From Actinomycetota bacterium (lineage in GTDB: Bacteria > Actinomycetota > Acidimicrobiia > IMCC26256 > VFJJ01), in assembly GCA_009886115.1 (NCBI GenBank), contig VFJJ01000011.1, forward strand, positions 27,348 through 91,347: DNA of 64,000 bases, in the 5' to 3' direction. The notes beneath the pieces were generated by a model. It was not told the DNA's origin, made no database searches, and saw only the letters and a list, made by a program, of their open reading frames with translations. Shown here piece after piece: positions 1-64,000 of the stretch (the stretch's first letter is position 1; each line of letters starts with the position of its first letter). The position numbers and the translations under genes are program-made.

Positions 1-229
1 AGATCTCGAGATCGACCCGGGCGGGCTGTCCGGCATGCACCCGGAGCGGTTCGACGCGGCGGCGAACCGCCAGGCGTGGCCGGCGCCGCCGAGCGACGAA
101 CCACGCAGCCACGATGGTCGCGCCCGCGCCGGCAGCCACGACCGCGAGCTCGACCGAGCCGAGAGCCCGTCCGGCGGTGTAGGTGAGGGCGGCCCCGATC
201 GCCAGCGCCCACCCTCGGGCCGTGAGCAT
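1..229 (-). CDS. DUF58-family protein, N-terminal fragment (gene continues beyond window start)
   Basis: ATG at 229 lies 4 nt after the moxR stop. It translates to MLTARGWALAIGAALTYTAGRALGSVELAVVAAGAGATIVAAWFVARRRRPRLAVRRRVEPLRVHAGQPARVDLEI: two TM helices, then an R-rich segment, as in DUF58 proteins that follow MoxR ATPases. Not in the ORF track because it is truncated. Confidence 0.6.
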   Translation of the reverse strand, partial: MLTARGWALAIGAALTYTAGRALGSVELAVVAAGAGATIVAAWFVARRRRPRLAVRRRVEPLRVHAGQPARVDLEI

Positions 230-233
230 CGAC

Positions 234-1406
<1,173 letters not shown>

Positions 1407-1442
1407 CGCGGCGACGGGAGGTTTGGGGCCTACGCTGCCACC

Positions 1443-1715
1443 GTGCAGCCGAAGGGGGTTCGGGGATCGCGGCGTCGGGTGCTCGGCGCAGCTGCGGCGA
1501 TCGCAGGTCGCCCGTCACTGTGGGGAACGGCGATCACCCAGGGCTGGCGGATCGCCCGCCCGGGCTGGTGGCGGCGCCCGCCGTTTCTTCCCGTGCCCGA
1601 TCCCGAGTACCTGCGCTTCCGGCTGCAGACCGCCTACGGCGACGATGGTGGCTTCGAGCCCCACGATCTCGTCACCTACCTCCGCTGGTGTCGCTCGTTC
1701 CCTCGCTCGCGATGA
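1443..1715 (+). CDS. small conserved hypothetical protein (PGWWRRPPFLPVPDPEYLRFRLQTAYG...YLRWCR)
   Basis: C-terminal part of ORF 477..1715. GTG 1443 is preceded by GGGAGG (1426-1431). The stop overlaps the next ATG (ATGA at 1712-1715). The W/R/P-rich motif looks like a family I recall from actinobacteria, but that is unverified. Confidence 0.4.
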   Translation: MQPKGVRGSRRRVLGAAAAIAGRPSLWGTAITQGWRIARPGWWRRPPFLPVPDPEYLRFRLQTAYGDDGGFEPHDLVTYLRWCRSFPRSR

Positions 1716-2305
1716 GCGCGTCCGCTCCGGCGGCCATATCGCGCTCGGTGGGATCGGTCGATCGGTACAATCTCGCCGACCGATGGAGGACCGTCGTGAG
1801 CCGAGCGTTGGTGCTCAATGCTTCCTACGAGCCGCTCGGGGTCGTCTCGGACCGGCGGGCCGTCGTGCTCGTGTTGAAGGACAAGGCCGAGGTGATCCAT
1901 GAGCGCGACGATCGACTGCGCTCCGAGCGCCGCTCGATCTCCATTCCGTCGGTGATCAAGCTCCACCGGCTGGTGCGCGTACCGCACCGGGCCCGAGCGC
2001 CGCTCTCGCGTCGGGGCGTGTTCTTGCGCGACGGTCATCGTTGCCAGTACTGCGGGAACGGCGCCGAGAGCCTCGACCACGTCGTGCCCCGTTCGCGGGG
2101 CGGTCTGCACTGCTGGGAGAACGTGGTCGCCTGCTGCAAGCGCTGCAACGCAGCCAAGGAGGACCGGCTGCTGGCCGAGACCTCGTTCCGTCTGCGCGCC
2201 GAGCCCCGGGCCCCCCAGACCGCCATCTGGATCGCCGCCGCGGCAGGACGCGTCGACCCGAACTGGGAGTCGTACCTGGGACGGGGACTCGCCGCGGCCG
2301 GCTGA
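1712..2305 (+). CDS. HNH endonuclease
   Basis: Conserved VLNASYEPLGVV N-terminal block. HNH/zinc-finger CQYCG...LDHVVPRSRGG...WENVVACCKRCNAAK. Start is either ATG 1712 (ATGA coupling) or GTG 1796 (preceded by GGAGGA 1785-1790). Confidence 0.85.
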   Translation: MSASAPAAISRSVGSVDRYNLADRWRTVVSRALVLNASYEPLGVVSDRRAVVLVLKDKAEVIHERDDRLRSERRSISIPSVIKLHRLVRVPHRARAPLSRRGVFLRDGHRCQYCGNGAESLDHVVPRSRGGLHCWENVVACCKRCNAAKEDRLLAETSFRLRAEPRAPQTAIWIAAAAGRVDPNWESYLGRGLAAAG

Positions 2306-2405
2306 GACGCGGCCGGCGCTGGCGCGGCCCGCGCCACCCGGCGACCAGTCCCGGTTCGGGGTATCGAGCTCTGCTGGGCGGCTGCGGTGCCGGGTCCGTA
2401 GGGTC

Positions 2406-2440
2406 GGACCAGGCAGGACCAGGCAGGACCAGGCGGGACT
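2406..2440. repeat. 10-bp tandem repeat GGACCAGGCA x3.5
   Basis: Read directly: ggaccaggca ggaccaggca ggaccaggcg ggact. It abuts or overlaps the aqpZ stop codon (2439-2441) in the convergent HNH/aqpZ gap. Confidence 0.9.
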
Positions 2441-3194
2441 AAGCGATGGCTTGGTCGGGGTCGCCGCTGACTGGTGCATCGATGTCTTCGTCAGGGACCC
2501 CGAGCACGGCGCGGTAGATGAGGGCGCCGATGACGGCGCCGGCAACGGGCGCCAGCCAGAACAGCCACAACTGCGGCAGGTAGTCGCCGCGGGCGAAGAG
2601 GGCCTGGGAGGTGGACCGGGCAGGATTGACCGAGGTGTTGGTGACCGGGATCGAGATGAGGTGGATGAGCGTGAGCGCCAGGCCGATGGCCACCGGGGCG
2701 GTGCCTCCCGGGGCGCCCTTGCGAGTTGCCCCCATGATCACGATCAGGAACACCGCGGTCATGACCACTTCGCACACGAGGCAGGCGAGCAACGTGTACC
2801 GACCGGGCGACTGGCCGCCGTAGCCGTTGGCAGCGAACCCGGAGCCGGTGATCGAGAACTCGTCGACCCCTGATGCGATCACGGCCAGCACGCCCGCCGC
2901 GGCGATCCCACCGAGCACCTGGGCCAGGACGTAGCCAAGAGCGTCCTTGGCCGCGAAGCGCCGACCAGCGACGAGGCCGAGTGTGATGGCCGGGTTGAAG
3001 TGGCCGCCCGAGACGTGCCCGAACGCGTACGCGCCGGTGAGGACGGTGAGCCCGAACGCCAGGCTGACGCCGACCAGACCGATGCCCAGGTTGGTCTCGG
3101 GCATGAACCCCGCGGCGAGAACGGCGGCGCCGCAGCCGCCGAGGACGAGCCAGAACGTTCCCAGGAACTCGGCCCCGAGCTTGCGTGCATCCAC
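2439..3194 (-). CDS. aqpZ: aquaporin Z (MIP family water channel)
   Basis: Collinear with E. coli AqpZ from [19 protein letters not shown]. Both NPA boxes are present ([20 protein letters not shown]). GTG 3194 is preceded by GGGGAAGG. The ORF extends to 3452, with an alternative ATG at 3359. Confidence 0.9.
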
Positions 3195-3412
3195 AGGTCC
3201 CAGCCTTCCCCGCCACAGGTCGAGGGCTGCGGTGGTCGACGACGAGTACGCCGCATCCTGGCAGATTTCAAGCGCCCGGGCCTCGACTTCGGCCGTCACC
3301 GGCAATCTATCCCGCTCTCCCGGCACCCCACTCGCATTCACCCGTTCGGGACGGGCCATGTGGCATGCTGAGATCACATCCGCAACTCCTGCCACACGCA
3401 TGTTTCGGTCCA

Positions 3413-3468
3413 GGTGGAGGGAAGTGGTGCTTTTTGGTGTTGACTGGAGCAAAGTGGAGGGCTACTGT
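3413..3468 (+). promoter_or_regulatory. mraZ (dcw) promoter with 10-bp phased nTGG(A/T)G array (MraZ-operator-like)
   Basis: TTGACT (3440-3445), 17 nt spacer, TACTGT (3463-3468), about 44 nt upstream of the mraZ GTG. GTGGAG, GTGGTG, TTGGTG, CTGGAG and GTGGAG start at 3414, 3424, 3434, 3444 and 3454, an exact 10-bp phase, overlapping the -35 and spacer. Confidence 0.55.
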
Positions 3469-3511
3469 GGCCCAGGGGAGCGGGAGGCGACCACTGACGA
3501 GATGAGGGCGG

Positions 3512-3940
3512 GTGTTCTACGGCCAACACGATCACTCCCTGGATGACAAGGGGCGCGTGATCCTGCCGGCCAAGTTCCGTCACCTTCTCGAGGGTGGAGC
3601 CTTCGTCTCCAAGGGCCGGGCCCGTTGCCTGGCCGTGTACACGACCGAGGAGTGGAGTCGGGTGGCGCAGTCGGTGCAGGAAGTGGCCAAGCGAGGCAAT
3701 CGGGAACGTCTCGCCGCCGCGGCCTTCTTCGCCGGGGCAGCCGACGCCACGCCCGACAAGCAAGGTCGCGTGGCCATTCCCGCCAACCTGCGGGACTACG
3801 CAGCTCTCGAGCGCGATCTGGTCGTGGTGGGGCAGTACACCCACGTCGAGATCTGGGATGCCCGACGCTGGGCCGACCGGGTCGTCGACGGCGACGCCTC
3901 GCTCGCCGATGCCGAGCTCATGCCCGACTTCGGGCTCTGA
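3512..3940 (+). CDS. mraZ: transcriptional regulator MraZ
   Basis: 142 aa with two SpoVT/AbrB-like halves: DDKGRVILPAKFR and DKQGRVAIPANLR. First gene of the dcw cluster. Confidence 0.95.
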   Translation: MFYGQHDHSLDDKGRVILPAKFRHLLEGGAFVSKGRARCLAVYTTEEWSRVAQSVQEVAKRGNRERLAAAAFFAGAADATPDKQGRVAIPANLRDYAALERDLVVVGQYTHVEIWDARRWADRVVDGDASLADAELMPDFGL

Positions 3941-3981
3941 GCCCGACTCGCACCGGTGATCGTCCCAGCACCACAGGCACC

Positions 3982-4034
3982 CAGCAGGGCCGAGCACAGC
4001 AGGGCCGAGCACAGCAGGGCCGAGCACAGCAGGA
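3982..4034. repeat. 15-bp tandem repeat CAGCAGGGCCGAGCA x3.5
   Basis: Three perfect copies (3982-3996, 3997-4011, 4012-4026) plus a partial fourth, in the 241-nt mraZ-rsmH spacer. Confidence 0.9.
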
Positions 4035-4063
4035 CCCATTGACAGAACAGCGAATCGTCGATC

Positions 4064-4177
4064 GGATCGCTCCCAGCTCCCCGGTTGGTCAGGTGGAACA
4101 CCCCGACTCCGCCCGCTTCCAACCCATCCGTTCCGCCCAGAACGGCGCCCGTCCGGCCGGGGGGCTGGAAGCGATCC
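4064..4177 (+). promoter_or_regulatory. long imperfect hairpin in the rsmH 5' leader (candidate mraW-type RNA motif)
   Basis: Left arm 4064-4084 (ggatcgctcccagctccccgg) pairs with right arm 4157-4177 (ccggggggctggaagcgatcc): 21 positions, 1 mismatch, 1 G-U. The 72-nt interior contains the hairpin CCGTTccgcccagAACGG. The right arm contains GGAAG and ends 4 nt before the rsmH GTG (4182). Confidence 0.5.
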
Positions 4178-4181
4178 GATC

Positions 4182-5255
4182 GTGACCGCCGACTTCGACC
4201 ACACCCCGGTGATGGCCAAGGAGATCCTCGACGCTCTCCGGCCCGTTCCCACAGGGCTCGTGGTCGATGCCACGGTCGGCGGCGGCGGGCATGCCGCATC
4301 GATCCTCGAGGCCCGTCCGGACGTGACGCTCCTCGGAATCGATCGGGATCCCGACGCGGTCGAGGCGGCACGGGAGCGGCTCGCCCGCTTCGCGGGGAGG
4401 GCCACGGTCGTGCGTGGGGGGTTCGAGGACCTCGCCCGGCTCGTCGCCCACCACCGCAGCAGCAGTCCCGGCAGCAGTCCCCGCAGCGACAGCTCTTCCA
4501 GCAGTACCAAGGGTTCCAGCAGCACGGGCACCAGCCCCGACGGCCAGGAAGTCGGCCGTCTCGACAACGATCAAGGACGACGACATGAACCGGTGGTGGC
4601 GGTTGTGTTCGACCTCGGAGTCAGCAGCCCGCAGCTCGACCGCGCCGAGCGAGGGTTCTCCTACCGCGCCGACGCCCCGCTCGACATGCGAATGGACCCG
4701 GACCAGCAGCGCAGCGCCGCCGACGTGGTCAACGGGTATGCGGAGGCCGACCTTCGTCGGGTCATCGCCCGCTACGGGGAGGAGCGTTTCGCTCGCTCCG
4801 TCGCTCGGGCCATCGTCCGTCGCCGCCCGATCGGCTCGACCCTTGAGCTGGCCGAGGTGATCAAGGAAGCCATCCCCGCAGCCACGCGGCGTACGGGCGG
4901 TCATCCGGCCAAGCGCACGTTCCAGGCGATCCGCATCGAGGTCAACGCCGAGCTCGCACACCTCGAGGAGGGGCTCGACAACGCCTTCGTGCTGCTCGGG
5001 ACCGGTGGCCGTCTGGCCGTGCTGTCGTATCACTCGCTCGAAGACCGCATCGTCAAGCTGCGGTTCGGGGGCTGGGCGACCGGCGGCGAGCACCCCCGGG
5101 GCCTGCCGGTGCGCGAGACCGCCCGGGATCCCCGCGTGCGGCTCGTGCAGCGCTCGAGCGCGGCATCGCCCGACGAGATCGCGTCGAACCCGCGGGCCCG
5201 CAGCGCACGCCTCCGTGTCGTCGAGAAGCTACCGAGTGAGGACACGGGGTCGTGA
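4182..5255 (+). CDS. rsmH: 16S rRNA (cytosine1402-N4)-methyltransferase RsmH (MraW)
   Basis: HTPVM...VDATVGGGGH...DLGVSSPQLD...RGFSY...LDMRMD...HPAKRTFQAIRIEVN...SYHSLEDRIVK. Contains an extra Ser-rich insertion (see findings). Confidence 0.95.
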   Translation: MTADFDHTPVMAKEILDALRPVPTGLVVDATVGGGGHAASILEARPDVTLLGIDRDPDAVEAARERLARFAGRATVVRGGFEDLARLVAHHRSSSPGSSPRSDSSSSSTKGSSSTGTSPDGQEVGRLDNDQGRRHEPVVAVVFDLGVSSPQLDRAERGFSYRADAPLDMRMDPDQQRSAADVVNGYAEADLRRVIARYGEERFARSVARAIVRRRPIGSTLELAEVIKEAIPAATRRTGGHPAKRTFQAIRIEVNAELAHLEEGLDNAFVLLGTGGRLAVLSYHSLEDRIVKLRFGGWATGGEHPRGLPVRETARDPRVRLVQRSSAASPDEIASNPRARSARLRVVEKLPSEDTGS

Positions 5256-5890
5256 CAGCAGGACGAGCCGCCGCGGCGGCTCCCGTCCGAACCCGAAGCG
5301 AGCCGGCACCCCGAACCCGCCCCGGCGATGACGGCCGATCGCGGGCGGGCTCTCCGGTGAGCGCCCGAGCGGTCCCGCACGAACGGGGGCGACCGCGACC
5401 GGCACCCGGCCGCGACCGTGCACGCCACGACGTCGAGCGCGATCTGCGGCCCGACCTCGAGCAGCGGACGCGCCCACCGCGCCCCGAGCTTCGGATCGTC
5501 GACGAGGCCGGACGACGCCGGCGGCGTCGGCTCAAGATCGCGGCCTGGCTCGTGGGCACCTTCGGCGTCATCCTCATGTTCGGCGCCGCGGTGATCCACG
5601 TGTTGTTGACCCAGTCGCAGTTCCAGCTCGAGCGGATCAGGGGCGAGATCGCCGCGCAGCAGCAGGAGTATGAGGAGCTGCGCCTCCAGGTCGCCCGTCT
5701 CTCGGCGCCCGAGGAGGTCGTGAAGGTCGCGACGAACCAGCTCGGCATGGTGGCTCCCGAGCACACCGAGTACCTGCTGGCGCCCGGCGTGGCCTTGGCG
5801 ACCAGCGAGGACATCGCCGCCGCCGACGGCAATCCCAACGCCCCGGCGCCCTGGGAAGAGATGAAAGCGCTGCTTGACCGCCGACCGTGA
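5252..5890 (+). CDS. ftsL: FtsL-like cell division protein (septum formation initiator family)
   Basis: Single TM (IAAWLVGTFGVILMFGAAVIHVLL) followed by a coiled coil (QSQFQLERIRGEIAAQQQEYEELRLQVARL). Sits between rsmH and ftsI. GTGA overlap with the rsmH stop; alternative GTG near 5356. Confidence 0.8.
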   Translation: MTAGRAAAAAPVRTRSEPAPRTRPGDDGRSRAGSPVSARAVPHERGRPRPAPGRDRARHDVERDLRPDLEQRTRPPRPELRIVDEAGRRRRRRLKIAAWLVGTFGVILMFGAAVIHVLLTQSQFQLERIRGEIAAQQQEYEELRLQVARLSAPEEVVKVATNQLGMVAPEHTEYLLAPGVALATSEDIAAADGNPNAPAPWEEMKALLDRRP

Positions 5891-8480
5891 CTCCCGGGCC
5901 GGCCGCGCCGGACCTCGATCGAAGCCCGTCTCGCAACCCACCCGGGCTCGGACGGCCAGCGCAGCGCGCCCGCACCGAGGCGGTCCGCAGAGGCCCGAGA
6001 TCGACGATCGGCGCCCGTCGGATCGCCACCGGTCGAGGTCGACCCAGCACCTCCGTTCCGTCCACGATCGCGATGCCCGCGACCGGGCTCGTCGCCGTGC
6101 CCGTTCGCATCCCCGCCCCCATGCCCGAGCGCCCCATCGGTTCGGCGGGAGTTGGGACTCCCGAGATCGGGCTGCACCGACCGGCCGGCGGGCGATCGTG
6201 TTCCTCGTGGCCATCGTCGTCCTGTTTGCAACGATCGGCTGGCGTCTGTTCGATCTCCAGATCAACGACCACGATGCGCTCGTGGCCCGGGGCGTCGACC
6301 AACGGTTGCGGACGATCGTCCTCGCGGCCGAGCGGGGCGTGATCTTCGACCGCAACGGCAACGAGCTTGCGGTCTCGATCCCGCAGTACACCGTGTGGGC
6401 CGATCCCAAGTTCGTCGTCGACGACCTCGGGTGGGCCTCCCTGCTCTCGCCGATCCTGGGCGTTCCGGCCGACGCGTTGCAGGCCCGCTTGGCCCAGGAC
6501 GACAAGCGGTTCGTGTACCTCGCCCGTCAGGTCGACGAGACGACCATGCAGCAGGTGCGCGATCTCGGCATCCAGGCGAGCGGCATCGGCATCGTCCCCG
6601 AATCGAAGCGGTTCTACCCCCAGGGCCAGCTGGCGGCGTCGATCATCGGGCGCACCGACATCGACAACCAGGGCGTCGCCGGGCTCGAGTACCAGTACGA
6701 CGAGCAGCTCACCGGCGTTCCGGGCGAGATCGTCGTCGAGCGCGACCAGGACGGCCGGGAGATCCCCCAGAGCAACCGCTCGTACACGCCGCCCCAGCGA
6801 GGCGACGACCTCGTCACCACGATCGATCGCGGGCTCCAGTACAACGTCGACCAGGTGCTCCTGGACGCGATGCCCGTCCTCGGCGCGCAGGCGATCTCGA
6901 TCATCGTCATGGACCTCGCCAACGGTGACATCGTGGCCATGTCGACGGTCCTGAGCCCCGCCGCACAGACCTCGGGCACGACCGCGGCGGCCGAGGCGCC
7001 GGCCGACGCCCCGGCGAGCGCCAACGGCGAGGTCGCGCCCGAGGCCGGATCCGCAGCGGCCGCTCCGGGGGTTCCCCGTCCCGCCGGGCCCACCGACCGG
7101 AACCGTTCGATCACCGACGCCTACGAGCCGGGCTCGATCATGAAGATCGTCCCCCTCGCCGGTGCCCTCGAGGAGGGACGGGTCGATCCGCAGGAGATCT
7201 TCGAGGTTCCCGATCGGTACGTGTATCTCCCGCTCTCGAAGAAGTACATCAAGGTCTTCCGCGACCACGATCCGCACCCGACGCTCCCGATGCGTCCGGC
7301 CGACATCATGAGGGTCTCGTCGAACATCGGGACGATCAAGATGGCCGAGGCCCTCGGCGACGCCGAGCTCTACCGGTACATCAACGAGTTCGGCCTGGCC
7401 GATCGGACCGGTGTCGACTATCCGGGCGAGGAGGACGGCCTCCTCCTCGACTTCGAACGCTGGTCGAAGACGACGCTCCCCACCAACGCCATCGGCCAGG
7501 GGATCGCGACCACGCCCCTCCAGATGCTCAACGCCTATGCCACCATCGCCCGCTGTGGCGAGGTGATGGCGCCGCGCTTCGTCATGGCCACCATCGACGC
7601 CGACGGCGACCGGCACGACATCGCCCCCGACGATCCCCGACGCGTGGTCTCCGAGCAGACGGCCGCGCTGGTGAACGACATGCTCGTCGGCGTGGTCGAA
7701 AGTGGAACCGGCGTGAACGCGGCCGTCAACGGCTACACCGTCGCCGGCAAGACCGGGACCGCGCTGAAGGTTCTCGAGGACGGCACCTACGGTACCGACG
7801 ACGAAGCCACCCACCGCTACCGGTCGTCGTTCGTGGGCTTCCTGCCCGCCGAGGCGCCGCGCCTCGCGGCGATCGTCGTGGTCGACGAGCCGTCGTTCGA
7901 GAACCGTTACGCCAGCGTCGCCGCCGCGCCGCTGTTCGCCACGGTCATGTCGTACGCCGTGCGGGACATCAAGGTGGCCCCGCCCCCGCCGGGCACCCGT
8001 CCGTGCGGCGGCGCAGCGGGAGCTGCCTTCACCGCCGTCCCCACACCCGGCAGCGACGGCACGTCCCTCCCGGCGACCGACGCGGCCACGACGGTTCCCG
8101 ATCCCCGCGACGCCCAGCCCGACGTGATCGCGCCCCTGCCGCCGGCACCGCCGCCGCGTGTCGACAGCGTCGATCCGGTGCCCGTCGCCTTGCCGCTGAC
8201 CGAACCCGCAACCGGCGCGGTGCCGGGGGAGGCGCCGGGTGCGACGCCCCTACCGGCGCCCGCGACGCCTGTGGTTCCGGCCCCCGTCGCCGAGCCGGTC
8301 CCGGCGCCGACCGACGGCTCCGGTACGGTCGAGCCGACACCGCCGACACCGCCGCCGCCGCCATCGACGACAGGGACGCCATCGACGACAGGGACGCCGT
8401 CCGATCCGCCGTCGGGTGCCCCACCCTCGTCGGGACCCGATCCTCCGGCCCCCGTCGCCACGGCGGGCCCAGCGCCCTGA
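5874..8480 (+). CDS. ftsI: peptidoglycan D,D-transpeptidase FtsI (class B PBP)
   Basis: TM (IVFLVAIVVLFATIGW), PBP dimerisation region, and SxxK (EPGSIMK). Other transpeptidase boxes not checked. Only TTG 5874 or GTG 6197 are in-frame starts. Long Pro-rich C-terminal tail. Confidence 0.9.
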   Translation: MTADRDSRAGRAGPRSKPVSQPTRARTASAARPHRGGPQRPEIDDRRPSDRHRSRSTQHLRSVHDRDARDRARRRARSHPRPHARAPHRFGGSWDSRDRAAPTGRRAIVFLVAIVVLFATIGWRLFDLQINDHDALVARGVDQRLRTIVLAAERGVIFDRNGNELAVSIPQYTVWADPKFVVDDLGWASLLSPILGVPADALQARLAQDDKRFVYLARQVDETTMQQVRDLGIQASGIGIVPESKRFYPQGQLAASIIGRTDIDNQGVAGLEYQYDEQLTGVPGEIVVERDQDGREIPQSNRSYTPPQRGDDLVTTIDRGLQYNVDQVLLDAMPVLGAQAISIIVMDLANGDIVAMSTVLSPAAQTSGTTAAAEAPADAPASANGEVAPEAGSAAAAPGVPRPAGPTDRNRSITDAYEPGSIMKIVPLAGALEEGRVDPQEIFEVPDRYVYLPLSKKYIKVFRDHDPHPTLPMRPADIMRVSSNIGTIKMAEALGDAELYRYINEFGLADRTGVDYPGEEDGLLLDFERWSKTTLPTNAIGQGIATTPLQMLNAYATIARCGEVMAPRFVMATIDADGDRHDIAPDDPRRVVSEQTAALVNDMLVGVVESGTGVNAAVNGYTVAGKTGTALKVLEDGTYGTDDEATHRYRSSFVGFLPAEAPRLAAIVVVDEPSFENRYASVAAAPLFATVMSYAVRDIKVAPPPPGTRPCGGAAGAAFTAVPTPGSDGTSLPATDAATTVPDPRDAQPDVIAPLPPAPPPRVDSVDPVPVALPLTEPATGAVPGEAPGATPLPAPATPVVPAPVAEPVPAPTDGSGTVEPTPPTPPPPPSTTGTPSTTGTPSDPPSGAPPSSGPDPPAPVATAGPAP

Positions 8481-8575
8481 CCGGCGCTGGCGCCACTGCA
8501 CGATCCGGCGACACCGCCGTGGCCCCACAGCACGAACCGATCCGCCCCTCGAACCACCGAGCCGACGATGGCCCC

Positions 8576-10192
8576 ATGACCCGTGCCGACATGATGACGC
8601 TGCGACACCTGCTCGCCGATGCCGGCATCGGCAGGTACGAGCTCCGGGGTGATCCCGGGGTTCTCGTCGCGTCGGTCGGGCACGACAGTCGCCGTGTCGG
8701 TCAGGGGGCCGTCCTGTGTTGTGTTCCGGGCCGGGTGACCGATGGCCATCTGCACGCGGAGGCAGCAGTCGCTGCCGGCGCTCGGGTCCTCGTCGTCGAG
8801 CGCTGGCTCGAGACCCCCGAGAGCGTCGCCGCCGTCGCACAGGTCAAGGTGCCCTCGGTGCGTCAGGCGATGGGGCACCTGGCCTCGGCTTTGCACGGGC
8901 ACCCGTCGCGTTCGATGCGGGTGATCGGTGTCACCGGAACCAACGGCAAGACGACCATAACGTACCTCCTCGAGTCGATCGTGCGGGCCGCGGGCGGCCG
9001 CCCGGGGGTGATCGGCACCGTCGAGACGCGCATCGACGGCGCTGCCGAACCGATCGAGCACACGACGCCCGAGGCTCCCGAGCTCCAAGCCTTGCTCGCG
9101 CGAATGCGCGACGCGGGCTGCGACACCGTCGCCATGGAGGTCTCGTCCCATGCGCTCGACATGGGGCGCGTCGATGGAACGCAGTTCGCGGCGGCCTGCT
9201 TCACGAACCTCTCGCCCGAGCACCTCGACTACCACACCACGATGGACCGCTACTTCCGCGCCAAGGCAGCGCTGTTCCGCCGTGACCGGGTGGCCGTGGC
9301 GGCGATCAACATCGCCGACCCCTATGGGCGCCGCTTGGCCGGCGAGGCCGCTCAGCAGGGGATACCGCTGCGTCGATGGGCGCCCGCCCACGGCCGCGCG
9401 GCGGGCGGCGACGCCGAACCGGCAAGCGATCCGGGAGCCGACGGGGTGTTCGCCGACCGGGTGCGCATCGGCCTCGATGGCGTCGAGCTCGAGCTCCACG
9501 CCCCCGAGCTACGTGCCGCGCCGACCGTCCACCTGAGCCTGCTCGGTCGGTACAACGTCGCCAACGCCGTCGGCGCCGCTGCGACAGCTCTGGCCGCGGG
9601 TTTCGAAGCCGACGCAGTCGTGGCTGGGCTGGAAGCCGCCACGGTCGTCCCCGGTCGCCTGGAGCGGGTGTCGTCCCCAGCGGGCGCCGCCGGTCGCGGT
9701 CCGTTGGTGGTCGTCGACTACGCCCACACCCCCGATGCCCTACGGAACGTGCTGGTCGCCGCGGGCGAGCTCGCGGCGGCCGGCCGGGGCGCTGGCGCCA
9801 CCCCGCTCGGTCGCGTCGTGCTCGTGTTCGGCTGTGGAGGAGATCGCGATCGGGGGAAGCGCCCGATGATGGGGGAGTGCGCAGCTCAGCTCGCCGACGA
9901 GGTCGTGGTCACGACCGACAACTCCCGATCGGAGCCGCCGCAGGTGATCGTCGACGAGATCCTCGTCGGCATCGAGTCGGTCTCGGGGCCTCACCGGCGT
10001 GCGACCCGGGTGGCGGTCGAGCTCGACCGGCGCCGCGCCATACGGTCGGCGGTCGCACGGGCCGGGCCAGGCGACGTGGTCGTGATCGCCGGCAAGGGCC
10101 ACGAGCTCGGCCAGACCGCAGCCGGAGTCACGGTGCCGTTCGACGATCGGGTCGAGGCCCGACTGGCGTTGGGGGTTGGCTCGTGCGCATGA
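8576..10192 (+). CDS. murE: UDP-N-acetylmuramoyl-L-alanyl-D-glutamate--2,6-diaminopimelate ligase (MurE)
   Basis: GVTGTNGKTT P-loop and Mur ligase middle/C-terminal domains. TTDNSRSE sits at the DNPR position. The start could also be ATG 8591/8594 (MMTLRHLL). The upstream part of ORF 8003.. overlaps the ftsI tail. Confidence 0.9.
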   Translation: MTRADMMTLRHLLADAGIGRYELRGDPGVLVASVGHDSRRVGQGAVLCCVPGRVTDGHLHAEAAVAAGARVLVVERWLETPESVAAVAQVKVPSVRQAMGHLASALHGHPSRSMRVIGVTGTNGKTTITYLLESIVRAAGGRPGVIGTVETRIDGAAEPIEHTTPEAPELQALLARMRDAGCDTVAMEVSSHALDMGRVDGTQFAAACFTNLSPEHLDYHTTMDRYFRAKAALFRRDRVAVAAINIADPYGRRLAGEAAQQGIPLRRWAPAHGRAAGGDAEPASDPGADGVFADRVRIGLDGVELELHAPELRAAPTVHLSLLGRYNVANAVGAAATALAAGFEADAVVAGLEAATVVPGRLERVSSPAGAAGRGPLVVVDYAHTPDALRNVLVAAGELAAAGRGAGATPLGRVVLVFGCGGDRDRGKRPMMGECAAQLADEVVVTTDNSRSEPPQVIVDEILVGIESVSGPHRRATRVAVELDRRRAIRSAVARAGPGDVVVIAGKGHELGQTAAGVTVPFDDRVEARLALGVGSCA

Positions 10193-11715
10193 CCGTGCCC
10201 GAGATCGCCGTGGCCGCCGGCGGGCGGATCGTCGAGCCCGAAGGGTCGCTCGCGCCGACGGCACCGTCTGTGCCGTCTGGTCGTCGGGTCGCGCTCGCGG
10301 TCACCTCGTTCAGCACCGACTCGCGCTCGATCGAGCCCGGGGCGCTGTTCGTCGCCCTGACAGCCGAGCGCGACGGGCACGCCTTCGTCAGCGACGCCTT
10401 CTCCGCGGGAGCGGCCGCCGCGCTCGTCGACCACGAGCCGGCCACCGGAGGCACCGGGTCCGCTGGTCCGCTCGTGCTCGTCGCCGACACCCTCGCAGCC
10501 TTGGGGCGCCTGGGGATTCGCGCCCGCGACCGGATCGGCGCCTGCCCGGTGATCGGGGTGACGGGCTCGTCGGGGAAGACCTCGACCAAGGACCTCCTGG
10601 CGTCGGCGCTGGCCACGAGCCGCTCGGTCTGTGCCAGCAGGTCGTCGTTCAACAACGAGATCGGCGTGCCGCTCACGCTCCTGTCTGCGGCCGCCGTGCC
10701 CGACGATGGCCCGCTCACCGACGTCGTCGTGTGCGAGCTCGGGGCCCGAGGACCGGGCCAGATCAGCCAGCTCTGCTCGATGGCCCGGCCCACGGTCGGC
10801 ATCGTCACCAACGTCGGGACCGCCCACGCCGAGTGCTACGTCGACGGCCGAGCCGGGATCGCCCGAGCCAAGGGCGAGCTCATCGAGGCCTTGCCGCCCC
10901 ACGGCACCGCGATCCTCAACGCCGACGACGAGACGACGCCCGAGATCGCGGCGCGCACTCGGGCCCGCGTGCTGCGCTTCGGACGCGGCGCCGATGCCGA
11001 CGTACGGGTCGAGGCCCTGGTGCTCGACTCGGAGCTCCGACCCTGGTTCCGCCTGGTGACACCGTGGGGCACCTCCGACGTGCGACTCGAGGCCCGAGGC
11101 GCGCATCAATCGCTGAACGCCGCCGCGGCGGCCGCGGCGGCGCTGGCCGTGGGCGTCGATCTGGCATCGGTGGTCGAGGGGCTCGTCTCGGCCCGGGTGT
11201 CACGGTGGCGCATGGAGATCTCCCGTCGCTCCGACGGGATGCTCGTGATCAACGACGCCTACAACGCCAATCCCGACTCGACCGCCGCGGCGATCGACGC
11301 CCTCGCCGCGGTGGGCCTGGGTGCGAGCGGTCGGCGCTGGGCGGTGTTGGGCACCCTCGCCGAGCTCGGCGCCGAGGCCGAAGCGGCCTATCACGATCTC
11401 GGTGCCCGGGTCGCCCGCATGGGCATCGACGGGCTCGTGACCGTCGGCGCAGCGGCTCGCGGGTACATCGCCGGATTCGAGAGCGAACGGGATCGGCCCG
11501 ACACCGGCCCCGCCGGCGCCAGGAACGAGACCTTCGTGATCGAGGCTGGCGATCCTGGCGAAGCCGCCGCGATCATGGCCGAGCACCTGACGTCCGTTGA
11601 CGCCGTGCTGATCAAGGCCAGCCGGATCGCAGGGCTCGACATCGTCGCCGAGCAGCTCCTGCGCGAACCCGGCGCTGGAGTCGGTGGGGCAGCGAACGGT
11701 GGAGCTGCCGCATGA
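10189..11715 (+). CDS. murF: UDP-N-acetylmuramoyl-tripeptide--D-alanyl-D-alanine ligase (MurF)
   Basis: ATGA overlap with the murE stop. GVTGSSGKTSTKD P-loop. NDAYNANPDS motif. Confidence 0.92.
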   Translation: MTVPEIAVAAGGRIVEPEGSLAPTAPSVPSGRRVALAVTSFSTDSRSIEPGALFVALTAERDGHAFVSDAFSAGAAAALVDHEPATGGTGSAGPLVLVADTLAALGRLGIRARDRIGACPVIGVTGSSGKTSTKDLLASALATSRSVCASRSSFNNEIGVPLTLLSAAAVPDDGPLTDVVVCELGARGPGQISQLCSMARPTVGIVTNVGTAHAECYVDGRAGIARAKGELIEALPPHGTAILNADDETTPEIAARTRARVLRFGRGADADVRVEALVLDSELRPWFRLVTPWGTSDVRLEARGAHQSLNAAAAAAAALAVGVDLASVVEGLVSARVSRWRMEISRRSDGMLVINDAYNANPDSTAAAIDALAAVGLGASGRRWAVLGTLAELGAEAEAAYHDLGARVARMGIDGLVTVGAAARGYIAGFESERDRPDTGPAGARNETFVIEAGDPGEAAAIMAEHLTSVDAVLIKASRIAGLDIVAEQLLREPGAGVGGAANGGAAA

Positions 11716-12755
11716 TCGCGCTCCTTCTGGCGGCATCCATGAGCCTGGTGGTGGCGCTGATCATCACCCCTGTGCTCATGTCGGCGTTGCGCCGTCGCGG
11801 GATCGGTCAGCTGATTCGCGAGGAAGGCCCGGCCGGGCACAAGACCAAGGCGGGCACGCCGACCATGGGCGGTCTGGCCATCGTCGGCGGCGGCGTCGCG
11901 GGCTACGTGTTCGCCCATGTCCGCTCGTCGGTGAGCTTCGAGTCGACCGGTCTCTCGCTGATGGGCCTCGTGATCGGGCTCATGATCGTCGGCTGGCTCG
12001 ACGACTACCTCGGGATCAGGCGGGGCAAGAACCTGGGCCTCAACAAGCGGGGCAAGAGCGGGCTGCAGCTCTCGGTGGCGCTCGCCTTCGCCGTGCTCGC
12101 CCTGGAGTGGGTCGGGGCCTCGACCCAGCTCTCGTACGCGCGGACCCTGGGCCCCGACCTGGGCGACGCCGGATTCGTCATCTGGGCGATCTTCCTCATC
12201 GTCGGCTCGTCCAACGGGGTCAACCTCACCGATGGCCTCGACGGCCTCGCCGGGGGATCGGCCGCCATGGTGTTCGGCGCCTATGTGATCATCGCCTTCT
12301 GGCAGTTCCGCCACGTGGAGGTGTACGGCATCGCCGGCGACCAGGCCCTCGACACGGCAGTGGTCGCGGCGGCGATGCTCGGCGGCTGCATCGGGTTCCT
12401 CTGGTTCAATGCCGCTCCGGCCCAGATCTTCATGGGCGACACGGGTTCGCTCGCGATCGGTGGCGCGATCGCCGGGCTGGCCGTGGTCACGCACACCCAC
12501 CTCCTCCTGCCGATCCTCAGCATGCTCTACGTCTTCGAGACCGTGTCGGTGATGCTGCAGATCTTCTCGTTCCACGTGCTCGGGCCCGACCGGCGCTTCT
12601 TCAAGATGGCGCCGATCCATCATCACTTCGAGCTGTTGGGCTGGCCCGAGACCCGGGTGATCGTGCGGTTTTGGCTCATGGCCGGCATGGCCACGGCGCT
12701 GGGTCTGGGTCTGTTCTACGCCGACTTCATCCAGATCCCAGGGGTGAGCGACTGA
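11712..12755 (+). CDS. mraY: phospho-N-acetylmuramoyl-pentapeptide transferase (MraY)
   Basis: ATGA overlap with murF. HKTKAGTPTMGG, NLTDGLDGLA and MGDTGSLAIGG motifs. Polytopic. Confidence 0.95.
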   Translation: MIALLLAASMSLVVALIITPVLMSALRRRGIGQLIREEGPAGHKTKAGTPTMGGLAIVGGGVAGYVFAHVRSSVSFESTGLSLMGLVIGLMIVGWLDDYLGIRRGKNLGLNKRGKSGLQLSVALAFAVLALEWVGASTQLSYARTLGPDLGDAGFVIWAIFLIVGSSNGVNLTDGLDGLAGGSAAMVFGAYVIIAFWQFRHVEVYGIAGDQALDTAVVAAAMLGGCIGFLWFNAAPAQIFMGDTGSLAIGGAIAGLAVVTHTHLLLPILSMLYVFETVSVMLQIFSFHVLGPDRRFFKMAPIHHHFELLGWPETRVIVRFWLMAGMATALGLGLFYADFIQIPGVSD

Positions 12756-14215
12756 TGCCCGGCCGAACGTTCGACGGACGGGAGGCGCCGACCGAGGGCT
12801 CCCTCGTGCTCGTCGTGGGGCTCGGCGTCTCGGGCCTGGCGCTGGCGCGGGCCGGGGCCCGGCTCGGTTGGCGCACGACGATCGTCGAGGACCGCCCGAC
12901 GAACGAGGGCGCTTCGGCGCGCATCGCCACGGCCCGGTCACTCGGGGCCATCGTGGTGGAAGCCCCGACGGTCGAGGAGGCGCAGCGCCTCGTGGAGGTG
13001 ACCGACCTGGTCGTCACGAGCCCCGGTGTCTCGCTCGAGCATCCCGTCCTGAGCCACGCCGCAGGGATCGGCCGTCCGCTGTGGTCCGAGATCGAGCTCG
13101 CTGCCCGTTTGACCGAGACGCCGTTCGTGGCCGTGACGGGAACCAACGGCAAGACGACCGTCACGTCGCTCGTCGACGTGCTGCTGCGGGCCGGTGGTGT
13201 CTCGTCGCTGGCGTGCGGGAACATCGGCCATGCCTTCGCCGACGCGGTGTTCGAGCCGGCCGAGGTGTACGTGGCCGAGGTCGCCGCCTTGCAACTCGAG
13301 CACACCGTCGCCCTGCGGCCCCGGGTGGCGATCTTCCTCAACGTCGCCGACGACCATCTCGATCACTTCGGCACGCTCGATCGCTATGGCGCAGCCAAGG
13401 CCAAGCTGTACGCCAACCAGGCGGGGTCCGACCTCCTCATCGCCAACGCCGACGATCCGACCGTGGTCCGCCTCGCGATGGCGGCCCCCGCCCGACTGGC
13501 GTGGTTCTCGGTCGGGCCGACACCCCGCCCCGTCGGACCATGCTGGCGGGTCGAGGGAGGCGAGCTCGTCGACCCCGAGGGACGGGCGATCTGTCGGATC
13601 GACGCCCTACCCCGCCGACGCCCCCATGATCTCGCCAACGCCCTGGCCGCGGCTGCCGCTGCCATCGAGCTCGGTGTCGCCACCGAAGCCGTCGCGGCCG
13701 CCCTGCGCAGCTTCGAGCCACCGGCGCATCGCATCGCCCTCGTCGGCGAGGCCCACGGCGTCTCGTTCTACGACGACTCGAAGGCCACGAACCCGCACGC
13801 CACCCTGGCGGCGCTGGCGGGCTTCGCGTCGGTCGTGCTCGTCGCCGGCGGGCGCAACAAGGATCTCGACCTGGGTGTCCTGGTCGAAGGGGTCGACCGC
13901 GTCCGAGCCGTGGTCGCCATCGGCGAGTCGGCGCCCGAGGTCGAGGCGGCCTTCACCGGGAACCGACCCGTGGTACGCGCCCATTCGATGCGCGAGGCGG
14001 TGTCGCGCGCGGCCCAGCTGGCCCGCCCCGGCGACGCCGTTCTCCTCTCGCCCGCGACGGCCTCGTACGACTGGTATCGGAACTACGGCGAGCGCGGCGA
14101 CGACTTCGCAGCCGAGGTCGGCGCGCTCATCGCCGGCGGGTGGCTTGGGCCCGACGACGACGGGGCGCCGCCCCGCGAAGCTGCAGAACGAGGAGATCAT
14201 CGTGACGCGCGCTGA
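12755..14215 (+). CDS. murD: UDP-N-acetylmuramoylalanine--D-glutamate ligase (MurD)
   Basis: TGATG junction with mraY. N-terminal Rossmann VVGLGVSGLA. AVTGTNGKTT P-loop. DDSKATNPHA motif. Confidence 0.92.
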   Translation: MPGRTFDGREAPTEGSLVLVVGLGVSGLALARAGARLGWRTTIVEDRPTNEGASARIATARSLGAIVVEAPTVEEAQRLVEVTDLVVTSPGVSLEHPVLSHAAGIGRPLWSEIELAARLTETPFVAVTGTNGKTTVTSLVDVLLRAGGVSSLACGNIGHAFADAVFEPAEVYVAEVAALQLEHTVALRPRVAIFLNVADDHLDHFGTLDRYGAAKAKLYANQAGSDLLIANADDPTVVRLAMAAPARLAWFSVGPTPRPVGPCWRVEGGELVDPEGRAICRIDALPRRRPHDLANALAAAAAAIELGVATEAVAAALRSFEPPAHRIALVGEAHGVSFYDDSKATNPHATLAALAGFASVVLVAGGRNKDLDLGVLVEGVDRVRAVVAIGESAPEVEAAFTGNRPVVRAHSMREAVSRAAQLARPGDAVLLSPATASYDWYRNYGERGDDFAAEVGALIAGGWLGPDDDGAPPREAAERGDHRDAR

Positions 14216-15674
14216 GCACGATGCCCGACGGGACGGGCAGCCGCGCCACCGGCCGCATCCCGGCTCGGATACCAGCCCCCGAACCGCTGGTTCCGGCGCC
14301 GGTTCTGCATCGGCCCGACCGCGGTCGGTGCCCGGCCGCCGGAGCGACGCCCGCTCCGCGACCCGTGTCGAGCCGTCGCCCACCACCCGAGCGCCGGCCC
14401 CGGCGCGCCAGCCCGGCGAGCGGTTCCGTGAGCGGAACCGTCGCACGACCCGGTCGGAGCCAGCGCGGCCGAGCTCGACAGGCCCGCTTCGAGCCGGTTC
14501 GACCGTTGGTGGCGAGACGAGCACCACGAATCGGCGCACCCTGGCCTGGTGGGGGCGACGGGTTCCTCAACGAGAAGAGCGGGTCCACACGTCGGGCTTC
14601 GTGTCGCTGCTCGCCGTGGTCGCCGTGCTCAACGCCGTCGGTCTCGTCTTCGTCCTGTCGTCGTCGTCGGTGGAGGCGCTGGAGGATCACGGTTCCTCGT
14701 GGTACTTCTTCACCCGCCAGGTCACCTGGGCCGGGGTGGGCATCGTGGCCCTGGTGGTCATGTCGAGGATCCACTACCGGCGGCTGCGACGTCTCGCCGG
14801 GTTGGGCATGCTCGCCTCGATGGCGCTGCTCGCTGCGGTGTTGATGCCCGGGGTCGGCCTCACGATCAACGGCGCCCGCCGCTGGCTCGGCTTCGGGCCG
14901 TTCACCGTGCAACCGTCGGAGCTGGCGAAGCTGGCGCTCATCGTGTTCCTCGCCGACCTGCTGGCGCGGCGCGAGCACCTCGTGGGCGAGTGGCGACGGG
15001 GTGCCCTGCCGTGCCTGATCGGCTTCGGCGCGATCGCGTTCTTCGTGATGCTCCAGCCCGACCTGGGAACCACCATCGCCACCGGCATCATCTTCCTGAC
15101 GATGCTCATGTTCGGCGGGGCCCGGATTCGTCACATCCTGGCCATTGCCGTGCTGGGTATGGGTGGTGCGGTTCTGGCGACGCTCACGATCTCCTGGCGG
15201 CGGGCCCGGTTCTTCGTGTTCCTCGACCCGTGGAAGGATCCCACCGACACCGGCTACCAGATCAGCCAGTCGCTCATCGGCACGGGCAGCGGTGGCGCCA
15301 CGGGAACCGGCCTCGGTGCCGGGCGGGCGAAGTGGTCGTTCCTCCCCAACGCCCACAACGACTTCATCTTCGCGATCATCGCCGAAGAGACGGGGTTCAT
15401 CGGCTGCATGGGGATCCTCGCGTTGTTCGGCACGTTCGGCGTGCTCGGGGTCCGGGCGTCGTTGAAGGCTCCCGACCGGTTCGGGATGCTCCTGGCTGCC
15501 GGGATCACGGCTTGGGTGCTCGGGCAGGCCGTCATCAACATCTCGACGGTGATCGGGCTCATGCCGGCGACGGGCATCCCGCTGCCCTTCATCTCGTTCG
15601 GTGGCACGGCCCTGATGATCATGATGGCCGCCACCGGCATCCTGCTCTCGGTGGCTCGACAGGCCCGACCGTGA
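14202..15674 (+). CDS. ftsW: SEDS-family peptidoglycan glycosyltransferase FtsW
   Basis: GTG 14202 is preceded by AGGAG. SEDS core (PSELAKLALIVFLA, HNDFIFAIIAEETGFIG, PATGIPLPFISFGGT). R-rich N-terminal extension. Confidence 0.9.
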   Translation: MTRAEHDARRDGQPRHRPHPGSDTSPRTAGSGAGSASARPRSVPGRRSDARSATRVEPSPTTRAPAPARQPGERFRERNRRTTRSEPARPSSTGPLRAGSTVGGETSTTNRRTLAWWGRRVPQREERVHTSGFVSLLAVVAVLNAVGLVFVLSSSSVEALEDHGSSWYFFTRQVTWAGVGIVALVVMSRIHYRRLRRLAGLGMLASMALLAAVLMPGVGLTINGARRWLGFGPFTVQPSELAKLALIVFLADLLARREHLVGEWRRGALPCLIGFGAIAFFVMLQPDLGTTIATGIIFLTMLMFGGARIRHILAIAVLGMGGAVLATLTISWRRARFFVFLDPWKDPTDTGYQISQSLIGTGSGGATGTGLGAGRAKWSFLPNAHNDFIFAIIAEETGFIGCMGILALFGTFGVLGVRASLKAPDRFGMLLAAGITAWVLGQAVINISTVIGLMPATGIPLPFISFGGTALMIMMAATGILLSVARQARP

Positions 15675-16909
15675 CCGTGACCGTGATCATCACCGGCGGC
15701 GGGACGGGAGGACACGTCTACCCGGCGCTCGCCATCGCCGCCGCGCTGGTCGAGCGGGGAACACGACGCGATCAGGTGCGCTTCGTGGGAGCGTCGCGGG
15801 GCATGGAGGCCAGGGCCGTCCCCGAGGCCGGCTTCGCGATCGACCTCCTCCCCGGCCGCGGGATCCGACGGTCGCTGCGTCCGCAGGCCCTGAGGGAGAA
15901 CGCGGCTGCGTTGTGGGGCACGGCCCGGGCCGTGGTGCGGGCCCGGGGCATCGTGCGCCGTCTGCGTCCGGCCGTGGTGGTCGGCGTCGGTGGCTACGCG
16001 TCGTTGCCCACGATGCTCGCGGCCCGCGTGCGTCTCCGGCCGATCCCGGTCGTCGTGCACGAACAGAACGCCTTCCCCGGTGTGGCCAACCGCATCGCGG
16101 TGGGTCTCGGCGCCCGGGCCGCGATCTCCTTGCCCGACACGCCACTGCGCCGGTCGACGCTCACCGGCAACCCGGTCCGATCAGCGCTGCTCGACGTGCG
16201 TCGTCCCCCGACGGCCGCGCTGCGCGCGACCGGACCGCTGGTGGTCGCCTCGTTCGGGGGCAGCCTCGGAGCGCGGACGCTCAACGACGCCATGCTCGAC
16301 CTGGCCGACCGGTGGCGCGACCGCGCCGATCTCGCCCTCTACCACGTCACCGGCGAGCGCGAGCACGAACGATGCCAGGCCGAGCACCTGCGGCGACGGC
16401 GACCCGACGATCGCTTGGGCGTGACGCTGGTCCCGTACGAGTCGAGCATGGCGGCGCTGTATTCCCGGGCCGCCATCGTCGTGGCCCGGGCGGGCGCGGT
16501 CACCGTGGCCGAGCTGGCGATCGTGGGGATGCCGGCGGTGCTCGTGCCGCTGCCCGGCGCACCCGGCGACCACCAGACCCGCAACGCCCGCACGCTCGCC
16601 GACACCGGTGCCGCCGTGCTGCTCCCCGATCGCGAGTGCGACGGGGTACGTCTCGGCCAGATCCTGTCGACGCTCCTCGTGAGCCCCCCCGATCACGGTC
16701 GCGTTGCCTCGATCCCCGACAACCCGCCCATCCCCGGCAACCCGCCCATCACCAGCAGTCCCGGCGGTCACGGTGATCCGACCGTCGAGCCACTCGACGC
16801 GATGTCGCGCGCCGCTCGTCGGCTGGCGCGCCCCGAGGCCGCAGCGTCGGTCGCTGCGCTCGTCGAGGCCGCCGGCCGTCTCAGCTCCCCGGAGGGGTGC
16901 GTGCGATGA
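15671..16909 (+). CDS. murG: undecaprenyldiphospho-muramoylpentapeptide beta-N-acetylglucosaminyltransferase (MurG)
   Basis: GTGA overlap with ftsW. ITGGGTGGHVYPALA N-terminus. GT28 C-terminal domain (HQTRNA). Confidence 0.93.
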   Translation: MTVTVIITGGGTGGHVYPALAIAAALVERGTRRDQVRFVGASRGMEARAVPEAGFAIDLLPGRGIRRSLRPQALRENAAALWGTARAVVRARGIVRRLRPAVVVGVGGYASLPTMLAARVRLRPIPVVVHEQNAFPGVANRIAVGLGARAAISLPDTPLRRSTLTGNPVRSALLDVRRPPTAALRATGPLVVASFGGSLGARTLNDAMLDLADRWRDRADLALYHVTGEREHERCQAEHLRRRRPDDRLGVTLVPYESSMAALYSRAAIVVARAGAVTVAELAIVGMPAVLVPLPGAPGDHQTRNARTLADTGAAVLLPDRECDGVRLGQILSTLLVSPPDHGRVASIPDNPPIPGNPPITSSPGGHGDPTVEPLDAMSRAARRLARPEAAASVAALVEAAGRLSSPEGCVR

Positions 16910-18357
16910 CCCAAGGTCCCGAAACCCCATTCGACCTGCAGGTCCCGCGGCGCATCCACATCGTGGGGATCGGCGGTGTCGGGATGAGCGGTCTCGCTTC
17001 TGTGCTCGTCGGTCGCGGGCACCGGATCACGGGCTCCGACCTGAAGGACTCGCCCTACCTCGCCAAGTTGCGTCTGCTCGGCGTGCGCGCCGAGATCGGT
17101 CATCGAAGCGAGAACCTGCCCCCCGATCTCGATGCGGTCGTGGTCAGCACGGCGATACCCGAGACGAACGCCGAGGTGACGACGGCGCGTGAGTGGGGCC
17201 TGCCCGTGCTGCGCCGGTCCGACCTGCTGCGTCTCGTCGTCGACACGCGACGGGCGATCGCCGTGGCCGGAACCCACGGCAAGACCACGACCACCACCAT
17301 GACCGCGCTGATCCTGCGGGAGGCCGGCTGGCGGCCGTCGTTCCTCATCGGCGGTCACGTCAACGAGACCGGATCGAACGCCCACGACGACGACGGCGAA
17401 TGGCTGGTGGTCGAAGCCGACGAGAGCGACGGGACCTTCCTCGAGTTCGCGGCCGAGGCCGTGATCGTCACGAACATCGAGTCCGATCACATGGATCACT
17501 GGAAGACCTTCGAGCAGTTGGTCGAGGGCTTTCGGACGTTCCTCTCCCGGCCTGGTGGGCCCCGGGTCGCCTGCGCCGACGATCCGGTCGCGGCCCGCCT
17601 GGCCGAGGAGATCCCCGGCGTCGTCACCTACGGCTTCTCGGCCCTGGCCGACTATCGCATCGAGCGGCGGCTCGGGGCCTCGGGCGGAAGCGACTTCGTG
17701 CTCACCCACCTCACGGGGGCCAAGGACCCGGCATCGATCGCCGAGACGCACCACGACGGCACCGTCTTGGGCACGATCTCCCTTCCCGTGCCCGGACGTC
17801 ACAACACGCTCAATGCGGCCGGAGCCGCGGCGCTGGCGCTCGAGCTCGGCATCCCGTTCGCGACGATCGCCACGGCGCTCGGGCGCTACGCCGGGGTCGC
17901 ACGACGCTTCCACTTCCGGGGCGAGGTCGACGGCGTGACGCTCGTCGACGACTACGCCCACCTGCCGACGGAGATCCGGGCCACCATCGCGACGGCCGTC
18001 GAGGGACACTGGACCCGGGTCATCGCCGTGTTCCAACCCCACCACTACTTCCGCACCTCGGTGATGTGGGAGGAGTTCGCCCGGTCGTTCGCCGGGGCCG
18101 ACGTCGTCGTCGTCACCGATGTCTACGGTCCAGGCGAGACCCCGCTGCCCGGTGTCTCCGGTCGACGCATCGTCGACGCCATCATCGATGGCGATGCATC
18201 GGCGACGGTCGTCTACAACCAGCACCGTTCCGATCTGCTCGACCAGGTCCGAGCCATCACCCAGCCGGGTGACGTGGTGCTGATGATGGGCTCGGGCGAC
18301 ATCACCAACCTTGCAGAGGATTGGCTGCGGCGGGCCGAGAGCGCGCCGGCGGGATGA
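16906..18357 (+). CDS. murC: UDP-N-acetylmuramate--L-alanine ligase (MurC)
   Basis: ATGA overlap with murG (alternative GTG 16897). HIVGIGGVGMSGLA. AGTHGKTTTT P-loop. DDYAHLPTE motif. Confidence 0.93.
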   Translation: MTQGPETPFDLQVPRRIHIVGIGGVGMSGLASVLVGRGHRITGSDLKDSPYLAKLRLLGVRAEIGHRSENLPPDLDAVVVSTAIPETNAEVTTAREWGLPVLRRSDLLRLVVDTRRAIAVAGTHGKTTTTTMTALILREAGWRPSFLIGGHVNETGSNAHDDDGEWLVVEADESDGTFLEFAAEAVIVTNIESDHMDHWKTFEQLVEGFRTFLSRPGGPRVACADDPVAARLAEEIPGVVTYGFSALADYRIERRLGASGGSDFVLTHLTGAKDPASIAETHHDGTVLGTISLPVPGRHNTLNAAGAAALALELGIPFATIATALGRYAGVARRFHFRGEVDGVTLVDDYAHLPTEIRATIATAVEGHWTRVIAVFQPHHYFRTSVMWEEFARSFAGADVVVVTDVYGPGETPLPGVSGRRIVDAIIDGDASATVVYNQHRSDLLDQVRAITQPGDVVLMMGSGDITNLAEDWLRRAESAPAG

Positions 18358-19448
18358 ACGTCGTGATCCGCCAGACGCCACCGACACCGACACCCGCCGC
18401 GCTCGCCGAGGTCGTCGACCGGCTCGAGGCGGCGCTCCCTGGGCGGGTCGAGCGCGACTCGCCCATCGGCCCGCTGACCACGTACCGGATCGGCGGCACG
18501 GCGGCCGCGCTCGTACGGCCGGCGTCGGTCGACGACCTGATGGCCGTGGCGTCCGCGGTCTCCGTGCACGGCGGCGGCGGTGGCTCGGTCGCGGGCGGGC
18601 TGGGGCGGGGTTCGCTCGCCGTCCCGGTGCTCGTGCTCGGACGCGGCTCGAACCTGCTCGTGGCTGATCGCGGGTTCGACGGTGTCGCGCTCGTGCTCGG
18701 CGAGTGCTTCGAGCAGATGGCGATGCCCCCTCGGGCTCATGCGGCGCACGGTGCAACGCCGTCGCCCGAGACCGCCCCGAGGAGCTCGCTGGCGGCGCCC
18801 ACGTCGATCGTGGAAGCGGGGGCTGCGGTGGCGCTGCCCATCTTGGCTCGCCGCTGCGCCGCAGCCGGCTGGGCCGGGCTCGAGTTCTACGTCGGCATCC
18901 CGGGCTCGGTCGGCGGCGCGGTCCGAATGAACGCAGGAGGCCACGGGACCGAGACGGCCGCCGTGCTCGTCGACGCGTCGGTCGCTGATCTCGCGCTCGA
19001 CGGTCGCCCTCGGCGTCACACGGCTGCCGAGCTCGAGCTCGGGTACCGCAGGTCCAACCTCGGCGAGGCCCAGATCGTCCTCGACGCCCGGTTCCGGGTG
19101 ACGTTCGACGCCGCGGCCTCCGCCATCGCTCGTGTCGACGAGATCGTGCGCTGGCGGCGCGAGCACCAACCCGGTGGGGCCAATGCCGGTTCGGTCTTCA
19201 CGAACCCGCCCGGCGACTCGGCGGGTCGGCTCATCGATCTCTGCGGCGGGCGCGGCCTCCGCTCGGGAGGCGCCCACGTCTCGACCAAGCATGCCAACTT
19301 CATCCAGGCCGACGCCGGCGCCTCGGCCGACGACGTGGTGCGCCTGATGCGCGCCGTCCAACGCCGGGTCGAGGACCAGACCGGCATCCGCCTCCTCCCG
19401 GAGATCCGCCTGATCGGCTTCGACATCGACGAGGATGGCGCTCCGTGA
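18354..19448 (+). CDS. murB: UDP-N-acetylenolpyruvoylglucosamine reductase (MurB)
   Basis: ATGA overlap with murC. FAD-binding GPLTTYRIGGTAA...GRGSNLLV. C-terminal GSVFTNPPG...GGAHVSTKHANFI. Confidence 0.9.
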   Translation: MNVVIRQTPPTPTPAALAEVVDRLEAALPGRVERDSPIGPLTTYRIGGTAAALVRPASVDDLMAVASAVSVHGGGGGSVAGGLGRGSLAVPVLVLGRGSNLLVADRGFDGVALVLGECFEQMAMPPRAHAAHGATPSPETAPRSSLAAPTSIVEAGAAVALPILARRCAAAGWAGLEFYVGIPGSVGGAVRMNAGGHGTETAAVLVDASVADLALDGRPRRHTAAELELGYRRSNLGEAQIVLDARFRVTFDAAASAIARVDEIVRWRREHQPGGANAGSVFTNPPGDSAGRLIDLCGGRGLRSGGAHVSTKHANFIQADAGASADDVVRLMRAVQRRVEDQTGIRLLPEIRLIGFDIDEDGAP

Positions 19449-20650
19449 ACTCGCACCGACGTACCCACCGACGCGATCCGGGGAGCCCGATCGTCGCTGA
19501 CCGGGCTCGCTCGCTCGTCGGTCGCCACGGGTTCGAGCGGGCCCGACGAGCCATGGCGCCCCGCCTGCTCGCCGGCCCGACGCCGCCGATGGCCCGTCCG
19601 GCCCGACGGGGTGCTCCTGGCCCCGAGGCCTCGCCGGATCGACCCCGATCGCGTGTCGAGCACCGTGAAGCCGAACGGGCCCGGCGTCGCTCGCGCGGTC
19701 TCGGTGCCGTGGTCGCCCGGAGTCGGACCGTCGAGCGCGAGAGCGAGGGGGCGAGCGAGAGCCCAAGGCTGCCCGGGCGATGGTCGGGCCCTCGTCCATC
19801 GACTCCCGGTCCGTCGCGCCCGGCGACCGACGCCCCCCCGCCGAGGGTGGCGCCCCGGATCGATCCTCGTATCCGTCAGCGGCGCGTCAAGGTGCGCCGG
19901 AGCGCCGCTCAGCGGAGATTCCGGATGCTGGCGGCGTTCGTCGTGGTCGCGCTGGCCGGCGTCACAGCGTGGGGCGTGCTGCATTCCCCGCTCTACGACG
20001 TCGACCGGATCCACGGCGTCGGGAGCACCCGCTACGACGCCTCCACGCTGGCCGACGCCGCCGGTCTGCACCGCGGCGAGCCGATCGTGTTCATCGACCT
20101 GGCGTCGGCCGCCGCGGCGGTCGAGAAGCTCCCGTGGATCGCCGGGGCCACGGTCACCCGTGACCTGCCTGGGACGATCACGATCACGGTCTCCGAGCGG
20201 CTCCCCGTGGGCTGGATCGCCCGCCCCGACGGGCGCGCGGCGTTGCTCGACGTCGAAGGTCGGGTGCTCGAGGACCTGCCGACGGCGCCGCCGGGCCTGC
20301 CCGAGATCAGGACCTCGGCTGCGGTGCCCGAGACGGGGACCCGCTTCGACGTGGTGGCAGCAGCGACCACGGTGGCGGCTCGATGGACGGTGATCGCTCG
20401 TGGCGGCGTGCAGGAGATCGGCGTCGACCGGTTCGATCTGCTCGTGACCATGGGCGACGGCACCCGAGTGATCTTCGGGCCCGCCGTCGATGTCGACGCC
20501 AAGATGGCGGCCCTGGCGGCGGTGCTGCAGCACATCGGTGATCAGACGGTGCGCTACGTCGACGTCGCGGTGCCCGCAGCGCCCACCGTCGGGACCCTCG
20601 TCGAGGTCATTCCCGGCGTGGCTCCCGAGCCGGGCGCATCAGGCGCATGA
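19445..20650 (+). CDS. ftsQ: cell division protein FtsQ (POTRA domain)
   Basis: GTGA overlap with mur[15 protein letters not shown], then TM ([16 protein letters not shown]), then POTRA ([13 protein letters not shown]...[24 protein letters not shown]). The start may be internal (for example GTG near 19847). Confidence 0.85.
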
Positions 20651-20670
20651 GCCACCCGAGAGCGCGCGCG

Positions 20671-20700
20671 TTGACGCCCCGGCATCACGTGCCGTAGATT
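20671..20700 (+). promoter_or_regulatory. candidate ftsZ promoter
   Basis: TTGACG (20671-20676), 18 nt spacer, TAGATT (20695-20700). It starts 21 nt after the ftsQ stop, at the edge of the only AT-enriched stretch in the dcw cluster. Confidence 0.5.
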
Positions 20701-20793
20701 CTCAACAAATACCACAGGTTGACACGAAGTTCAACCTCAACATCAGGGTCAGGGTCAGGATCGATGGGGCATCGAGGCGCCGGTTTCCTTTGC

Positions 20794-20829
20794 GGTATCC
20801 ACGGGGGTATCCACACGGGTATCCACGAA
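20794..20829 (+). repeat. three direct 12-bp repeats with core GGTATCCAC in the ftsZ leader
   Basis: GGTATCCAC at 20794, 20806 and 20818 (period 12). The array lies about 60-90 nt upstream of the ftsZ ATG. It is preceded by CAGGGT CAGGGT CAGGAT (20744-20761). Confidence 0.9.
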
Positions 20830-20885
20830 AAGCAGGCGCAGATGCGGCACGATACGGAGATCCGATCACTCAGGGGGCGCAGGAC

Positions 20886-21980
20886 ATGGTGAGCAGCCCG
20901 CAGAATTACCTGGCGGTGATCAAGGTCATTGGCGTGGGCGGCGGCGGCTGCAACGCGGTGAACCGCATGGTCGACGCCGGTTTGAAAGGTGTGGAGTTCA
21001 TCGCCGCCAACACCGACGCCCAGGCCTTGCTCACGAGCGACGCCGACGTCAAGGTCGACATCGGTCGGCAGTTGACCCGCGGGCTCGGCGCCGGTTCCGA
21101 CCCCGACGTCGGGCGAGCTGCGGCCGAGGAACACCGGGCCGAGATCGAGGAGATCCTCAAGGGCTCCGACATGGTGTTCATCACATCCGGGGAGGGCGGT
21201 GGCACCGGAACGGGCGCCGCTCCGGTCGTGGCCGAGATCTCCAAGAGCATCGGCGCCCTCACCATCGGTGTCGTGACCAGGCCGTTCTCGTTCGAGGGAC
21301 GCCGGCGCGCGCTCCAGGCCGAGCAGGGCATCCAGAAGCTCAAGGAGAAGGTCGACACGCTCATCACGATCCCGAACGACCGCCTGCTCCAGGTGGCTGA
21401 CGAGAAGACGTCGATGCTCAACGCCTTCAAGATGGCCGACGAGGTGCTGTTGCAGGGCGTGCAGGGGATCACCAGCCTGATCACGACGCCGGGACTCATC
21501 AACACCGACTTCGCCGACGTGAAGATGGTCATGACCAACGCCGGCTCGGCGCTGATGGGCATCGGCTACGCGTCCGGCGAGGGTCGGGCCGTCGCCGCGG
21601 CCCGGGCCGCGATCTCGAGCCCCCTGCTCGAGGCCAGCGTCGAGGGCGCCCGTGGGGTGTTGTTCAACGTCTCTGGCCCCTCCGATCTCGGGCTGCTCGA
21701 GGTCAACGCGGCCGCCGAGATCATCCACACCGCGGCTCACCCCGACGCCAACATCATCTGGGGCGCCGTCATCGACGACGGCCTCGGTGACGAGGTCCGC
21801 ATCACCGTCATCGCTGCCGGGTTCGATCGCTTCGAGGGCGAGCGCCGCGATTCCCGGCGGGGCGTGAGCGACGGGGCCCGCCTCGACAAGGACGACGATC
21901 GCCCGTTGATCGACGACGATGACGACGACGAGTTCGGCTTGGGCGACGACGACTTCGACGTGCCGTCGTTCCTCAAGTAG
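20886..21980 (+). CDS. ftsZ: cell division GTPase FtsZ
   Basis: [17 protein letters not shown] and the tubulin signature [16 protein letters not shown] motif. Acidic linker and conserved C-terminal peptide [10 protein letters not shown]. Confidence 0.97.
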
Positions 21981-22028
21981 CCACGGAGCCACGGAGCCAC
22001 GGAGCCACGGAGCCACGGAGCCACGAAG
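21981..22028. repeat. 8-bp tandem repeat CCACGGAG x5 plus one variant copy
   Basis: Starts on the nucleotide after the ftsZ TAG. Five perfect octamers (21981-22020), then CCACGAAG. Confidence 0.95.
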
Positions 22029-22105
22029 CGGAGTCGTGGAGGAGCCACAGAGTCGAGAAGTCGAGATCGCGCGCTGGGGCATGGGGACGACTTGGAGGAC
22101 GAGGG

Positions 22106-22894
22106 GTGACCGCGGTCCGATCCGTCGTGGCCGGCGCGACGGTGTTGTTCACCGACCGGTCGGGCGGCGTCTCGGAGGGGTGGTTCGCGTCGGCCAACCT
22201 CTCGACCCAGGTCGGTGACGATCCGGGCGCCGTGGCCGAGAACCGGCGGCGGGCCTTGGCTGCGCTCGACGGTCGCCACGCGCTCGGCTCGGCAGCCGGC
22301 GAACTGCGCACGGTGTGGGTCGGAGCCGACCAGCGCCACGGCAACGACGTGGCCGTCATCGACGCCGCCGCCGTGGCGCTCCACCGCGGCGGGCTGGCCC
22401 ACGAGGCGCTTCCCGCGGTGGACGTGCTCGTGACCGCGTGCCCCGATGCCGTGCTCGTGATGCTCGGTGCCGACTGTGCGCCCCTCGCGCTCATCGGTGA
22501 CCGGGCGGTCGGGGCGGCCCACGTCGGCTGGCGGGGCCTGGCCGTCGGAGCGGTGGGCGCGGCAGTCGCGGCCCTGCGCTCGATCTCACCGGGGTCGATC
22601 CGGGCGCTCGCGGGCCCGACCGTCGGGCCCTGCTGCTACGAGTTCGCCGTTGCTGATCTGAATCGGATGAGCGAGCGTCTCGGGCCCCACGTCGAGGCAT
22701 CGACCACACGGGGGAGGCCTGCGCTCGATCTCCCGGCCGGTATCCGGATCGAGTTGGCGAAGGCCGGGGTCGACGACGTGATCGAGCTGGGGGTGTGCAC
22801 CGCGTGCTCCCCCCGGTACTTCTCGTACCGTCGCGATCGTACGACCGGCCGCCACGCCGTGCTCGTTCGACACGACCCGCCGGTGGCGCAGTGA
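22106..22894 (+). CDS. pgeF: YfiH/PgeF family (laccase-domain) purine nucleoside phosphorylase
   Basis: GGVSxG...NLS, then QRHGNDV, then GADCAPLAL...AAHVGWRG, then CTACSPRYFSYRRD. GTG 22106 is preceded by GGAGGA. Confidence 0.88.
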   Translation: MTAVRSVVAGATVLFTDRSGGVSEGWFASANLSTQVGDDPGAVAENRRRALAALDGRHALGSAAGELRTVWVGADQRHGNDVAVIDAAAVALHRGGLAHEALPAVDVLVTACPDAVLVMLGADCAPLALIGDRAVGAAHVGWRGLAVGAVGAAVAALRSISPGSIRALAGPTVGPCCYEFAVADLNRMSERLGPHVEASTTRGRPALDLPAGIRIELAKAGVDDVIELGVCTACSPRYFSYRRDRTTGRHAVLVRHDPPVAQ

Positions 22895-23562
22895 CGATGG
22901 CCGACGATGCTCGGGGTGCCGGTGAGGTCGCGCGTCGGGTCGCCGAGGTGCGGGCCCGGATCGCCGTCGCCGCTCGGGCTGCGGGCCGCGATCCCGCTGG
23001 CGTGACCCTCGTGGCGGCGACCAAGACCGTCCCCGTCGAGCAGATCCGCGAGGCCCTGGCGGCGGGGATCGCCGATCTCGGCGAGAACCGGGCCCAGGAG
23101 CTCGTGGCCAAGGCGCCGAAGCTGATCGAGCACAACCCTCGCTGGCACTTCATCGGCCGGCTGCAGCGGAACAAGATCCACGCTCTCGCTCCCTGGGTGA
23201 CGATCTGGCACACGGCCGACCGCGCCGATCTGGCGGACCCCTTCGGACGGATCGAGCCGCCGCCACGGGTGCTCGTCCAGGTGAACGTCGACGACGACCC
23301 GGCCAAGGGCGGATGCCACCCCGGTGAGATCGCGGCCGTGGTCGAAGCGCTCCGACAGAGCTCCGTCGACGTGGTCGGCTTGATGACCGTCCCTCGGTTC
23401 GGCCCCGATCCCCGGTGGGCCTTCGCCTTCTTGCGCAAGCTCGCGGTCGGGCTCGAGCTCGCCGAGCTGTCGATGGGCATGACCGACGACTTCGAGGCCG
23501 CCATCGCCGAAGGGGCGACGCTGATCCGGGTCGGACGGGCGCTGTTCGGGGCCCGAGCTTGA
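22891..23562 (+). CDS. yggS: YggS/YlmE family pyridoxal-phosphate homeostasis protein
   Basis: VTLVAATKTVP (PLP Lys), GENRAQEL, WHFIGRLQRNK, SMGMTDDFEAAI and IRVGRALFG. GTGA overlap with pgeF (alternative ATG 22897). Confidence 0.9.
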   Translation: MTMADDARGAGEVARRVAEVRARIAVAARAAGRDPAGVTLVAATKTVPVEQIREALAAGIADLGENRAQELVAKAPKLIEHNPRWHFIGRLQRNKIHALAPWVTIWHTADRADLADPFGRIEPPPRVLVQVNVDDDPAKGGCHPGEIAAVVEALRQSSVDVVGLMTVPRFGPDPRWAFAFLRKLAVGLELAELSMGMTDDFEAAIAEGATLIRVGRALFGARA

Positions 23563-23685
23563 GCCCCGATGGCGACCCGGGAGCTCGTTCGACCCGGTTG
23601 GTCGGAAATGCCCGCGACCTTGGTCCGCGTCTCGGGGTCCGGTGCGTGCCACGATAACCTGCAAGCCGCGGCGGGAAGGTGTGCC

Positions 23686-24282
23686 ATGAGCCTCTGGCGA
23701 CGCACAGCCATGTACCTCGGTCTGGTCGATGATGACGAGTACGAGGACTATGACGATTACGACGCTCCACCGGCCCGCACCGCGGATCCACGCGCCTCCG
23801 AGCGGCAGGCCTTCGGCGAGCAACGTGCGAGCTTCGACAGGGGGTTCGCCGAACGGGGCTCGTACGAGCGTTCGGTCGAGCGCGTGTCCGACGGTGGCCG
23901 AGACGTGAGTGGGATCGGAGCGGTCCGAACGATCCCCCGCGACGACCCACAGTCGGCGTCGCGGCCGACCGTGGTGCGAACGCTGGCGTCGCCCACGCCG
24001 AAGGTGCACCTTGTCGAGCCCAAGGGGTTCAACGACGCCCAGGAGGTCGGCGACCGCCTCAAGGCCGGCCAGCCCGTGATCTTGAACCTCCAGGGCATCG
24101 ACCGCAGCCTCCAACGGCGTCTGGTCGACTTCGCGAGCGGACTGGCCTACGCGCTGAACGGCTCGATGTCGAAGGCGGCCGAGCAGGTGTTCCTGCTGGC
24201 CCCGGCGAACGTCGAGGTCTCCCAGGAAGACAGGGCCCGAGCCTTGCGCGACCGGGGTGTTCTCCACGACTACGAAGACTGA
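23686..24282 (+). CDS. sepF: cell division protein SepF
   Basis: N-terminal amphipathic MSLWRRTAMYLGL, acidic linker, and C-terminal FtsZ-binding core (PKGFNDAQEVGDRLKAGQPVILNL...RRLVDFASGLAYAL). GGGAAGG RBS. Confidence 0.9.
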   Translation: MSLWRRTAMYLGLVDDDEYEDYDDYDAPPARTADPRASERQAFGEQRASFDRGFAERGSYERSVERVSDGGRDVSGIGAVRTIPRDDPQSASRPTVVRTLASPTPKVHLVEPKGFNDAQEVGDRLKAGQPVILNLQGIDRSLQRRLVDFASGLAYALNGSMSKAAEQVFLLAPANVEVSQEDRARALRDRGVLHDYED

Positions 24283-24288
24283 GAGACC

Positions 24289-24534
24289 GTGAGCACGATC
24301 GTCTGCTGGTTGTTGTTGCTCGCGCTCATCTGCCTGGCAGGCCGGGCCATCATGTCCTGGTTCCCGATCAGGCCCGGATCGCCGTTCGCCGCCGTGAACC
24401 GCATCCTCATCGACATCACCGAGCCCGTCATGGCGCCGATGCGGAGGATCATCCCCCCGGCCGGGCCCCTCGACATGTCGTTCTTCGTGCTGACCTTCGG
24501 CATCATCATCCTGCGCGGTGTCATCGGCTGCTGA
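24289..24534 (+). CDS. yggT: YggT family membrane protein
   Basis: 81 aa, two TM helices. RAIMSWFP...NRILIDITEPVMAPMRRIIPP matches the YggT signature. Canonical position between sepF and divIVA. Confidence 0.85.
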   Translation: MSTIVCWLLLLALICLAGRAIMSWFPIRPGSPFAAVNRILIDITEPVMAPMRRIIPPAGPLDMSFFVLTFGIIILRGVIGC

Positions 24535-24711
24535 GGCCGGTCGCAGGCGAGCGAGGAGCCGAGCCACCGAGCGCCGGCCGCCGGCGCGGGCCCACCCATC
24601 CGCGAACGGCGCGACCACCGTCGGTAGCATCGTCCCCACAGACGTGACCATCGGTGCCCCGCGTGATCGGCCCTTCGGCTGTCCGGGGCGCCTTCGAATG
24701 GAGGCTGGGCC

Positions 24712-26550
24712 ATGGACGTGACGCCTCACGAATTGCGGACCGCCGAGTTCCGCGAGGAATGGAAGGGCTATCGCCAGCGCGACGTCGACACCCTGCTCGA
24801 TCGGGCGGCGGTGACGATCGAGCAGCTCGCGATCGAGAACCGGAGCCTGCTCGAGCGCATGCAGGTGCTCGAGCACCAACGCCCCGACAGCGACCGCGGC
24901 AACGACGAGTTGATCCGCAAGACGCTGATGATGGCGCAGCGGGCGGCCGACGAGGCCATCGCCGAAGCCACGGCCCGAGCTCATCAGCTCGAGAGCGACG
25001 CGGCGACCTCGAGCGCCGCGACGCTCGAGTCGGCGACGTCGAGGGCCCGGATGGCCCTCGAAGAGGCGTCGGCGCGCGCCACGGCCCTGCTCGGCGAGGC
25101 CGAGGAGCGCTCGAGCACGACGATCGCCGCCGCCGAGGCCCACGCCGCTGCGGTTCGTAGCGACTCCGACACCCGGGCCGAGGCTCTGATCCTCGAGGCC
25201 GAGCGCGAGGCCCGCCAGCGGGGTGGCGCCATCCGCTCGGCGCTCGAGATCGAATGCGATGCCCTCTCGTCGCGCCGCCACCAGCTCGCCCGCGACGTCG
25301 AGGCTCTCGACCGTTTCGTGGTGGGCCATCGGGATCGGCTCCGCGCCGCGCTGCACGCCGAGATGGCGGTCGTCGACTCGTTGCCGGTGCTCGTGATGCC
25401 GGCCCCGCCCGTCGAGCTCGCTCCGTCGCCCGTGGTCGGTGCCACCGTCGCCGTCGCTCCCCCCGAGCCCGAGACCTTCATCCCCCTGCCGCCGGCGATC
25501 GTGAGCATCGACCCTGGATCCGACGCTCTGGCGCTCGAGAAGGACGCGGCTGCGACTCCGGGCGATGCCCCGCTGCAGGCTCAGCCGAGCCTCGACCTCA
25601 TCGGACCGGCTGCCGCGACCGTTGTCGGTGACCTCGAGCCCGAGGTCGAGGTCGAGACCCCTGCCGGGCCCGAGCCGGTCTCGCTCGCCGAAGCCGAGCT
25701 CTCGGCGGTGATGGCTGCCGTCGCTCGGCTGCGGTCGGAGACCTCGGCTGAGCGGACCGAGCCGGGCGGTGCCTTCGACCTGCGAGGCGATACCCCGAGC
25801 AGCGCGCCGAGCGAGCCGGCGACAGCTCCGGTCTCGTTCACCGAGACCCCGATCGCCGGTGCCGTGGCCGCGGACCTCGGGCGCGCCCCTGGTGTCGCGA
25901 CCAGAGCGGCCGACGACGAGCCCGTGCACGACGCCGCCGGGGACGCCGCGATCGCGCCCGGTTTCTGGCTCCCGTCATCACGGCTCGTCGACGACGACGA
26001 CGGTCCGCCGACGGGACTCCTCGTGACCGTCGACACCGCAGAGCTGCAGGCGATCCAGGCCGAGCAGGACGAGCGGGACGAGGCCGCCGCTGCAGCATTC
26101 CGCCGGGACGACGCGGCGTCGGCGCGCCACGCCAGCCCCGCCGACGCCTCAGCCCCCTCCGACGAGAACGCTCGCGACGAGAGCTCTCGGAACGAGAGCC
26201 CGGTGTATGACGACGAGGAGTACGACGAGCACGACGACGAGCTCGCCGCCGAGCCGGTGTTCATCGACCTCGACACCTTGGGCGAGTCCGCCTGGGCGGC
26301 ATCCCCCGACCAGCCCGCCGGCCCCACCGACCGGCCCGGCGAGGCCCTGGGCGCCTGGCGTTCGCGCGGCCGGCCTCCCGCATGGCGAGCCGAGGACGCC
26401 AACCGTGCCGCCGGGGACGACGACGACTACCTGGCTGAGCTGCGCGAGGCCATGAACGCCTTGGATCTCCCCGGCCCGCGTGACGACGATGCCCTCTTCG
26501 AGGACGATTTCGAGACCCCGAGGTACGGGATCTTCCGTCGCCGCCGGTAG
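24712..26550 (+). CDS. divIVA: DivIVA/Wag31 family protein with long acidic/Ala-rich C-terminal region
   Basis: N-terminal DivIVA domain (TPHELRTAEFREEWKGYRQRDVDTLLDR), then coiled coil. 612 aa, far longer than the ~260 aa typical size. Confidence 0.9.
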   Translation: MDVTPHELRTAEFREEWKGYRQRDVDTLLDRAAVTIEQLAIENRSLLERMQVLEHQRPDSDRGNDELIRKTLMMAQRAADEAIAEATARAHQLESDAATSSAATLESATSRARMALEEASARATALLGEAEERSSTTIAAAEAHAAAVRSDSDTRAEALILEAEREARQRGGAIRSALEIECDALSSRRHQLARDVEALDRFVVGHRDRLRAALHAEMAVVDSLPVLVMPAPPVELAPSPVVGATVAVAPPEPETFIPLPPAIVSIDPGSDALALEKDAAATPGDAPLQAQPSLDLIGPAAATVVGDLEPEVEVETPAGPEPVSLAEAELSAVMAAVARLRSETSAERTEPGGAFDLRGDTPSSAPSEPATAPVSFTETPIAGAVAADLGRAPGVATRAADDEPVHDAAGDAAIAPGFWLPSSRLVDDDDGPPTGLLVTVDTAELQAIQAEQDERDEAAAAAFRRDDAASARHASPADASAPSDENARDESSRNESPVYDDEEYDEHDDELAAEPVFIDLDTLGESAWAASPDQPAGPTDRPGEALGAWRSRGRPPAWRAEDANRAAGDDDDYLAELREAMNALDLPGPRDDDALFEDDFETPRYGIFRRRR

Positions 26551-26580
26551 CCCCTCCCGCCCGTCGGGTCCGTGCCACCG

Positions 26581-26634
26581 CAGCACCGACAGCACCGACA
26601 GCACCGACAGCACCGACAGCACCGACAGCACCGA
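26581..26634. repeat. 9-bp tandem repeat CAGCACCGA x6
   Basis: Six perfect copies filling the convergent divIVA (stop 26550) / ileS (stop 26641) gap. Partial copies flank it on both sides (26575-26640). Confidence 0.95.
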
Positions 26635-26640
26635 CACCCG

Positions 26641-29600
26641 TCAGACCCGCGAGCTGAGCACCTTGCAGAGCGCGCCGTCGATGTCGATGGGTGCAGCGTG
26701 GTCGGGTGCGGACGCGACCGGGGCGACCACGAGCGAGACCGCCAACACGTCGGCGGCGATCGTGGTCCGGTGCCGTTCGGCCGCAGCGCCGAGCGCGCCG
26801 TCGGCGTGCACCGTCACCGTGATCCGGTCGGCGATCTCGTATCCGGTGGCCTTGCGGTGCTCGTTCAACGCCCGCACGAGCTCACGGGCCAGACCGAGCG
26901 AACGCAGGTCGTCGTCGAGCTGCAGGTCGAGGGCGACGTGCAGGGGCCCGTCCTGAGCCAGTGCGAACTCGGCGTGGGCCTCGGCCCTGACCTCGACCTC
27001 GGACGCGGTCAGCTCGACGGGATCGCCGTCGACGTCGAGCACGTACACGCCGTGCTCGGCCAGGGCCCGCTGCACGTCGGCACCGTCGATCGAAGCCAGG
27101 AGGGCCTTGACTCGGGGGAGCCGCGACCCCAACCGGGGTCCGAGCACGCGGAAGTTGGGGACGACCGACCACTGGAGCAGACCGTCGAACGACGCCAGCT
27201 CCTCGACGTCGAGGACGTTCAGCTCCTCGGCGATCTGGGCCTCGAGCTCGGCGCTGACCCGTTCGCCACCCGAGGCGAACAGGAACGCCCGGCGCAGGGG
27301 CTGGCGGGTTCGCAGCTTGGCGTCGGCCCGGGCGGCCCGACCCAGCATGACGAAGCGCCGGGCCAGTTCCATCGACCGTTCGAGCTCGACGTCGATGGCG
27401 GCGTCGTCGACCTCGGGCCAGTCGGAGAGGTGCACCGAGACGGAGGCGTCGGTCGGGTCGGCCCCGGTCAGGTTGGCGAACATCTCGTCGGAGATGAAGG
27501 GGCACAACGGGGCGAGCAACTGCGTGAGGGTGAGCAGGGCCTCGTGCAGGGTCGCCGCGGCGGCATTGGCGTCGGGGTCACCCGGTCGCCCGCGCCAAAA
27601 CCGCGGGCGCGAGCGTCTGACGTACCAGTTCGACAGGTCGTCCACCAGCGATGCGATGGCCTGGGCCGCTGTGAGGGCGTCGAAGCCCTCGAGTGCCTCG
27701 GTGACGAGGCGCGCGGTCGACATCAATCGTGAACGCACCCACCGGTCGAGCACATGGGCGCCCGGTGGGCTCGGCTCGTTGGCGGCGTTGGCGGCGTTGG
27801 CGGCGGACGGTCGGGGAGCCGGGACGAAGTCGTTCAGGTTCGCGTACGTGACGAAGAACGAGTAGGTGTTCCAGAGGGTGAGGATGGTGGAGCGGAAGGC
27901 CTCGTCGATCCCCTCCATGAACACCCGCCGTGGTGTCCACGGTGAGCCTGCGCTGAAGAAGTACCACCGGAGGGCATCGGCGCCCTTGGTGTCGAGGATC
28001 GTCCACGGGTCGATGACGTTGCCCTTGGACTTCGACATCTTCTGCCCGTCCTTGTCGACGATGTGGGCCAGGCAGACGACGTTGCGATACGGCGATCTGT
28101 CGAAGACGAGCGTGTTCACCGCGAGCAGGGAGTAGAACCAGCCCCGTGTCTGGTCGATCGCCTCACAGATGAAGTCGGCCGGGAATCGGTCCTCGAGCGA
28201 GCCGCTGTCCGAGAACGGGTGGTGGAACTGTGCGGTCGGCATCGAGCCGGAGTCGAACCAGGCGTCGAGCACCGCCTCGATCCGTCGGCTCGTCCCGTCG
28301 CACCCGGGGCGGTCACACGCGAACGTGATGTCGTCGACGAACGGACGGTGGAGGTCGAGGTCGCTCAGATCCCGCCCGGCTCGGCCGGCGAGATCGGCGA
28401 CCGACGAGATGCACACGTCGGCGCGGCAGACGTCGCAGCGCCACACCGGGACGGGAGTGCCCCAGTAGCGATCGCGCGACAGGGCCCAGTCGACGTTGTT
28501 CTCGAGCCAATCGCCGAACCGCCCGTGCTTGATGTGCTCGGGGTGCCAGCCGACGAGCTCGTTCTCGCGCAGCAGCTCGGTCTTGCGGGACGAGGTCCGG
28601 GCGAACCACGACGTCTTGGCGTAGTAGATGAGCGCTGTCGAGCACCGCCAACAGTGCGGGTACGAGTGCAGGTGGTCGACGACGCCGAGCAACCGGCCGG
28701 AATCCGCCAGGTCGGCGAGGATCTGCGGATCGGCATCCTTCACGAACAACCCCGCGTAGGGACCGGCGGAGGCAGTGAACCGGGCTGCCAGATCGACCGG
28801 GTTGAGCACCGGGAGGCCCTCGCGCTGGCACGCCTCCCGGTCGACCTCGCCGAACGCCGGCGCCAGGTGGACGATGCCCGTGCCGTCTTCTGTGGTCACG
28901 AAGTCGGCTGCGATCACGACGTTGACCCGATCCGACCGACCAGTGGGCAGCTCGGGCAGCTCGGGCAGCTCGACGATGTCGAACGGGCGCTCGTAGCGCA
29001 GCCCGACGAGTACCGACGCCGGGATGTGCTCGAGCACCCGGGCGCTGGCGCCTTCGCCCATGACCGCCTCGACCCGCGACGCTGCCATCACGACATCGCG
29101 TCGACCGTCGCCGGTGCCGACGCGTACGTAGTCGATGGCCGGGCCGACCGCGGCGGCGACGTTCGAGACGAGGGTCCAGGGCGTGGTCGTCCACACCACG
29201 AGGTCGAAGTCGCGCTCGCGCACGGGCAAGCGCACGAACGCCGAAGGCTCGGTGATGTCGCGATAGCCCAGCGCCACCTCGTGCGACGAGAGCGCCGTTC
29301 CGCAGCGGCCGCAGTACGGGACGACCTTGAACCCTTCGTACACGAGCTCCTTGGCCCACATCTGGCCGAAGAGCCACCACACCGACTCGATGAACTCGTT
29401 GCTGAGCGTCCAGTACGCGTCGGTGGTGTCGAGCCACATGCCGATGCGCTCGGTGAGGCGCTCGAAGTCGTCGACGTAGCGCTGGACCGAGAGGCGGCAC
29501 CGGGCGTTGAACGGCTCGATCCCGTACGCCTCGATCTGCGCCTTGCTCGTGAAGCCCAGCTCCTTCTCGACCTCGAGCTCGACGGGGAGCCCGTGACAGT

Positions 29601-29874
29601 CCCATCCGCCCTTGCGGGCGACGTGGCGGCCCCGCATGGTGTGAAAACGGGGGTACAGATCCTTGAACACCCGGGCCCAGACGTGGTGGGTGCCGGGCTT
29701 GCCGTTGGCCGTCGGGGGGCCCTCGTAGAACACCCATTCGGGAGCGCCCGTCCGCTGGGCCAGCGAGCGGGAGAAGATCTCGCCGACCTTCCACCGCTCG
29801 AGGATGCGCGACTCGAGGGCGGGGAGATCGAGCGACGCCCTGACGGGCGCGAAGAAACGAGAACCGGTGGTCAC
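26641..29874 (-). CDS. ileS: isoleucine--tRNA ligase (long, type-2 architecture)
   Basis: HIGH-region PPTANGKPGTHHV and KMSKS (QKMSKSKGN). CP1 editing domain. 1077 aa. GTG start at 29874. Confidence 0.96.
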   Translation of the reverse strand: MTTGSRFFAPVRASLDLPALESRILERWKVGEIFSRSLAQRTGAPEWVFYEGPPTANGKPGTHHVWARVFKDLYPRFHTMRGRHVARKGGWDCHGLPVELEVEKELGFTSKAQIEAYGIEPFNARCRLSVQRYVDDFERLTERIGMWLDTTDAYWTLSNEFIESVWWLFGQMWAKELVYEGFKVVPYCGRCGTALSSHEVALGYRDITEPSAFVRLPVRERDFDLVVWTTTPWTLVSNVAAAVGPAIDYVRVGTGDGRRDVVMAASRVEAVMGEGASARVLEHIPASVLVGLRYERPFDIVELPELPELPTGRSDRVNVVIAADFVTTEDGTGIVHLAPAFGEVDREACQREGLPVLNPVDLAARFTASAGPYAGLFVKDADPQILADLADSGRLLGVVDHLHSYPHCWRCSTALIYYAKTSWFARTSSRKTELLRENELVGWHPEHIKHGRFGDWLENNVDWALSRDRYWGTPVPVWRCDVCRADVCISSVADLAGRAGRDLSDLDLHRPFVDDITFACDRPGCDGTSRRIEAVLDAWFDSGSMPTAQFHHPFSDSGSLEDRFPADFICEAIDQTRGWFYSLLAVNTLVFDRSPYRNVVCLAHIVDKDGQKMSKSKGNVIDPWTILDTKGADALRWYFFSAGSPWTPRRVFMEGIDEAFRSTILTLWNTYSFFVTYANLNDFVPAPRPSAANAANAANEPSPPGAHVLDRWVRSRLMSTARLVTEALEGFDALTAAQAIASLVDDLSNWYVRRSRPRFWRGRPGDPDANAAAATLHEALLTLTQLLAPLCPFISDEMFANLTGADPTDASVSVHLSDWPEVDDAAIDVELERSMELARRFVMLGRAARADAKLRTRQPLRRAFLFASGGERVSAELEAQIAEELNVLDVEELASFDGLLQWSVVPNFRVLGPRLGSRLPRVKALLASIDGADVQRALAEHGVYVLDVDGDPVELTASEVEVRAEAHAEFALAQDGPLHVALDLQLDDDLRSLGLARELVRALNEHRKATGYEIADRITVTVHADGALGAAAERHRTTIAADVLAVSLVVAPVASAPDHAAPIDIDGALCKVLSSRV

Positions 29875-30239
29875 GGGCGTAGCCTACCGAGGCCGGTCCC
29901 GACGTCTCGGTGGCTTTGAAGACCGTACGCTCGGCCCGATCGGCTGGCTGAGCATTCGCGGCCGGCCGTACCCGGCGGCCCTCCCGGTGGGGTCCCGTCG
30001 GAGGTGCGACCCGGTGGGTGACCCCGGGGATCGGCGCACGCGGCGCTATACTTCCCAGCCTTCGCCGGTGTCGGTTGGTGGGCGGGTCACGAGGTTGGCC
30101 GCAGCACGTCGGTGCCGGAACGCCGGGCTCGCCGAGATCAGTCGTGAGCGTGCTGTGGCTCGGGATGCACGGCGGGGCGCCCCGTCCCGAGCACCCGCCA
30201 ATCCCCTGACACCCGCTCTCCCAGACAAGGAACATCGAC

Positions 30240-30908
30240 GTGACCAAGCCGAAGACCCAGCCCGCCGACGGGACTCGAGCATCGGCCAAGGGGAGCATCA
30301 GCGTGGCGACCAAGGTCAAGGACACCATGCCGGCTCCCGCCAGCGCGGGCCGGTCTGCCAAGTCGGTATCCCCGGCATCCTCGGTCCCTTCGGCCGTCGA
30401 CTCGGGCGACGCAGCGCCCGCACCGGTGAAGACCGCCGCGGCCAAGCTGGCGGCGTCGAAGACGACGCCGGTCAAGCAAGCCCCGTCCAAGGAAGCCCCG
30501 TCCAAGGAAGCCCCGGCCAAGGTGATCAAGGCCGGTATCCCGCCGAAGACGCTCGAGAAGTTGCGCAAGCGGCTCGAAGACGTTCACGCGCAGGAGCTCA
30601 AGCAGGCGGCCGACCTCATGGCCGAAGCCGAGTCGCTGGCTGTCGACCGTGAGCAGGGTGACACGCAGTTCGACGAGGAGTCGGGCGAGGGCGACACCTT
30701 GAGCGTCGAGCGCGAGCGCGACCTCGCGTTGTCGGCCGCGTCGCGTCAGCTGGTCGAAGAGGTCGAGCGGGCCTTGCGCCGGCTCGACGCCGGCACGTTC
30801 GGCATCTGCGCGCGGTGCTCGAAGCGCATCGCCCTTCCCCGCCTCGAGTTCATCCCCCATGCGGCTCACTGCATCGAATGCGCGAACCGTCTGACCCGCC
30901 GACGTTGA
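30240..30908 (+). CDS. TraR/DksA family zinc-finger protein with low-complexity N-terminal extension
   Basis: C-terminal coiled coil plus C4 finger (CARCSKRI...HCIECAN). Sits upstream of lspA, as in many actinobacteria. GTG 30240 is preceded by AAGGAA. Confidence 0.85.
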
Positions 30909-30922
30909 GGCGGACGCGCGCG

Positions 30923-31444
30923 GTGACCGGCCCCTCAAGCGCTCCGGCGGTGAACGACGCTGCATCGTCGCGGGCCCGGCTGATCAGGCCCCTCGTCATC
31001 GCCTGCGTCATCGCGCTCGCCGACCAGGCCACCAAGATCCTGGCCGTCAGCCGGCTCGGCGATGGTCCCTACGAGCTGTTCGGCGGCATCGAGTTCCGCC
31101 TGAGTCGCAATCCCGGGAGCGCGTTCTCCCTGTTCCAGAGCCGGACGGTCGTGCTGGCGCTCGTCGCCGCGGCCCTGGTCGTCGTCCTCGTCCGATTGGC
31201 AGGCAAAGCCGAGAGCCCCGCGGCCAGCCTCGGCCTGTCGGTCGTGCTGGGCGGCGCGATCGGCAACCTGGCCGATCGGGTCTTCCGCTCGCCGGGTTTC
31301 CTCCGGGGCCATGTCGTCGACTTCATCAAGATCCCCCACTGGCCCTCGTTCAACATCGCCGACTCGGCGATCACCGTCGGCGCCGTCGTGCTGGTCCTCT
31401 GGGGCTGGACCCGACGTGACGACGAGCACCTGCCGGCATCGTGA
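30923..31444 (+). CDS. lspA: lipoprotein signal peptidase II
   Basis: DQATK...NPGSAFS...[10 protein letters not shown]...VVDFI...FNIADSAI motifs. Start is GTG 30923 or TTG 30905 (TTGA overlap with the upstream stop). Confidence 0.9.
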
Positions 31445-32418
31445 GCGCCGACCGTCCGGGTGAGGCCGATCTCGACGACGACGTCACGAACCCCGCGACG
31501 GTCGACGCCGTCGAGGAGCTGATCGTCCCGCCGGTCTTCGACGGCGATCGGATCGACCGGGTCGTGGCGCTCCTGCTCGACATCCCCCGCTCGGCGGCCC
31601 AGGATCTCGTGGTCACCAACGCCGTGCTCGTCGACGGGCGACCCGCGGCCAAGAGCCGTCGCCTCCGGGCTGGTGATCGCCTCACCGTGCCGCCGGCCCC
31701 GGCCCCCGTCGACCTCCGCCCGCTCCCGCAACCGATCGAGTTCACCGTCAGACACGCCGACGACGACGTCATCGTCGTGGCCAAGCCCGTCGGCATCGTC
31801 GTGCACCCGGCCGGCGGGCATCCCGACGGGACGCTCGTCAACGGGCTCCTGCACCGGTTCCCCGAGATCGCCGGGGTGGGCGATCCGGCACGACCCGGGA
31901 TCGTGCACCGGCTCGACCGCGACACGTCGGGGCTGATGGTGGTCGCCCGCTCGGCGCTGGCCTACGCGGCTCTGGTCGACGCGCTCTCGCGCCGAGCCGT
32001 CTCGCGGGGGTACCTCGCGTTGGTCGCGGGCCACTTCGACACGCCCCGAGGCGTCGTCGACGCTCCGATCGGACGGGCGCCGCGCAACCGTGAGCGGATG
32101 GCCGTCGTCCGGGGCGGGCGCGAGGCCCGAACCGGGTTCGAGGTGCGGGAGGTGCTCGACCGATGGTCGCTCGTGGAATGTCGGCTCGAGACCGGGCGCA
32201 CCCACCAGATCAGGGTGCACCTCCAGGCCGTCGGCCACCCGGTGGCCGGCGACGCCGCGTACGGGGGCCAACGGGGCGCGTTGGGCCTGGGTCGCCAGTT
32301 CCTCCACGCCCACCAGCTCGGTTTCGAGCATCCGGCGACCGGAGTCTGGACCCAGTTCGACGAGCCCCTCCCCGACGATCTGGCCTCGGTGTTGGCTGCG
32401 CTGCGCTCGAGCAGCTGA
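31441..32418 (+). CDS. RluA-family 23S rRNA pseudouridine synthase (RluD-like)
   Basis: S4 domain (RIDRVVA), catalytic [14 protein letters not shown], and [13 protein letters not shown] overlap with lspA. Confidence 0.9.
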
Positions 32419-32435
32419 GCGCCGGCTCGCCCCGC

Positions 32436-32924
32436 TCAGCCCCGTCGCAGCTCGGCTCCGCTCAGCCCGGCCGTCTCTGAGAGCTCAGCGAGTCCGGGCG
32501 TCTCCGCGTGCTCGGCTGCCGAGTGCCCGATCACGGCCCGCTTCACGAGGTGCGTCAGGGTCACGCCGTCGAGGAGCGCGCGCATGCCCTCGGACGCCTC
32601 GATCCAGACGTCTTGGAGCACGCAGTGGCCTTCTTGGTGGTCACGCTCGCTCAGCTCGGTGACGATCGGGCCGTCGACGGCGGAGACGATCTCGGCCAGG
32701 GTGATCTCGTCGGGGGGCCGGGCCAGCACGTACCCGCCGCCAACACCCCGCTTCGACCGCACCAGTCCTGCGCCCTTGACAGCCAGCAGGATCTGCTCGA
32801 GGTAGGGCTGAGGGAGCCCGGTGCGCTCGGCGATCTCCTTCACCGACGTCGGCAGCTCGCCGCCATGGAGGGCTATCGAGAGCAGGGCGCGGGCGGCGTA
32901 GTCGCCCCGGGTCGAGACCTTCAC
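32436..32924 (-). CDS. Rrf2 family transcriptional regulator
   Basis: MKVSTRGDYAARALLSIA...SVKEIAERTGLPQPYLEQILLAVKGAGLVRSKRGVGGGYVLAR. Only one Cys, so probably not a 3-Cys Fe-S type. Confidence 0.9.
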   Translation of the reverse strand: MKVSTRGDYAARALLSIALHGGELPTSVKEIAERTGLPQPYLEQILLAVKGAGLVRSKRGVGGGYVLARPPDEITLAEIVSAVDGPIVTELSERDHQEGHCVLQDVWIEASEGMRALLDGVTLTHLVKRAVIGHSAAEHAETPGLAELSETAGLSGAELRRG

Positions 32925-33039
32925 GCATCCACCCCGATCACGGTTGCAGGCGCGGCGTGTGGCCGAACAGGTAGGTGCACATCTCGATCGTCACCCCGCC
33001 ATGGTGGCACGCCGAGCGGGCCGCTGCGAAGCCCGACCG

Positions 33040-34284
33040 ATGGCCGGCCCCCGAGCGCTGGCCGAGGCGGCCGTCCTCGAAGGCGCCGTCGGAGCTGTGA
33101 CACCCGGCTACCGTGCACCGGTGAGCGCGATCCCCGAACCCGTGCGCCCCGCCTACGGTCAGGCATCGGTGGCCGAGCTGGCTGCCGGGCTGTGGTCGGT
33201 GGTGTCCTCGGCTGGTGAGCCCGCTCGAGCCGTTGGTCCGGCGGGCCTCGTCGCCGACGTCGTGCGGGGAGCCCGAGCGGTGGTGGTGCTCCTTCTCGAC
33301 GGCCTGGGTTGGACGGCCACCCGGCAGCACGCCGTCGACCTCCCGACGATCGAAGGGTGCACCGGGGGCCCGATCACGACGGTCGTCCCGTCAACGACGG
33401 CCACGGCCCTGACCAGCTTCGCCACCGGGCGGACGCCCGCCGAGCACGGCCTGCTGGGGTATCGGTTCCGGGCCGGCGGCGCCAAGGCCACCAGCATCTT
33501 CAACGTCTTGGCCTGGGCCTTCCCCGACCGGAACATGGCGATCCCCGACCCGAATCGCTACCAGCGTCACGGGGCCTTCGTCTTCGGGGATCGACCGGTG
33601 CCGGTCGTGCACCGCTCGGAGTTCAAGACCACGGGTTTCACCCGGGCCCATCTCTCCGGGGCCGAGCACGTGGGCTGGCGCCTGCCGTCGAGCATCGCGG
33701 TCGAGGTCCCCCGCCTCGTCGCCGACGGGCATCGGTTCGTGTACGCCTACTACGACGGCGTCGACAAGATCGCCCACGAGTACGGCCTCGTCGACGCCCA
33801 CTACCGAGCAGAGCTGCGAGCAGCCGACGCCATCGTCTCAACGCTCCTCGACGCCCTACCCGACGATGTCGCGGTGGTCGTCACGGCCGACCACGGACAG
33901 GTGCACTGGGGTGTCGAGGGCTGGATGGAGCTCGGCGACGTGTGGGGGCACTGCGTCACCTGCGCGGGTGACGCCCGGTTCCGGTATCTCTACGCGATCG
34001 ACGGCGCCGCGGCCGACCTGCTGAGCGCGTGCACCGAGCGCTTCGGCGACGTTGCTTGGGTGTGCTCGCGCGAGCAACTGCTCGACGAGGGCTGGTTCGG
34101 GGCGTTGCCGGGCGACGCTGCCAGCCACGCCTGGCGGATCGGCGACGTCGTGCTCGCGGCCCGAGGACCCGTGGCCTTCGTCGATCCGGGTTTTCCCAAG
34201 GAGCGCCAGCTCCTTGCCGGGCACGGGTCGTTGACCGCCGAGGAGATGCTCGTCCCGTGCGTGGCCGCCCGCGGGAGGGCCTGA
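33040..34284 (+). CDS. alkaline-phosphatase superfamily protein (type I phosphodiesterase/nucleotide pyrophosphatase-like)
   Basis: LLLDGLGW...PSTTATALTSFATGRTPAEHG...YYDGVDKIAHEYG...VVVTADHGQV metal-site pattern. The start could be ATG 33001 or TTG 32944. Confidence 0.75.
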   Translation: MAGPRALAEAAVLEGAVGAVTPGYRAPVSAIPEPVRPAYGQASVAELAAGLWSVVSSAGEPARAVGPAGLVADVVRGARAVVVLLLDGLGWTATRQHAVDLPTIEGCTGGPITTVVPSTTATALTSFATGRTPAEHGLLGYRFRAGGAKATSIFNVLAWAFPDRNMAIPDPNRYQRHGAFVFGDRPVPVVHRSEFKTTGFTRAHLSGAEHVGWRLPSSIAVEVPRLVADGHRFVYAYYDGVDKIAHEYGLVDAHYRAELRAADAIVSTLLDALPDDVAVVVTADHGQVHWGVEGWMELGDVWGHCVTCAGDARFRYLYAIDGAAADLLSACTERFGDVAWVCSREQLLDEGWFGALPGDAASHAWRIGDVVLAARGPVAFVDPGFPKERQLLAGHGSLTAEEMLVPCVAARGRA

Positions 34285-34329
34285 CCGGGCCCCCGCCGGT
34301 GCCGGCCTCCCTCGGCTGGCCCGCCCCGC

Positions 34330-35025
34330 CTACCTCGCGGACCGCAGATCGTCGGGGAGAGCCGAGATCGTGGCGCCGCTCGTGGAGGCTTCGTGCCACG
34401 CCCGCAGCATGGGAACCGTGTGGTCCGGGAACGACAACTCGGTCCAGGGCAGCTCGGCCGGGGCGAACCAACGAGCGACAGAGGCCTCGGACGGGTCGAC
34501 CACGATCTCGGCGTCGTCGCTGATCCGGGCGTGGTAGTAGCTGTTCAGCGTGTACACCGTGGGATGGCCGGGCTCGGCCGAGCCGTAGCGGTCGATCCAC
34601 ATCCCGAGGAACCCGGTGATCTCGACGACCAGGCCCAGTTCCTCGCGGGCCTCGCGCTGCGCTGCGACGATCGGGTGCTCGTCTGCCTCGCAGAAGCCAC
34701 CGGGCACGTCCCAGCGTCCAGACCAGGGCTCGATCGAGCGCTGCTGCAGCAGCAGGGCCCCGGCGCGGACGATCAGCACCCCGGCGCAGGGCTTGGCGTT
34801 GGCCCAGTGCTCGATCGAGCAGCGTGGGCAGCGAACCGGCGGAAGCTCGGGCAGGGCGCTACCGCAGGCCGAGCAGAACACCAATCGCCTCGCTTCGTGG
34901 GGCCGGGCGACGACCGGCGTCGACCCGTCGGGTGCTCCGGGTGTGGGCTTCTTGGGGATCGGTCGAGCCTCGGCTCTCGTCAGGGACCGATCGGTGTGCC
35001 ATGATCGTAGGGCGGAAAATGACAC
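34330..35025 (-). CDS. NUDIX hydrolase with N-terminal zinc ribbon
   Basis: CSACG...CPRC ribbon, then Nudix box GGFCEADEHPIVAAQREAREELGL. The first ~48 codons have poor GC3; alternative GTG 34881. Confidence 0.85.
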   Translation of the reverse strand: MSFSALRSWHTDRSLTRAEARPIPKKPTPGAPDGSTPVVARPHEARRLVFCSACGSALPELPPVRCPRCSIEHWANAKPCAGVLIVRAGALLLQQRSIEPWSGRWDVPGGFCEADEHPIVAAQREAREELGLVVEITGFLGMWIDRYGSAEPGHPTVYTLNSYYHARISDDAEIVVDPSEASVARWFAPAELPWTELSFPDHTVPMLRAWHEASTSGATISALPDDLRSAR

Positions 35026-35124
35026 ACCTGTGATTCTCCGCCACCGGCCGGGCTGTCGGAGCGGCGCTTTCGCTCACTGCCGGCGCGGTCACGACACGGA
35101 ACCATCGCGAGACCTGTAGGCGTC

Positions 35125-38100
35125 ATGACCGATCCCTTTGTGCACCTCCACCTGCACACCGAGTACTCCATGCTCGACGGCGCGGCGCGCATCGGCGACG
35201 TCGTCGCGGCCGTGAAGGCCGACGGGGCTCCGGCGGTCGGCATCACCGATCACGGGAACATGTACGGCGTGCTCGATTTCTACAAGGCGTGCAAGGCCGC
35301 CGAGCTCACGCCGGTCATCGGGATGGAGGGCTACTTCGTCACCGGCTCACGGTTCGAGCGTCCTCGTCGTGACGACCACGAGATCCGCCACCTCACCCTG
35401 CTCGCCGAGAGCACCGAGGGCTACCACAACCTCATCAAGATCTCGTCGTACGCCTTCCTCGACGGCTTCTACTACAAGCCCCGCCTCGACTTCGAGCTCC
35501 TCGAGAAGTACGGCAAGGGGCTCATCGCAACGAGCGGTTGCCTGGGCTCCGAGGTGTGCCAGCGGCTGTTGAAGGGCGACCCGGCCGGGGCGCTCGAGGT
35601 CGCGGCCACCTTCCAGACGATCCTCGGGCGCGACAACTACTTCATCGAGATGCAAGACCACGGCTTGCCCGAGCAGCACCAGGTGTTCAAGGCGCTGCTC
35701 GAGATCGCCGAAGCGATCCAGGCGCCGGTGCTGGCCACCAACGACAGCCACTACGTCAAGAGGGAGCACGCCGAGGCGCACGCCGCCCTGCTGTGCGTCC
35801 AGACCGGTGCCACCCTCGACGATCCGAAGCGGTTCAAGTTCGACGCCGACGAGTTCTACGTGAAGTCGGCCGTCGAGATGCGCCACCTGTTTCGCGAGCT
35901 CCCCGAGTCGTGCGACAACACCCTGTGGATCGCCGAGAGGGCCGCGGTCGAGATCGAGTTCGGCAACGCCCCGCTGCCCGTGTTCCCGGTGCCCGACGGC
36001 CACACCGAGGCGAGCTATCTGCGTGAGCTGGTCGAGGACGGGGCCCGGGCCCGCTACGGCGCCCCGATCCCGAGCGACGTCAGGGAGCGCCTCGAGTACG
36101 AGCTCGCCGTCATCACCGACATGGGCTTCCCGGGCTACTTCCTCGTGGTCTGGGATCTCATCCGGTTCGCCAAGGAGTCGGGGATCAGGGTGGGCCCTGG
36201 GCGGGGGAGCGCGGCCGGATCGCTCATCTCGTACTGCCTGCGGATCACCGAGTTGTGCCCCATCCGGTACGACCTCCTGTTCGAGCGGTTCCTGAACCCG
36301 GGCCGAAAGCAGATGCCCGACATCGACATGGACTTCGACGAACGTTATCGGGGCGACATGATCCGCTACGCCGCCGAGCGCTACGGCGACGACCGGGTGG
36401 CCCAGATCATCACGTTCTCCACGATCAAGGCCCGAGCTGCGGTCCGCGACGCCTCTCGGGTGCTCGGCTACCCGTACGTCGTCGGCGACAAGATCGCCAA
36501 GCTCATGCCGCCGCTCATCATGGGCCGAGACACCCCGCTGTACGCCTGTCTCGATCCGCACCCGAAGTTCGAGGACGGCTACAAGATGGCGGCCGAGCTC
36601 CGCCAGCTCTACCAGGACGACCCCGACGCCCGCCGGGTCATCGAGGTCGCCCGGGGGCTCGAGGGCCTCCGCCGGCAAGATGGCATCCACGCCGCCGCGG
36701 TGGTGATCGCACCGTCATCGCTCACCGAGTTCCTGCCGATCCAGCGCAAGCCCGAAGGGGCCACGGGCAAGGGCGGCGATTCGGGGGCCAAGGGCGGTGG
36801 TCCGAACCGGGCCGAACGCGAGGCCAACGCGCCCATTGTCACGCAGTACGAGATGCACGGGGTCGAAGATCTCGGCCTGCTCAAGATGGACTTCCTCGGG
36901 TTGCGCAACCTGTCGGTGATCGACCGCACCCTCGAGCTCGTCGAGCGGACCACCGGGGTCAAGCCCGACATCGACGGCGTGGCCCTCGACGACGAGACGA
37001 CCTTCGCCATGTTGCGCCGTGGCGACTCGATCGGGGTGTTCCAGCTCGAGGGCGGGCCCATGCGGGCGTTGATGCGCTCGCTCGCTCCCACCTCGTTCGA
37101 GGACATCTGCGCACTCGTCGCGCTCTACCGGCCCGGCCCGATGGCCGCCAACATGCACACCGACTACGCCGATCGCAAGAACGGCCGGCAGGCGATCACC
37201 TACTACGACGACGCGCTCGAGGAGGTTCTCGGCGACACCTATGGGCTCATGATCTACCAGGAGCAGCTCATGCGGGTTGCCCAGAAGGTGGCGGGATACT
37301 CGCTCGCCGAGGCCGACAACCTGCGCAAGGCGACCGGCAAGAAGATCCGGGAGCTGCTCGCGATGGAACGCGAGAAGTTCGTCTCGGGCTGCGAAACACA
37401 AGGGTTCGGTCGAGCCTTCGGTGAGCGCATGTTCGATATCATCGAGCCGTTCGCCGACTACTCATTCAACAAGTCGCACTCATTCGCCTACGGGCTCGTC
37501 AGCTATCAAACGGCATGGCTCAAGGCGAATCACCCCGTCGAGTATCTGGCGGCTCTCCTCACCTCGGTCAAGGCAAACCAGGACAAGGCCGCCGTGTACC
37601 TCAACGAGTGCCGGCAGATGGGCATCGAGGTCATGGTCCCCGATGTGAACGTCTCGGAGATGGATTTCGCGACACTGTACGGCGCGTCGAACGAACGGGC
37701 CGACGGGCGCATCACCTTCGGCATCTCGGGAATCCGAAATGTCGGTGAGGGTGTCGTCGAGCACGTTCTGGCCGAGCGCGAAGGGGCGGGGCTCTTCGTC
37801 GACTTCGTCGACTTCTGCGATCGCGTCGATCCGTCCGTGCTGAACAAGCGAACGGTGGAGTCGCTCATCAAGGCCGGGGCGTTCGACTCCCTCGGCCATC
37901 CCCGCAAGGGCCTCCTGCTGGTGCACGAGGAGATCATCGATCGCGCCCTCGACCGGCGGCGCGAGCGCGACGCCGGCATCATGAGCCTGTTCGGCGATCT
38001 TGGCGGCGCTGTCGATCCCGATGGTGCTTCGTTCGATCGGGTCAAGATCCCCGAGGTCGACTTCGACAAGCACGAGCGGCTGAAGTTCGAGAAGGAGATG

Positions 38101-38700
38101 CTCGGGCTCTACGTCTCCGACCATCCTCTCATGGGCGCCCAGCGGGCCCTGGCCCGTCACTGTGACGCCACGATCGGCGAGCTCGGCGAGCTCAAGGACG
38201 GCGACATGAGGATTGTCGGTGGTGTCGTCACCAACATGGCCCGGAAATACACCAGAAAGGGCGACCTGATGGCCACGTTCGTGCTCGAAGACCTTGAGAC
38301 GACGATCGAGGTCATGGTGTTTCCCAAGACCATGTCTGAACATGGATATCAGCTTGTCGACGATGCCATCGTTTGTGTGAAAGGTCGGCTCGACAATCGC
38401 GACGACCAGCCCAAGCTGATCTGCCTCGACGTGAAGCGCCCCGAGCTGATCCTCGACGGTGGGCCCCCGGTGCGCATCCGGCTGGGCGCCAACGCGCTCA
38501 CCGAGCGTCGCATCACGGAGCTGAAGTCGGTGCTCGAAGCGCATCCCGGTGACAGCCCCGTGTTCGTGCACCTCGACGGCGCTCCCGGCGGCGACGGCAG
38601 AACCACGGTGCTGCGCCTGGGGGACGAGTTCGCGGTCGATGCCCGCAACGGCCTCTTCGGCGAGCTGCGCGTGCTCTTCGGGGCCGGGTCGGTGCTGTAG
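35125..38700 (+). CDS. dnaE: DNA polymerase III alpha subunit (DnaE1)
   Basis: PHP domain FVHLHLHTEYSMLDGA. Polymerase core (DIDMDF, GLLKMDFLGLRNL). OB fold. 1191 aa. Confidence 0.97.
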   Translation: MTDPFVHLHLHTEYSMLDGAARIGDVVAAVKADGAPAVGITDHGNMYGVLDFYKACKAAELTPVIGMEGYFVTGSRFERPRRDDHEIRHLTLLAESTEGYHNLIKISSYAFLDGFYYKPRLDFELLEKYGKGLIATSGCLGSEVCQRLLKGDPAGALEVAATFQTILGRDNYFIEMQDHGLPEQHQVFKALLEIAEAIQAPVLATNDSHYVKREHAEAHAALLCVQTGATLDDPKRFKFDADEFYVKSAVEMRHLFRELPESCDNTLWIAERAAVEIEFGNAPLPVFPVPDGHTEASYLRELVEDGARARYGAPIPSDVRERLEYELAVITDMGFPGYFLVVWDLIRFAKESGIRVGPGRGSAAGSLISYCLRITELCPIRYDLLFERFLNPGRKQMPDIDMDFDERYRGDMIRYAAERYGDDRVAQIITFSTIKARAAVRDASRVLGYPYVVGDKIAKLMPPLIMGRDTPLYACLDPHPKFEDGYKMAAELRQLYQDDPDARRVIEVARGLEGLRRQDGIHAAAVVIAPSSLTEFLPIQRKPEGATGKGGDSGAKGGGPNRAEREANAPIVTQYEMHGVEDLGLLKMDFLGLRNLSVIDRTLELVERTTGVKPDIDGVALDDETTFAMLRRGDSIGVFQLEGGPMRALMRSLAPTSFEDICALVALYRPGPMAANMHTDYADRKNGRQAITYYDDALEEVLGDTYGLMIYQEQLMRVAQKVAGYSLAEADNLRKATGKKIRELLAMEREKFVSGCETQGFGRAFGERMFDIIEPFADYSFNKSHSFAYGLVSYQTAWLKANHPVEYLAALLTSVKANQDKAAVYLNECRQMGIEVMVPDVNVSEMDFATLYGASNERADGRITFGISGIRNVGEGVVEHVLAEREGAGLFVDFVDFCDRVDPSVLNKRTVESLIKAGAFDSLGHPRKGLLLVHEEIIDRALDRRRERDAGIMSLFGDLGGAVDPDGASFDRVKIPEVDFDKHERLKFEKEMLGLYVSDHPLMGAQRALARHCDATIGELGELKDGDMRIVGGVVTNMARKYTRKGDLMATFVLEDLETTIEVMVFPKTMSEHGYQLVDDAIVCVKGRLDNRDDQPKLICLDVKRPELILDGGPPVRIRLGANALTERRITELKSVLEAHPGDSPVFVHLDGAPGGDGRTTVLRLGDEFAVDARNGLFGELRVLFGAGSVL

Positions 38701-38797
38701 GCGCTCGGGCGATCTCACGCTGGGCTCGTCCCAGGATGTGGGAACCGGTTCCCGCTCCAATTTTCGTTGACGAGGTGTCGTCGGCCACAATGACGGC

Positions 38798-39466
38798 ATG
38801 GACGTCGAGTCACGTGATTCCGTCTCACTGAAGCCGGCAGAGCTGGACGTGCTGGCTCAGATCTTGGCTGCCTGTGGCAGCACTGTGGGCGACGCCGATC
38901 TGGATCGACAGATCGAGAGCATGCCGCTCGTCGTGCTGGTCCACGAGCAGGACGAGATCCTGGGCTTCGTGTTCGGTTCGCTCGAGCGCATCGGTGGGAC
39001 TCCTTCGATCCTCTGGTCGCTCGGCGCCAGCCGAACGACGAAGGCGGCGGCCGAGCACTTCGCCGCCATGACGCGGGAGCTCTTCCGCCGGGCGGCGATC
39101 TCGTTTCCCGACGAGGATGTCCTCGTCGGGGGAGTGTTCGCTCATCACGGTGTGTACGGGCTCCTGAGCGGCTTGTCCGAGGTGGTGCCCAGGCCGTCGT
39201 ACACGGCCACCGGCGAGGAGCGGGCCTGGGGCCGTCGTCTCGTGAAGCGCTTCGGCGTCGCGGGGGCCTACGACGACCGCCAGTTCGTGGCTGCGGGGGC
39301 TGGGCCGTCGGCGCCGGTGATCAACGCCCGCACCCTGAAGGTCGCGCCCAAGAAGGTCCCGCCGGCGTTCCAGGGCATCGAACCAGCCAACGGCGATGTC
39401 GTGGTGGCCTTCGGTTGGGCCCTGGCCGAGTTCCTCGAGTCGGTCCTCGTGGTCAGCCAGACCTGA
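38798..39466 (+). CDS. hypothetical protein
   Basis: 222-aa ORF with a coding-like GC3 pattern. No motif I recognise, apart from a weak GNAT-like beta-strand (ILGFVFG). Confidence 0.6.
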   Translation: MDVESRDSVSLKPAELDVLAQILAACGSTVGDADLDRQIESMPLVVLVHEQDEILGFVFGSLERIGGTPSILWSLGASRTTKAAAEHFAAMTRELFRRAAISFPDEDVLVGGVFAHHGVYGLLSGLSEVVPRPSYTATGEERAWGRRLVKRFGVAGAYDDRQFVAAGAGPSAPVINARTLKVAPKKVPPAFQGIEPANGDVVVAFGWALAEFLESVLVVSQT

Positions 39467-39535
39467 TACGAGATCGCCGATTCCCCGACGGCGACAGCGA
39501 CAGCGACCTCGCCGGCCCGGACCCGTGATTCACGC

Positions 39536-42031
39536 TCAGGCCCGCGGGAGCCCGAGTGGGAGCGCAGTCCGTCGGCGCACGTTGCGGGCGAGCACGAGTA
39601 GCGCCCACCCGCTCGAGCTCAGCAGGAGCGCTGCCAATCCTGTCCGACTGGTCTCGATCCCGGTGAACGCCAGGGTGTTCGTGCGGCGAGGTGCGGCGAC
39701 GGGCCCACCCACCGGGGCGGCGCCCTGCTCCACCACTGTGCCGGGCATGTCGTTGGTGACCAGGGCGGTCGTCATCGCGTTGGCCCCGATGAGCACGGTG
39801 AACGTCGGTGGGGCCTCGCTGGTCAGCGTCTGCGCCGTGCCGGTGTCGACGGCCACGGCCGTCGACACCGCGCCCGCTCGATCGGCCTCGGTGATCGAGC
39901 AGACGGTCCCCTCGGGCAACGGTGTCGCGAAGACGTGGCTGGCGGGGACGAGGCTGGCCGGGTCGGTGTCGACGGCGAACGTCGCGTCACCAGCTGAGAG
40001 CGTGACGCCGGAGCACGATGCCGTGAACGTGAACGGCCCGGTTCCCGCGCCGCCGGTTGTCGTCTTGGCGATCGTGAGCGCGCCGAACCGGAGCGCTGCC
40101 TGGCTCTTGGCGTTGGTGAAGGTGACGCCCGATTCTCGACCGCTCGTGATGACCACGGTGGTCGTCGGTCGGCCCTGGGCGTCGGATCCTCCCGGTGGAG
40201 CAACCGACATGGCCTCGGCGTCGCCCGAGGCGATCTCGGTCACCACGCACACCGCCCCCGAGGGGAGTGGTCCCGAGCGCCAGGGACGGTCGGGATCGAA
40301 CGAGATGCCCTGCTCAGCCCCGGTGATGACGGGCCGGCCGTTCAGCGAGCAGCTCGCTGCGACGGTGAACGGCCCCGTGACCGGTCCGGCGAGGGCGACC
40401 GTGGCCGTGAGCGTGCCGGCGGGCGGGAACCGGTTGTCGAAGTTCACGGTGACCGTCTGGTTGTTGACGATCGTCACGACGGTCTCGTTGGTTGGAACAC
40501 CCGCCGGTCCCGGGGGCGTGACGGTCACCGACTCGGCGCCGCCCGTTCCCGACTCGGTGACGAGGCAGACCGCCGACGCCGGCAGCGGCTCGGACACCCA
40601 GACCGCAGACGGTTCGAGCGGGATCTCGGTGACGGCAAAGACCAACGCCGCCCCGAGGGAGCACGACACGTCGGCGCTGAACCGGCCGATGGCCGGGCCG
40701 CCACTCACGGATGCGCCGATCAGGAGGTGTCCTTCGTAGCGGTTGGTCACCACGACCCGGGGGTTCTCGCCGGGCGCGAACGTGACGGTCCCCCCGCCCG
40801 TGACCTCGACCGTGGATGCGGAGTTCGGACGGCCGGGAGCCCCCGGGAGCTCCGAGACCGTGTAGGTCCCGGCCAGGAGACCCTCGAACACGTGCTGGAA
40901 GGCACCAGAGCCGGAATCGCCGTCGGGGAAGTCGTGTGATGCGACGACGCTCGAGCCGAGACGAACCTCGATCGTGTACACCTCGTCGGGCCCTGGAGTT
41001 CCCAGGATGAGCTTCTCGACCGTGATGGAGCCCCTGGTCGTCTGGAACACGGCGTTGGCGTGGGCCGTGACCGCCGTCGAGACCGTCGATGACAGCATGA
41101 GCCGTTGATGCTCGGTGCTCGAGTCGACGGCCTTGAACACGCGTCCGGAGGTGACCGCGGCGCGGTTGGTGGTCGCGCTCAGTCCCACGGTTCCGACACC
41201 GTTGTTGGGCCCGCCCAAGAGCTTGACGCAGACCTGCGACCCCGGCGTCGTGACCGCCGTGATCGGGGTGGTCGCATCGGCACACGAGACGATCGTCCCG
41301 TCACCGCCGGGATTGGTACCGGTGACCGTCAGCTCGACCGGCTCCGTCCAGTTCGCTCCCTCGACGGTGAACGCGATGAGCTGTCCCTCGGCCCCACTGG
41401 CCAGTGCCGGCGTGAACACCAGGCTCGGCGGCGGTTGTGGAGCGACGTTCGCCGGGTTGGCGGCGGCGGCGACGATCGAGTCGTACAGTGCCACCGCAGC
41501 CGGCGGGTTCGCCGACGCATCGAGGGTGAAGCCGGCCGTGACGTGCCAGATGGCTGCCTGGACCGCGACGACCTCGACATCGTCGGTATAACCCTGATCG
41601 GGCCCATGCGAGAGCAGGATCGACGAGACCCTGCTCAGAGCACTGGTCGGGATCGGCAGGTCGTTCCAGGCTGCTTCGTCGTAGGGAATCCTGAGCACGA
41701 GCTCCCGGTCGACATCGAGGCCATAGGCGAAGCCCGACGTGCCGTCGGGGAACCTCACCGTGACCAGCCCGCCGACGAACTGGGTGATGCCGGGCATCAG
41801 CGGCGTGGTGCCGGCGATCGCGCTGATGGTTCCACCCCTGGGCTCGATCGTCGCGGCCGCGAACGCCTGAGGCGCACGGGGCAGCGCCGTGAGTGCGAAG
41901 GCGGCGGTGAGTGCTGCCGCCACGCCGGTGGCGCGAGCGAGCCGTGACGTGAGCCAGGGGGGCCGAGTCGCACCGGGTGGCACTGCCGCGACGATGCGTG
42001 ACTCTGATCGAGCATCTCCCACATTCGCCAC
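39536..42031 (-). CDS. LAFTG-anchored cell-surface protein (thioester-like domain + Cna-B/SpaA-like + three DUF5979-like repeats)
   Basis: Signal peptide (ATGVAAALTAAFALTALPRAPQAFA). C-terminal sorting signal LAFTG (39659-39673), then a hydrophobic stretch, then RNVRRR. Three ~110-aa repeats each with G.F.F...C...P.G..C..TE. GTG 42031 is preceded by GGGAG. Confidence 0.85.
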   Translation of the reverse strand: MANVGDARSESRIVAAVPPGATRPPWLTSRLARATGVAAALTAAFALTALPRAPQAFAAATIEPRGGTISAIAGTTPLMPGITQFVGGLVTVRFPDGTSGFAYGLDVDRELVLRIPYDEAAWNDLPIPTSALSRVSSILLSHGPDQGYTDDVEVVAVQAAIWHVTAGFTLDASANPPAAVALYDSIVAAAANPANVAPQPPPSLVFTPALASGAEGQLIAFTVEGANWTEPVELTVTGTNPGGDGTIVSCADATTPITAVTTPGSQVCVKLLGGPNNGVGTVGLSATTNRAAVTSGRVFKAVDSSTEHQRLMLSSTVSTAVTAHANAVFQTTRGSITVEKLILGTPGPDEVYTIEVRLGSSVVASHDFPDGDSGSGAFQHVFEGLLAGTYTVSELPGAPGRPNSASTVEVTGGGTVTFAPGENPRVVVTNRYEGHLLIGASVSGGPAIGRFSADVSCSLGAALVFAVTEIPLEPSAVWVSEPLPASAVCLVTESGTGGAESVTVTPPGPAGVPTNETVVTIVNNQTVTVNFDNRFPPAGTLTATVALAGPVTGPFTVAASCSLNGRPVITGAEQGISFDPDRPWRSGPLPSGAVCVVTEIASGDAEAMSVAPPGGSDAQGRPTTTVVITSGRESGVTFTNAKSQAALRFGALTIAKTTTGGAGTGPFTFTASCSGVTLSAGDATFAVDTDPASLVPASHVFATPLPEGTVCSITEADRAGAVSTAVAVDTGTAQTLTSEAPPTFTVLIGANAMTTALVTNDMPGTVVEQGAAPVGGPVAAPRRTNTLAFTGIETSRTGLAALLLSSSGWALLVLARNVRRRTALPLGLPRA

Positions 42032-42272
42032 ATTACTCCCAAAAGCCCCACAACGCTGGTTGTGGCGGCGCGGGCACGCTCCGCACGGTGCGGATCGTGC
42101 GAGCGTTGGAGATCGGCCGGCGGCCGTCAGCGGCCAGGTGCGCGGGTGGTGCGCGGGTGGTGCCCGGCGAAATCGTGCCCGACCTCGGGACGGTCAGCGC
42201 GCGAGCGTGGCCTCGATGGTGTCGAACGACCGTCCGGCCGGAGCCACCGCGCTCGTCGGTGTTGTTCGGTGC

Positions 42273-42908
42273 TCAGGCCGAGACCGTGAAGGTGGTGCTC
42301 ATCCCGTTCGAGAAGTGCGCGGTGAGCGCGTCCGACTCGATGTCGACGAGGTTGCAGAGCAGGACGTAGGTGCCCGGCGTCAACTCGAAGGTCCCGTCGC
42401 ACGACTGTTGGGCACCGAAGGCCTCGATCTCGCCGATGACCGATCCGGCAGGAGCTCCCGCTTCGTCGAACGAGCCCTCGTCGAGCGTCGGCAGCTCGGC
42501 GATCGTGTCGGCGCGCACGACCACCACCTCGTGATGGTGAGCGCCCTTGTTCTCTGCGACGAAGCGAATCGTTCCGGCGGTGATCGACGGCGGCTGGGCC
42601 ACGATCGCGTACTCGGTGAGGTGGAGCTCGACGGTCGCCGTGGCTGTCGTCGCATCGCCGACCGGCACGCAGGGCGCGTCCTCGCCGCCATGGGCAACTC
42701 CCGAGGCGCTCCCCGACGCGGGTTCGCTGGCCTCGGCGGGCGCCGACGCTGTGGCCGAGCCCGACTCGGCGGCCGATCCGGTCTCGGCGGCGGATTCCTC
42801 GGTCGGCGTGATGTCGCGGACCCCGGCACCGTCGTCGTCGCCACAGGCGGTGAGGCCGATCGCCAGGCAGAGTCCGAGCGTGGCGACGGTTCGGGTTCGA
42901 CGGTTCAT
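42273..42908 (-). CDS. cupredoxin-like lipoprotein
   Basis: Lipobox LTAC after MNRRTRTVATLGLCLAIG. AGGAGG RBS 8 nt upstream. C-terminal cupredoxin pattern ITAGTIRFVAENKGAHHHEVVV...GTYVLLCNL...AHFSNGM (His/Cys/His/Met). Confidence 0.8.
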   Translation of the reverse strand: MNRRTRTVATLGLCLAIGLTACGDDDGAGVRDITPTEESAAETGSAAESGSATASAPAEASEPASGSASGVAHGGEDAPCVPVGDATTATATVELHLTEYAIVAQPPSITAGTIRFVAENKGAHHHEVVVVRADTIAELPTLDEGSFDEAGAPAGSVIGEIEAFGAQQSCDGTFELTPGTYVLLCNLVDIESDALTAHFSNGMSTTFTVSA

Positions 42909-44530
42909 GATGAGGTCCTCCTGAAGGACGGGCCGGGAATCCGGCGTGTTCGAGGGAACGGGGAGACGATCGCGGCGTGTTTGGCGGGCCCGGGGGGCGG
43001 TGAGCTTGCCACGATCGCGGCTCGGGTTGGACGCGGTCGTCGCGAGCCTCGCCAGCCGAGCACGGCCAGCGCGGCCACGACGATCGTCCATGCTGCCGCC
43101 AGCACGACCGAGGCCCGAGTGCGATCACGGAGATCGGGCAGGGCGTGTCGCCAGATCCGGTACACGGGGAACTCGGTGCGGGTGAAGTCGATGATCAGCC
43201 GGTGGTGCCCGGCGAGCACCTCGACGACCTGCCACACGAATGCGAGCACGCCGACGCTCCCGAGCACGCCCACGCCGACGATCCGCCCACGCGTTCTCGC
43301 CGAGTGCGCGTCGGCGCCGACCCACGATGCCAGCGCCAGCACCGCGCACGGGACGACCACCACCACCTGACGCCCAGGCCACCACCAGCCGTGCATCGTG
43401 AGCGCGACCCACGTGGCGTTGGCCCACCCGGCGGCGATCGGCACGACGAGGGCCAGGGCCGACACCCGGGCCGGCGCCTCGTCGCTGCTGGAGCTGGAGA
43501 GAGCGCCGGACCCCAGAGCACCGGGGCTCGGCTGCACGCGGTGCGCGCCAGCGACGGCAGCACGGGCCTGGGCGGCCAGGGCGGGGACGATCAGGAGGAG
43601 GACGGGGGCCCAGGCGATGAGGCCGAACTCCCGGTCGACGAGGAGGCCGATGAGTCGTTGGGTCCGGCCGAGAACGTCGGGATCGCTCCCGGTCACGGTG
43701 AGCTCGCCGCCCCGGAAGTGCGTCCCCGAGGCGTACGGGGTGAGGCCGCCGTAGATCTCCCCATGGGCCACGGCGAAGGCGACCCCGGCCAGGGTGAGGG
43801 CGACGGCCGACCCCACCAGGGCGCGGCGCCGGGACTCCCCGTGCAGCCGCCACCCCGCCACGGCCGCCAACGCCACCGCAACCGGCGCGTACTTCACCGA
43901 GAGCCATGGTAGAGCGACGATGGCCCCGATGAACGTCGTGATCCCCAGACGCCGCATGGGTCCGGTGATGGCAGCGATGGCGATGGCGACGGTCAGGGCG
44001 GCCACGATCTCGGGGTAGACCTGGGTGCCGTACACCGCCAGCGGGGCTGCCAGCGACGACGCGCCCACCACCAGGACGGTCGGTCGCACGCGAGCGCCGT
44101 ACCGGGTGACGGCCGTCCACGTCATCACGGCGGCGAGCAGTCCAGCCACGAGCGCGAGCAGCACCTTGGCCCCGATCCATCCGCCGACGGCCACAGGTAC
44201 CGCGAGCAGCACGGGCAGGAGCGGATCGTGCGGCGAGATCGCCGTCCCGTCGGCACGCAGCGTCTCCTGGCGGGGCAGGTCGACCTCGTGGAAGGCCAGG
44301 AACCGTCCGGCGACGCGTTCGTCGGCGATGTCGAGATCGCCGTCCTCGAAGAGGCTGATCGCGCTCAACAGGTACTGGGGCTCGTCGGCGGTGGTCCGGG
44401 TGTTGTAGGTGGCCCGGGCCCCGATGCCCGAGGCGCACCAAAGGGCCGTGAGGATCCCGAGCGAGATCGCAGCGCGGGTAGCCGTCGACAGCGGCCTCCT
44501 GGCCGAACGAGCAACACCGGTCGTGGTCAT
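42905..44530 (-). CDS. polytopic membrane protein, GT-C-like glycosyltransferase candidate (ArnT/PMT_2-like)
   Basis: 541 aa with more than 10 predicted TM helices. First loop has ADEPQYLLSAISLFEDGDLDIADE (acidic DE motif). ATGA overlaps at both ends (44527-44530 and 42905-42908). Confidence 0.65.
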   Translation of the reverse strand: MTTTGVARSARRPLSTATRAAISLGILTALWCASGIGARATYNTRTTADEPQYLLSAISLFEDGDLDIADERVAGRFLAFHEVDLPRQETLRADGTAISPHDPLLPVLLAVPVAVGGWIGAKVLLALVAGLLAAVMTWTAVTRYGARVRPTVLVVGASSLAAPLAVYGTQVYPEIVAALTVAIAIAAITGPMRRLGITTFIGAIVALPWLSVKYAPVAVALAAVAGWRLHGESRRRALVGSAVALTLAGVAFAVAHGEIYGGLTPYASGTHFRGGELTVTGSDPDVLGRTQRLIGLLVDREFGLIAWAPVLLLIVPALAAQARAAVAGAHRVQPSPGALGSGALSSSSSDEAPARVSALALVVPIAAGWANATWVALTMHGWWWPGRQVVVVVPCAVLALASWVGADAHSARTRGRIVGVGVLGSVGVLAFVWQVVEVLAGHHRLIIDFTRTEFPVYRIWRHALPDLRDRTRASVVLAAAWTIVVAALAVLGWRGSRRPRPTRAAIVASSPPPGPAKHAAIVSPFPRTRRIPGPSFRRTSS

Positions 44531-46218
44531 GGCACCAGCTCGGGCGGGCGCTGCGGTCGGATGACGAGCGCCCAGGTGAGCACGCCAGAGACGAGGATGA
44601 GCAGGAGGCTCCTGAACCCCGCCCGGGCGTAGAAGCCGTCGCCGGCGTTTCCGTAGATCTCGGTCGCCAGCGTCGAGAACTCGATGGGGGCCAGCAATCG
44701 GGTGGCCGGCAGCTCCTTCATGGTCGACATGAGCACCATGCCGAAGCCGGTGACCAACCCGGGGAGCATCAGCGGTCCGTCGATGGTTCGCAGTCGTCGC
44801 CATCGGCGGGCGCCGAGTGACCGGGCGGCGTCGTCGAGCCGGCCGGGGACGGCGCTCACCGCGACCTGGCTGGCGCGCAGGGCCTGCGCGCCGAAGTGCA
44901 CGACATAGGCGAGCACCAACATCGGGAAGGTCTGGTAGAGCGCCGCGCCCACGCTCGTCTGGAGCGTCCACGCCACGATCGCCAGTGCGATCACCAAGCC
45001 AGGTAAGGCGAATCCGGCCGTGACGACCACCGAGGCCGGTCCGCTGGCTCGCGATCGGTACCGTCCGGCGAGGAAGGCCAGTGGCAGCACCAGGCCGACC
45101 GTGACCACCGAGGCCACCACCGACACCCACGCCGTGTTCCACGCCGCAGACCCGACACCTTCGGAGCCCACCCCGTCGCCGCCGAGGCGGTCTCCGGTGA
45201 GGCCTCGGCTCGTCCAGAGCCCCAGGACCGCCACGGGCAGCAGCAGGGCCAGGCCGACCACAGCGGCCATGAACCCGGTGGCCACCGGCTTCCACCGTCC
45301 CAGAGGCGCTGGCCTGACCGGAGCCGTCGAGACGGCCTCGAACGGCAGTCTCCGGCGGGTGACGATCCGCTCAGCCGAGACGCACGCCAGGGCCAGCAGC
45401 CCCAGGAGGAGGCTGGAGACCGCAGCCGCGCTCGGATCGAACAGCTTGGCCCTGTCGATCTGGGTGGTGAGCGTGGTGTAGTCGAGCAGCGTCACCGCCC
45501 CGAACTCGCTGAGCACGTAGAGGAACACGATGAGGGCCCCGGCCCACACCGAGCCGGCGATCTGAGGAGCGACGACGGTCCGGAAGACCGCGAACGGCCG
45601 CCGGCCGAGCGCCCGGGCGCCCTCCTCGATCGAGCTCGGCAGGGCTCGGAGCCGAGCGGAGACGGGGAGGTACACGTACGGGTACGTGAGGAGGGTCAAG
45701 ACGGTGAACGCGCCGCTGAAGCCGCGTACGTCGGGGGTCTCGATGCCGAGCGGCTGGAGCACTTCGGCCACCAGCCCTCCGGGTGCGAATGCCGCGAGGA
45801 GCGCCAGCCCGCCGACGAACGACGGCACGACGAGCGGCAGAGGAAGGATCGCGGACCACACCCGTCGCCCCGCCAGATCCGTACGGACCACCAGCCAGGC
45901 CAGCGTCGTGCCCAGGGCCGTCGCTGCGAGGGTCACCGCCGCGGCCAGGGTGAGGGTGTGGCGCAGCGCCGTGTGGGTGATCTCGTCTCCGAGGACCTCA
46001 CCCAGGTCGGCCCCGAGCTCCACGTTTCGCCACACGAGGTACACGAACGGCGCCGCGAACAGCACAGCCACCGCGATGGAGGCCGTGATCAGGGACCGGG
46101 GCGCCCGTCGTTCGACCAACCGGGAGCCGCGGACACCCCGGACGCCCTGGGAGCCCGTGCGGCGCGCGAGCGCTCGTCGTGCCTCGCCCTGATCGACGGG
46201 TCGGGACTGCGTCGGCAC
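44527..46218 (-). CDS. iron(III)-type ABC transporter permease (two fused MetI-like domains)
   Basis: Two EAA loops (IEEGARALGRRPFAVFRTV and LDDAARSLGARRWRRLRTI). About 12 TM. Follows the binding protein after 6 nt. Confidence 0.88.
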   Translation of the reverse strand: MPTQSRPVDQGEARRALARRTGSQGVRGVRGSRLVERRAPRSLITASIAVAVLFAAPFVYLVWRNVELGADLGEVLGDEITHTALRHTLTLAAAVTLAATALGTTLAWLVVRTDLAGRRVWSAILPLPLVVPSFVGGLALLAAFAPGGLVAEVLQPLGIETPDVRGFSGAFTVLTLLTYPYVYLPVSARLRALPSSIEEGARALGRRPFAVFRTVVAPQIAGSVWAGALIVFLYVLSEFGAVTLLDYTTLTTQIDRAKLFDPSAAAVSSLLLGLLALACVSAERIVTRRRLPFEAVSTAPVRPAPLGRWKPVATGFMAAVVGLALLLPVAVLGLWTSRGLTGDRLGGDGVGSEGVGSAAWNTAWVSVVASVVTVGLVLPLAFLAGRYRSRASGPASVVVTAGFALPGLVIALAIVAWTLQTSVGAALYQTFPMLVLAYVVHFGAQALRASQVAVSAVPGRLDDAARSLGARRWRRLRTIDGPLMLPGLVTGFGMVLMSTMKELPATRLLAPIEFSTLATEIYGNAGDGFYARAGFRSLLLILVSGVLTWALVIRPQRPPELVP

Positions 46219-46224
46219 GACGGG

Positions 46225-47277
46225 CTAACGACCCAATCCGCTCTGGTTGATGAGCTCCTCGGTCGTTTCGAGCTCGCCGCCGAGCGACGCCAGGTCACCG
46301 CCTGCGCCCGAGATGCCGGCCAGCGGCTGGTCTGCCAGCTCGCCGCTGGGGGCGACGCCTGCGGCCAAGGGGTACTCGAGCGTCTGCTGGCTGAAGTACG
46401 ACTGCGACTCGGCTCCGAGCAGGAACTGCAGCAGCACCTCGGCTTCGTCGCTCTGGTCGGACGTGGCCACCACCCCGCCAGCGGTCACGAGGATGAGCTT
46501 GCCGATGTCGCCGTCGGAGAAGAAGTGGTTGGCCACCGGGAGGTCGGGATTCTCGCGGCGGGCCTGGAGCGCGTAGTAGTGGTTGACGAGCCCGTACGGC
46601 ACCTCGCCCCGACCGACGGCCTCGACGATGGCGGTGTTGTTCGCGAAGCTCTGGGCACCGTTGGCGGCCAGGCCTTCCAGGAACGCCAGTGTCTCGGCGT
46701 CGCCGATCTGCTGGCGTGCCGCGGTGACGAAGTCCTGGAACGAGCCGTTGGTGGGTGCCAGCCCCACCTGGTCGCGGTAGGCGGGCCCGGTGAGCTCGAG
46801 CGCCGAGGTCGGCAGCGTGGCCGGATCGACCAGATCGGTGTTGTAGACGAGCACCCGAACCCGACCGGAGAGCCCGACCCACAGGCCCGCGGGGCTGCGG
46901 AACCGTTCGTCGACGAGCCCCAGGGTGGCGTCGGAGATCGGTGTCAGGCGGTCGCGGCCGGCGAGGAAGCCGATGGCGCCCGGGCTCTGGGAGATGAACA
47001 CGTCGACTTCCGACCGGTCGCCCTCGGCGTCGATGAGCAGCGCCAGCTCGGCCGAATCGCCGTACCGGACGCACACGTCGACGTCGCTCTCCTCGTTGAA
47101 CCGGTCGAGGATGGGAGCGACGAGCGCTTCGGTCCGGCCCGAGTACACGGTGAGCCTGCCCGCGCACGCGTCGCCGCCCCCACCTCCACAACTGGCGAGC
47201 ACACTGGCGAGAACGACGATCGCCGGCGCGATCGATGCGGGACGGAGCAGGCTTGCGAGTCGGATCATGGCGCTCAT
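46225..47277 (-). CDS. iron(III) ABC transporter substrate-binding lipoprotein (FbpA/AfuA-like)
   Basis: Lipobox LASC. LTVYSGRTEALVAPILDRF...DVFISQSPGA...LVNHYY pattern of Fe3+-binding proteins. Confidence 0.85.
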   Translation of the reverse strand: MSAMIRLASLLRPASIAPAIVVLASVLASCGGGGGDACAGRLTVYSGRTEALVAPILDRFNEESDVDVCVRYGDSAELALLIDAEGDRSEVDVFISQSPGAIGFLAGRDRLTPISDATLGLVDERFRSPAGLWVGLSGRVRVLVYNTDLVDPATLPTSALELTGPAYRDQVGLAPTNGSFQDFVTAARQQIGDAETLAFLEGLAANGAQSFANNTAIVEAVGRGEVPYGLVNHYYALQARRENPDLPVANHFFSDGDIGKLILVTAGGVVATSDQSDEAEVLLQFLLGAESQSYFSQQTLEYPLAAGVAPSGELADQPLAGISGAGGDLASLGGELETTEELINQSGLGR

Positions 47278-47300
47278 GGTGCCATATCGACAAGCTCTTG

Positions 47301-47319
47301 TAAAGTATACCTAACCAAA
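47301..47319 (-). promoter_or_regulatory. weak IdeR/DtxR-like iron box overlapping a TATACT -10 element
   Basis: Minus-strand TTTGGTTAGGTATACTTTA versus consensus TTAGGTTAGGCTAACCTAA: 13/19 matches, with 9/10 in the left half. Lies 24-42 nt upstream of the binding-protein ATG, in an AT-rich patch. Confidence 0.3.
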
Positions 47320-47372
47320 GTTGACGCCGACGTCAGGTAGCCGGGGTCGCACGCCAGGAAAGGGGTTCGACG

Positions 47373-48260
47373 ATGGGGCCACGCCTCCGAGTGAACGCGG
47401 TCGAGCGACTCGAGCAGAACGAGGATGGGGGTCGCGGCGCGCCGCTCGCGATCGCCCCGATCGCCGTGTCGGCCGACCGAGCTGACGGCGCCGAGCCGGT
47501 GATGTTGTTCCTCCCGGCCTTCGACGAGGAGGAGGCCGTGGCCGGGGTGATCGGCCGGGTTCCCGCGACCGTGTGCGGTCGGGCGGTGCGTTGCCTCGTG
47601 ATCGACGACGGCTCGCGTGATGCCACCGTGGACCGGGCTCGGGCCGCCGGGGCCGAGGTCGTCACCCTCGGCGTGAACGCGGGTCTCGGTGCCGCGGTCC
47701 GCCGGGGTTTGCGCGAAGGCGTCGATCGCGGGGCCAGCGTGGTGGTGTTCTGCGACGCCGACGGCGAGTACGCGCCAGAGGAGCTCGAGCGGTTGGTGAC
47801 GCCCATCCTCGCCGGCCGGGCCGACTACGTGGTGGGCACCCGCTTCGGCGACGGGCGCCCGTGCCGCATGCTCGCCCACCGATGGCTGGGCAACATGCTG
47901 CTCACCCGCTGGCTGGCCTTCACGGCCCGTCGCCCCATCACCGACGGCCAGACGGGATACCGGGCCCTCTCGCTGCGAGCGGCGGCCGAGGCGTCCATCG
48001 CTCACGACTACAACTACGCGCAGGTGCTGACCCTCGACCTCCTCGCCCGGGGCTTCCGGTACGAGGAGGTGCCGATCTCGTACCACTTCCGCACCACGGG
48101 ACGGTCGTTCGTCCGTCTTGTCCCGTACCTGCGCAACGTGGTCCCAGCCGTGTACCGGGTCGTCAACCGGCGTGAGGTGGCCACGCAGCCGGCGCCCGTC
48201 CCGGTCGCTGGCGCGAGGATGGCGGCTCAGTCGTCGACGACGTGGGCGTCGAACGACTGA
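47373..48260 (+). CDS. GT2 family glycosyltransferase (polyprenol-phosphate sugar synthase-like, DPM1/Ppm1-like)
   Basis: FLPAFDEEE, IDDGSRDAT, CDADGE (DxD), and VVGTRF...TDGQTGYRA. GGAAAGGGG RBS. Confidence 0.85.
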   Translation: MGPRLRVNAVERLEQNEDGGRGAPLAIAPIAVSADRADGAEPVMLFLPAFDEEEAVAGVIGRVPATVCGRAVRCLVIDDGSRDATVDRARAAGAEVVTLGVNAGLGAAVRRGLREGVDRGASVVVFCDADGEYAPEELERLVTPILAGRADYVVGTRFGDGRPCRMLAHRWLGNMLLTRWLAFTARRPITDGQTGYRALSLRAAAEASIAHDYNYAQVLTLDLLARGFRYEEVPISYHFRTTGRSFVRLVPYLRNVVPAVYRVVNRREVATQPAPVPVAGARMAAQSSTTWASND

Positions 48261-49669
48261 CGGGCTGCGCTCCAGCGAACCGGATCGAGCCGGCCCGCCT
48301 GATCGAGCGCCTCGACCGCCGTCCAGCCCGTTGTCATGGCGTGGTGCGAGTTGTCGTGCGCGAACAGGCCCTGACGTCCGAACGAGACCACGTTGGGCAG
48401 GCTCGTGATCCAGCGCTCGACCTGCGCCAGCGCCTCCGGGTGGGCGAGGTCGTAGACGGGGTACACGCTCGGTGCCCGTCGTACCACCGTCTCCACCGGC
48501 ACGACCTCGCCCAGACCCATCCGAGCGAGATCGTCGACGATGGCGCTGGCCAGGTCGTCGGCTGACGCGCTCCAGATGTCGTCGCCCTGCCGGCACGGGA
48601 TCTCGGCGCACAGCACGGTCGTCGCCGGCGGGTCGGCGGCGCTGTCGCGATAGTTCCTGGGCTCGGAGATGCGGCTCGCCCGCGACTCCGGTCCCGGGAG
48701 GTAGTGCGCGTCGAACTCGCTGAAGCGGGGCCGATCGAGCACGAGGTACACGAAGGTCATGGCCCGCGAGCGCAGGCTCGACGCCGCATCGACGACGGCC
48801 CGGGGCGCCTCGGGTGTCCGGATCAGTCGGGTCAGCGTCGTGAGCGGGATGGTCGACCAGAGCTGCCCGCCCGTCGCCAGTGGCGCGTCCGTACCGTCGA
48901 GTCCCACGACGGCGCTCGACTCCGAGCCCGTCCCGAGGTGGACGCCCACGATCTCGGCGTCGAAGACCAGCCGGGCCCCGGCGTCGGTCGCCGCCTCGGC
49001 CAGGCGTTCGCAGATCTGGCCGAAACCCCGTCTCGGGTACCAGAACGCCGGGGCGGCGCGTCCCGGTCGGGCCGCGGCGACGACCCGGGCGAGCAGGGCC
49101 CGTCCCGACGGCGTGGCGATGCGGCGTCGGGCAAGCTCCGGATGGAGCTCCTCCGGGCCGAGACCCCAGAGCTTGCGGGCATAGGGACCGTAGAGCTCGT
49201 CGAGCATCGTGGGGCCCAGGCGCAGCCGCACGGCATCGGCGAAGGTGACCGGCGCCGTGGTGGCCATGGTGCGTGGCGCCCGGGCGCCGATCAGGTCGCG
49301 GCCGAGGCGGGCCGCGAGCCCGGGCCGGGTGTGCGCCACCAGATCGAACGGGCGCAGCGGGAAGCGCAGCCACCTGCGGTCGATCCGGATGCGACCGTTG
49401 CGTGGGCGACGTTGCAGGTCGCTCCCGAGCAGCCGCTCGAGCAGCGCCATGATTCGAGGGTCGGTGGAGGGATGCAGCCGGTGCGAACCGTGATCGACCC
49501 TGATGCCGGCGACCTCGAAGCTCGCCGCCAATCCCCCGGGATGCGAGTCGCGCTCGAGGACGACCACCTCGTGACCCCGCGTCGCCAGTTGGTACGCCGC
49601 CATCAGCCCGGCCGGCCCAGCACCCACGACGACATGCTGGGCCGAGTGCAACGCCTCCGGTCGGGACAT
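48227..49669 (-). CDS. FAD-dependent oxidoreductase (amine-oxidase / UDP-galactopyranose-mutase-like fold)
   Basis: N-terminal VVVGAGPAGLMAAYQLATRGHEVVVLERDSHPGG dinucleotide fold. ELYGPYARKLWG and a C-terminal GRQGLFAHDN segment resemble Glf-type proteins (recalled from memory). 34-nt convergent overlap with the GT2 gene. Confidence 0.75.
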   Translation of the reverse strand: MSRPEALHSAQHVVVGAGPAGLMAAYQLATRGHEVVVLERDSHPGGLAASFEVAGIRVDHGSHRLHPSTDPRIMALLERLLGSDLQRRPRNGRIRIDRRWLRFPLRPFDLVAHTRPGLAARLGRDLIGARAPRTMATTAPVTFADAVRLRLGPTMLDELYGPYARKLWGLGPEELHPELARRRIATPSGRALLARVVAAARPGRAAPAFWYPRRGFGQICERLAEAATDAGARLVFDAEIVGVHLGTGSESSAVVGLDGTDAPLATGGQLWSTIPLTTLTRLIRTPEAPRAVVDAASSLRSRAMTFVYLVLDRPRFSEFDAHYLPGPESRASRISEPRNYRDSAADPPATTVLCAEIPCRQGDDIWSASADDLASAIVDDLARMGLGEVVPVETVVRRAPSVYPVYDLAHPEALAQVERWITSLPNVVSFGRQGLFAHDNSHHAMTTGWTAVEALDQAGRLDPVRWSAARQSFDAHVVDD

Positions 49670-49712
49670 GGGAATCGGAGCCGCGCCGTACCTCGACGTC
49701 GGGCTCGTCTGG

Positions 49713-50051
49713 CTACCTGAACCAGATCTTCTGGTGGTCGCGGCTCATCGGGTGCAACAGCAGGGCGACGAGCGCGATGTCGAACATGAGCCCGATGACG
49801 TTGAACTGGAGCGAGGACAGCACGCCCCCCGGATCGAACGGGATGAACACGAACGGGAGGAACGCGGCGACGAGGCTCACGACGTAGCCCCATTTCTTCG
49901 AGTTGGCCAGCCCGATCGCGGCCGCGCCGTAGAGCACCACGAGGACCAGGCTGAACCCGAGGAGCGCGAAGACCCCCCGCGCGTAGAGCAGGAAGGTCGC
50001 GACCTGGAGGGTCTGGGGCTGGTGGGGGTCGAACCACCGAAAGTCGTTCAC
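49713..50051 (-). CDS. small integral membrane protein (3 TM), unknown function
   Basis: GTG 50051 overlaps the rlmN stop (GTGA). Hydrophobic segments VATFLLYARGVFALLGFSLVLVVLYGAAAIGL, WGYVVSLVAAFLPFVFI and NVIGLMFDIALVALLL. Confidence 0.65.
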   Translation of the reverse strand: MNDFRWFDPHQPQTLQVATFLLYARGVFALLGFSLVLVVLYGAAAIGLANSKKWGYVVSLVAAFLPFVFIPFDPGGVLSSLQFNVIGLMFDIALVALLLHPMSRDHQKIWFR

Positions 50052-51208
50052 GGGGCCATTCTGACCGACGGACGTCGGCTCGGAGACGCAACGCCCGTCT
50101 CGGCCTCGGCTCCGTCCCGCTCGCGCCAACGAAGCTGCCCGCACGCGGCATCGATCGACACGCCCCGATTGCGGCGGATGGTGGCGTTGACGCCTCCGGC
50201 GATGAGCTGGCTGGCGAAGCGCTCGATGGTGTCGCCGCTGCTGGCCCGGGCCACCAGGCCGGCGGTCTGGTTGTACGGGATCAGGTTCACGTGCGCCCCG
50301 GTCGACGAGAAGCGGCGGAGCAAGGCCGCCAAGGCCCGGGCGCACTCATCGGTGTCGTTGACCCCTTCGAGCATCGTGTACTCGAACGTGATGCGTCGTC
50401 CCTTGGCCGCGGCGAACTCACGGGCGGCGTCGAGCAGCTCGGCGATGGGGTAGCGCCGGTTGAGCGGGACGATCGTGCTGCGGATCTCGTCGAACGGTGC
50501 GTGGATCGACACGGCCAGCGTGACGGGCAGGCGTTCGGCTGCCAATCGCCGGATCCCGGGCACGACCCCGACCGTGGAGATCGTGAGATGGCGGGCCGAG
50601 AGCCCGAGATCGCCGTGGAGCCGCTCGACCGATGCCCAGACGGCGTCGTAGTTGGCCAGTGGTTCGCCCATCCCCATGAAGACCACATTCGACACCCGCT
50701 GCGGGGTCTCGTGGCTGGCCCGAAGCACCTGCTCGACGATCTCGGAGGTGCTCAGGTGCCGCTCGAACCCGGCCTGACCCGTGGCGCAGAACGTGCACGC
50801 CATGGCGCATCCGGCTTGGGACGACACGCACACCGTCGCCCGTCCCCGGCTGGCGTCACGCTCGGGATAGCGCATGAGGACCGTCTCGACCTGGGCCCCG
50901 CCAGAGACGCATTCCCAGAGCCACTTGACCGTGAGCTCATCGTCGGCGATCGACCGGGCCCGCTCGACCAACGCCTCGGGCAGGGCGGTCTCGAGCTGGT
51001 CTCGGAGCGCCGCGGGCACGTCGGTGAGATCGGCCAGGCGCGCCCTCCTGCTCCAGAGCCCGTCCCAGAGCTGGTGGGCCCGATAGGGAGGCTCGCCCAT
51101 CGCGGCGATCAGCGCGTCGATCTGGCCTCGGGTCGCGCCGTAGCGATCGAGCGAACCGGTACCGGACCCGAGGCGTGCGGCGCCGGGAGGCTCGGGGGTG
51201 GAGCTCAT
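50048..51208 (-). CDS. rlmN: 23S rRNA/tRNA adenine-C2 methyltransferase RlmN (radical SAM)
   Basis: [11 protein letters not shown] radical-SAM cluster. [10 protein letters not shown] motif. C-terminal DAACGQL. ATGA overlap with the mshD stop. Confidence 0.93.
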
Positions 51209-52125
51209 CGCTCGTAGGCGCGATTGCGCACGATCACGGTGAAGCCGATCGACTCGTAGAGACCGACGGCGGCGCGATTGGCGCCGTCGACGTAGAGGAT
51301 GCCCCAGGGCCAGCCCTGGCCCGCGATCGAGTCGAGGCCGGCCGCCGTGAGGGCTCGGCCCAGCCCCAGGCCCTGACGCGACGGATCGACGCCGATGGCG
51401 TAGATCTCGCCAGCGTTCTCGTCGGGCTGGATCTTGGTCCAGCAGAACCCGGCCAGGCCTCCGTCGTCCCAGGCCAGCCAGAAGCCGGCGGGATCGAACC
51501 AGGGCTCGGCCATCCGACGCTCGAGCGTGTTCTGATCGTACGCGCCCTGCTCGGGATGGTCGGCGAACGAGCGGGCGTTCACGGCCAGCCAGGCCCCGTC
51601 GTCGATGCCCGGGCGGAACGCCTCGACCCGCACGCCGGCAGGGAAGCGGGGTTTCTGCTCCTTCGGCAGCGGGAGCGGGCACCGCATCTTGAGGAGATCG
51701 CGACCCACCCGCAACCCACGGCTGGCTGCGAGCGCATCGTGTTCGGGCTGCGCGTCGTACACCCACCAGTGCACCGCGCCGTCGAGCTGCGCCAGGGCCT
51801 CGTCGAGCAGGCGAGGGCGAAGCGCCGGGTCGGCCACGATCTCCAGACCCCAGCTCGAGCCTCCGCCGTGGTCGGAGCCGAGGCCGTGACCGTGGCCCGA
51901 TGCATGGGCGTAGCCGACGATCGAGGGCTCGAGCTCGTCGCGCTCGCCCGGTGCCGTCAGAACGAGCCCGACGCTGGGCCCTTGCGGGCCGCGGTGGATG
52001 TCGATCGCCTTGTGCTCGCTGAGGGTCCCGGTGCCGCTGGTCTCGCCCGCCGCGAGGAACGCGGCCAGGGCCGGGTGCTGGGCGAGGAGCGGCGCTGGAC
52101 GGTGCACGGTGCACGACTCGGTCAC
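51205..52125 (-). CDS. mshD: mycothiol synthase MshD (tandem GNAT)
   Basis: HPEQGAYD...[14 protein letters not shown]...GFCWTKI...[22 protein letters not shown]...[20 protein letters not shown]. About 306 aa from GTG 52125. Confidence 0.85.
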
Positions 52126-52213
52126 GCCACGAGGGTATCCGGCGGGATCACCAATGCCCTCGGTCGGTTGAATCCGCTCAAGCGGGCCCCATTCGGCGCC
52201 GAGGCCTCCCCGG

Positions 52214-54127
52214 ATGGATCGTGCAGATTGCCGGGCTCCCACCCGTTTCCCGGGGCGTTTCGCCACCGGAGCGCTCACCAGGTCGCGGCCCTGCGTGTCG
52301 CGGCCCTGCGTGTCGGTGCTGATGCTCGTCACCGGCCTCCTCGTCGCCGCGATCTCGCCGGCGTCAGCGGCGGCGACCATGGGTGATGGCGGTGGCGATG
52401 GCGATCCGTCGACCGTCGAGCTCGTGGTGACGCGTCGGACCCCCGAGGGCTCCCTGGCCTTCGATGCCGTCGATGTCCCGCTGGTCGACGTCGAACGGGT
52501 CTCGGTTGCGTTCCGGACCCAGCCCGACGTGGTCGCGGTCGCCCCGTCCGTCGGCTACGTCTCGCTGTCGATCGGCGGACCCGTCGGTCTTGCCGGCCCG
52601 CGTGGTGGCGGCCGGATCACGGCGGCTGCGGCGGGTCCCGGCGTCGGTGCGGCCGACCCACGACGGGCCGAGCAGTGGAACCTCGACCAGATCGGCGTCG
52701 AAGGCGCATGGTCGAGCGTCGACCCCAGCGGCATCGTGGTCGCCGTCATCGACACCGGCCTGCGGGCCGATCATGAGGACTTCAGCGGGGCCCAGGTGCT
52801 TCCCGGCGTCGACGCCACGGCGTTCGTCGACGGAGCCGGCCGTTCGGCGACCGCTCCGATCGGCGGCCGGATCGGCGCGGCCTCGGATCCCGTGGGGCAC
52901 GGGACCTTCGTCGGCGGGATCGTCGGTGCGGGATTTCGCAACGGGCGAGGGATCGCGCCCGTCGCCCCCGGCGTGCAGGTGCTGCCCATCACGACGTTCT
53001 CCAACGACGGGCTGGGCAGCTCCGAGGCGGTGGCGCCGGCGATCGTCTGGGCCGTCGACCACGGCGCCGACGTGGTGAACCTGTCGCTTGGCAGCGTGCA
53101 CTCCGATCCCACCATGCATGCCGCTGTCGCCTACGCCGAGTCGCGGGGCGTCGTGGTGGTGGCCGCGGCAGGGAACTACGGCATGGCGATCCCGGTGTAC
53201 CCCGCTGCCTACCCCGAGGTGCTGGCCGTGGCGGCCACCGACCGGTCAGGCCGCCGGGCCTCGTTCTCGGAGATGGGGCCGTGGGTCGATCTGGCGGCAC
53301 CGGGTGACGACGTGGCGTCGACGACGGTCGACGGCGGATATGGCACCTGGCGAGGCACGTCGTTCGCCGCTCCGCACGTCTCGGCGGCCGCCGCGCTGGT
53401 GCTCGCCGCCCGGCCCGACGCAACCCCCGCCCAGGTGCGGGCCCTCCTCGTGAACCACAGTCGAGACGCGGGCGCCCAGGGGTTCGACGAGTTGTACGGA
53501 TGGGGCATCCTCGACGTGGGAGCTGCGGTTCGGGCCGCGGCCCGGCCATCGGGCGGGTATCGCACGGTGACCCGGCGGGGAATCGTCGAATCGTTCGGCG
53601 ACCGTCTGGCACCGGCCCCGGCCCCGGCCGCGCCGGGAACGGGCGGGCCGCCCGCCGTGTCCTCCGAGAGCGGCGCGCTGGCGCCCGGAGCAGCGCTCGG
53701 CGAGCCGGCGCCGGTGGTCGGCGCCGCGGCGCGCGTCGGCGGTGGAGTCTGGATGGTCACGGCCGACGGGATCGTCCGCCCGAGTGGCGGGGCGCCCCAT
53801 CACGGCGACGTGGCGACGGCCCGGATGCGTGTGGTGGCGCCGATCGTGGGTGTGGCGGGGACGCCGTCTGGTGGTGGGTATTGGTTGGTGGCGTCGGATG
53901 GGGGTGTGTTCTCGTTCGGTGATGCTGGGTTCTTCGGGTCGCTCGGCGATCGGACCCTCAACGGCCGCATGATCGGCGTGACGGCGACCCCGTCGGGCGC
54001 CGGCTACTGGCTGCTCGGTGACGACGGCGGTGTGTTCAGCTTCGGCGACGCCACCTTCCATGGCTCGTCGGTCGAGCGCGGCGGCACCGCTTCGGCGGGT
54101 GGAGCGGCCATCCTCATCGCCGGGTGA
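52214..54127 (+). CDS. secreted S8 (subtilisin-like) serine protease with C-terminal [12 protein letters not shown] repeats
   Basis: Catalytic triad contexts [17 protein letters not shown] and [15 protein letters not shown]. Signal-like [19 protein letters not shown]. Alternative starts at 52310, 52316 and 52322. Confidence 0.88.
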
Positions 54128-54161
54128 GGCCGGGGGCCGGGCTGGTGTGATGAAGTAGCCC

Positions 54162-54920
54162 ATGCCCCCCATGCCCCCCGATCGTCCCGAGCGCCCAGTG
54201 GTCCCCGAGCCGTCGAAGCCGTCGCAGGTGCCGGCGTCCGGTGCCGGGCCGCGGGCCCGAAAGCTTCGCGAGTCGAAGAAGGCCAAGGGGGAACGGGCTC
54301 GCGAGATCGCCCGGAGACTCTCGGAGGTCTACGAGGCGCACTGCGAGCTCACCCACACCAACCCCTTCGAGCTGCTCGCCGCGACGATCCTTTCGGCCCA
54401 GTGCACCGACGAGCGCGTGAACATGGTCACCCCGGCGTTGTTCCGGCGCTATCCGACGCCAGCTGATCTCGCCGTCGCCGATCCCGAAGAGCTCGAGGGC
54501 ATCATCCGCTCGACGGGCTTCTACAAGAACAAGGCCCGATCGTTGCTGGGCATGGCCCAGGCCCTCGAGGAGCGCTACGAGGGCGAAGTGCCCACCTCGC
54601 TCGACGATCTCGTCACGATCCCCGGCGTGGGCCGCAAGACCGGCAACGTCGTGCGCTCGGTCGACTTCAACCTGCCCGGGCTGCCCGTCGACACCCACGT
54701 GACCCGCATCTCGCGCCTGTTGGCGCTCACCGAGAACACCGACGCGGTGAAGATCGAGCACGACCTGGGAGCGCTCTTGGTGCCCGAGGAGTGGGGGCCG
54801 TTCTCGTTGCGGCTCATCCTGCATGGCCGCCGCGTGTGCATCGCCCGGCGCCCGGCGTGCGACCGCTGCCTGCTCGTCGACCTGTGTCCCGGCGCCAACC
54901 CGTCCCTGCCGACCCCGTAG
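54162..54920 (+). CDS. nth: endonuclease III
   Basis: HhH-GPD (IPGVGRKTGNVV, VDTHV). 4Fe-4S loop CIARRPACDRCLLVDLC. Confidence 0.95.
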   Translation: MPPMPPDRPERPVVPEPSKPSQVPASGAGPRARKLRESKKAKGERAREIARRLSEVYEAHCELTHTNPFELLAATILSAQCTDERVNMVTPALFRRYPTPADLAVADPEELEGIIRSTGFYKNKARSLLGMAQALEERYEGEVPTSLDDLVTIPGVGRKTGNVVRSVDFNLPGLPVDTHVTRISRLLALTENTDAVKIEHDLGALLVPEEWGPFSLRLILHGRRVCIARRPACDRCLLVDLCPGANPSLPTP

Positions 54921-54946
54921 CCGCCCGGTCAGCGGCCGACCCCTCT

Positions 54947-54997
54947 CCAAATTTGCGCGGAAACGCGCACCAGGTGCACATTTCCGCGCAAATTTGG
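54947..54997. terminator. perfect 17-bp inverted repeat with nested palindrome (candidate bidirectional terminator or operator)
   Basis: CCAAATTTGCGCGGAAA (54947-54963) and TTTCCGCGCAAATTTGG (54981-54997). The 17-nt loop contains GCACCaGGTGC. Sits between convergent nth and ORF 55023..55307. Confidence 0.5.
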
Positions 54998-55022
54998 GCG
55001 ACGGTGGGCGACGGTGGGCCCC

Positions 55023-55307
55023 TCAGCGGTCCATCGTGTGGAGAGCGCGCAGGGCCCGATCGACCGAGCGCCCGGCCGCGACCAGGCTGCGGTCGGCGTT
55101 CTCGAGGTCGGTCGAGACGCTCGTGTCCTCACGGCTGCGGTACCGATCGGCGATGGTGTCGACCCTGCGCACGAGGTCGTCGAGCACGGCCCGCAGGGAG
55201 GACAGCTCGGCGGCATCGGAGGAGGGGCTCACGGCTCCGACGCTACCCGGCGAGGGTGCCGATGGCGACGGCTCGGGGGCACATGGCACGGCTGTCGACG
55301 CGCTCAC
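55023..55307 (-). CDS. small helical hypothetical protein
   Basis: High GC3 in this frame. Helical-looking ELSSLRAVLDDLVRRVDTIADRYRSRE...RSVDRALRALHTMDR. The start may be GTG near 55232. Confidence 0.4.
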   Translation of the reverse strand: MSASTAVPCAPEPSPSAPSPGSVGAVSPSSDAAELSSLRAVLDDLVRRVDTIADRYRSREDTSVSTDLENADRSLVAAGRSVDRALRALHTMDR

Positions 55308-55366
55308 AGGTAGCGTCCGAGCGACCGGAGCCGAGCGGCGGCCCCGACTCGGACACGGAGCGATCG

Positions 55367-56506
55367 ATGGAGTTCGGGATCTTCACGAACATGTACCACC
55401 CGAAGCACTGGCGTGACGGGCAGGTGCGGTCCGAGCACCAGACGCTCAAGAACGAGCTCGAGTACATCAAGCTCGCCGACCGGGTCGGCTTCAAGTACTC
55501 GTGGTCGGCCGAGCACCACTTCCTCGACGAGTACTCGCATCTCTCCGACTCCGAGACCTTCATGGCCTACGCGCTGGCTGTGACGCAGCGCATCCACGTC
55601 GGCTCGGCCATCTTCAACATCACGCCGCCGGTGAACCATCCAGCCCGCATCGCCGAGCGCGTCGCCATGCTCGACCATCTCGGTGAAGGTCGCTTCGAGT
55701 TCGGGACGGGAAGGGGCTCGTCGTCGATGGAGGTCTTCGGCTACGGAATCGACTCGATGGACCGCACCCGCGAGATGTGGGACGAGACGCTCCCCCAGAT
55801 CGTGCGCATGTGGGCCGAGGACGACTACTCGCACGACGGGAGGTTCTTCTCGATGCCCACCCGCAGGGTGCTGCCCAAGCCCTACAGCGACCCGCACCCG
55901 CCGATCTGGGTCGCGGCCGGATCTCCCGGCACGTTCGAGAAGGCGGCCCGGCTCGGGATCGGTGTGTTGTGCTTCACCCTCGGCCCGCCCGAGACTCTGG
56001 CACCGCTGATCGATATCTACAAGAGCACGATCGACAAGGCGGAGCCGGTCGGCGGCTACGTGAACAACAACATCATGGTGACGGGCGACATGATGTGCCT
56101 GGCCGACCCCGATCGCGCCCGGCGCATCGTGGCAGCCAACCGGGCCAGCTACCACACGGGACTGGTGTTCAAGTACCTCGACTCGTTCCCCCGGCCCGAC
56201 GGGTTCCCGGTCTGGCCCGACCTGCCCCCCGACCCGACCGTCGAGCAGATGAAAGCGGCCGCCGCAGCGGGGAACCTGTGCGTCGGCGATCCTGACGACC
56301 TCGCCCGCACCGTGCAGCGGTTCGTCGACATCGGCGCCGACCAGCTCACGTTCTCGTCGACGGTCTGCGACTACGACTTCGACGTCATTCGCGAGTCGTA
56401 CGAGCTCTTCGGGGCCGAGGTGCTGCCCAAGTTCGACCTCGACCCCGTCCACTCCACGACCCGCCAGCGCGAAGCCCAGTGCGGCGCCTCCTACGGGACG
56501 CGATGA
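55367..56506 (+). CDS. LLM-class (luciferase-like) flavin/F420-dependent oxidoreductase
   Basis: MEFGIF start preceded by GGAG. SAEHHF and GRFEFGTGRG motifs of luciferase-like monooxygenases. Confidence 0.85.
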   Translation: MEFGIFTNMYHPKHWRDGQVRSEHQTLKNELEYIKLADRVGFKYSWSAEHHFLDEYSHLSDSETFMAYALAVTQRIHVGSAIFNITPPVNHPARIAERVAMLDHLGEGRFEFGTGRGSSSMEVFGYGIDSMDRTREMWDETLPQIVRMWAEDDYSHDGRFFSMPTRRVLPKPYSDPHPPIWVAAGSPGTFEKAARLGIGVLCFTLGPPETLAPLIDIYKSTIDKAEPVGGYVNNNIMVTGDMMCLADPDRARRIVAANRASYHTGLVFKYLDSFPRPDGFPVWPDLPPDPTVEQMKAAAAAGNLCVGDPDDLARTVQRFVDIGADQLTFSSTVCDYDFDVIRESYELFGAEVLPKFDLDPVHSTTRQREAQCGASYGTR

Positions 56507-58080
56507 CGTCCACGCAGCCTTCCGCCGCCGGGAGCGGAGGCCCGGGGGCCGAGAGTGTGGGCCCGGGGGCTGGACCCCCATCCTCGGTGTTCCTCGGTGC
56601 GCTCGTGTTGCTCTCGTCGGCTGTGGTGCTCGTGAGCGAGATCGTGGCCACCCGGGTCATCGCTCCGTACGTGGGCATCACGCTCGAGACGATCTCGGCC
56701 GTCATCGGCGTCATCCTCGCTGGGATCTCGCTCGGGAGCTGGCTGGGCGGGGTGCTGGCCGACCGGTGGCCGGTCCGCGCCGTGCTCGTGCCCGCGCTCG
56801 CCATCGGGGGCGCGCTGCTGATCGCCTCGCCGTACGTCGTTCGTGAGCTGGGCCCGGGCCGCACGGCGTCGAACCCCACGAGCGCACTCGTCCTCACCAT
56901 CGCCGGTTTCCTCCTCCCGAGCATCGCCCTGAGCGCCGTTCCCCCGACCGTGCTCAAGACGTTGGCCCAGGGCGCACCCCGCCTGGGCTCGATCGCCGGC
57001 GCCATGTCGGCCATCGCCACCGCCGGAGCGCTGCTCGGCAACTTCGGCGCCGGCTTCGTGCTCGTCGGCACGTTGCGTTCCGGGCAGATCCTCGTGGTGT
57101 GCGGCTCGGCCTGCCTGGTGCTGGCCGCCATCACGGCGTTCGTGCTCCGAGACCGCACCACGAGCCGGGCCGGGATCGTGCCCGTCGTGCTCGTCATCGG
57201 CGGTCTCGCTGCCGGCGCCGGCCTCGATGCTCGGCTCCCGTGCGGCACCGAGACGAAGTACGTGTGCCTGAACATCGACGAGCTGCAACCCGACGTGTTC
57301 CTCGTGCAGAGCAACATCTACAACAGCAGCCGAACCAACGTGGCCGATCCCAACGACCTGGGCCTGCACTACGCCCGTGACGTCGCCGCTGTCGTCGCCG
57401 CGCACGAGGGCCGGTCGCCCGGTGCTGGGACTGGTGGCGGTCCGCCGGCGTTCGGGTACGTCGGTGGCGGGGGCTACACCCTCCCGCTGTTCTTCGAAGC
57501 CGCCTATCCGGGATCGTCGCACCTGGTCTACGAGATCGACGCCGACCTGGTGCGCGAGGTCGTCGAGGCCTTCGGGATCGACGATCTGGCCGAGCGCTTC
57601 CCGGCCCGCATCGGTGACGCCCGGGTCGAGATGGCCGATGCCGTGCCCGGTTCTTTCGACTATGTGATCGGTGATGCGTTTGCCGGCATCTCGGTCCCGT
57701 GGCACCTCACGACCGTCGAGTTCCTCGAGGACGTGAAAGCATCGTTGGGCCCCGACGGGCTCTACATCATGAACCTGATCGACTACGACAACCACGACCT
57801 GGCCCGGGCGCAGGCCCGTACCATCGAGGCGGTCTTCGGCGAGGTCGTGGTGATCGCCCCGGAGAACGTGTTCTCGGCCTCCGACGGCATCGGCGAGAAC
57901 ATCATCCTCGTGGGCGGAGCCTCGCTTCCCGATGAACCTGCGCTGCGCCCCGAGTTGCGTCGCCTGGACTCGCGCTCGGCGGTCGCCGGGGGCCGCAACG
58001 CCATCGACGCCTTCGTGGGCGATGCCACGCTCCTCACCGACGACTTCGCCCCCGTCGACCAACTCATCGGCCGCCCCTGA
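56503..58080 (+). CDS. fused membrane domain / spermidine-synthase-like protein
   Basis: ATGA overlap with the LLM gene. About 7 N-terminal TM helices, then a methyltransferase-fold region (VGGGGYTLP, DYVIGDAF, GLYIMNL). Confidence 0.8.
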   Translation: MTSTQPSAAGSGGPGAESVGPGAGPPSSVFLGALVLLSSAVVLVSEIVATRVIAPYVGITLETISAVIGVILAGISLGSWLGGVLADRWPVRAVLVPALAIGGALLIASPYVVRELGPGRTASNPTSALVLTIAGFLLPSIALSAVPPTVLKTLAQGAPRLGSIAGAMSAIATAGALLGNFGAGFVLVGTLRSGQILVVCGSACLVLAAITAFVLRDRTTSRAGIVPVVLVIGGLAAGAGLDARLPCGTETKYVCLNIDELQPDVFLVQSNIYNSSRTNVADPNDLGLHYARDVAAVVAAHEGRSPGAGTGGGPPAFGYVGGGGYTLPLFFEAAYPGSSHLVYEIDADLVREVVEAFGIDDLAERFPARIGDARVEMADAVPGSFDYVIGDAFAGISVPWHLTTVEFLEDVKASLGPDGLYIMNLIDYDNHDLARAQARTIEAVFGEVVVIAPENVFSASDGIGENIILVGGASLPDEPALRPELRRLDSRSAVAGGRNAIDAFVGDATLLTDDFAPVDQLIGRP

Positions 58081-58109
58081 CGCCGTGGGACCGGGTGGCG
58101 TCCGATGGG

Positions 58110-58283
58110 TCAACGGCCACGATGCTCCACACAGGCCGACTCATCGCAGCCGAAGGCCGGGCTGTCCCACGGGCCTGTCGCCTCGTCGTCACTCTCTCCC
58201 CAGTCGTCGGGTTCGTCGAGCGGGTGCGCCTCGTAGGCCGTGGCGTACAGCGCGTCGGTCTCCGCATTGCGATGACGGGCCAT
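58110..58283 (-). CDS. possible small acidic protein (57 aa)
   Basis: MARHRNAETDALYATAYEAHPLDEPDDWGESDDEATGPWDSPAFGCDESACVEHRGR. Located in an otherwise empty 359-nt gap. No RBS. GC3 cannot separate it from a plus-strand frame that shares the same wobble position. Confidence 0.25.
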   Translation of the reverse strand: MARHRNAETDALYATAYEAHPLDEPDDWGESDDEATGPWDSPAFGCDESACVEHRGR

Positions 58284-58439
58284 GAGGGTGAAGCAGCTCT
58301 GCCGTGAAGGCCGGACCACCTGCCAAGGGACTGTCGCCCACGAGCGACTCCTGGCAGTTGCTCGGGGCTGTCTGGGGTTGCTCGGGCGGGTGCATCGGCG
58401 GGAGGGCGCCCGAGGGGGCCCGAGTAGCATCCGGGGCTC

Positions 58440-59894
58440 ATGTTGGACCGTCTCGATCTCCGTTCCGGCTCCGGTGCCGCGCCCGATCTCGGGCGCGTGC
58501 TGGCGCGTCCCGGAGATGCTGCGAGCGGCTCGGCCGACGCCGACGACGCCGGACCCCTGGCCACCGTGCGGGCGATCATCGCCGACGTGCGCGAGCGCGG
58601 CGACGACGCCCTGCGCGACTACACGGCCCGCTTCGACGGGTGCACGCTCGACGCCATCGCCGTTTCCGCGGAAGCGGTCGATGCTGCGCGGAGCCATGTG
58701 CCCCAAGGGTTTCTCGATGCCGTGGAGTTCGCGGCCGGCAACATCAGGGCCTACCACGAGACGCAGCTCGACCCGGCGGCGACCCACGACGAGACCCCCT
58801 ACCGGCGAAACGGCGTAACCGTGCGGGAGATGGTCCACCCTCTCGACCGGGTGGGTCTGTACGTCCCTGGCGGACGGGCCGTGTACCCGTCGACCGTGCT
58901 GATGACGGCCATCCCGGCCCGGGTGGCGGGCGTCGAGCAGATCGCGTTGTGCGTCCCGCCCGACCGTGAGGGCAACGTCCCGCCGCCGGTGCTCGTGGCC
59001 GCCCGGGCCGCGGGGGTCACCGAGATCCACCGGGTCGGTGGGGCCCAGGCCATCGCCGCCATGGCCTACGGCACCGGGAGCATCGCCCCGGTCGACGCCA
59101 TCTTCGGGCCGGGGAACGTCTACGTCGCGCTGGCGAAGCGCGAGGTCGCGGGCGTCGTGAAGATCGAGTCGAACGCCGGCCCGTCCGAGCTGGTGGTGAT
59201 CGCCGACGCCTCCGTACCGGCCGACTGGGTGGCCGTCGACCTCATGGCCCAGGCCGAGCACGGGCCCGACGGAGCGGCGGTCTTGGTCACCTGGGACCCC
59301 GTCGTGGCCGACGCTGTCGACGCCGCGCTCGAACGCAGGACCATGGTCTCCGGTCGACGGGGCGACATCGAGGCCACGATGCGTACGTTCGGACGGGTCG
59401 TCCTCGTCGACGGCCCCGAGCAAGCCGTGGCCGTGGCCAACCACGTGGCTCCCGAGCACCTCCAGCTCATGTGCGCCGACGCCGAAAGCCTTGTGCCGCT
59501 TGTGCGCCACGCTGGGGCCGTGTTCGTGGGCCCGTACTCGCCGGTGCCCGTCGGCGACTACGTGGCCGGCGTGAACCACGTGCTACCCACCAACCGCACC
59601 GCCCGCTTCGCGTCCGCGCTCCGGGTGAGCGACTTCCAGAAACACGTGCACGTCGTGAGTCTCGACGAGGCCGGCCTCGACGCCCTGGCCCACCATGTCG
59701 AGGCCTTCGCCGCCGCCGAAGGCCTCGAGACGCACGGGCTCACGGTCGCGGTCCGCCGCCGGGTCTCCGCGGGCTGCGCCTCCGCGGGCGCTGGCTCCGA
59801 GGCACCGCCCACCGCCGCGGCTGCAGCGACCACCGCGGCTGCAGCGACCACGGCGCCCACAGCGCCCACAGCGCCCACAGTGAAGGGTGCCTGA
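58440..59894 (+). CDS. hisD: histidinol dehydrogenase
   Basis: GGAQAIAAMAYGT, SNAGPSE, QAEHGPD and EHL motifs. About 40-aa repeat-built C-terminal tail. Confidence 0.95.
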   Translation: MLDRLDLRSGSGAAPDLGRVLARPGDAASGSADADDAGPLATVRAIIADVRERGDDALRDYTARFDGCTLDAIAVSAEAVDAARSHVPQGFLDAVEFAAGNIRAYHETQLDPAATHDETPYRRNGVTVREMVHPLDRVGLYVPGGRAVYPSTVLMTAIPARVAGVEQIALCVPPDREGNVPPPVLVAARAAGVTEIHRVGGAQAIAAMAYGTGSIAPVDAIFGPGNVYVALAKREVAGVVKIESNAGPSELVVIADASVPADWVAVDLMAQAEHGPDGAAVLVTWDPVVADAVDAALERRTMVSGRRGDIEATMRTFGRVVLVDGPEQAVAVANHVAPEHLQLMCADAESLVPLVRHAGAVFVGPYSPVPVGDYVAGVNHVLPTNRTARFASALRVSDFQKHVHVVSLDEAGLDALAHHVEAFAAAEGLETHGLTVAVRRRVSAGCASAGAGSEAPPTAAAAATTAAAATTAPTAPTAPTVKGA

Positions 59895-61027
59895 TGGGCA
59901 ACCGGCCCCGTCTCCGCGACGACCTGCGCGAGCTCGCCGGCTACCACTCGCCCCAGGTCGACGTGTCGGTGCGGCTCAACACCAACGAGTCGCCGTATTC
60001 GCCCCCGGCCGAGTTCGTGGCCGCGTGGACCGACGAGCTCGCTCGATTCCCGCTGCACCGCTACCCCGACCGGGGTGCGAACGCGCTCCGGGCCGGGCTG
60101 GCCGAATCGCTCGACCAACCGGCCAACCGGCTGTTCTGCGCCAACGGCTCGAACGAGGTGCTCCAGACGATCCTCCTGGCCTACGGCGGGCCGGGTCGGC
60201 GGGCGCTGGTGTTCGAGCCCACCTACGCCCTGCACGCCCACATCTCGCGCATCACCGCCACGGGCGTCGTGGAAGGCGAGCGCGATACGGCGTTCCGGCT
60301 CGATCCCGATGCGGTCACCGTCGCCATCGACGAGCACCGGCCCGAGATCGTGTTCCTGTGCTCGCCCAACAACCCCACGGGAATCGTCGACTCTCCGGCA
60401 ACGGTGAGGGCCGCGCTCGACGCCCTCGACCGCAACGGCGGCGGGCTGCTCGTGGTCGACGAGGCCTACGGCGAGTTCGCTCCCTGGTCGGCGCTCGAGC
60501 TCGTCTCCGACGACGTGGCGCTGGTGGTCTCACGCACGTACTCGAAGGTGTGGTCGATGGCCGCGGTTCGCCTCGGGTTCTGCATCGCACCGTCGTGGCT
60601 CGTCGACGATCTCGACAAGGTCGTGCTGCCCTATCACCTCTCCGTCCCCACCCAGATCGCCGGGCGGCTCGCCCTGCGTTGGCGCGACGAGATGGCCGGA
60701 CGGGTCGAGGCTCTGGTCCACGAACGCCAGCGGCTGGTTGCCCGCATGGAGGCCGTCCCGGGAATGACGGTGTTCGAGTCCGGTGCGAACTTCGTGCTCT
60801 TCCGGCCGGGGATCGGCTCGGCCGGGGCTCCTCTCAACGAGGCCAGCGGCGCCAACCCGGTGGCCGACGCCGGCCAGCACCTCTGGGAAGCCTTGCTGGG
60901 CAAGGGAGTGCTGGTGCGCAACTTCGCCCGTTGGCCCCGCACCGACGGCTGCCTGCGGGTCACGGTGGGCACCCCCGAGGAGGACGATGCGTTCCTCTCG
61001 GCGCTGGAGGAGATACTGGAGCCATGA
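59894..61027 (+). CDS. hisC: histidinol-phosphate aminotransferase
   Basis: LNTNESPY, PNNPTG, and the PLP-Lys context SRTYSKVWSMA. TGATG junction with hisD. Confidence 0.95.
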   Translation: MGNRPRLRDDLRELAGYHSPQVDVSVRLNTNESPYSPPAEFVAAWTDELARFPLHRYPDRGANALRAGLAESLDQPANRLFCANGSNEVLQTILLAYGGPGRRALVFEPTYALHAHISRITATGVVEGERDTAFRLDPDAVTVAIDEHRPEIVFLCSPNNPTGIVDSPATVRAALDALDRNGGGLLVVDEAYGEFAPWSALELVSDDVALVVSRTYSKVWSMAAVRLGFCIAPSWLVDDLDKVVLPYHLSVPTQIAGRLALRWRDEMAGRVEALVHERQRLVARMEAVPGMTVFESGANFVLFRPGIGSAGAPLNEASGANPVADAGQHLWEALLGKGVLVRNFARWPRTDGCLRVTVGTPEEDDAFLSALEEILEP

Positions 61028-61641
61028 GCCACGCCATGAGCACATCGTCCGCGGCTCCACGGAGCGCATCGAAGACCAGGGAGACCAAGGAGACGAAGGT
61101 CGTGGCGTCGATCGTCCTCGACGGCTCAGGCACGGTCACGGTCTCCACGGGCATCCCGTTCTTCGACCACATGCTCGACCAGATCGGTCGCCACGGCGGA
61201 CTCGATCTCTCCGTCGAGGCCGAGGGCGACCTGCACATCGACCTGCACCACACGGTCGAGGACGTCGGCATCGTGATCGGCACGATCTTCAAGCAGGCCT
61301 TGGGCGACAAGGCGGGCATCCGCCGGTTCGCGTCGGTCCTGGTGCCGCTCGACGAGGCCCTGGTGGAGGTGGCGCTCGACATCTCGGGCCGGCCGTTCCT
61401 CGTGTACGAGGTCGACGCCCCGGCCGAGCGCATCGGCACCTTCGACCCGCAGCTCATGGAGGAGTTCTGGCGGGCGTTCGTCCACGCGGCCGACGTGACC
61501 CTCCACATCCGGTCACGTTCGGGCCGCAACGCCCACCACGTCGTCGAGGCGTCGTGCAAGGCCGTGGCCCGAGCCATCCGCGACGCGGTCCGCGTCGAGG
61601 GCACTGCCGTTCCCTCCACGAAGGGCACGCTCTCCTCATGA
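61024..61641 (+). CDS. hisB: imidazoleglycerol-phosphate dehydratase
   Basis: ETKETKV, FFDHMLDQ, DLHHTVED and GRNAHHVVEA. ATGA overlap with hisC. Confidence 0.95.
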   Translation: MSHAMSTSSAAPRSASKTRETKETKVVASIVLDGSGTVTVSTGIPFFDHMLDQIGRHGGLDLSVEAEGDLHIDLHHTVEDVGIVIGTIFKQALGDKAGIRRFASVLVPLDEALVEVALDISGRPFLVYEVDAPAERIGTFDPQLMEEFWRAFVHAADVTLHIRSRSGRNAHHVVEASCKAVARAIRDAVRVEGTAVPSTKGTLSS

Positions 61642-62267
61642 TCGCCGTGCTCGACTACGGCATCGGCAACCTGCGCTCGGCCGAGAAAGCCTTGCAGCGC
61701 TTGGGCGCCGACGCCCGACTCGTCACCGACCCCAGCGCGGTCGAACGGGCCACCGCCGTGGTGCTGCCCGGCGTCGGGGCGTTCGGTCGGTGCATGCAGG
61801 AGCTGCGCGCCTCGGGTCTCGACCGGGCAGCGCTCGCCGCGATCGACCGTGGCGTGCCGTTCCTCGGGATCTGCGTGGGGATGCAGATGCTCTTCGACGG
61901 TTCCGAGGAGGCGCCCGGCGTCACCGGGCTCGGCGTGTTCGCGGGTCTGGTACGGCGGCTCGCGGATGGCGTCGTCTTGCCGCACATGGGCTGGAACACG
62001 CTGACCATCACGCCCGGTTCGAGGCTGCTGGCCGGGCTGGACGAGCAGTCGTGGGTGTACTTCGTGCACTCGTACGCACCGGTGCCGACCGATCCGTCGA
62101 TCGTCGCCGCCACCACCGAGCACGGCGGCCCCGTCGTCGCCGCCGTCGAGCGGGGTCCGGTGTGGGCAACCCAGTTCCACCCCGAAAAGAGCGGCACGGT
62201 CGGTCTGGCGCTGCTCACCAACTTCGTGGCCGCGGCGGACGCCGCCGTCGAACCCGTTCCCGCCTGA
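61638..62267 (+). CDS. hisH: imidazole glycerol phosphate synthase, glutaminase subunit
   Basis: MIAVLDYGIGNLRS, GICVGMQ (catalytic Cys) and QFHPEKS. ATGA overlap with hisB. Confidence 0.95.
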   Translation: MIAVLDYGIGNLRSAEKALQRLGADARLVTDPSAVERATAVVLPGVGAFGRCMQELRASGLDRAALAAIDRGVPFLGICVGMQMLFDGSEEAPGVTGLGVFAGLVRRLADGVVLPHMGWNTLTITPGSRLLAGLDEQSWVYFVHSYAPVPTDPSIVAATTEHGGPVVAAVERGPVWATQFHPEKSGTVGLALLTNFVAAADAAVEPVPA

Positions 62268-62282
62268 GTCGGACGACATCCC

Positions 62283-63014
62283 ATGGACCTGTATCCGGCG
62301 ATCGATCTGCGTGACGGTCGGTGCGTTCGACTGCTTCGCGGCGACTACGACGCGGAGACCGTCTACGGCGACGATCCCGTCGCCATGGCCCGCGGCTTCG
62401 AGGCGGCCGGCTCCCCGTGGGTGCACGTGGTCGATCTCGACGCGGCCCGCAGCGGTGAGGCCGCGAACCTCGCCGCCATCTCCGCGATCTGCGCGGCGGT
62501 GGCCGTCCCGGTGCAATCGGGTGGGGGAGTGCGGTCGGTCGAAGCCGCCGAGCGGTTGTTCGGCGTCGGCGTGACCCGGGTCGTCGTGGGCACGGCCGCG
62601 GTCCAGAGGCCGGCCCTCGTCGACGAGCTCTGCGCCCGCTTCCCTTCCCGCGTCGCAGTGGGCCTCGACGCCCGGGGTCGCGACATCGCCGTGAAGGGCT
62701 GGACCGAATCGTCGGGCCTCGACCTCCTCGAGTTGGCCCTCCGGTTCGACGGCGCGGGCGTGGCGGCTCTGGTCGTGACCGAGATCGGACGTGACGGCAC
62801 GATGGACGGACCCGACCTCGCCCAGCTCGGCGACGTGCTCGGCGCCTGCTCGCTCGAGGTGATCGCCTCGGGTGGTGTGGGTTCGCTCGACGACCTGCGA
62901 GCCTTGGCCGGGTTGCGAATCGGGAGCCGAGCTCTCAGCGGCGCCATCGCCGGACGGGCCATCTACGAGGGGCGCTTCAGCGTCGCCGAGGGGGTGGCCG
63001 CATGCTCGCGGTGA
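62283..63014 (+). CDS. hisA: ProFAR isomerase HisA (PriA-type possible in actinobacteria)
   Basis: [21 protein letters not shown] and [12 protein letters not shown]. (beta/alpha)8 barrel family. Confidence 0.93.
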
Positions 63015-63763
63015 GGGTCATCCCGTGCCTCGACGTCGACGCGGGGAGGGTCGTCAAGGGCGTGAACTTCGTGGGGCTACGCGACGCGGGTGATCCCGTC
63101 GAGCTCGCGGCGCGCTACGACGCCGAGGGCGCAGACGAGCTCGTGTTCCTCGACATCACGGCCTCGTCCGACGAGCGCCGCACGATGGTCGACGTCGTGT
63201 CACGCACGGCCGAGCAGGTGTTCATCCCGTTCACCGTGGGCGGGGGCATCCGCACCAACGACGACATGCGCACGATGCTGCGGGCCGGCGCCGACAAGGT
63301 CTCGCTCAACACCGCGGCGGTGAACGATCCCGAGCTCGTCGAACGGGGCGCCGAGGAGTTCGGGAGCCAGTGCATCGTCGTGGCCATCGACGCTCGCGGC
63401 CGGACCGACGGCAGCGGGTGGGAGGTCTTCATTCACGGCGGACGCACCCCGACCGGCCTCGACACGCTCGAATGGGCGGCTCGGGTGTGCGAGCTCGGCG
63501 CCGGGGAGATCCTCCTCACGTCGATGGATCGCGACGGGACGCTCGCGGGCTACGACATCGACCTCCTGGCCGCCATGCGCGACACGGTGCCGGTCCCCAT
63601 CGTGGCCTCGGGGGGCGTCGGGACCCTCGAGCACCTGTACCGCGGCGTCGTCGACGGCCACGCCGATGCCGTCCTCGCGGCGTCGATCTTCCACTTCGGC
63701 CAGCACACCGTCCACGAAGCCAAGGCCTATCTGGCCGAGCGCGGCGTGATGGTCCGGCCGTAG
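63002..63763 (+). CDS. hisF: imidazole glycerol phosphate synthase, cyclase subunit
   Basis: [26 protein letters not shown] and ASGGVG. Overlaps the hisA end by 13 nt. Confidence 0.95.
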
Positions 63764-63811
63764 CGCTGCGGCACTCGAGCTGCGACCGAGCGGCCACCGA
63801 GCTGCGACCGT

Positions 63812-63863
63812 CGACCAGGAGTGAGTTGAACGGTCCAGAGGGGGCTCTCCTCACTCCTGGTCG
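63812..63863 (+). terminator. 14-bp stem hairpin downstream of hisF (no U tract)
   Basis: CGACCAGGAGTGAG (63812-63825) and CTCACTCCTGGTCG (63850-63863), with a 24-nt loop. Preceded by the direct repeat GAGCTGCGACCG at 63777 and 63799. Confidence 0.4.
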
Positions 63864-64000
63864 GCTGGGATGGGCCGCAGCGGAACCTGGCTGAACGAAA
63901 AGTGTCCAGGCGCGGGGGTGTTCACCCTTTCGTCGGTCGGACCCGGCTGGTAGCTTGGGCTCGGATCGGCGGGAGACCTGCTCGAGACAGCGGTTCCCAG

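Follow-up and report, generated by a model that had tools for sequence, protein, structure and literature searches.

The described systems closest to the locus studied here are of several kinds. In the ferric-iron ABC importers FbpABC/HitABC/SfuABC the ATPase gene canonically comes last, directly after the permease gene. The three-component glycosylation systems (ArnC/ArnT, GtrA/GtrB/Gtr-type, CsbB/GtcA/YfhO, Ppm1/Pmt and PpgS/Rv3779) combine a small cytoplasmic GT2 glycosyltransferase with a GT-C-fold membrane enzyme. In EfeUOB and FtrABCD an extracytoplasmic cupredoxin (the EfeO cupredoxin domain and FtrB, respectively) is tied to iron uptake. Actinobacterial DtxR/IdeR regulons use the operator TTAGGTTAGGCTAACCTAA. 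We analysed a 64-kb stretch of DNA from an Acidimicrobiia bacterium (the window), in which the operon genes all lie on the minus strand. We give a probability of about 0.6 to the reading that this is an iron-box-controlled locus, present across Acidimicrobiia, in which ferric uptake and a polyprenyl-phosphate-sugar glycosylation module are brought together. The new element is the context, as the permease–GT-C junction and the iron box recur in dozens of related species; a glycosylation module within an IdeR or DtxR regulon was not found described in the literature searched. The features of the locus are as follows.

46225..47277, minus strand, FbpA-type ferric-iron binding lipoprotein (SBP), 350 aa, lipobox LASC
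44527..46218, minus strand, fused two-domain FbpB-type ABC permease, 563 aa, two EAA coupling loops
42905..44530, minus strand, GT-C-fold membrane protein, 541 aa, ATGA overlap with the permease gene
42273..42908, minus strand, cupredoxin lipoprotein, 211 aa, lipobox LTAC, type-1 copper ligands
47373..48260, plus strand, GT2 glycosyltransferase of the predicted polyprenyl-phosphate-sugar synthase type, divergent from the SBP operon
48227..49669, minus strand, FAD-dependent oxidoreductase (FADox), 480 aa, PRK07208 / amine-oxidase fold
47301..47319, minus strand, putative DtxR/IdeR-like operator (iron box), motif match upstream of the SBP gene

The four operon genes and their junctions had already been described in an earlier note on this DNA, and the coordinates, lipoboxes and ATGA overlaps bear this description out. 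Six nucleotides separate the SBP gene from the permease gene, which starts with GTG. The permease stop codon overlaps the GT-C start in an ATGA at 44527-44530, and the GT-C stop overlaps the lipoprotein start in another at 42905-42908, with AGGAGG 8 nt upstream. No terminator-like sites were found inside the operon. The conservation check shows that the order is not unique to this strain: in 48 of the 69 evaluable loci, each from a different species, the GT-C-like gene directly follows the permease gene. The permease/GT-C junctions show a 4-nt overlap in 30 and a 1-nt overlap in 9 of 54 cases.

The SBP is a genuine ferric-binding protein of the FbpA type and, judged from the alignment, its iron ligands are conserved. 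It matches the Pfam families SBP_bac_6, SBP_bac_1, SBP_bac_8 and SBP_bac_11. Its closest solved relative in a PDB sequence search is FbpA of Vibrio metschnikovii (VmFbpA, 7W3W, E 1e-65), and Thermus thermophilus FbpA (3WAE) matches at 2e-45. By name, 28 of its 31 PDB matches are iron-binding proteins; the other three rank among the four weakest, with E values of at least 8e-5. In VmFbpA, Fe3+ is bound by Tyr195 and Tyr196, with Asn138 also in the iron site, and the NHYY and APTNG stretches of our protein align to the tyrosine pair and to Asn138, respectively (PMC10804667). The FbpA-like identity proposed earlier is confirmed by this match and by the conserved Tyr-Tyr dyad and Asn, which place the protein clearly within the FbpABC/HitABC/SfuABC family. 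The permease is likewise of the fused FbpB type and keeps both ATPase-docking loops: Pfam BPD_transp_1 matches twice, once in each half, and the translation contains the EAA-type loops IEEGARALG and LDDAARSLG. In NCBIfam it comes closest to fused permeases of the Fe3+/AEP/thiamine group, without reaching any of their cut-offs. Compared with the closest relative of the window (L001), dN/dS is 0.26 for the SBP and 0.21 for the permease, indicating purifying selection. The locus differs from the known importers in that the binding protein is a lipoprotein of a presumably monoderm host, translational coupling ties the GT-C gene to the permease gene, and the ATPase gene is never found in the canonical last place directly after the permease gene.

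The earlier note had reported no ABC ATPase between 38.7 and 50 kb. This holds for the whole 64-kb window, where a Walker A motif and an ABC signature never occur together in one ORF and where tblastn with the FbpC-like ATPase of a relative gave a best E value of 0.86. The further claim, that the importer has no ATPase and that other proteins have taken its slot, is not supported as a description of the system. Among 34 related loci with enough flanking DNA, 24 carry a PotA/FbpC-class ATPase gene within 10 kb and 10 do not. The gene mostly lies upstream of the divergent GT2 gene, paired co-directionally with the FAD enzyme (the FADox gene just downstream of the fbpC-like gene in about 20 loci), and twice it is part of the gene string itself (ATPase-SBP-permease-GT-C-cupredoxin in L020 and SBP-permease-GT-C-ATPase in L078). 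The missing ATPase is a trait of the lineage, not of the system, and has been lost from the neighbourhood in the window and in L001. Since the SBP and permease are under purifying selection despite this loss, the ATPase is most likely supplied in trans from elsewhere in the genome; we can only infer this, as the 64-kb window holds no such gene.

The 541-aa protein gave no Pfam, NCBIfam or PDB sequence match. Its AlphaFold2 model (pLDDT 81, pTM 0.85) has only GT-C enzymes as top Foldseek matches in the PDB, namely ArnT, EmbC, AftA, ALG9, ALG12 and PMT, in line with the GT-C-like nature suggested earlier. The best of them is ArnT 5F15 (probability 1.0, TM 0.46, E 3e-3). From this moderate structural match, the protein appears to have a GT-C fold, in a family outside every curated one, which sets it apart from the known three-component systems. 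The family counts 2565 homologues in the protein collection, with relatives in 334 species genomes. Its outer loops are rich in invariant Asp, Glu and His, and its motifs include ADEPQY (residues 48-53), EDxDLDxxDE, SPHDPLLP and MHGWWWPGRQ. An acidic DE motif just past the first transmembrane helix is the usual catalytic signature of GT-C enzymes.

The role of the GT-C-like protein, unexplained in the earlier note, would be accounted for by the adjacent GT2. This protein matches Pfam Glycos_transf_2 and, in NCBIfam, AglJ (2e-30), PpgS (2e-20), dolichyl-P-hexose transferase (5e-17) and ArnC (4e-6), all below the cut-offs, which points to an AglJ/PpgS/DPM1/ArnC-like polyprenyl-phosphate-sugar synthase; its true start is probably near 47500. 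Most of the 80 loci give a GT2 match. The pairing is also seen in fusion proteins: GT-C and GT2 with a flippase-like domain between them in P0231, GT-C with GT2 in P0313 (in both, the orthologue of the neighbouring GT2), a flippase-like domain with GT-C in P0325 and P0237, and an epimerase with GT-C in P0244. Some of the fusions may be artefacts of metagenomic gene calling, and P0312 is probably two adjacent genes, since it retains its own lipobox. The flippase-like partner recalls the three-component systems, but it is of the LPG_synthase_TM type, not GtrA; its gene lies upstream of the GT2 gene in 20 loci and is absent from the 64-kb window. FADox matches Pfam Amino_oxidase and NAD_binding_8 and NCBIfam PRK07208 (253 bits, under the cut-off of 380). 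Its nearest solved relatives are UDP-galactopyranose mutases (UGMs), at E 3e-10 and over residues 10-219 only, so it can be called UGM-like only loosely.

Unlike in the described glycosylation systems, this module is part of an iron-uptake locus and is preceded by DtxR/IdeR-like boxes. The earlier note missed these boxes, which by their motif seem to be carried across the whole cluster. In the window the core TTAGGTATACTTTA lies at 47301-47314 (extended 19-mer TTTGGTTAGGTATACTTTA), overlapping a -35-like TTTACA and 24 nt ahead of the SBP start codon. With at most one mismatch allowed, TTAGGNNNNCYTWA has a single match in the 64-kb window, which is this putative operator. The locus-wide palindrome, GTTAGG-N4-CCTAAC, corresponds to the inner part of the IdeR/DtxR box, and as in known regulons it lies over the promoters of iron-uptake genes. 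Of 50 related loci, 37 have the same box in the roughly 150 nt preceding the SBP gene, where 0.8 would be expected, although part of this conservation could be promoter conservation, because the right half doubles as a -35-like hexamer. This fixed variant right half (CTTTAC; SBP-upstream consensus GTTAGGc-nnn-CTTTACa) departs from the known regulons, as does the inclusion of a glycosylation module in the putative regulon. The window site agrees with the canonical IdeR 19-mer at only 13/19 positions, the SBP-upstream boxes peak at 15/19 in the tally, and the best boxes reach up to ~17/19 in our own alignment; a search with the IdeR 19-mer tolerating three mismatches gave no match. Where the GT-C gene has no importer genes upstream, it is itself preceded by a box in 13 of 24 cases, against 0 of 54 with the permease gene upstream, and boxes also precede the cupredoxin (6/22), FADox (10/48) and ATPase (8/30) genes. 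Of the 80 loci, 61 have an adjacent gene for a DtxR-family repressor, mostly convergent and right after the GT-C gene. Its product has three domains (Fe_dep_repress, Fe_dep_repr_C and FeoA), with actinobacterial DtxR as best NCBIfam match; the 64-kb window contains no such gene.

We propose that the box covers the promoter so that ample iron would keep the operon repressed, while under scarcity the SBP, permease, GT-C and cupredoxin genes would be transcribed as one unit. Judged by homology with Vibrio FbpA, the lipoprotein takes up Fe3+ through the Tyr-Tyr dyad, Asn and bicarbonate and passes it to the fused permease. The energy would come from an FbpC-type ATPase, encoded a few kb upstream in most relatives and elsewhere in the genome in the window lineage. 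From its fold, neighbourhood and fusions, the GT-C protein would use a polyprenyl-phosphate sugar made by the divergent GT2, flipped in relatives by the flippase-like protein and possibly tailored by the UGM-like flavoenzyme or an epimerase, and would transfer a single sugar to an acceptor on the outer side of the membrane. Our best guess, a speculative one, is that the sugar goes to the uptake machinery's lipoproteins or to the surrounding wall polymer. The cupredoxin, a relative of the EfeO cupredoxin domain, may be its stand-alone counterpart with a part in Fe2+/Fe3+ redox on the cell surface; it would be an accessory, not a core part of the system.

The gene order might also be inherited without shared function, with GT2, GT-C and FADox forming an ordinary envelope glycosylation module that is read through from the iron-uptake genes. 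GT2 and GT-C are indeed a standard glycosylation pair for which we know of no tie to iron, the two genes abut without importer genes between them in 12 loci, and shared ancestry inflates our counts since all loci come from one class. We nevertheless consider this quite unlikely, because the linkage outlasts many rearrangements, in which the ATPase gene precedes or follows, FADox changes sides or the importer genes are moved away, because boxes stand directly upstream of GT-C genes that lack importer genes there and also precede FADox and the ATPase-FADox pair, because most loci have the repressor gene immediately next to the GT-C gene, and because 39 of the 54 junctions with the permease are stop/start overlaps. 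It is highly improbable that the 541-aa protein is a non-enzyme, such as a metal-handling or scaffolding subunit or an EfeU-like stand-in binding iron through acidic and His residues. The dense invariant Asp, Glu and His of its outer loops and the lack of a sequence match to characterised glycosyltransferases would suit this idea, as would its position beside EfeO/EfeB in L004, L023 and L066, where no EfeU-type gene was noticed among the few annotated ORFs. Its high-probability fold matches, however, are GT-C enzymes only, it is fused or adjacent to the GT2, a flippase-like domain and a sugar epimerase, and its acidic DE motif may be the catalytic signature usual in GT-C enzymes.

The model of the earlier note, a truly ATPase-less importer whose surface cupredoxin makes Fe3+ from Fe2+ and passes it on to the FbpA-like receptor while GT-C and cupredoxin fill the empty slot, is unlikely but has some points in its favour. 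Besides the 10 relatives without a nearby ATPase, the cupredoxin nature is well borne out: the ligands H126/C185/H198/M203 are invariant among 27 homologues, and the AlphaFold2 core (pLDDT > 93), which accompanies a Ser/Gly/Ala-rich linker, finds auracyanin, the EfeO cupredoxin domain 7WGU, AcoP and small laccases in Foldseek. Relatives carry PF13473, and NCBIfam gave weak matches to CopI and the EfeO N-terminus. Some cupredoxin genes have their own iron box, and the feeding of Fe3+ to the FbpA-like receptor would be plausible. Against the model stand the ATPase genes at 24 of 34 loci, twice within the same string, the purifying selection on a permease with both EAA loops, and a single cupredoxin without an evident electron sink. 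Moreover, only 15 of 75 loci have a cupredoxin gene in the 800 nt that follow the GT-C gene, and its strand is sometimes the opposite one. The window also differs from EfeUOB and FtrABCD, as it lacks an EfeU/FTR1-type permease, an EfeO M75 domain and EfeB, its importer is an ABC system, and its cupredoxin forms a lipoprotein by itself, in which the type-1 site (His/Cys/His/Met) is complete. The likeness is closer in about 10 related loci, where EfeO/EfeB-type Fe2+-oxidising components adjoin the same GT-C gene and no EfeU-type gene was noticed among the few annotated flanking ORFs. In L003, a box is followed by EfeO (M75 domain only) and EfeB, and a second box by the cupredoxin, the three genes being consecutive.

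Within the window, which has a G+C content of about 71 %, we recovered the four minus-strand genes described in the earlier note as one string, and their junctions also stand, as judged from the ORFs, the lipoboxes, the 6-nt gap, the ATGA overlaps and the AGGAGG sequence. No terminator-like sites were found within the four-gene string. These genes and two neighbours considered together with them are the following:

46225-47277, minus strand: FbpA-like binding lipoprotein (SBP), 350 aa, lipobox LASC (ORF and translation)
44527-46218, minus strand: permease, 563 aa, GTG start, 6 nt after the SBP gene (ORF and translation)
42905-44530, minus strand: 541-aa polytopic protein, ATGA overlap with the permease gene at 44527-44530
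42273-42908, minus strand: 211-aa cupredoxin lipoprotein, lipobox LTAC, ATGA overlap at 42905-42908, AGGAGG 8 nt upstream
47373-48260, plus strand: small GT2, divergent neighbour, with NCBIfam resemblance (all matches below the cut-offs) to AglJ, PpgS, dolichyl-P-hexose transferases (DPM1) and ArnC
48227-49669, minus strand: FAD-dependent oxidoreductase (FADox), PRK07208 / amine-oxidase fold (Pfam and NCBIfam)

The SBP matched the Pfam families SBP_bac_6, SBP_bac_1, SBP_bac_8 and SBP_bac_11. Among solved structures, its best match was FbpA of Vibrio metschnikovii (7W3W, E 1e-65), followed by Thermus FbpA (3WAE/4ELO, 2e-45) and then by HitA, SfuA, YfuA and the FbpA proteins of Neisseria and Haemophilus; 28 of the 31 PDB matches were named iron-binding proteins. 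When aligned to the Vibrio protein, the NHYY motif falls on Tyr195/Tyr196 and the Asn of APTNG on Asn138. Fe3+ is held in the Vibrio protein by Tyr195, Tyr196, two bicarbonates and waters, and Asn138 stands where Thermus FbpA has its third tyrosine (PMC10804667). The 7W3W match and the aligned Tyr-Tyr and Asn ligands confirm the proposed FbpA-like nature of the SBP, which is a member of the FbpA family with predicted tyrosine-based Fe3+ ligands. NCBIfam matches to 2-aminoethylphosphonate and thiamine binders were weak and far under the cut-offs, and these assignments were set aside. The permease was matched twice by BPD_transp_1 and its translation contains both expected ATPase-docking EAA-type loops (IEEGARALG... 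and LDDAARSLG...). By its sequence it is the fused two-domain type with two EAA coupling loops, as in FbpABC-type importers.

The gene for the ATPase of such an importer was reported to be missing, and this holds for all 64 kb: no ORF in the whole window carried both a Walker A motif and an ABC signature, and the FbpC-like ATPase of a relative, used as a tblastn query against the window, gave a best E value of 0.86. As a trait of the system, however, the absence did not hold. We ran a profile of the 541-aa protein on one genome per species, found a relative in 334 species, all of them Acidimicrobiia-type Actinomycetota, and retained 80 loci, with flanks of up to 10 kb, for neighbourhood mapping (numbered with L below). 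In 48 of 69 evaluable loci, the 541-aa gene directly follows the permease gene. An FbpC/PotA-class ATPase (GPSGCGKT...LSGGQ) was present in 24 of the 34 loci with the permease upstream and at least 9 kb of upstream DNA. The ten loci with no ATPase nearby include L001 (JANLSK01), the closest relative of the window (76-97 % protein identity). The culturable relative Actinospongicola halichondriae Hal317 (L048, NZ_CP171622.1) carries the full cluster. In the usual layout of the relatives, the ATPase and FADox genes share one strand, followed by the divergent GT2 and then by the SBP, permease and 541-aa genes. Other orders are ATPase-SBP-permease-541aa-cupredoxin (L020) and SBP-permease-541aa-ATPase (L078). 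The SBP and permease genes of the window are being maintained, as judged from their dN/dS values against L001, 0.26 and 0.21. Most likely, the ATPase gene of this FbpAB importer has left the neighbourhood and the ATPase is supplied in trans in this organism. The earlier interpretation was partly right: its observation stands, and to take the importer as one that works without an ATPase is probably a misreading.

Two further observations concern the same region. The position of the relatives' ATPase gene, between rlmN and FADox, is taken in the window by a hydrophobic 115-aa ORF (49713-50060, minus strand), which has no Pfam match and is not recognisable as a flippase. In two loci (L014:987-4710 and L062:2180-5950) a distant complete SBP-permease-ATPase set, with 26-30 % identity to the genes of the window, is located ahead of FADox, and importer genes are not directly upstream of the GT-C gene, as we call the 541-aa gene and its relatives. 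This set suggests an alternative or ancestral arrangement.

The 541-aa protein had no match in Pfam or NCBIfam, its profile search against PDB sequences returned zero matches at E ≤ 10, and by sequence it belongs to no curated GT-C family. Its own family is large, with 2565 matches in a word-indexed search and 276 representative clusters below 1e-30, and shares the invariant motifs ADEPQY, ED.DLD..DE, SPHDPLLP, YGTQVYPE and MHGWWWPGRQ. The AF2 model (pLDDT 81, pTM 0.85) was searched against PDB using Foldseek and every high-probability match was a GT-C enzyme, the best being ArnT (TM 0.46, E 3e-3). These matches uphold the suspected GT-C likeness, and the protein, as modelled, has a GT-C membrane fold. 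The ADEPQY motif (residues 48-53) follows the helix 13-33 and is a candidate counterpart of the catalytic Asp/Glu that ArnT or PMT has in the first extracytoplasmic loop after TM1. Of its residues, D49, P51, Q52 and Y53 never vary in the aligned family sequences, and at least 90 % of these have E50. The window protein and its closest homologue P0002 share a Ser/Ala/Gly-rich insertion of 29 residues (residues ~335-363, 43440-43530), which the other 22 aligned members do not have; it falls into a loop modelled with low confidence.

The neighbourhood of the 541-aa gene and several fusion proteins agree with a GT-C role. AglJ, PpgS, dolichyl-P-hexose transferases and ArnC are makers of polyprenyl-phosphate sugars, and the combination of GT2, flippase and GT-C is the standard layout of ArnC-ArnT, Gtr, CsbB-GtcA-YfhO and Ppm1-Pmt. 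Most of the 80 loci contain a GT2 match, and in 20 of the 80 a flippase-like gene is located upstream of GT2. Among representative homologues of the 541-aa protein, P0231 unites a 541aa-type part with LPG_synthase_TM (flippase-like) and a GT2 part plainly orthologous to that of the window. Other fusions join 541aa to GT2 (P0313), a flippase-like part to 541aa (P0325 and P0237) and an NAD-epimerase to 541aa (P0244). Compared with the three-component polyprenyl-phosphate-sugar systems, the window contains the partner GT2 but lacks a dedicated flippase, as no LPG_synthase_TM-type or other flippase-like gene was found in it. The nearest solved relatives of FADox are UDP-galactopyranose mutases (UGM), matched over the N-terminal 210 residues only (E 3e-10), and a sugar-tailoring role is possible. 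The GT2 and FADox ORFs are convergent and their 3′ ends overlap by 34 nt (48227-48260). The annotated start of GT2 (47373) probably adds some 40 residues to the true N-terminus, as family matches begin only at residues 43-47.

The His/Cys/His/Met pattern noticed in the 211-aa lipoprotein proved to be invariant (H126, C185, H198 and M203) across 27 homologues. The loop from Cys to His is acidic and, with 12 residues, of unusual length. The core of the structural model has pLDDT above 93 and Foldseek matched it to auracyanins (E 5.5e-7), the EfeO cupredoxin domain of E. coli (7WGU), Acidithiobacillus AcoP, small laccases and azurin. Relatives of the lipoprotein contain PF13473. According to the model, the protein has a cupredoxin beta-sandwich fold, and it carries a predicted type-1 copper ligand set, His/Cys/His/Met. 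In only 15 of 75 loci does a cupredoxin gene follow the GT-C gene within 800 nt; in some loci it is on the opposite strand with its own putative iron box. About ten loci encode an M75-only EfeO, above the NCBIfam cut-off and covering only model positions 117-359, together with a Dyp-type EfeB beside the GT-C gene; L003 has the order box-EfeO-EfeB-box-cupredoxin.

The known EfeUOB and FtrABCD systems combine an FTR1-family permease with EfeO M75/EfeB or with FtrA/FtrD. The window appears to lack such a set, as judged from searches with EfeB and an EfeO-like query: EfeB had no match in it and the EfeO-like query aligned with nothing but the part of the cupredoxin gene for the N-terminal lipoprotein region. 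The lipoprotein is best seen as a separate EfeO-type cupredoxin domain, a putative accessory redox partner of iron uptake. It may oxidise Fe2+ for FbpA, as the earlier note proposed; no electron acceptor for it is evident at the locus. The cupredoxin and the EfeO-like lipoproteins of relatives have in common the mature N-terminus C-G-D-D-D-G-A-G-V-R with a Ser/Gly-rich linker (window 42840-42870, cupredoxin residues 22-31; L003:2145-3092; L004:11292-12500). This region is the source of the N-terminal NCBIfam match to 'FEA1-related lipoprotein', and it could be a sorting, metal-binding or glycosylation tag.

From aligned regions upstream of the SBP genes of relatives we derived the common motif TTAGG-N4-CTTTA(CA). 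Its sole match in the 64 kb of the window lies at 47301-47314, 24 nt before the SBP start. The palindromic form across the loci, GTTAGG-N4-CCTAAC, is identical to the central part of the IdeR/DtxR box of actinobacteria, TTAGGTTAGGCTAACCTAA. Aligned by eye, the best sites (e.g. in L022 and L042) match the IdeR/DtxR 19-mer at 16-17 of 19 positions. In the tally of SBP-upstream sites the highest value is 15 of 19; the site of the window reaches 13 of 19 and is not recovered at ≤3 mismatches. In 37 of 50 cases a box was found in the ~150 nt ahead of the SBP gene, a strong enrichment over the 0.8 expected. The right half of the SBP-type box resembles a -35 element, and this likeness could explain some of the conservation of the box. 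Boxes also precede the cupredoxin gene (6 of 22), FADox (10 of 48) and the ATPase gene (8 of 30). Before the GT-C gene we found them in 13 of 24 cases with no permease upstream and in 0 of 54 with the permease upstream. Clustering of the remaining ORFs identified a three-domain DtxR-family repressor gene as the commonest extra neighbour (Pfam Fe_dep_repress, Fe_dep_repr_C and FeoA; best NCBIfam match the actinobacterial DtxR). Of the 80 loci, 61 have this gene, in most cases right behind the GT-C gene and convergent with it; no DtxR-family repressor gene was found within the window. The glycosylation genes appear to be more than passengers at the iron locus, because a displaced importer leaves the GT-C gene with its own putative box and the adjoining repressor gene.

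Some loci (L004:3143-3700, L008, L015, L020, L022, L030 and L080) encode a second DtxR-family protein, a more distant paralogue sharing ~45-48 % identity with the main one; its gene lies upstream of the ATPase gene and is read from the other strand. Near-perfect palindromes of the GGTAAGGGTACCCTAAGC type were seen at or just upstream of the ATPase start in L008, L020, L022, L030 and L080.

Across the Acidimicrobiia, a locus with putative DtxR/IdeR-type boxes links predicted ferric uptake with a predicted GT2/GT-C glycosylation module whose family is uncharacterised, and EfeO, EfeB and cupredoxin are sometimes also part of it. The building blocks (FbpAB importer, GT2/GT-C pair, cupredoxin and DtxR/IdeR box) are of known kinds; in the searched literature we found no report of their stable union, which extends over an entire class of Actinomycetota, abundant and mostly uncultured bacteria of soil, sea and wastewater. 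Our tentative reading, with a probability of roughly 0.3, is that GT2, the flippase-like protein and the new GT-C family, possibly with the UGM-like flavoenzyme, form an integral part of iron acquisition under control of the iron repressor. Under iron starvation they would attach a sugar to the uptake lipoproteins (FbpA, EfeO, cupredoxin) or to the wall polymer around these, and efficient Fe3+ capture would depend on the sugar. If the link is functional, envelope or lipoprotein glycosylation would join the response of bacteria to iron starvation, a large orphan family of membrane proteins (2565 homologues, 334 species genomes) would gain a function, and a testable regulon would be defined for the Acidimicrobiia.

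The surroundings of the cluster in the window (24712-38700 and 54162-63763) are housekeeping genes, encoding DivIVA, IleRS, a DksA-like protein, an RluD-like pseudouridine synthase, DnaE, an HhH-GPD (endonuclease III-type) repair enzyme and HisD, with histidine-biosynthesis (His_biosynth) genes at the window's end. Most relatives are unlike the window in having the repressor gene and other iron genes as neighbours on the GT-C side. A secreted subtilase (Peptidase_S8; 52214-54127, plus strand) has a C-terminal region of repeated units outside Pfam coverage. Directly 3′ of the cupredoxin gene is the gene for an 831-aa surface protein (39536-42031, minus strand). The protein has three DUF5979 repeats and a thioester domain (TED), and in its C-terminal part a LAFTG sorting-like motif precedes a hydrophobic tail. 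L001 has this gene at the same position, and the other loci lack it.
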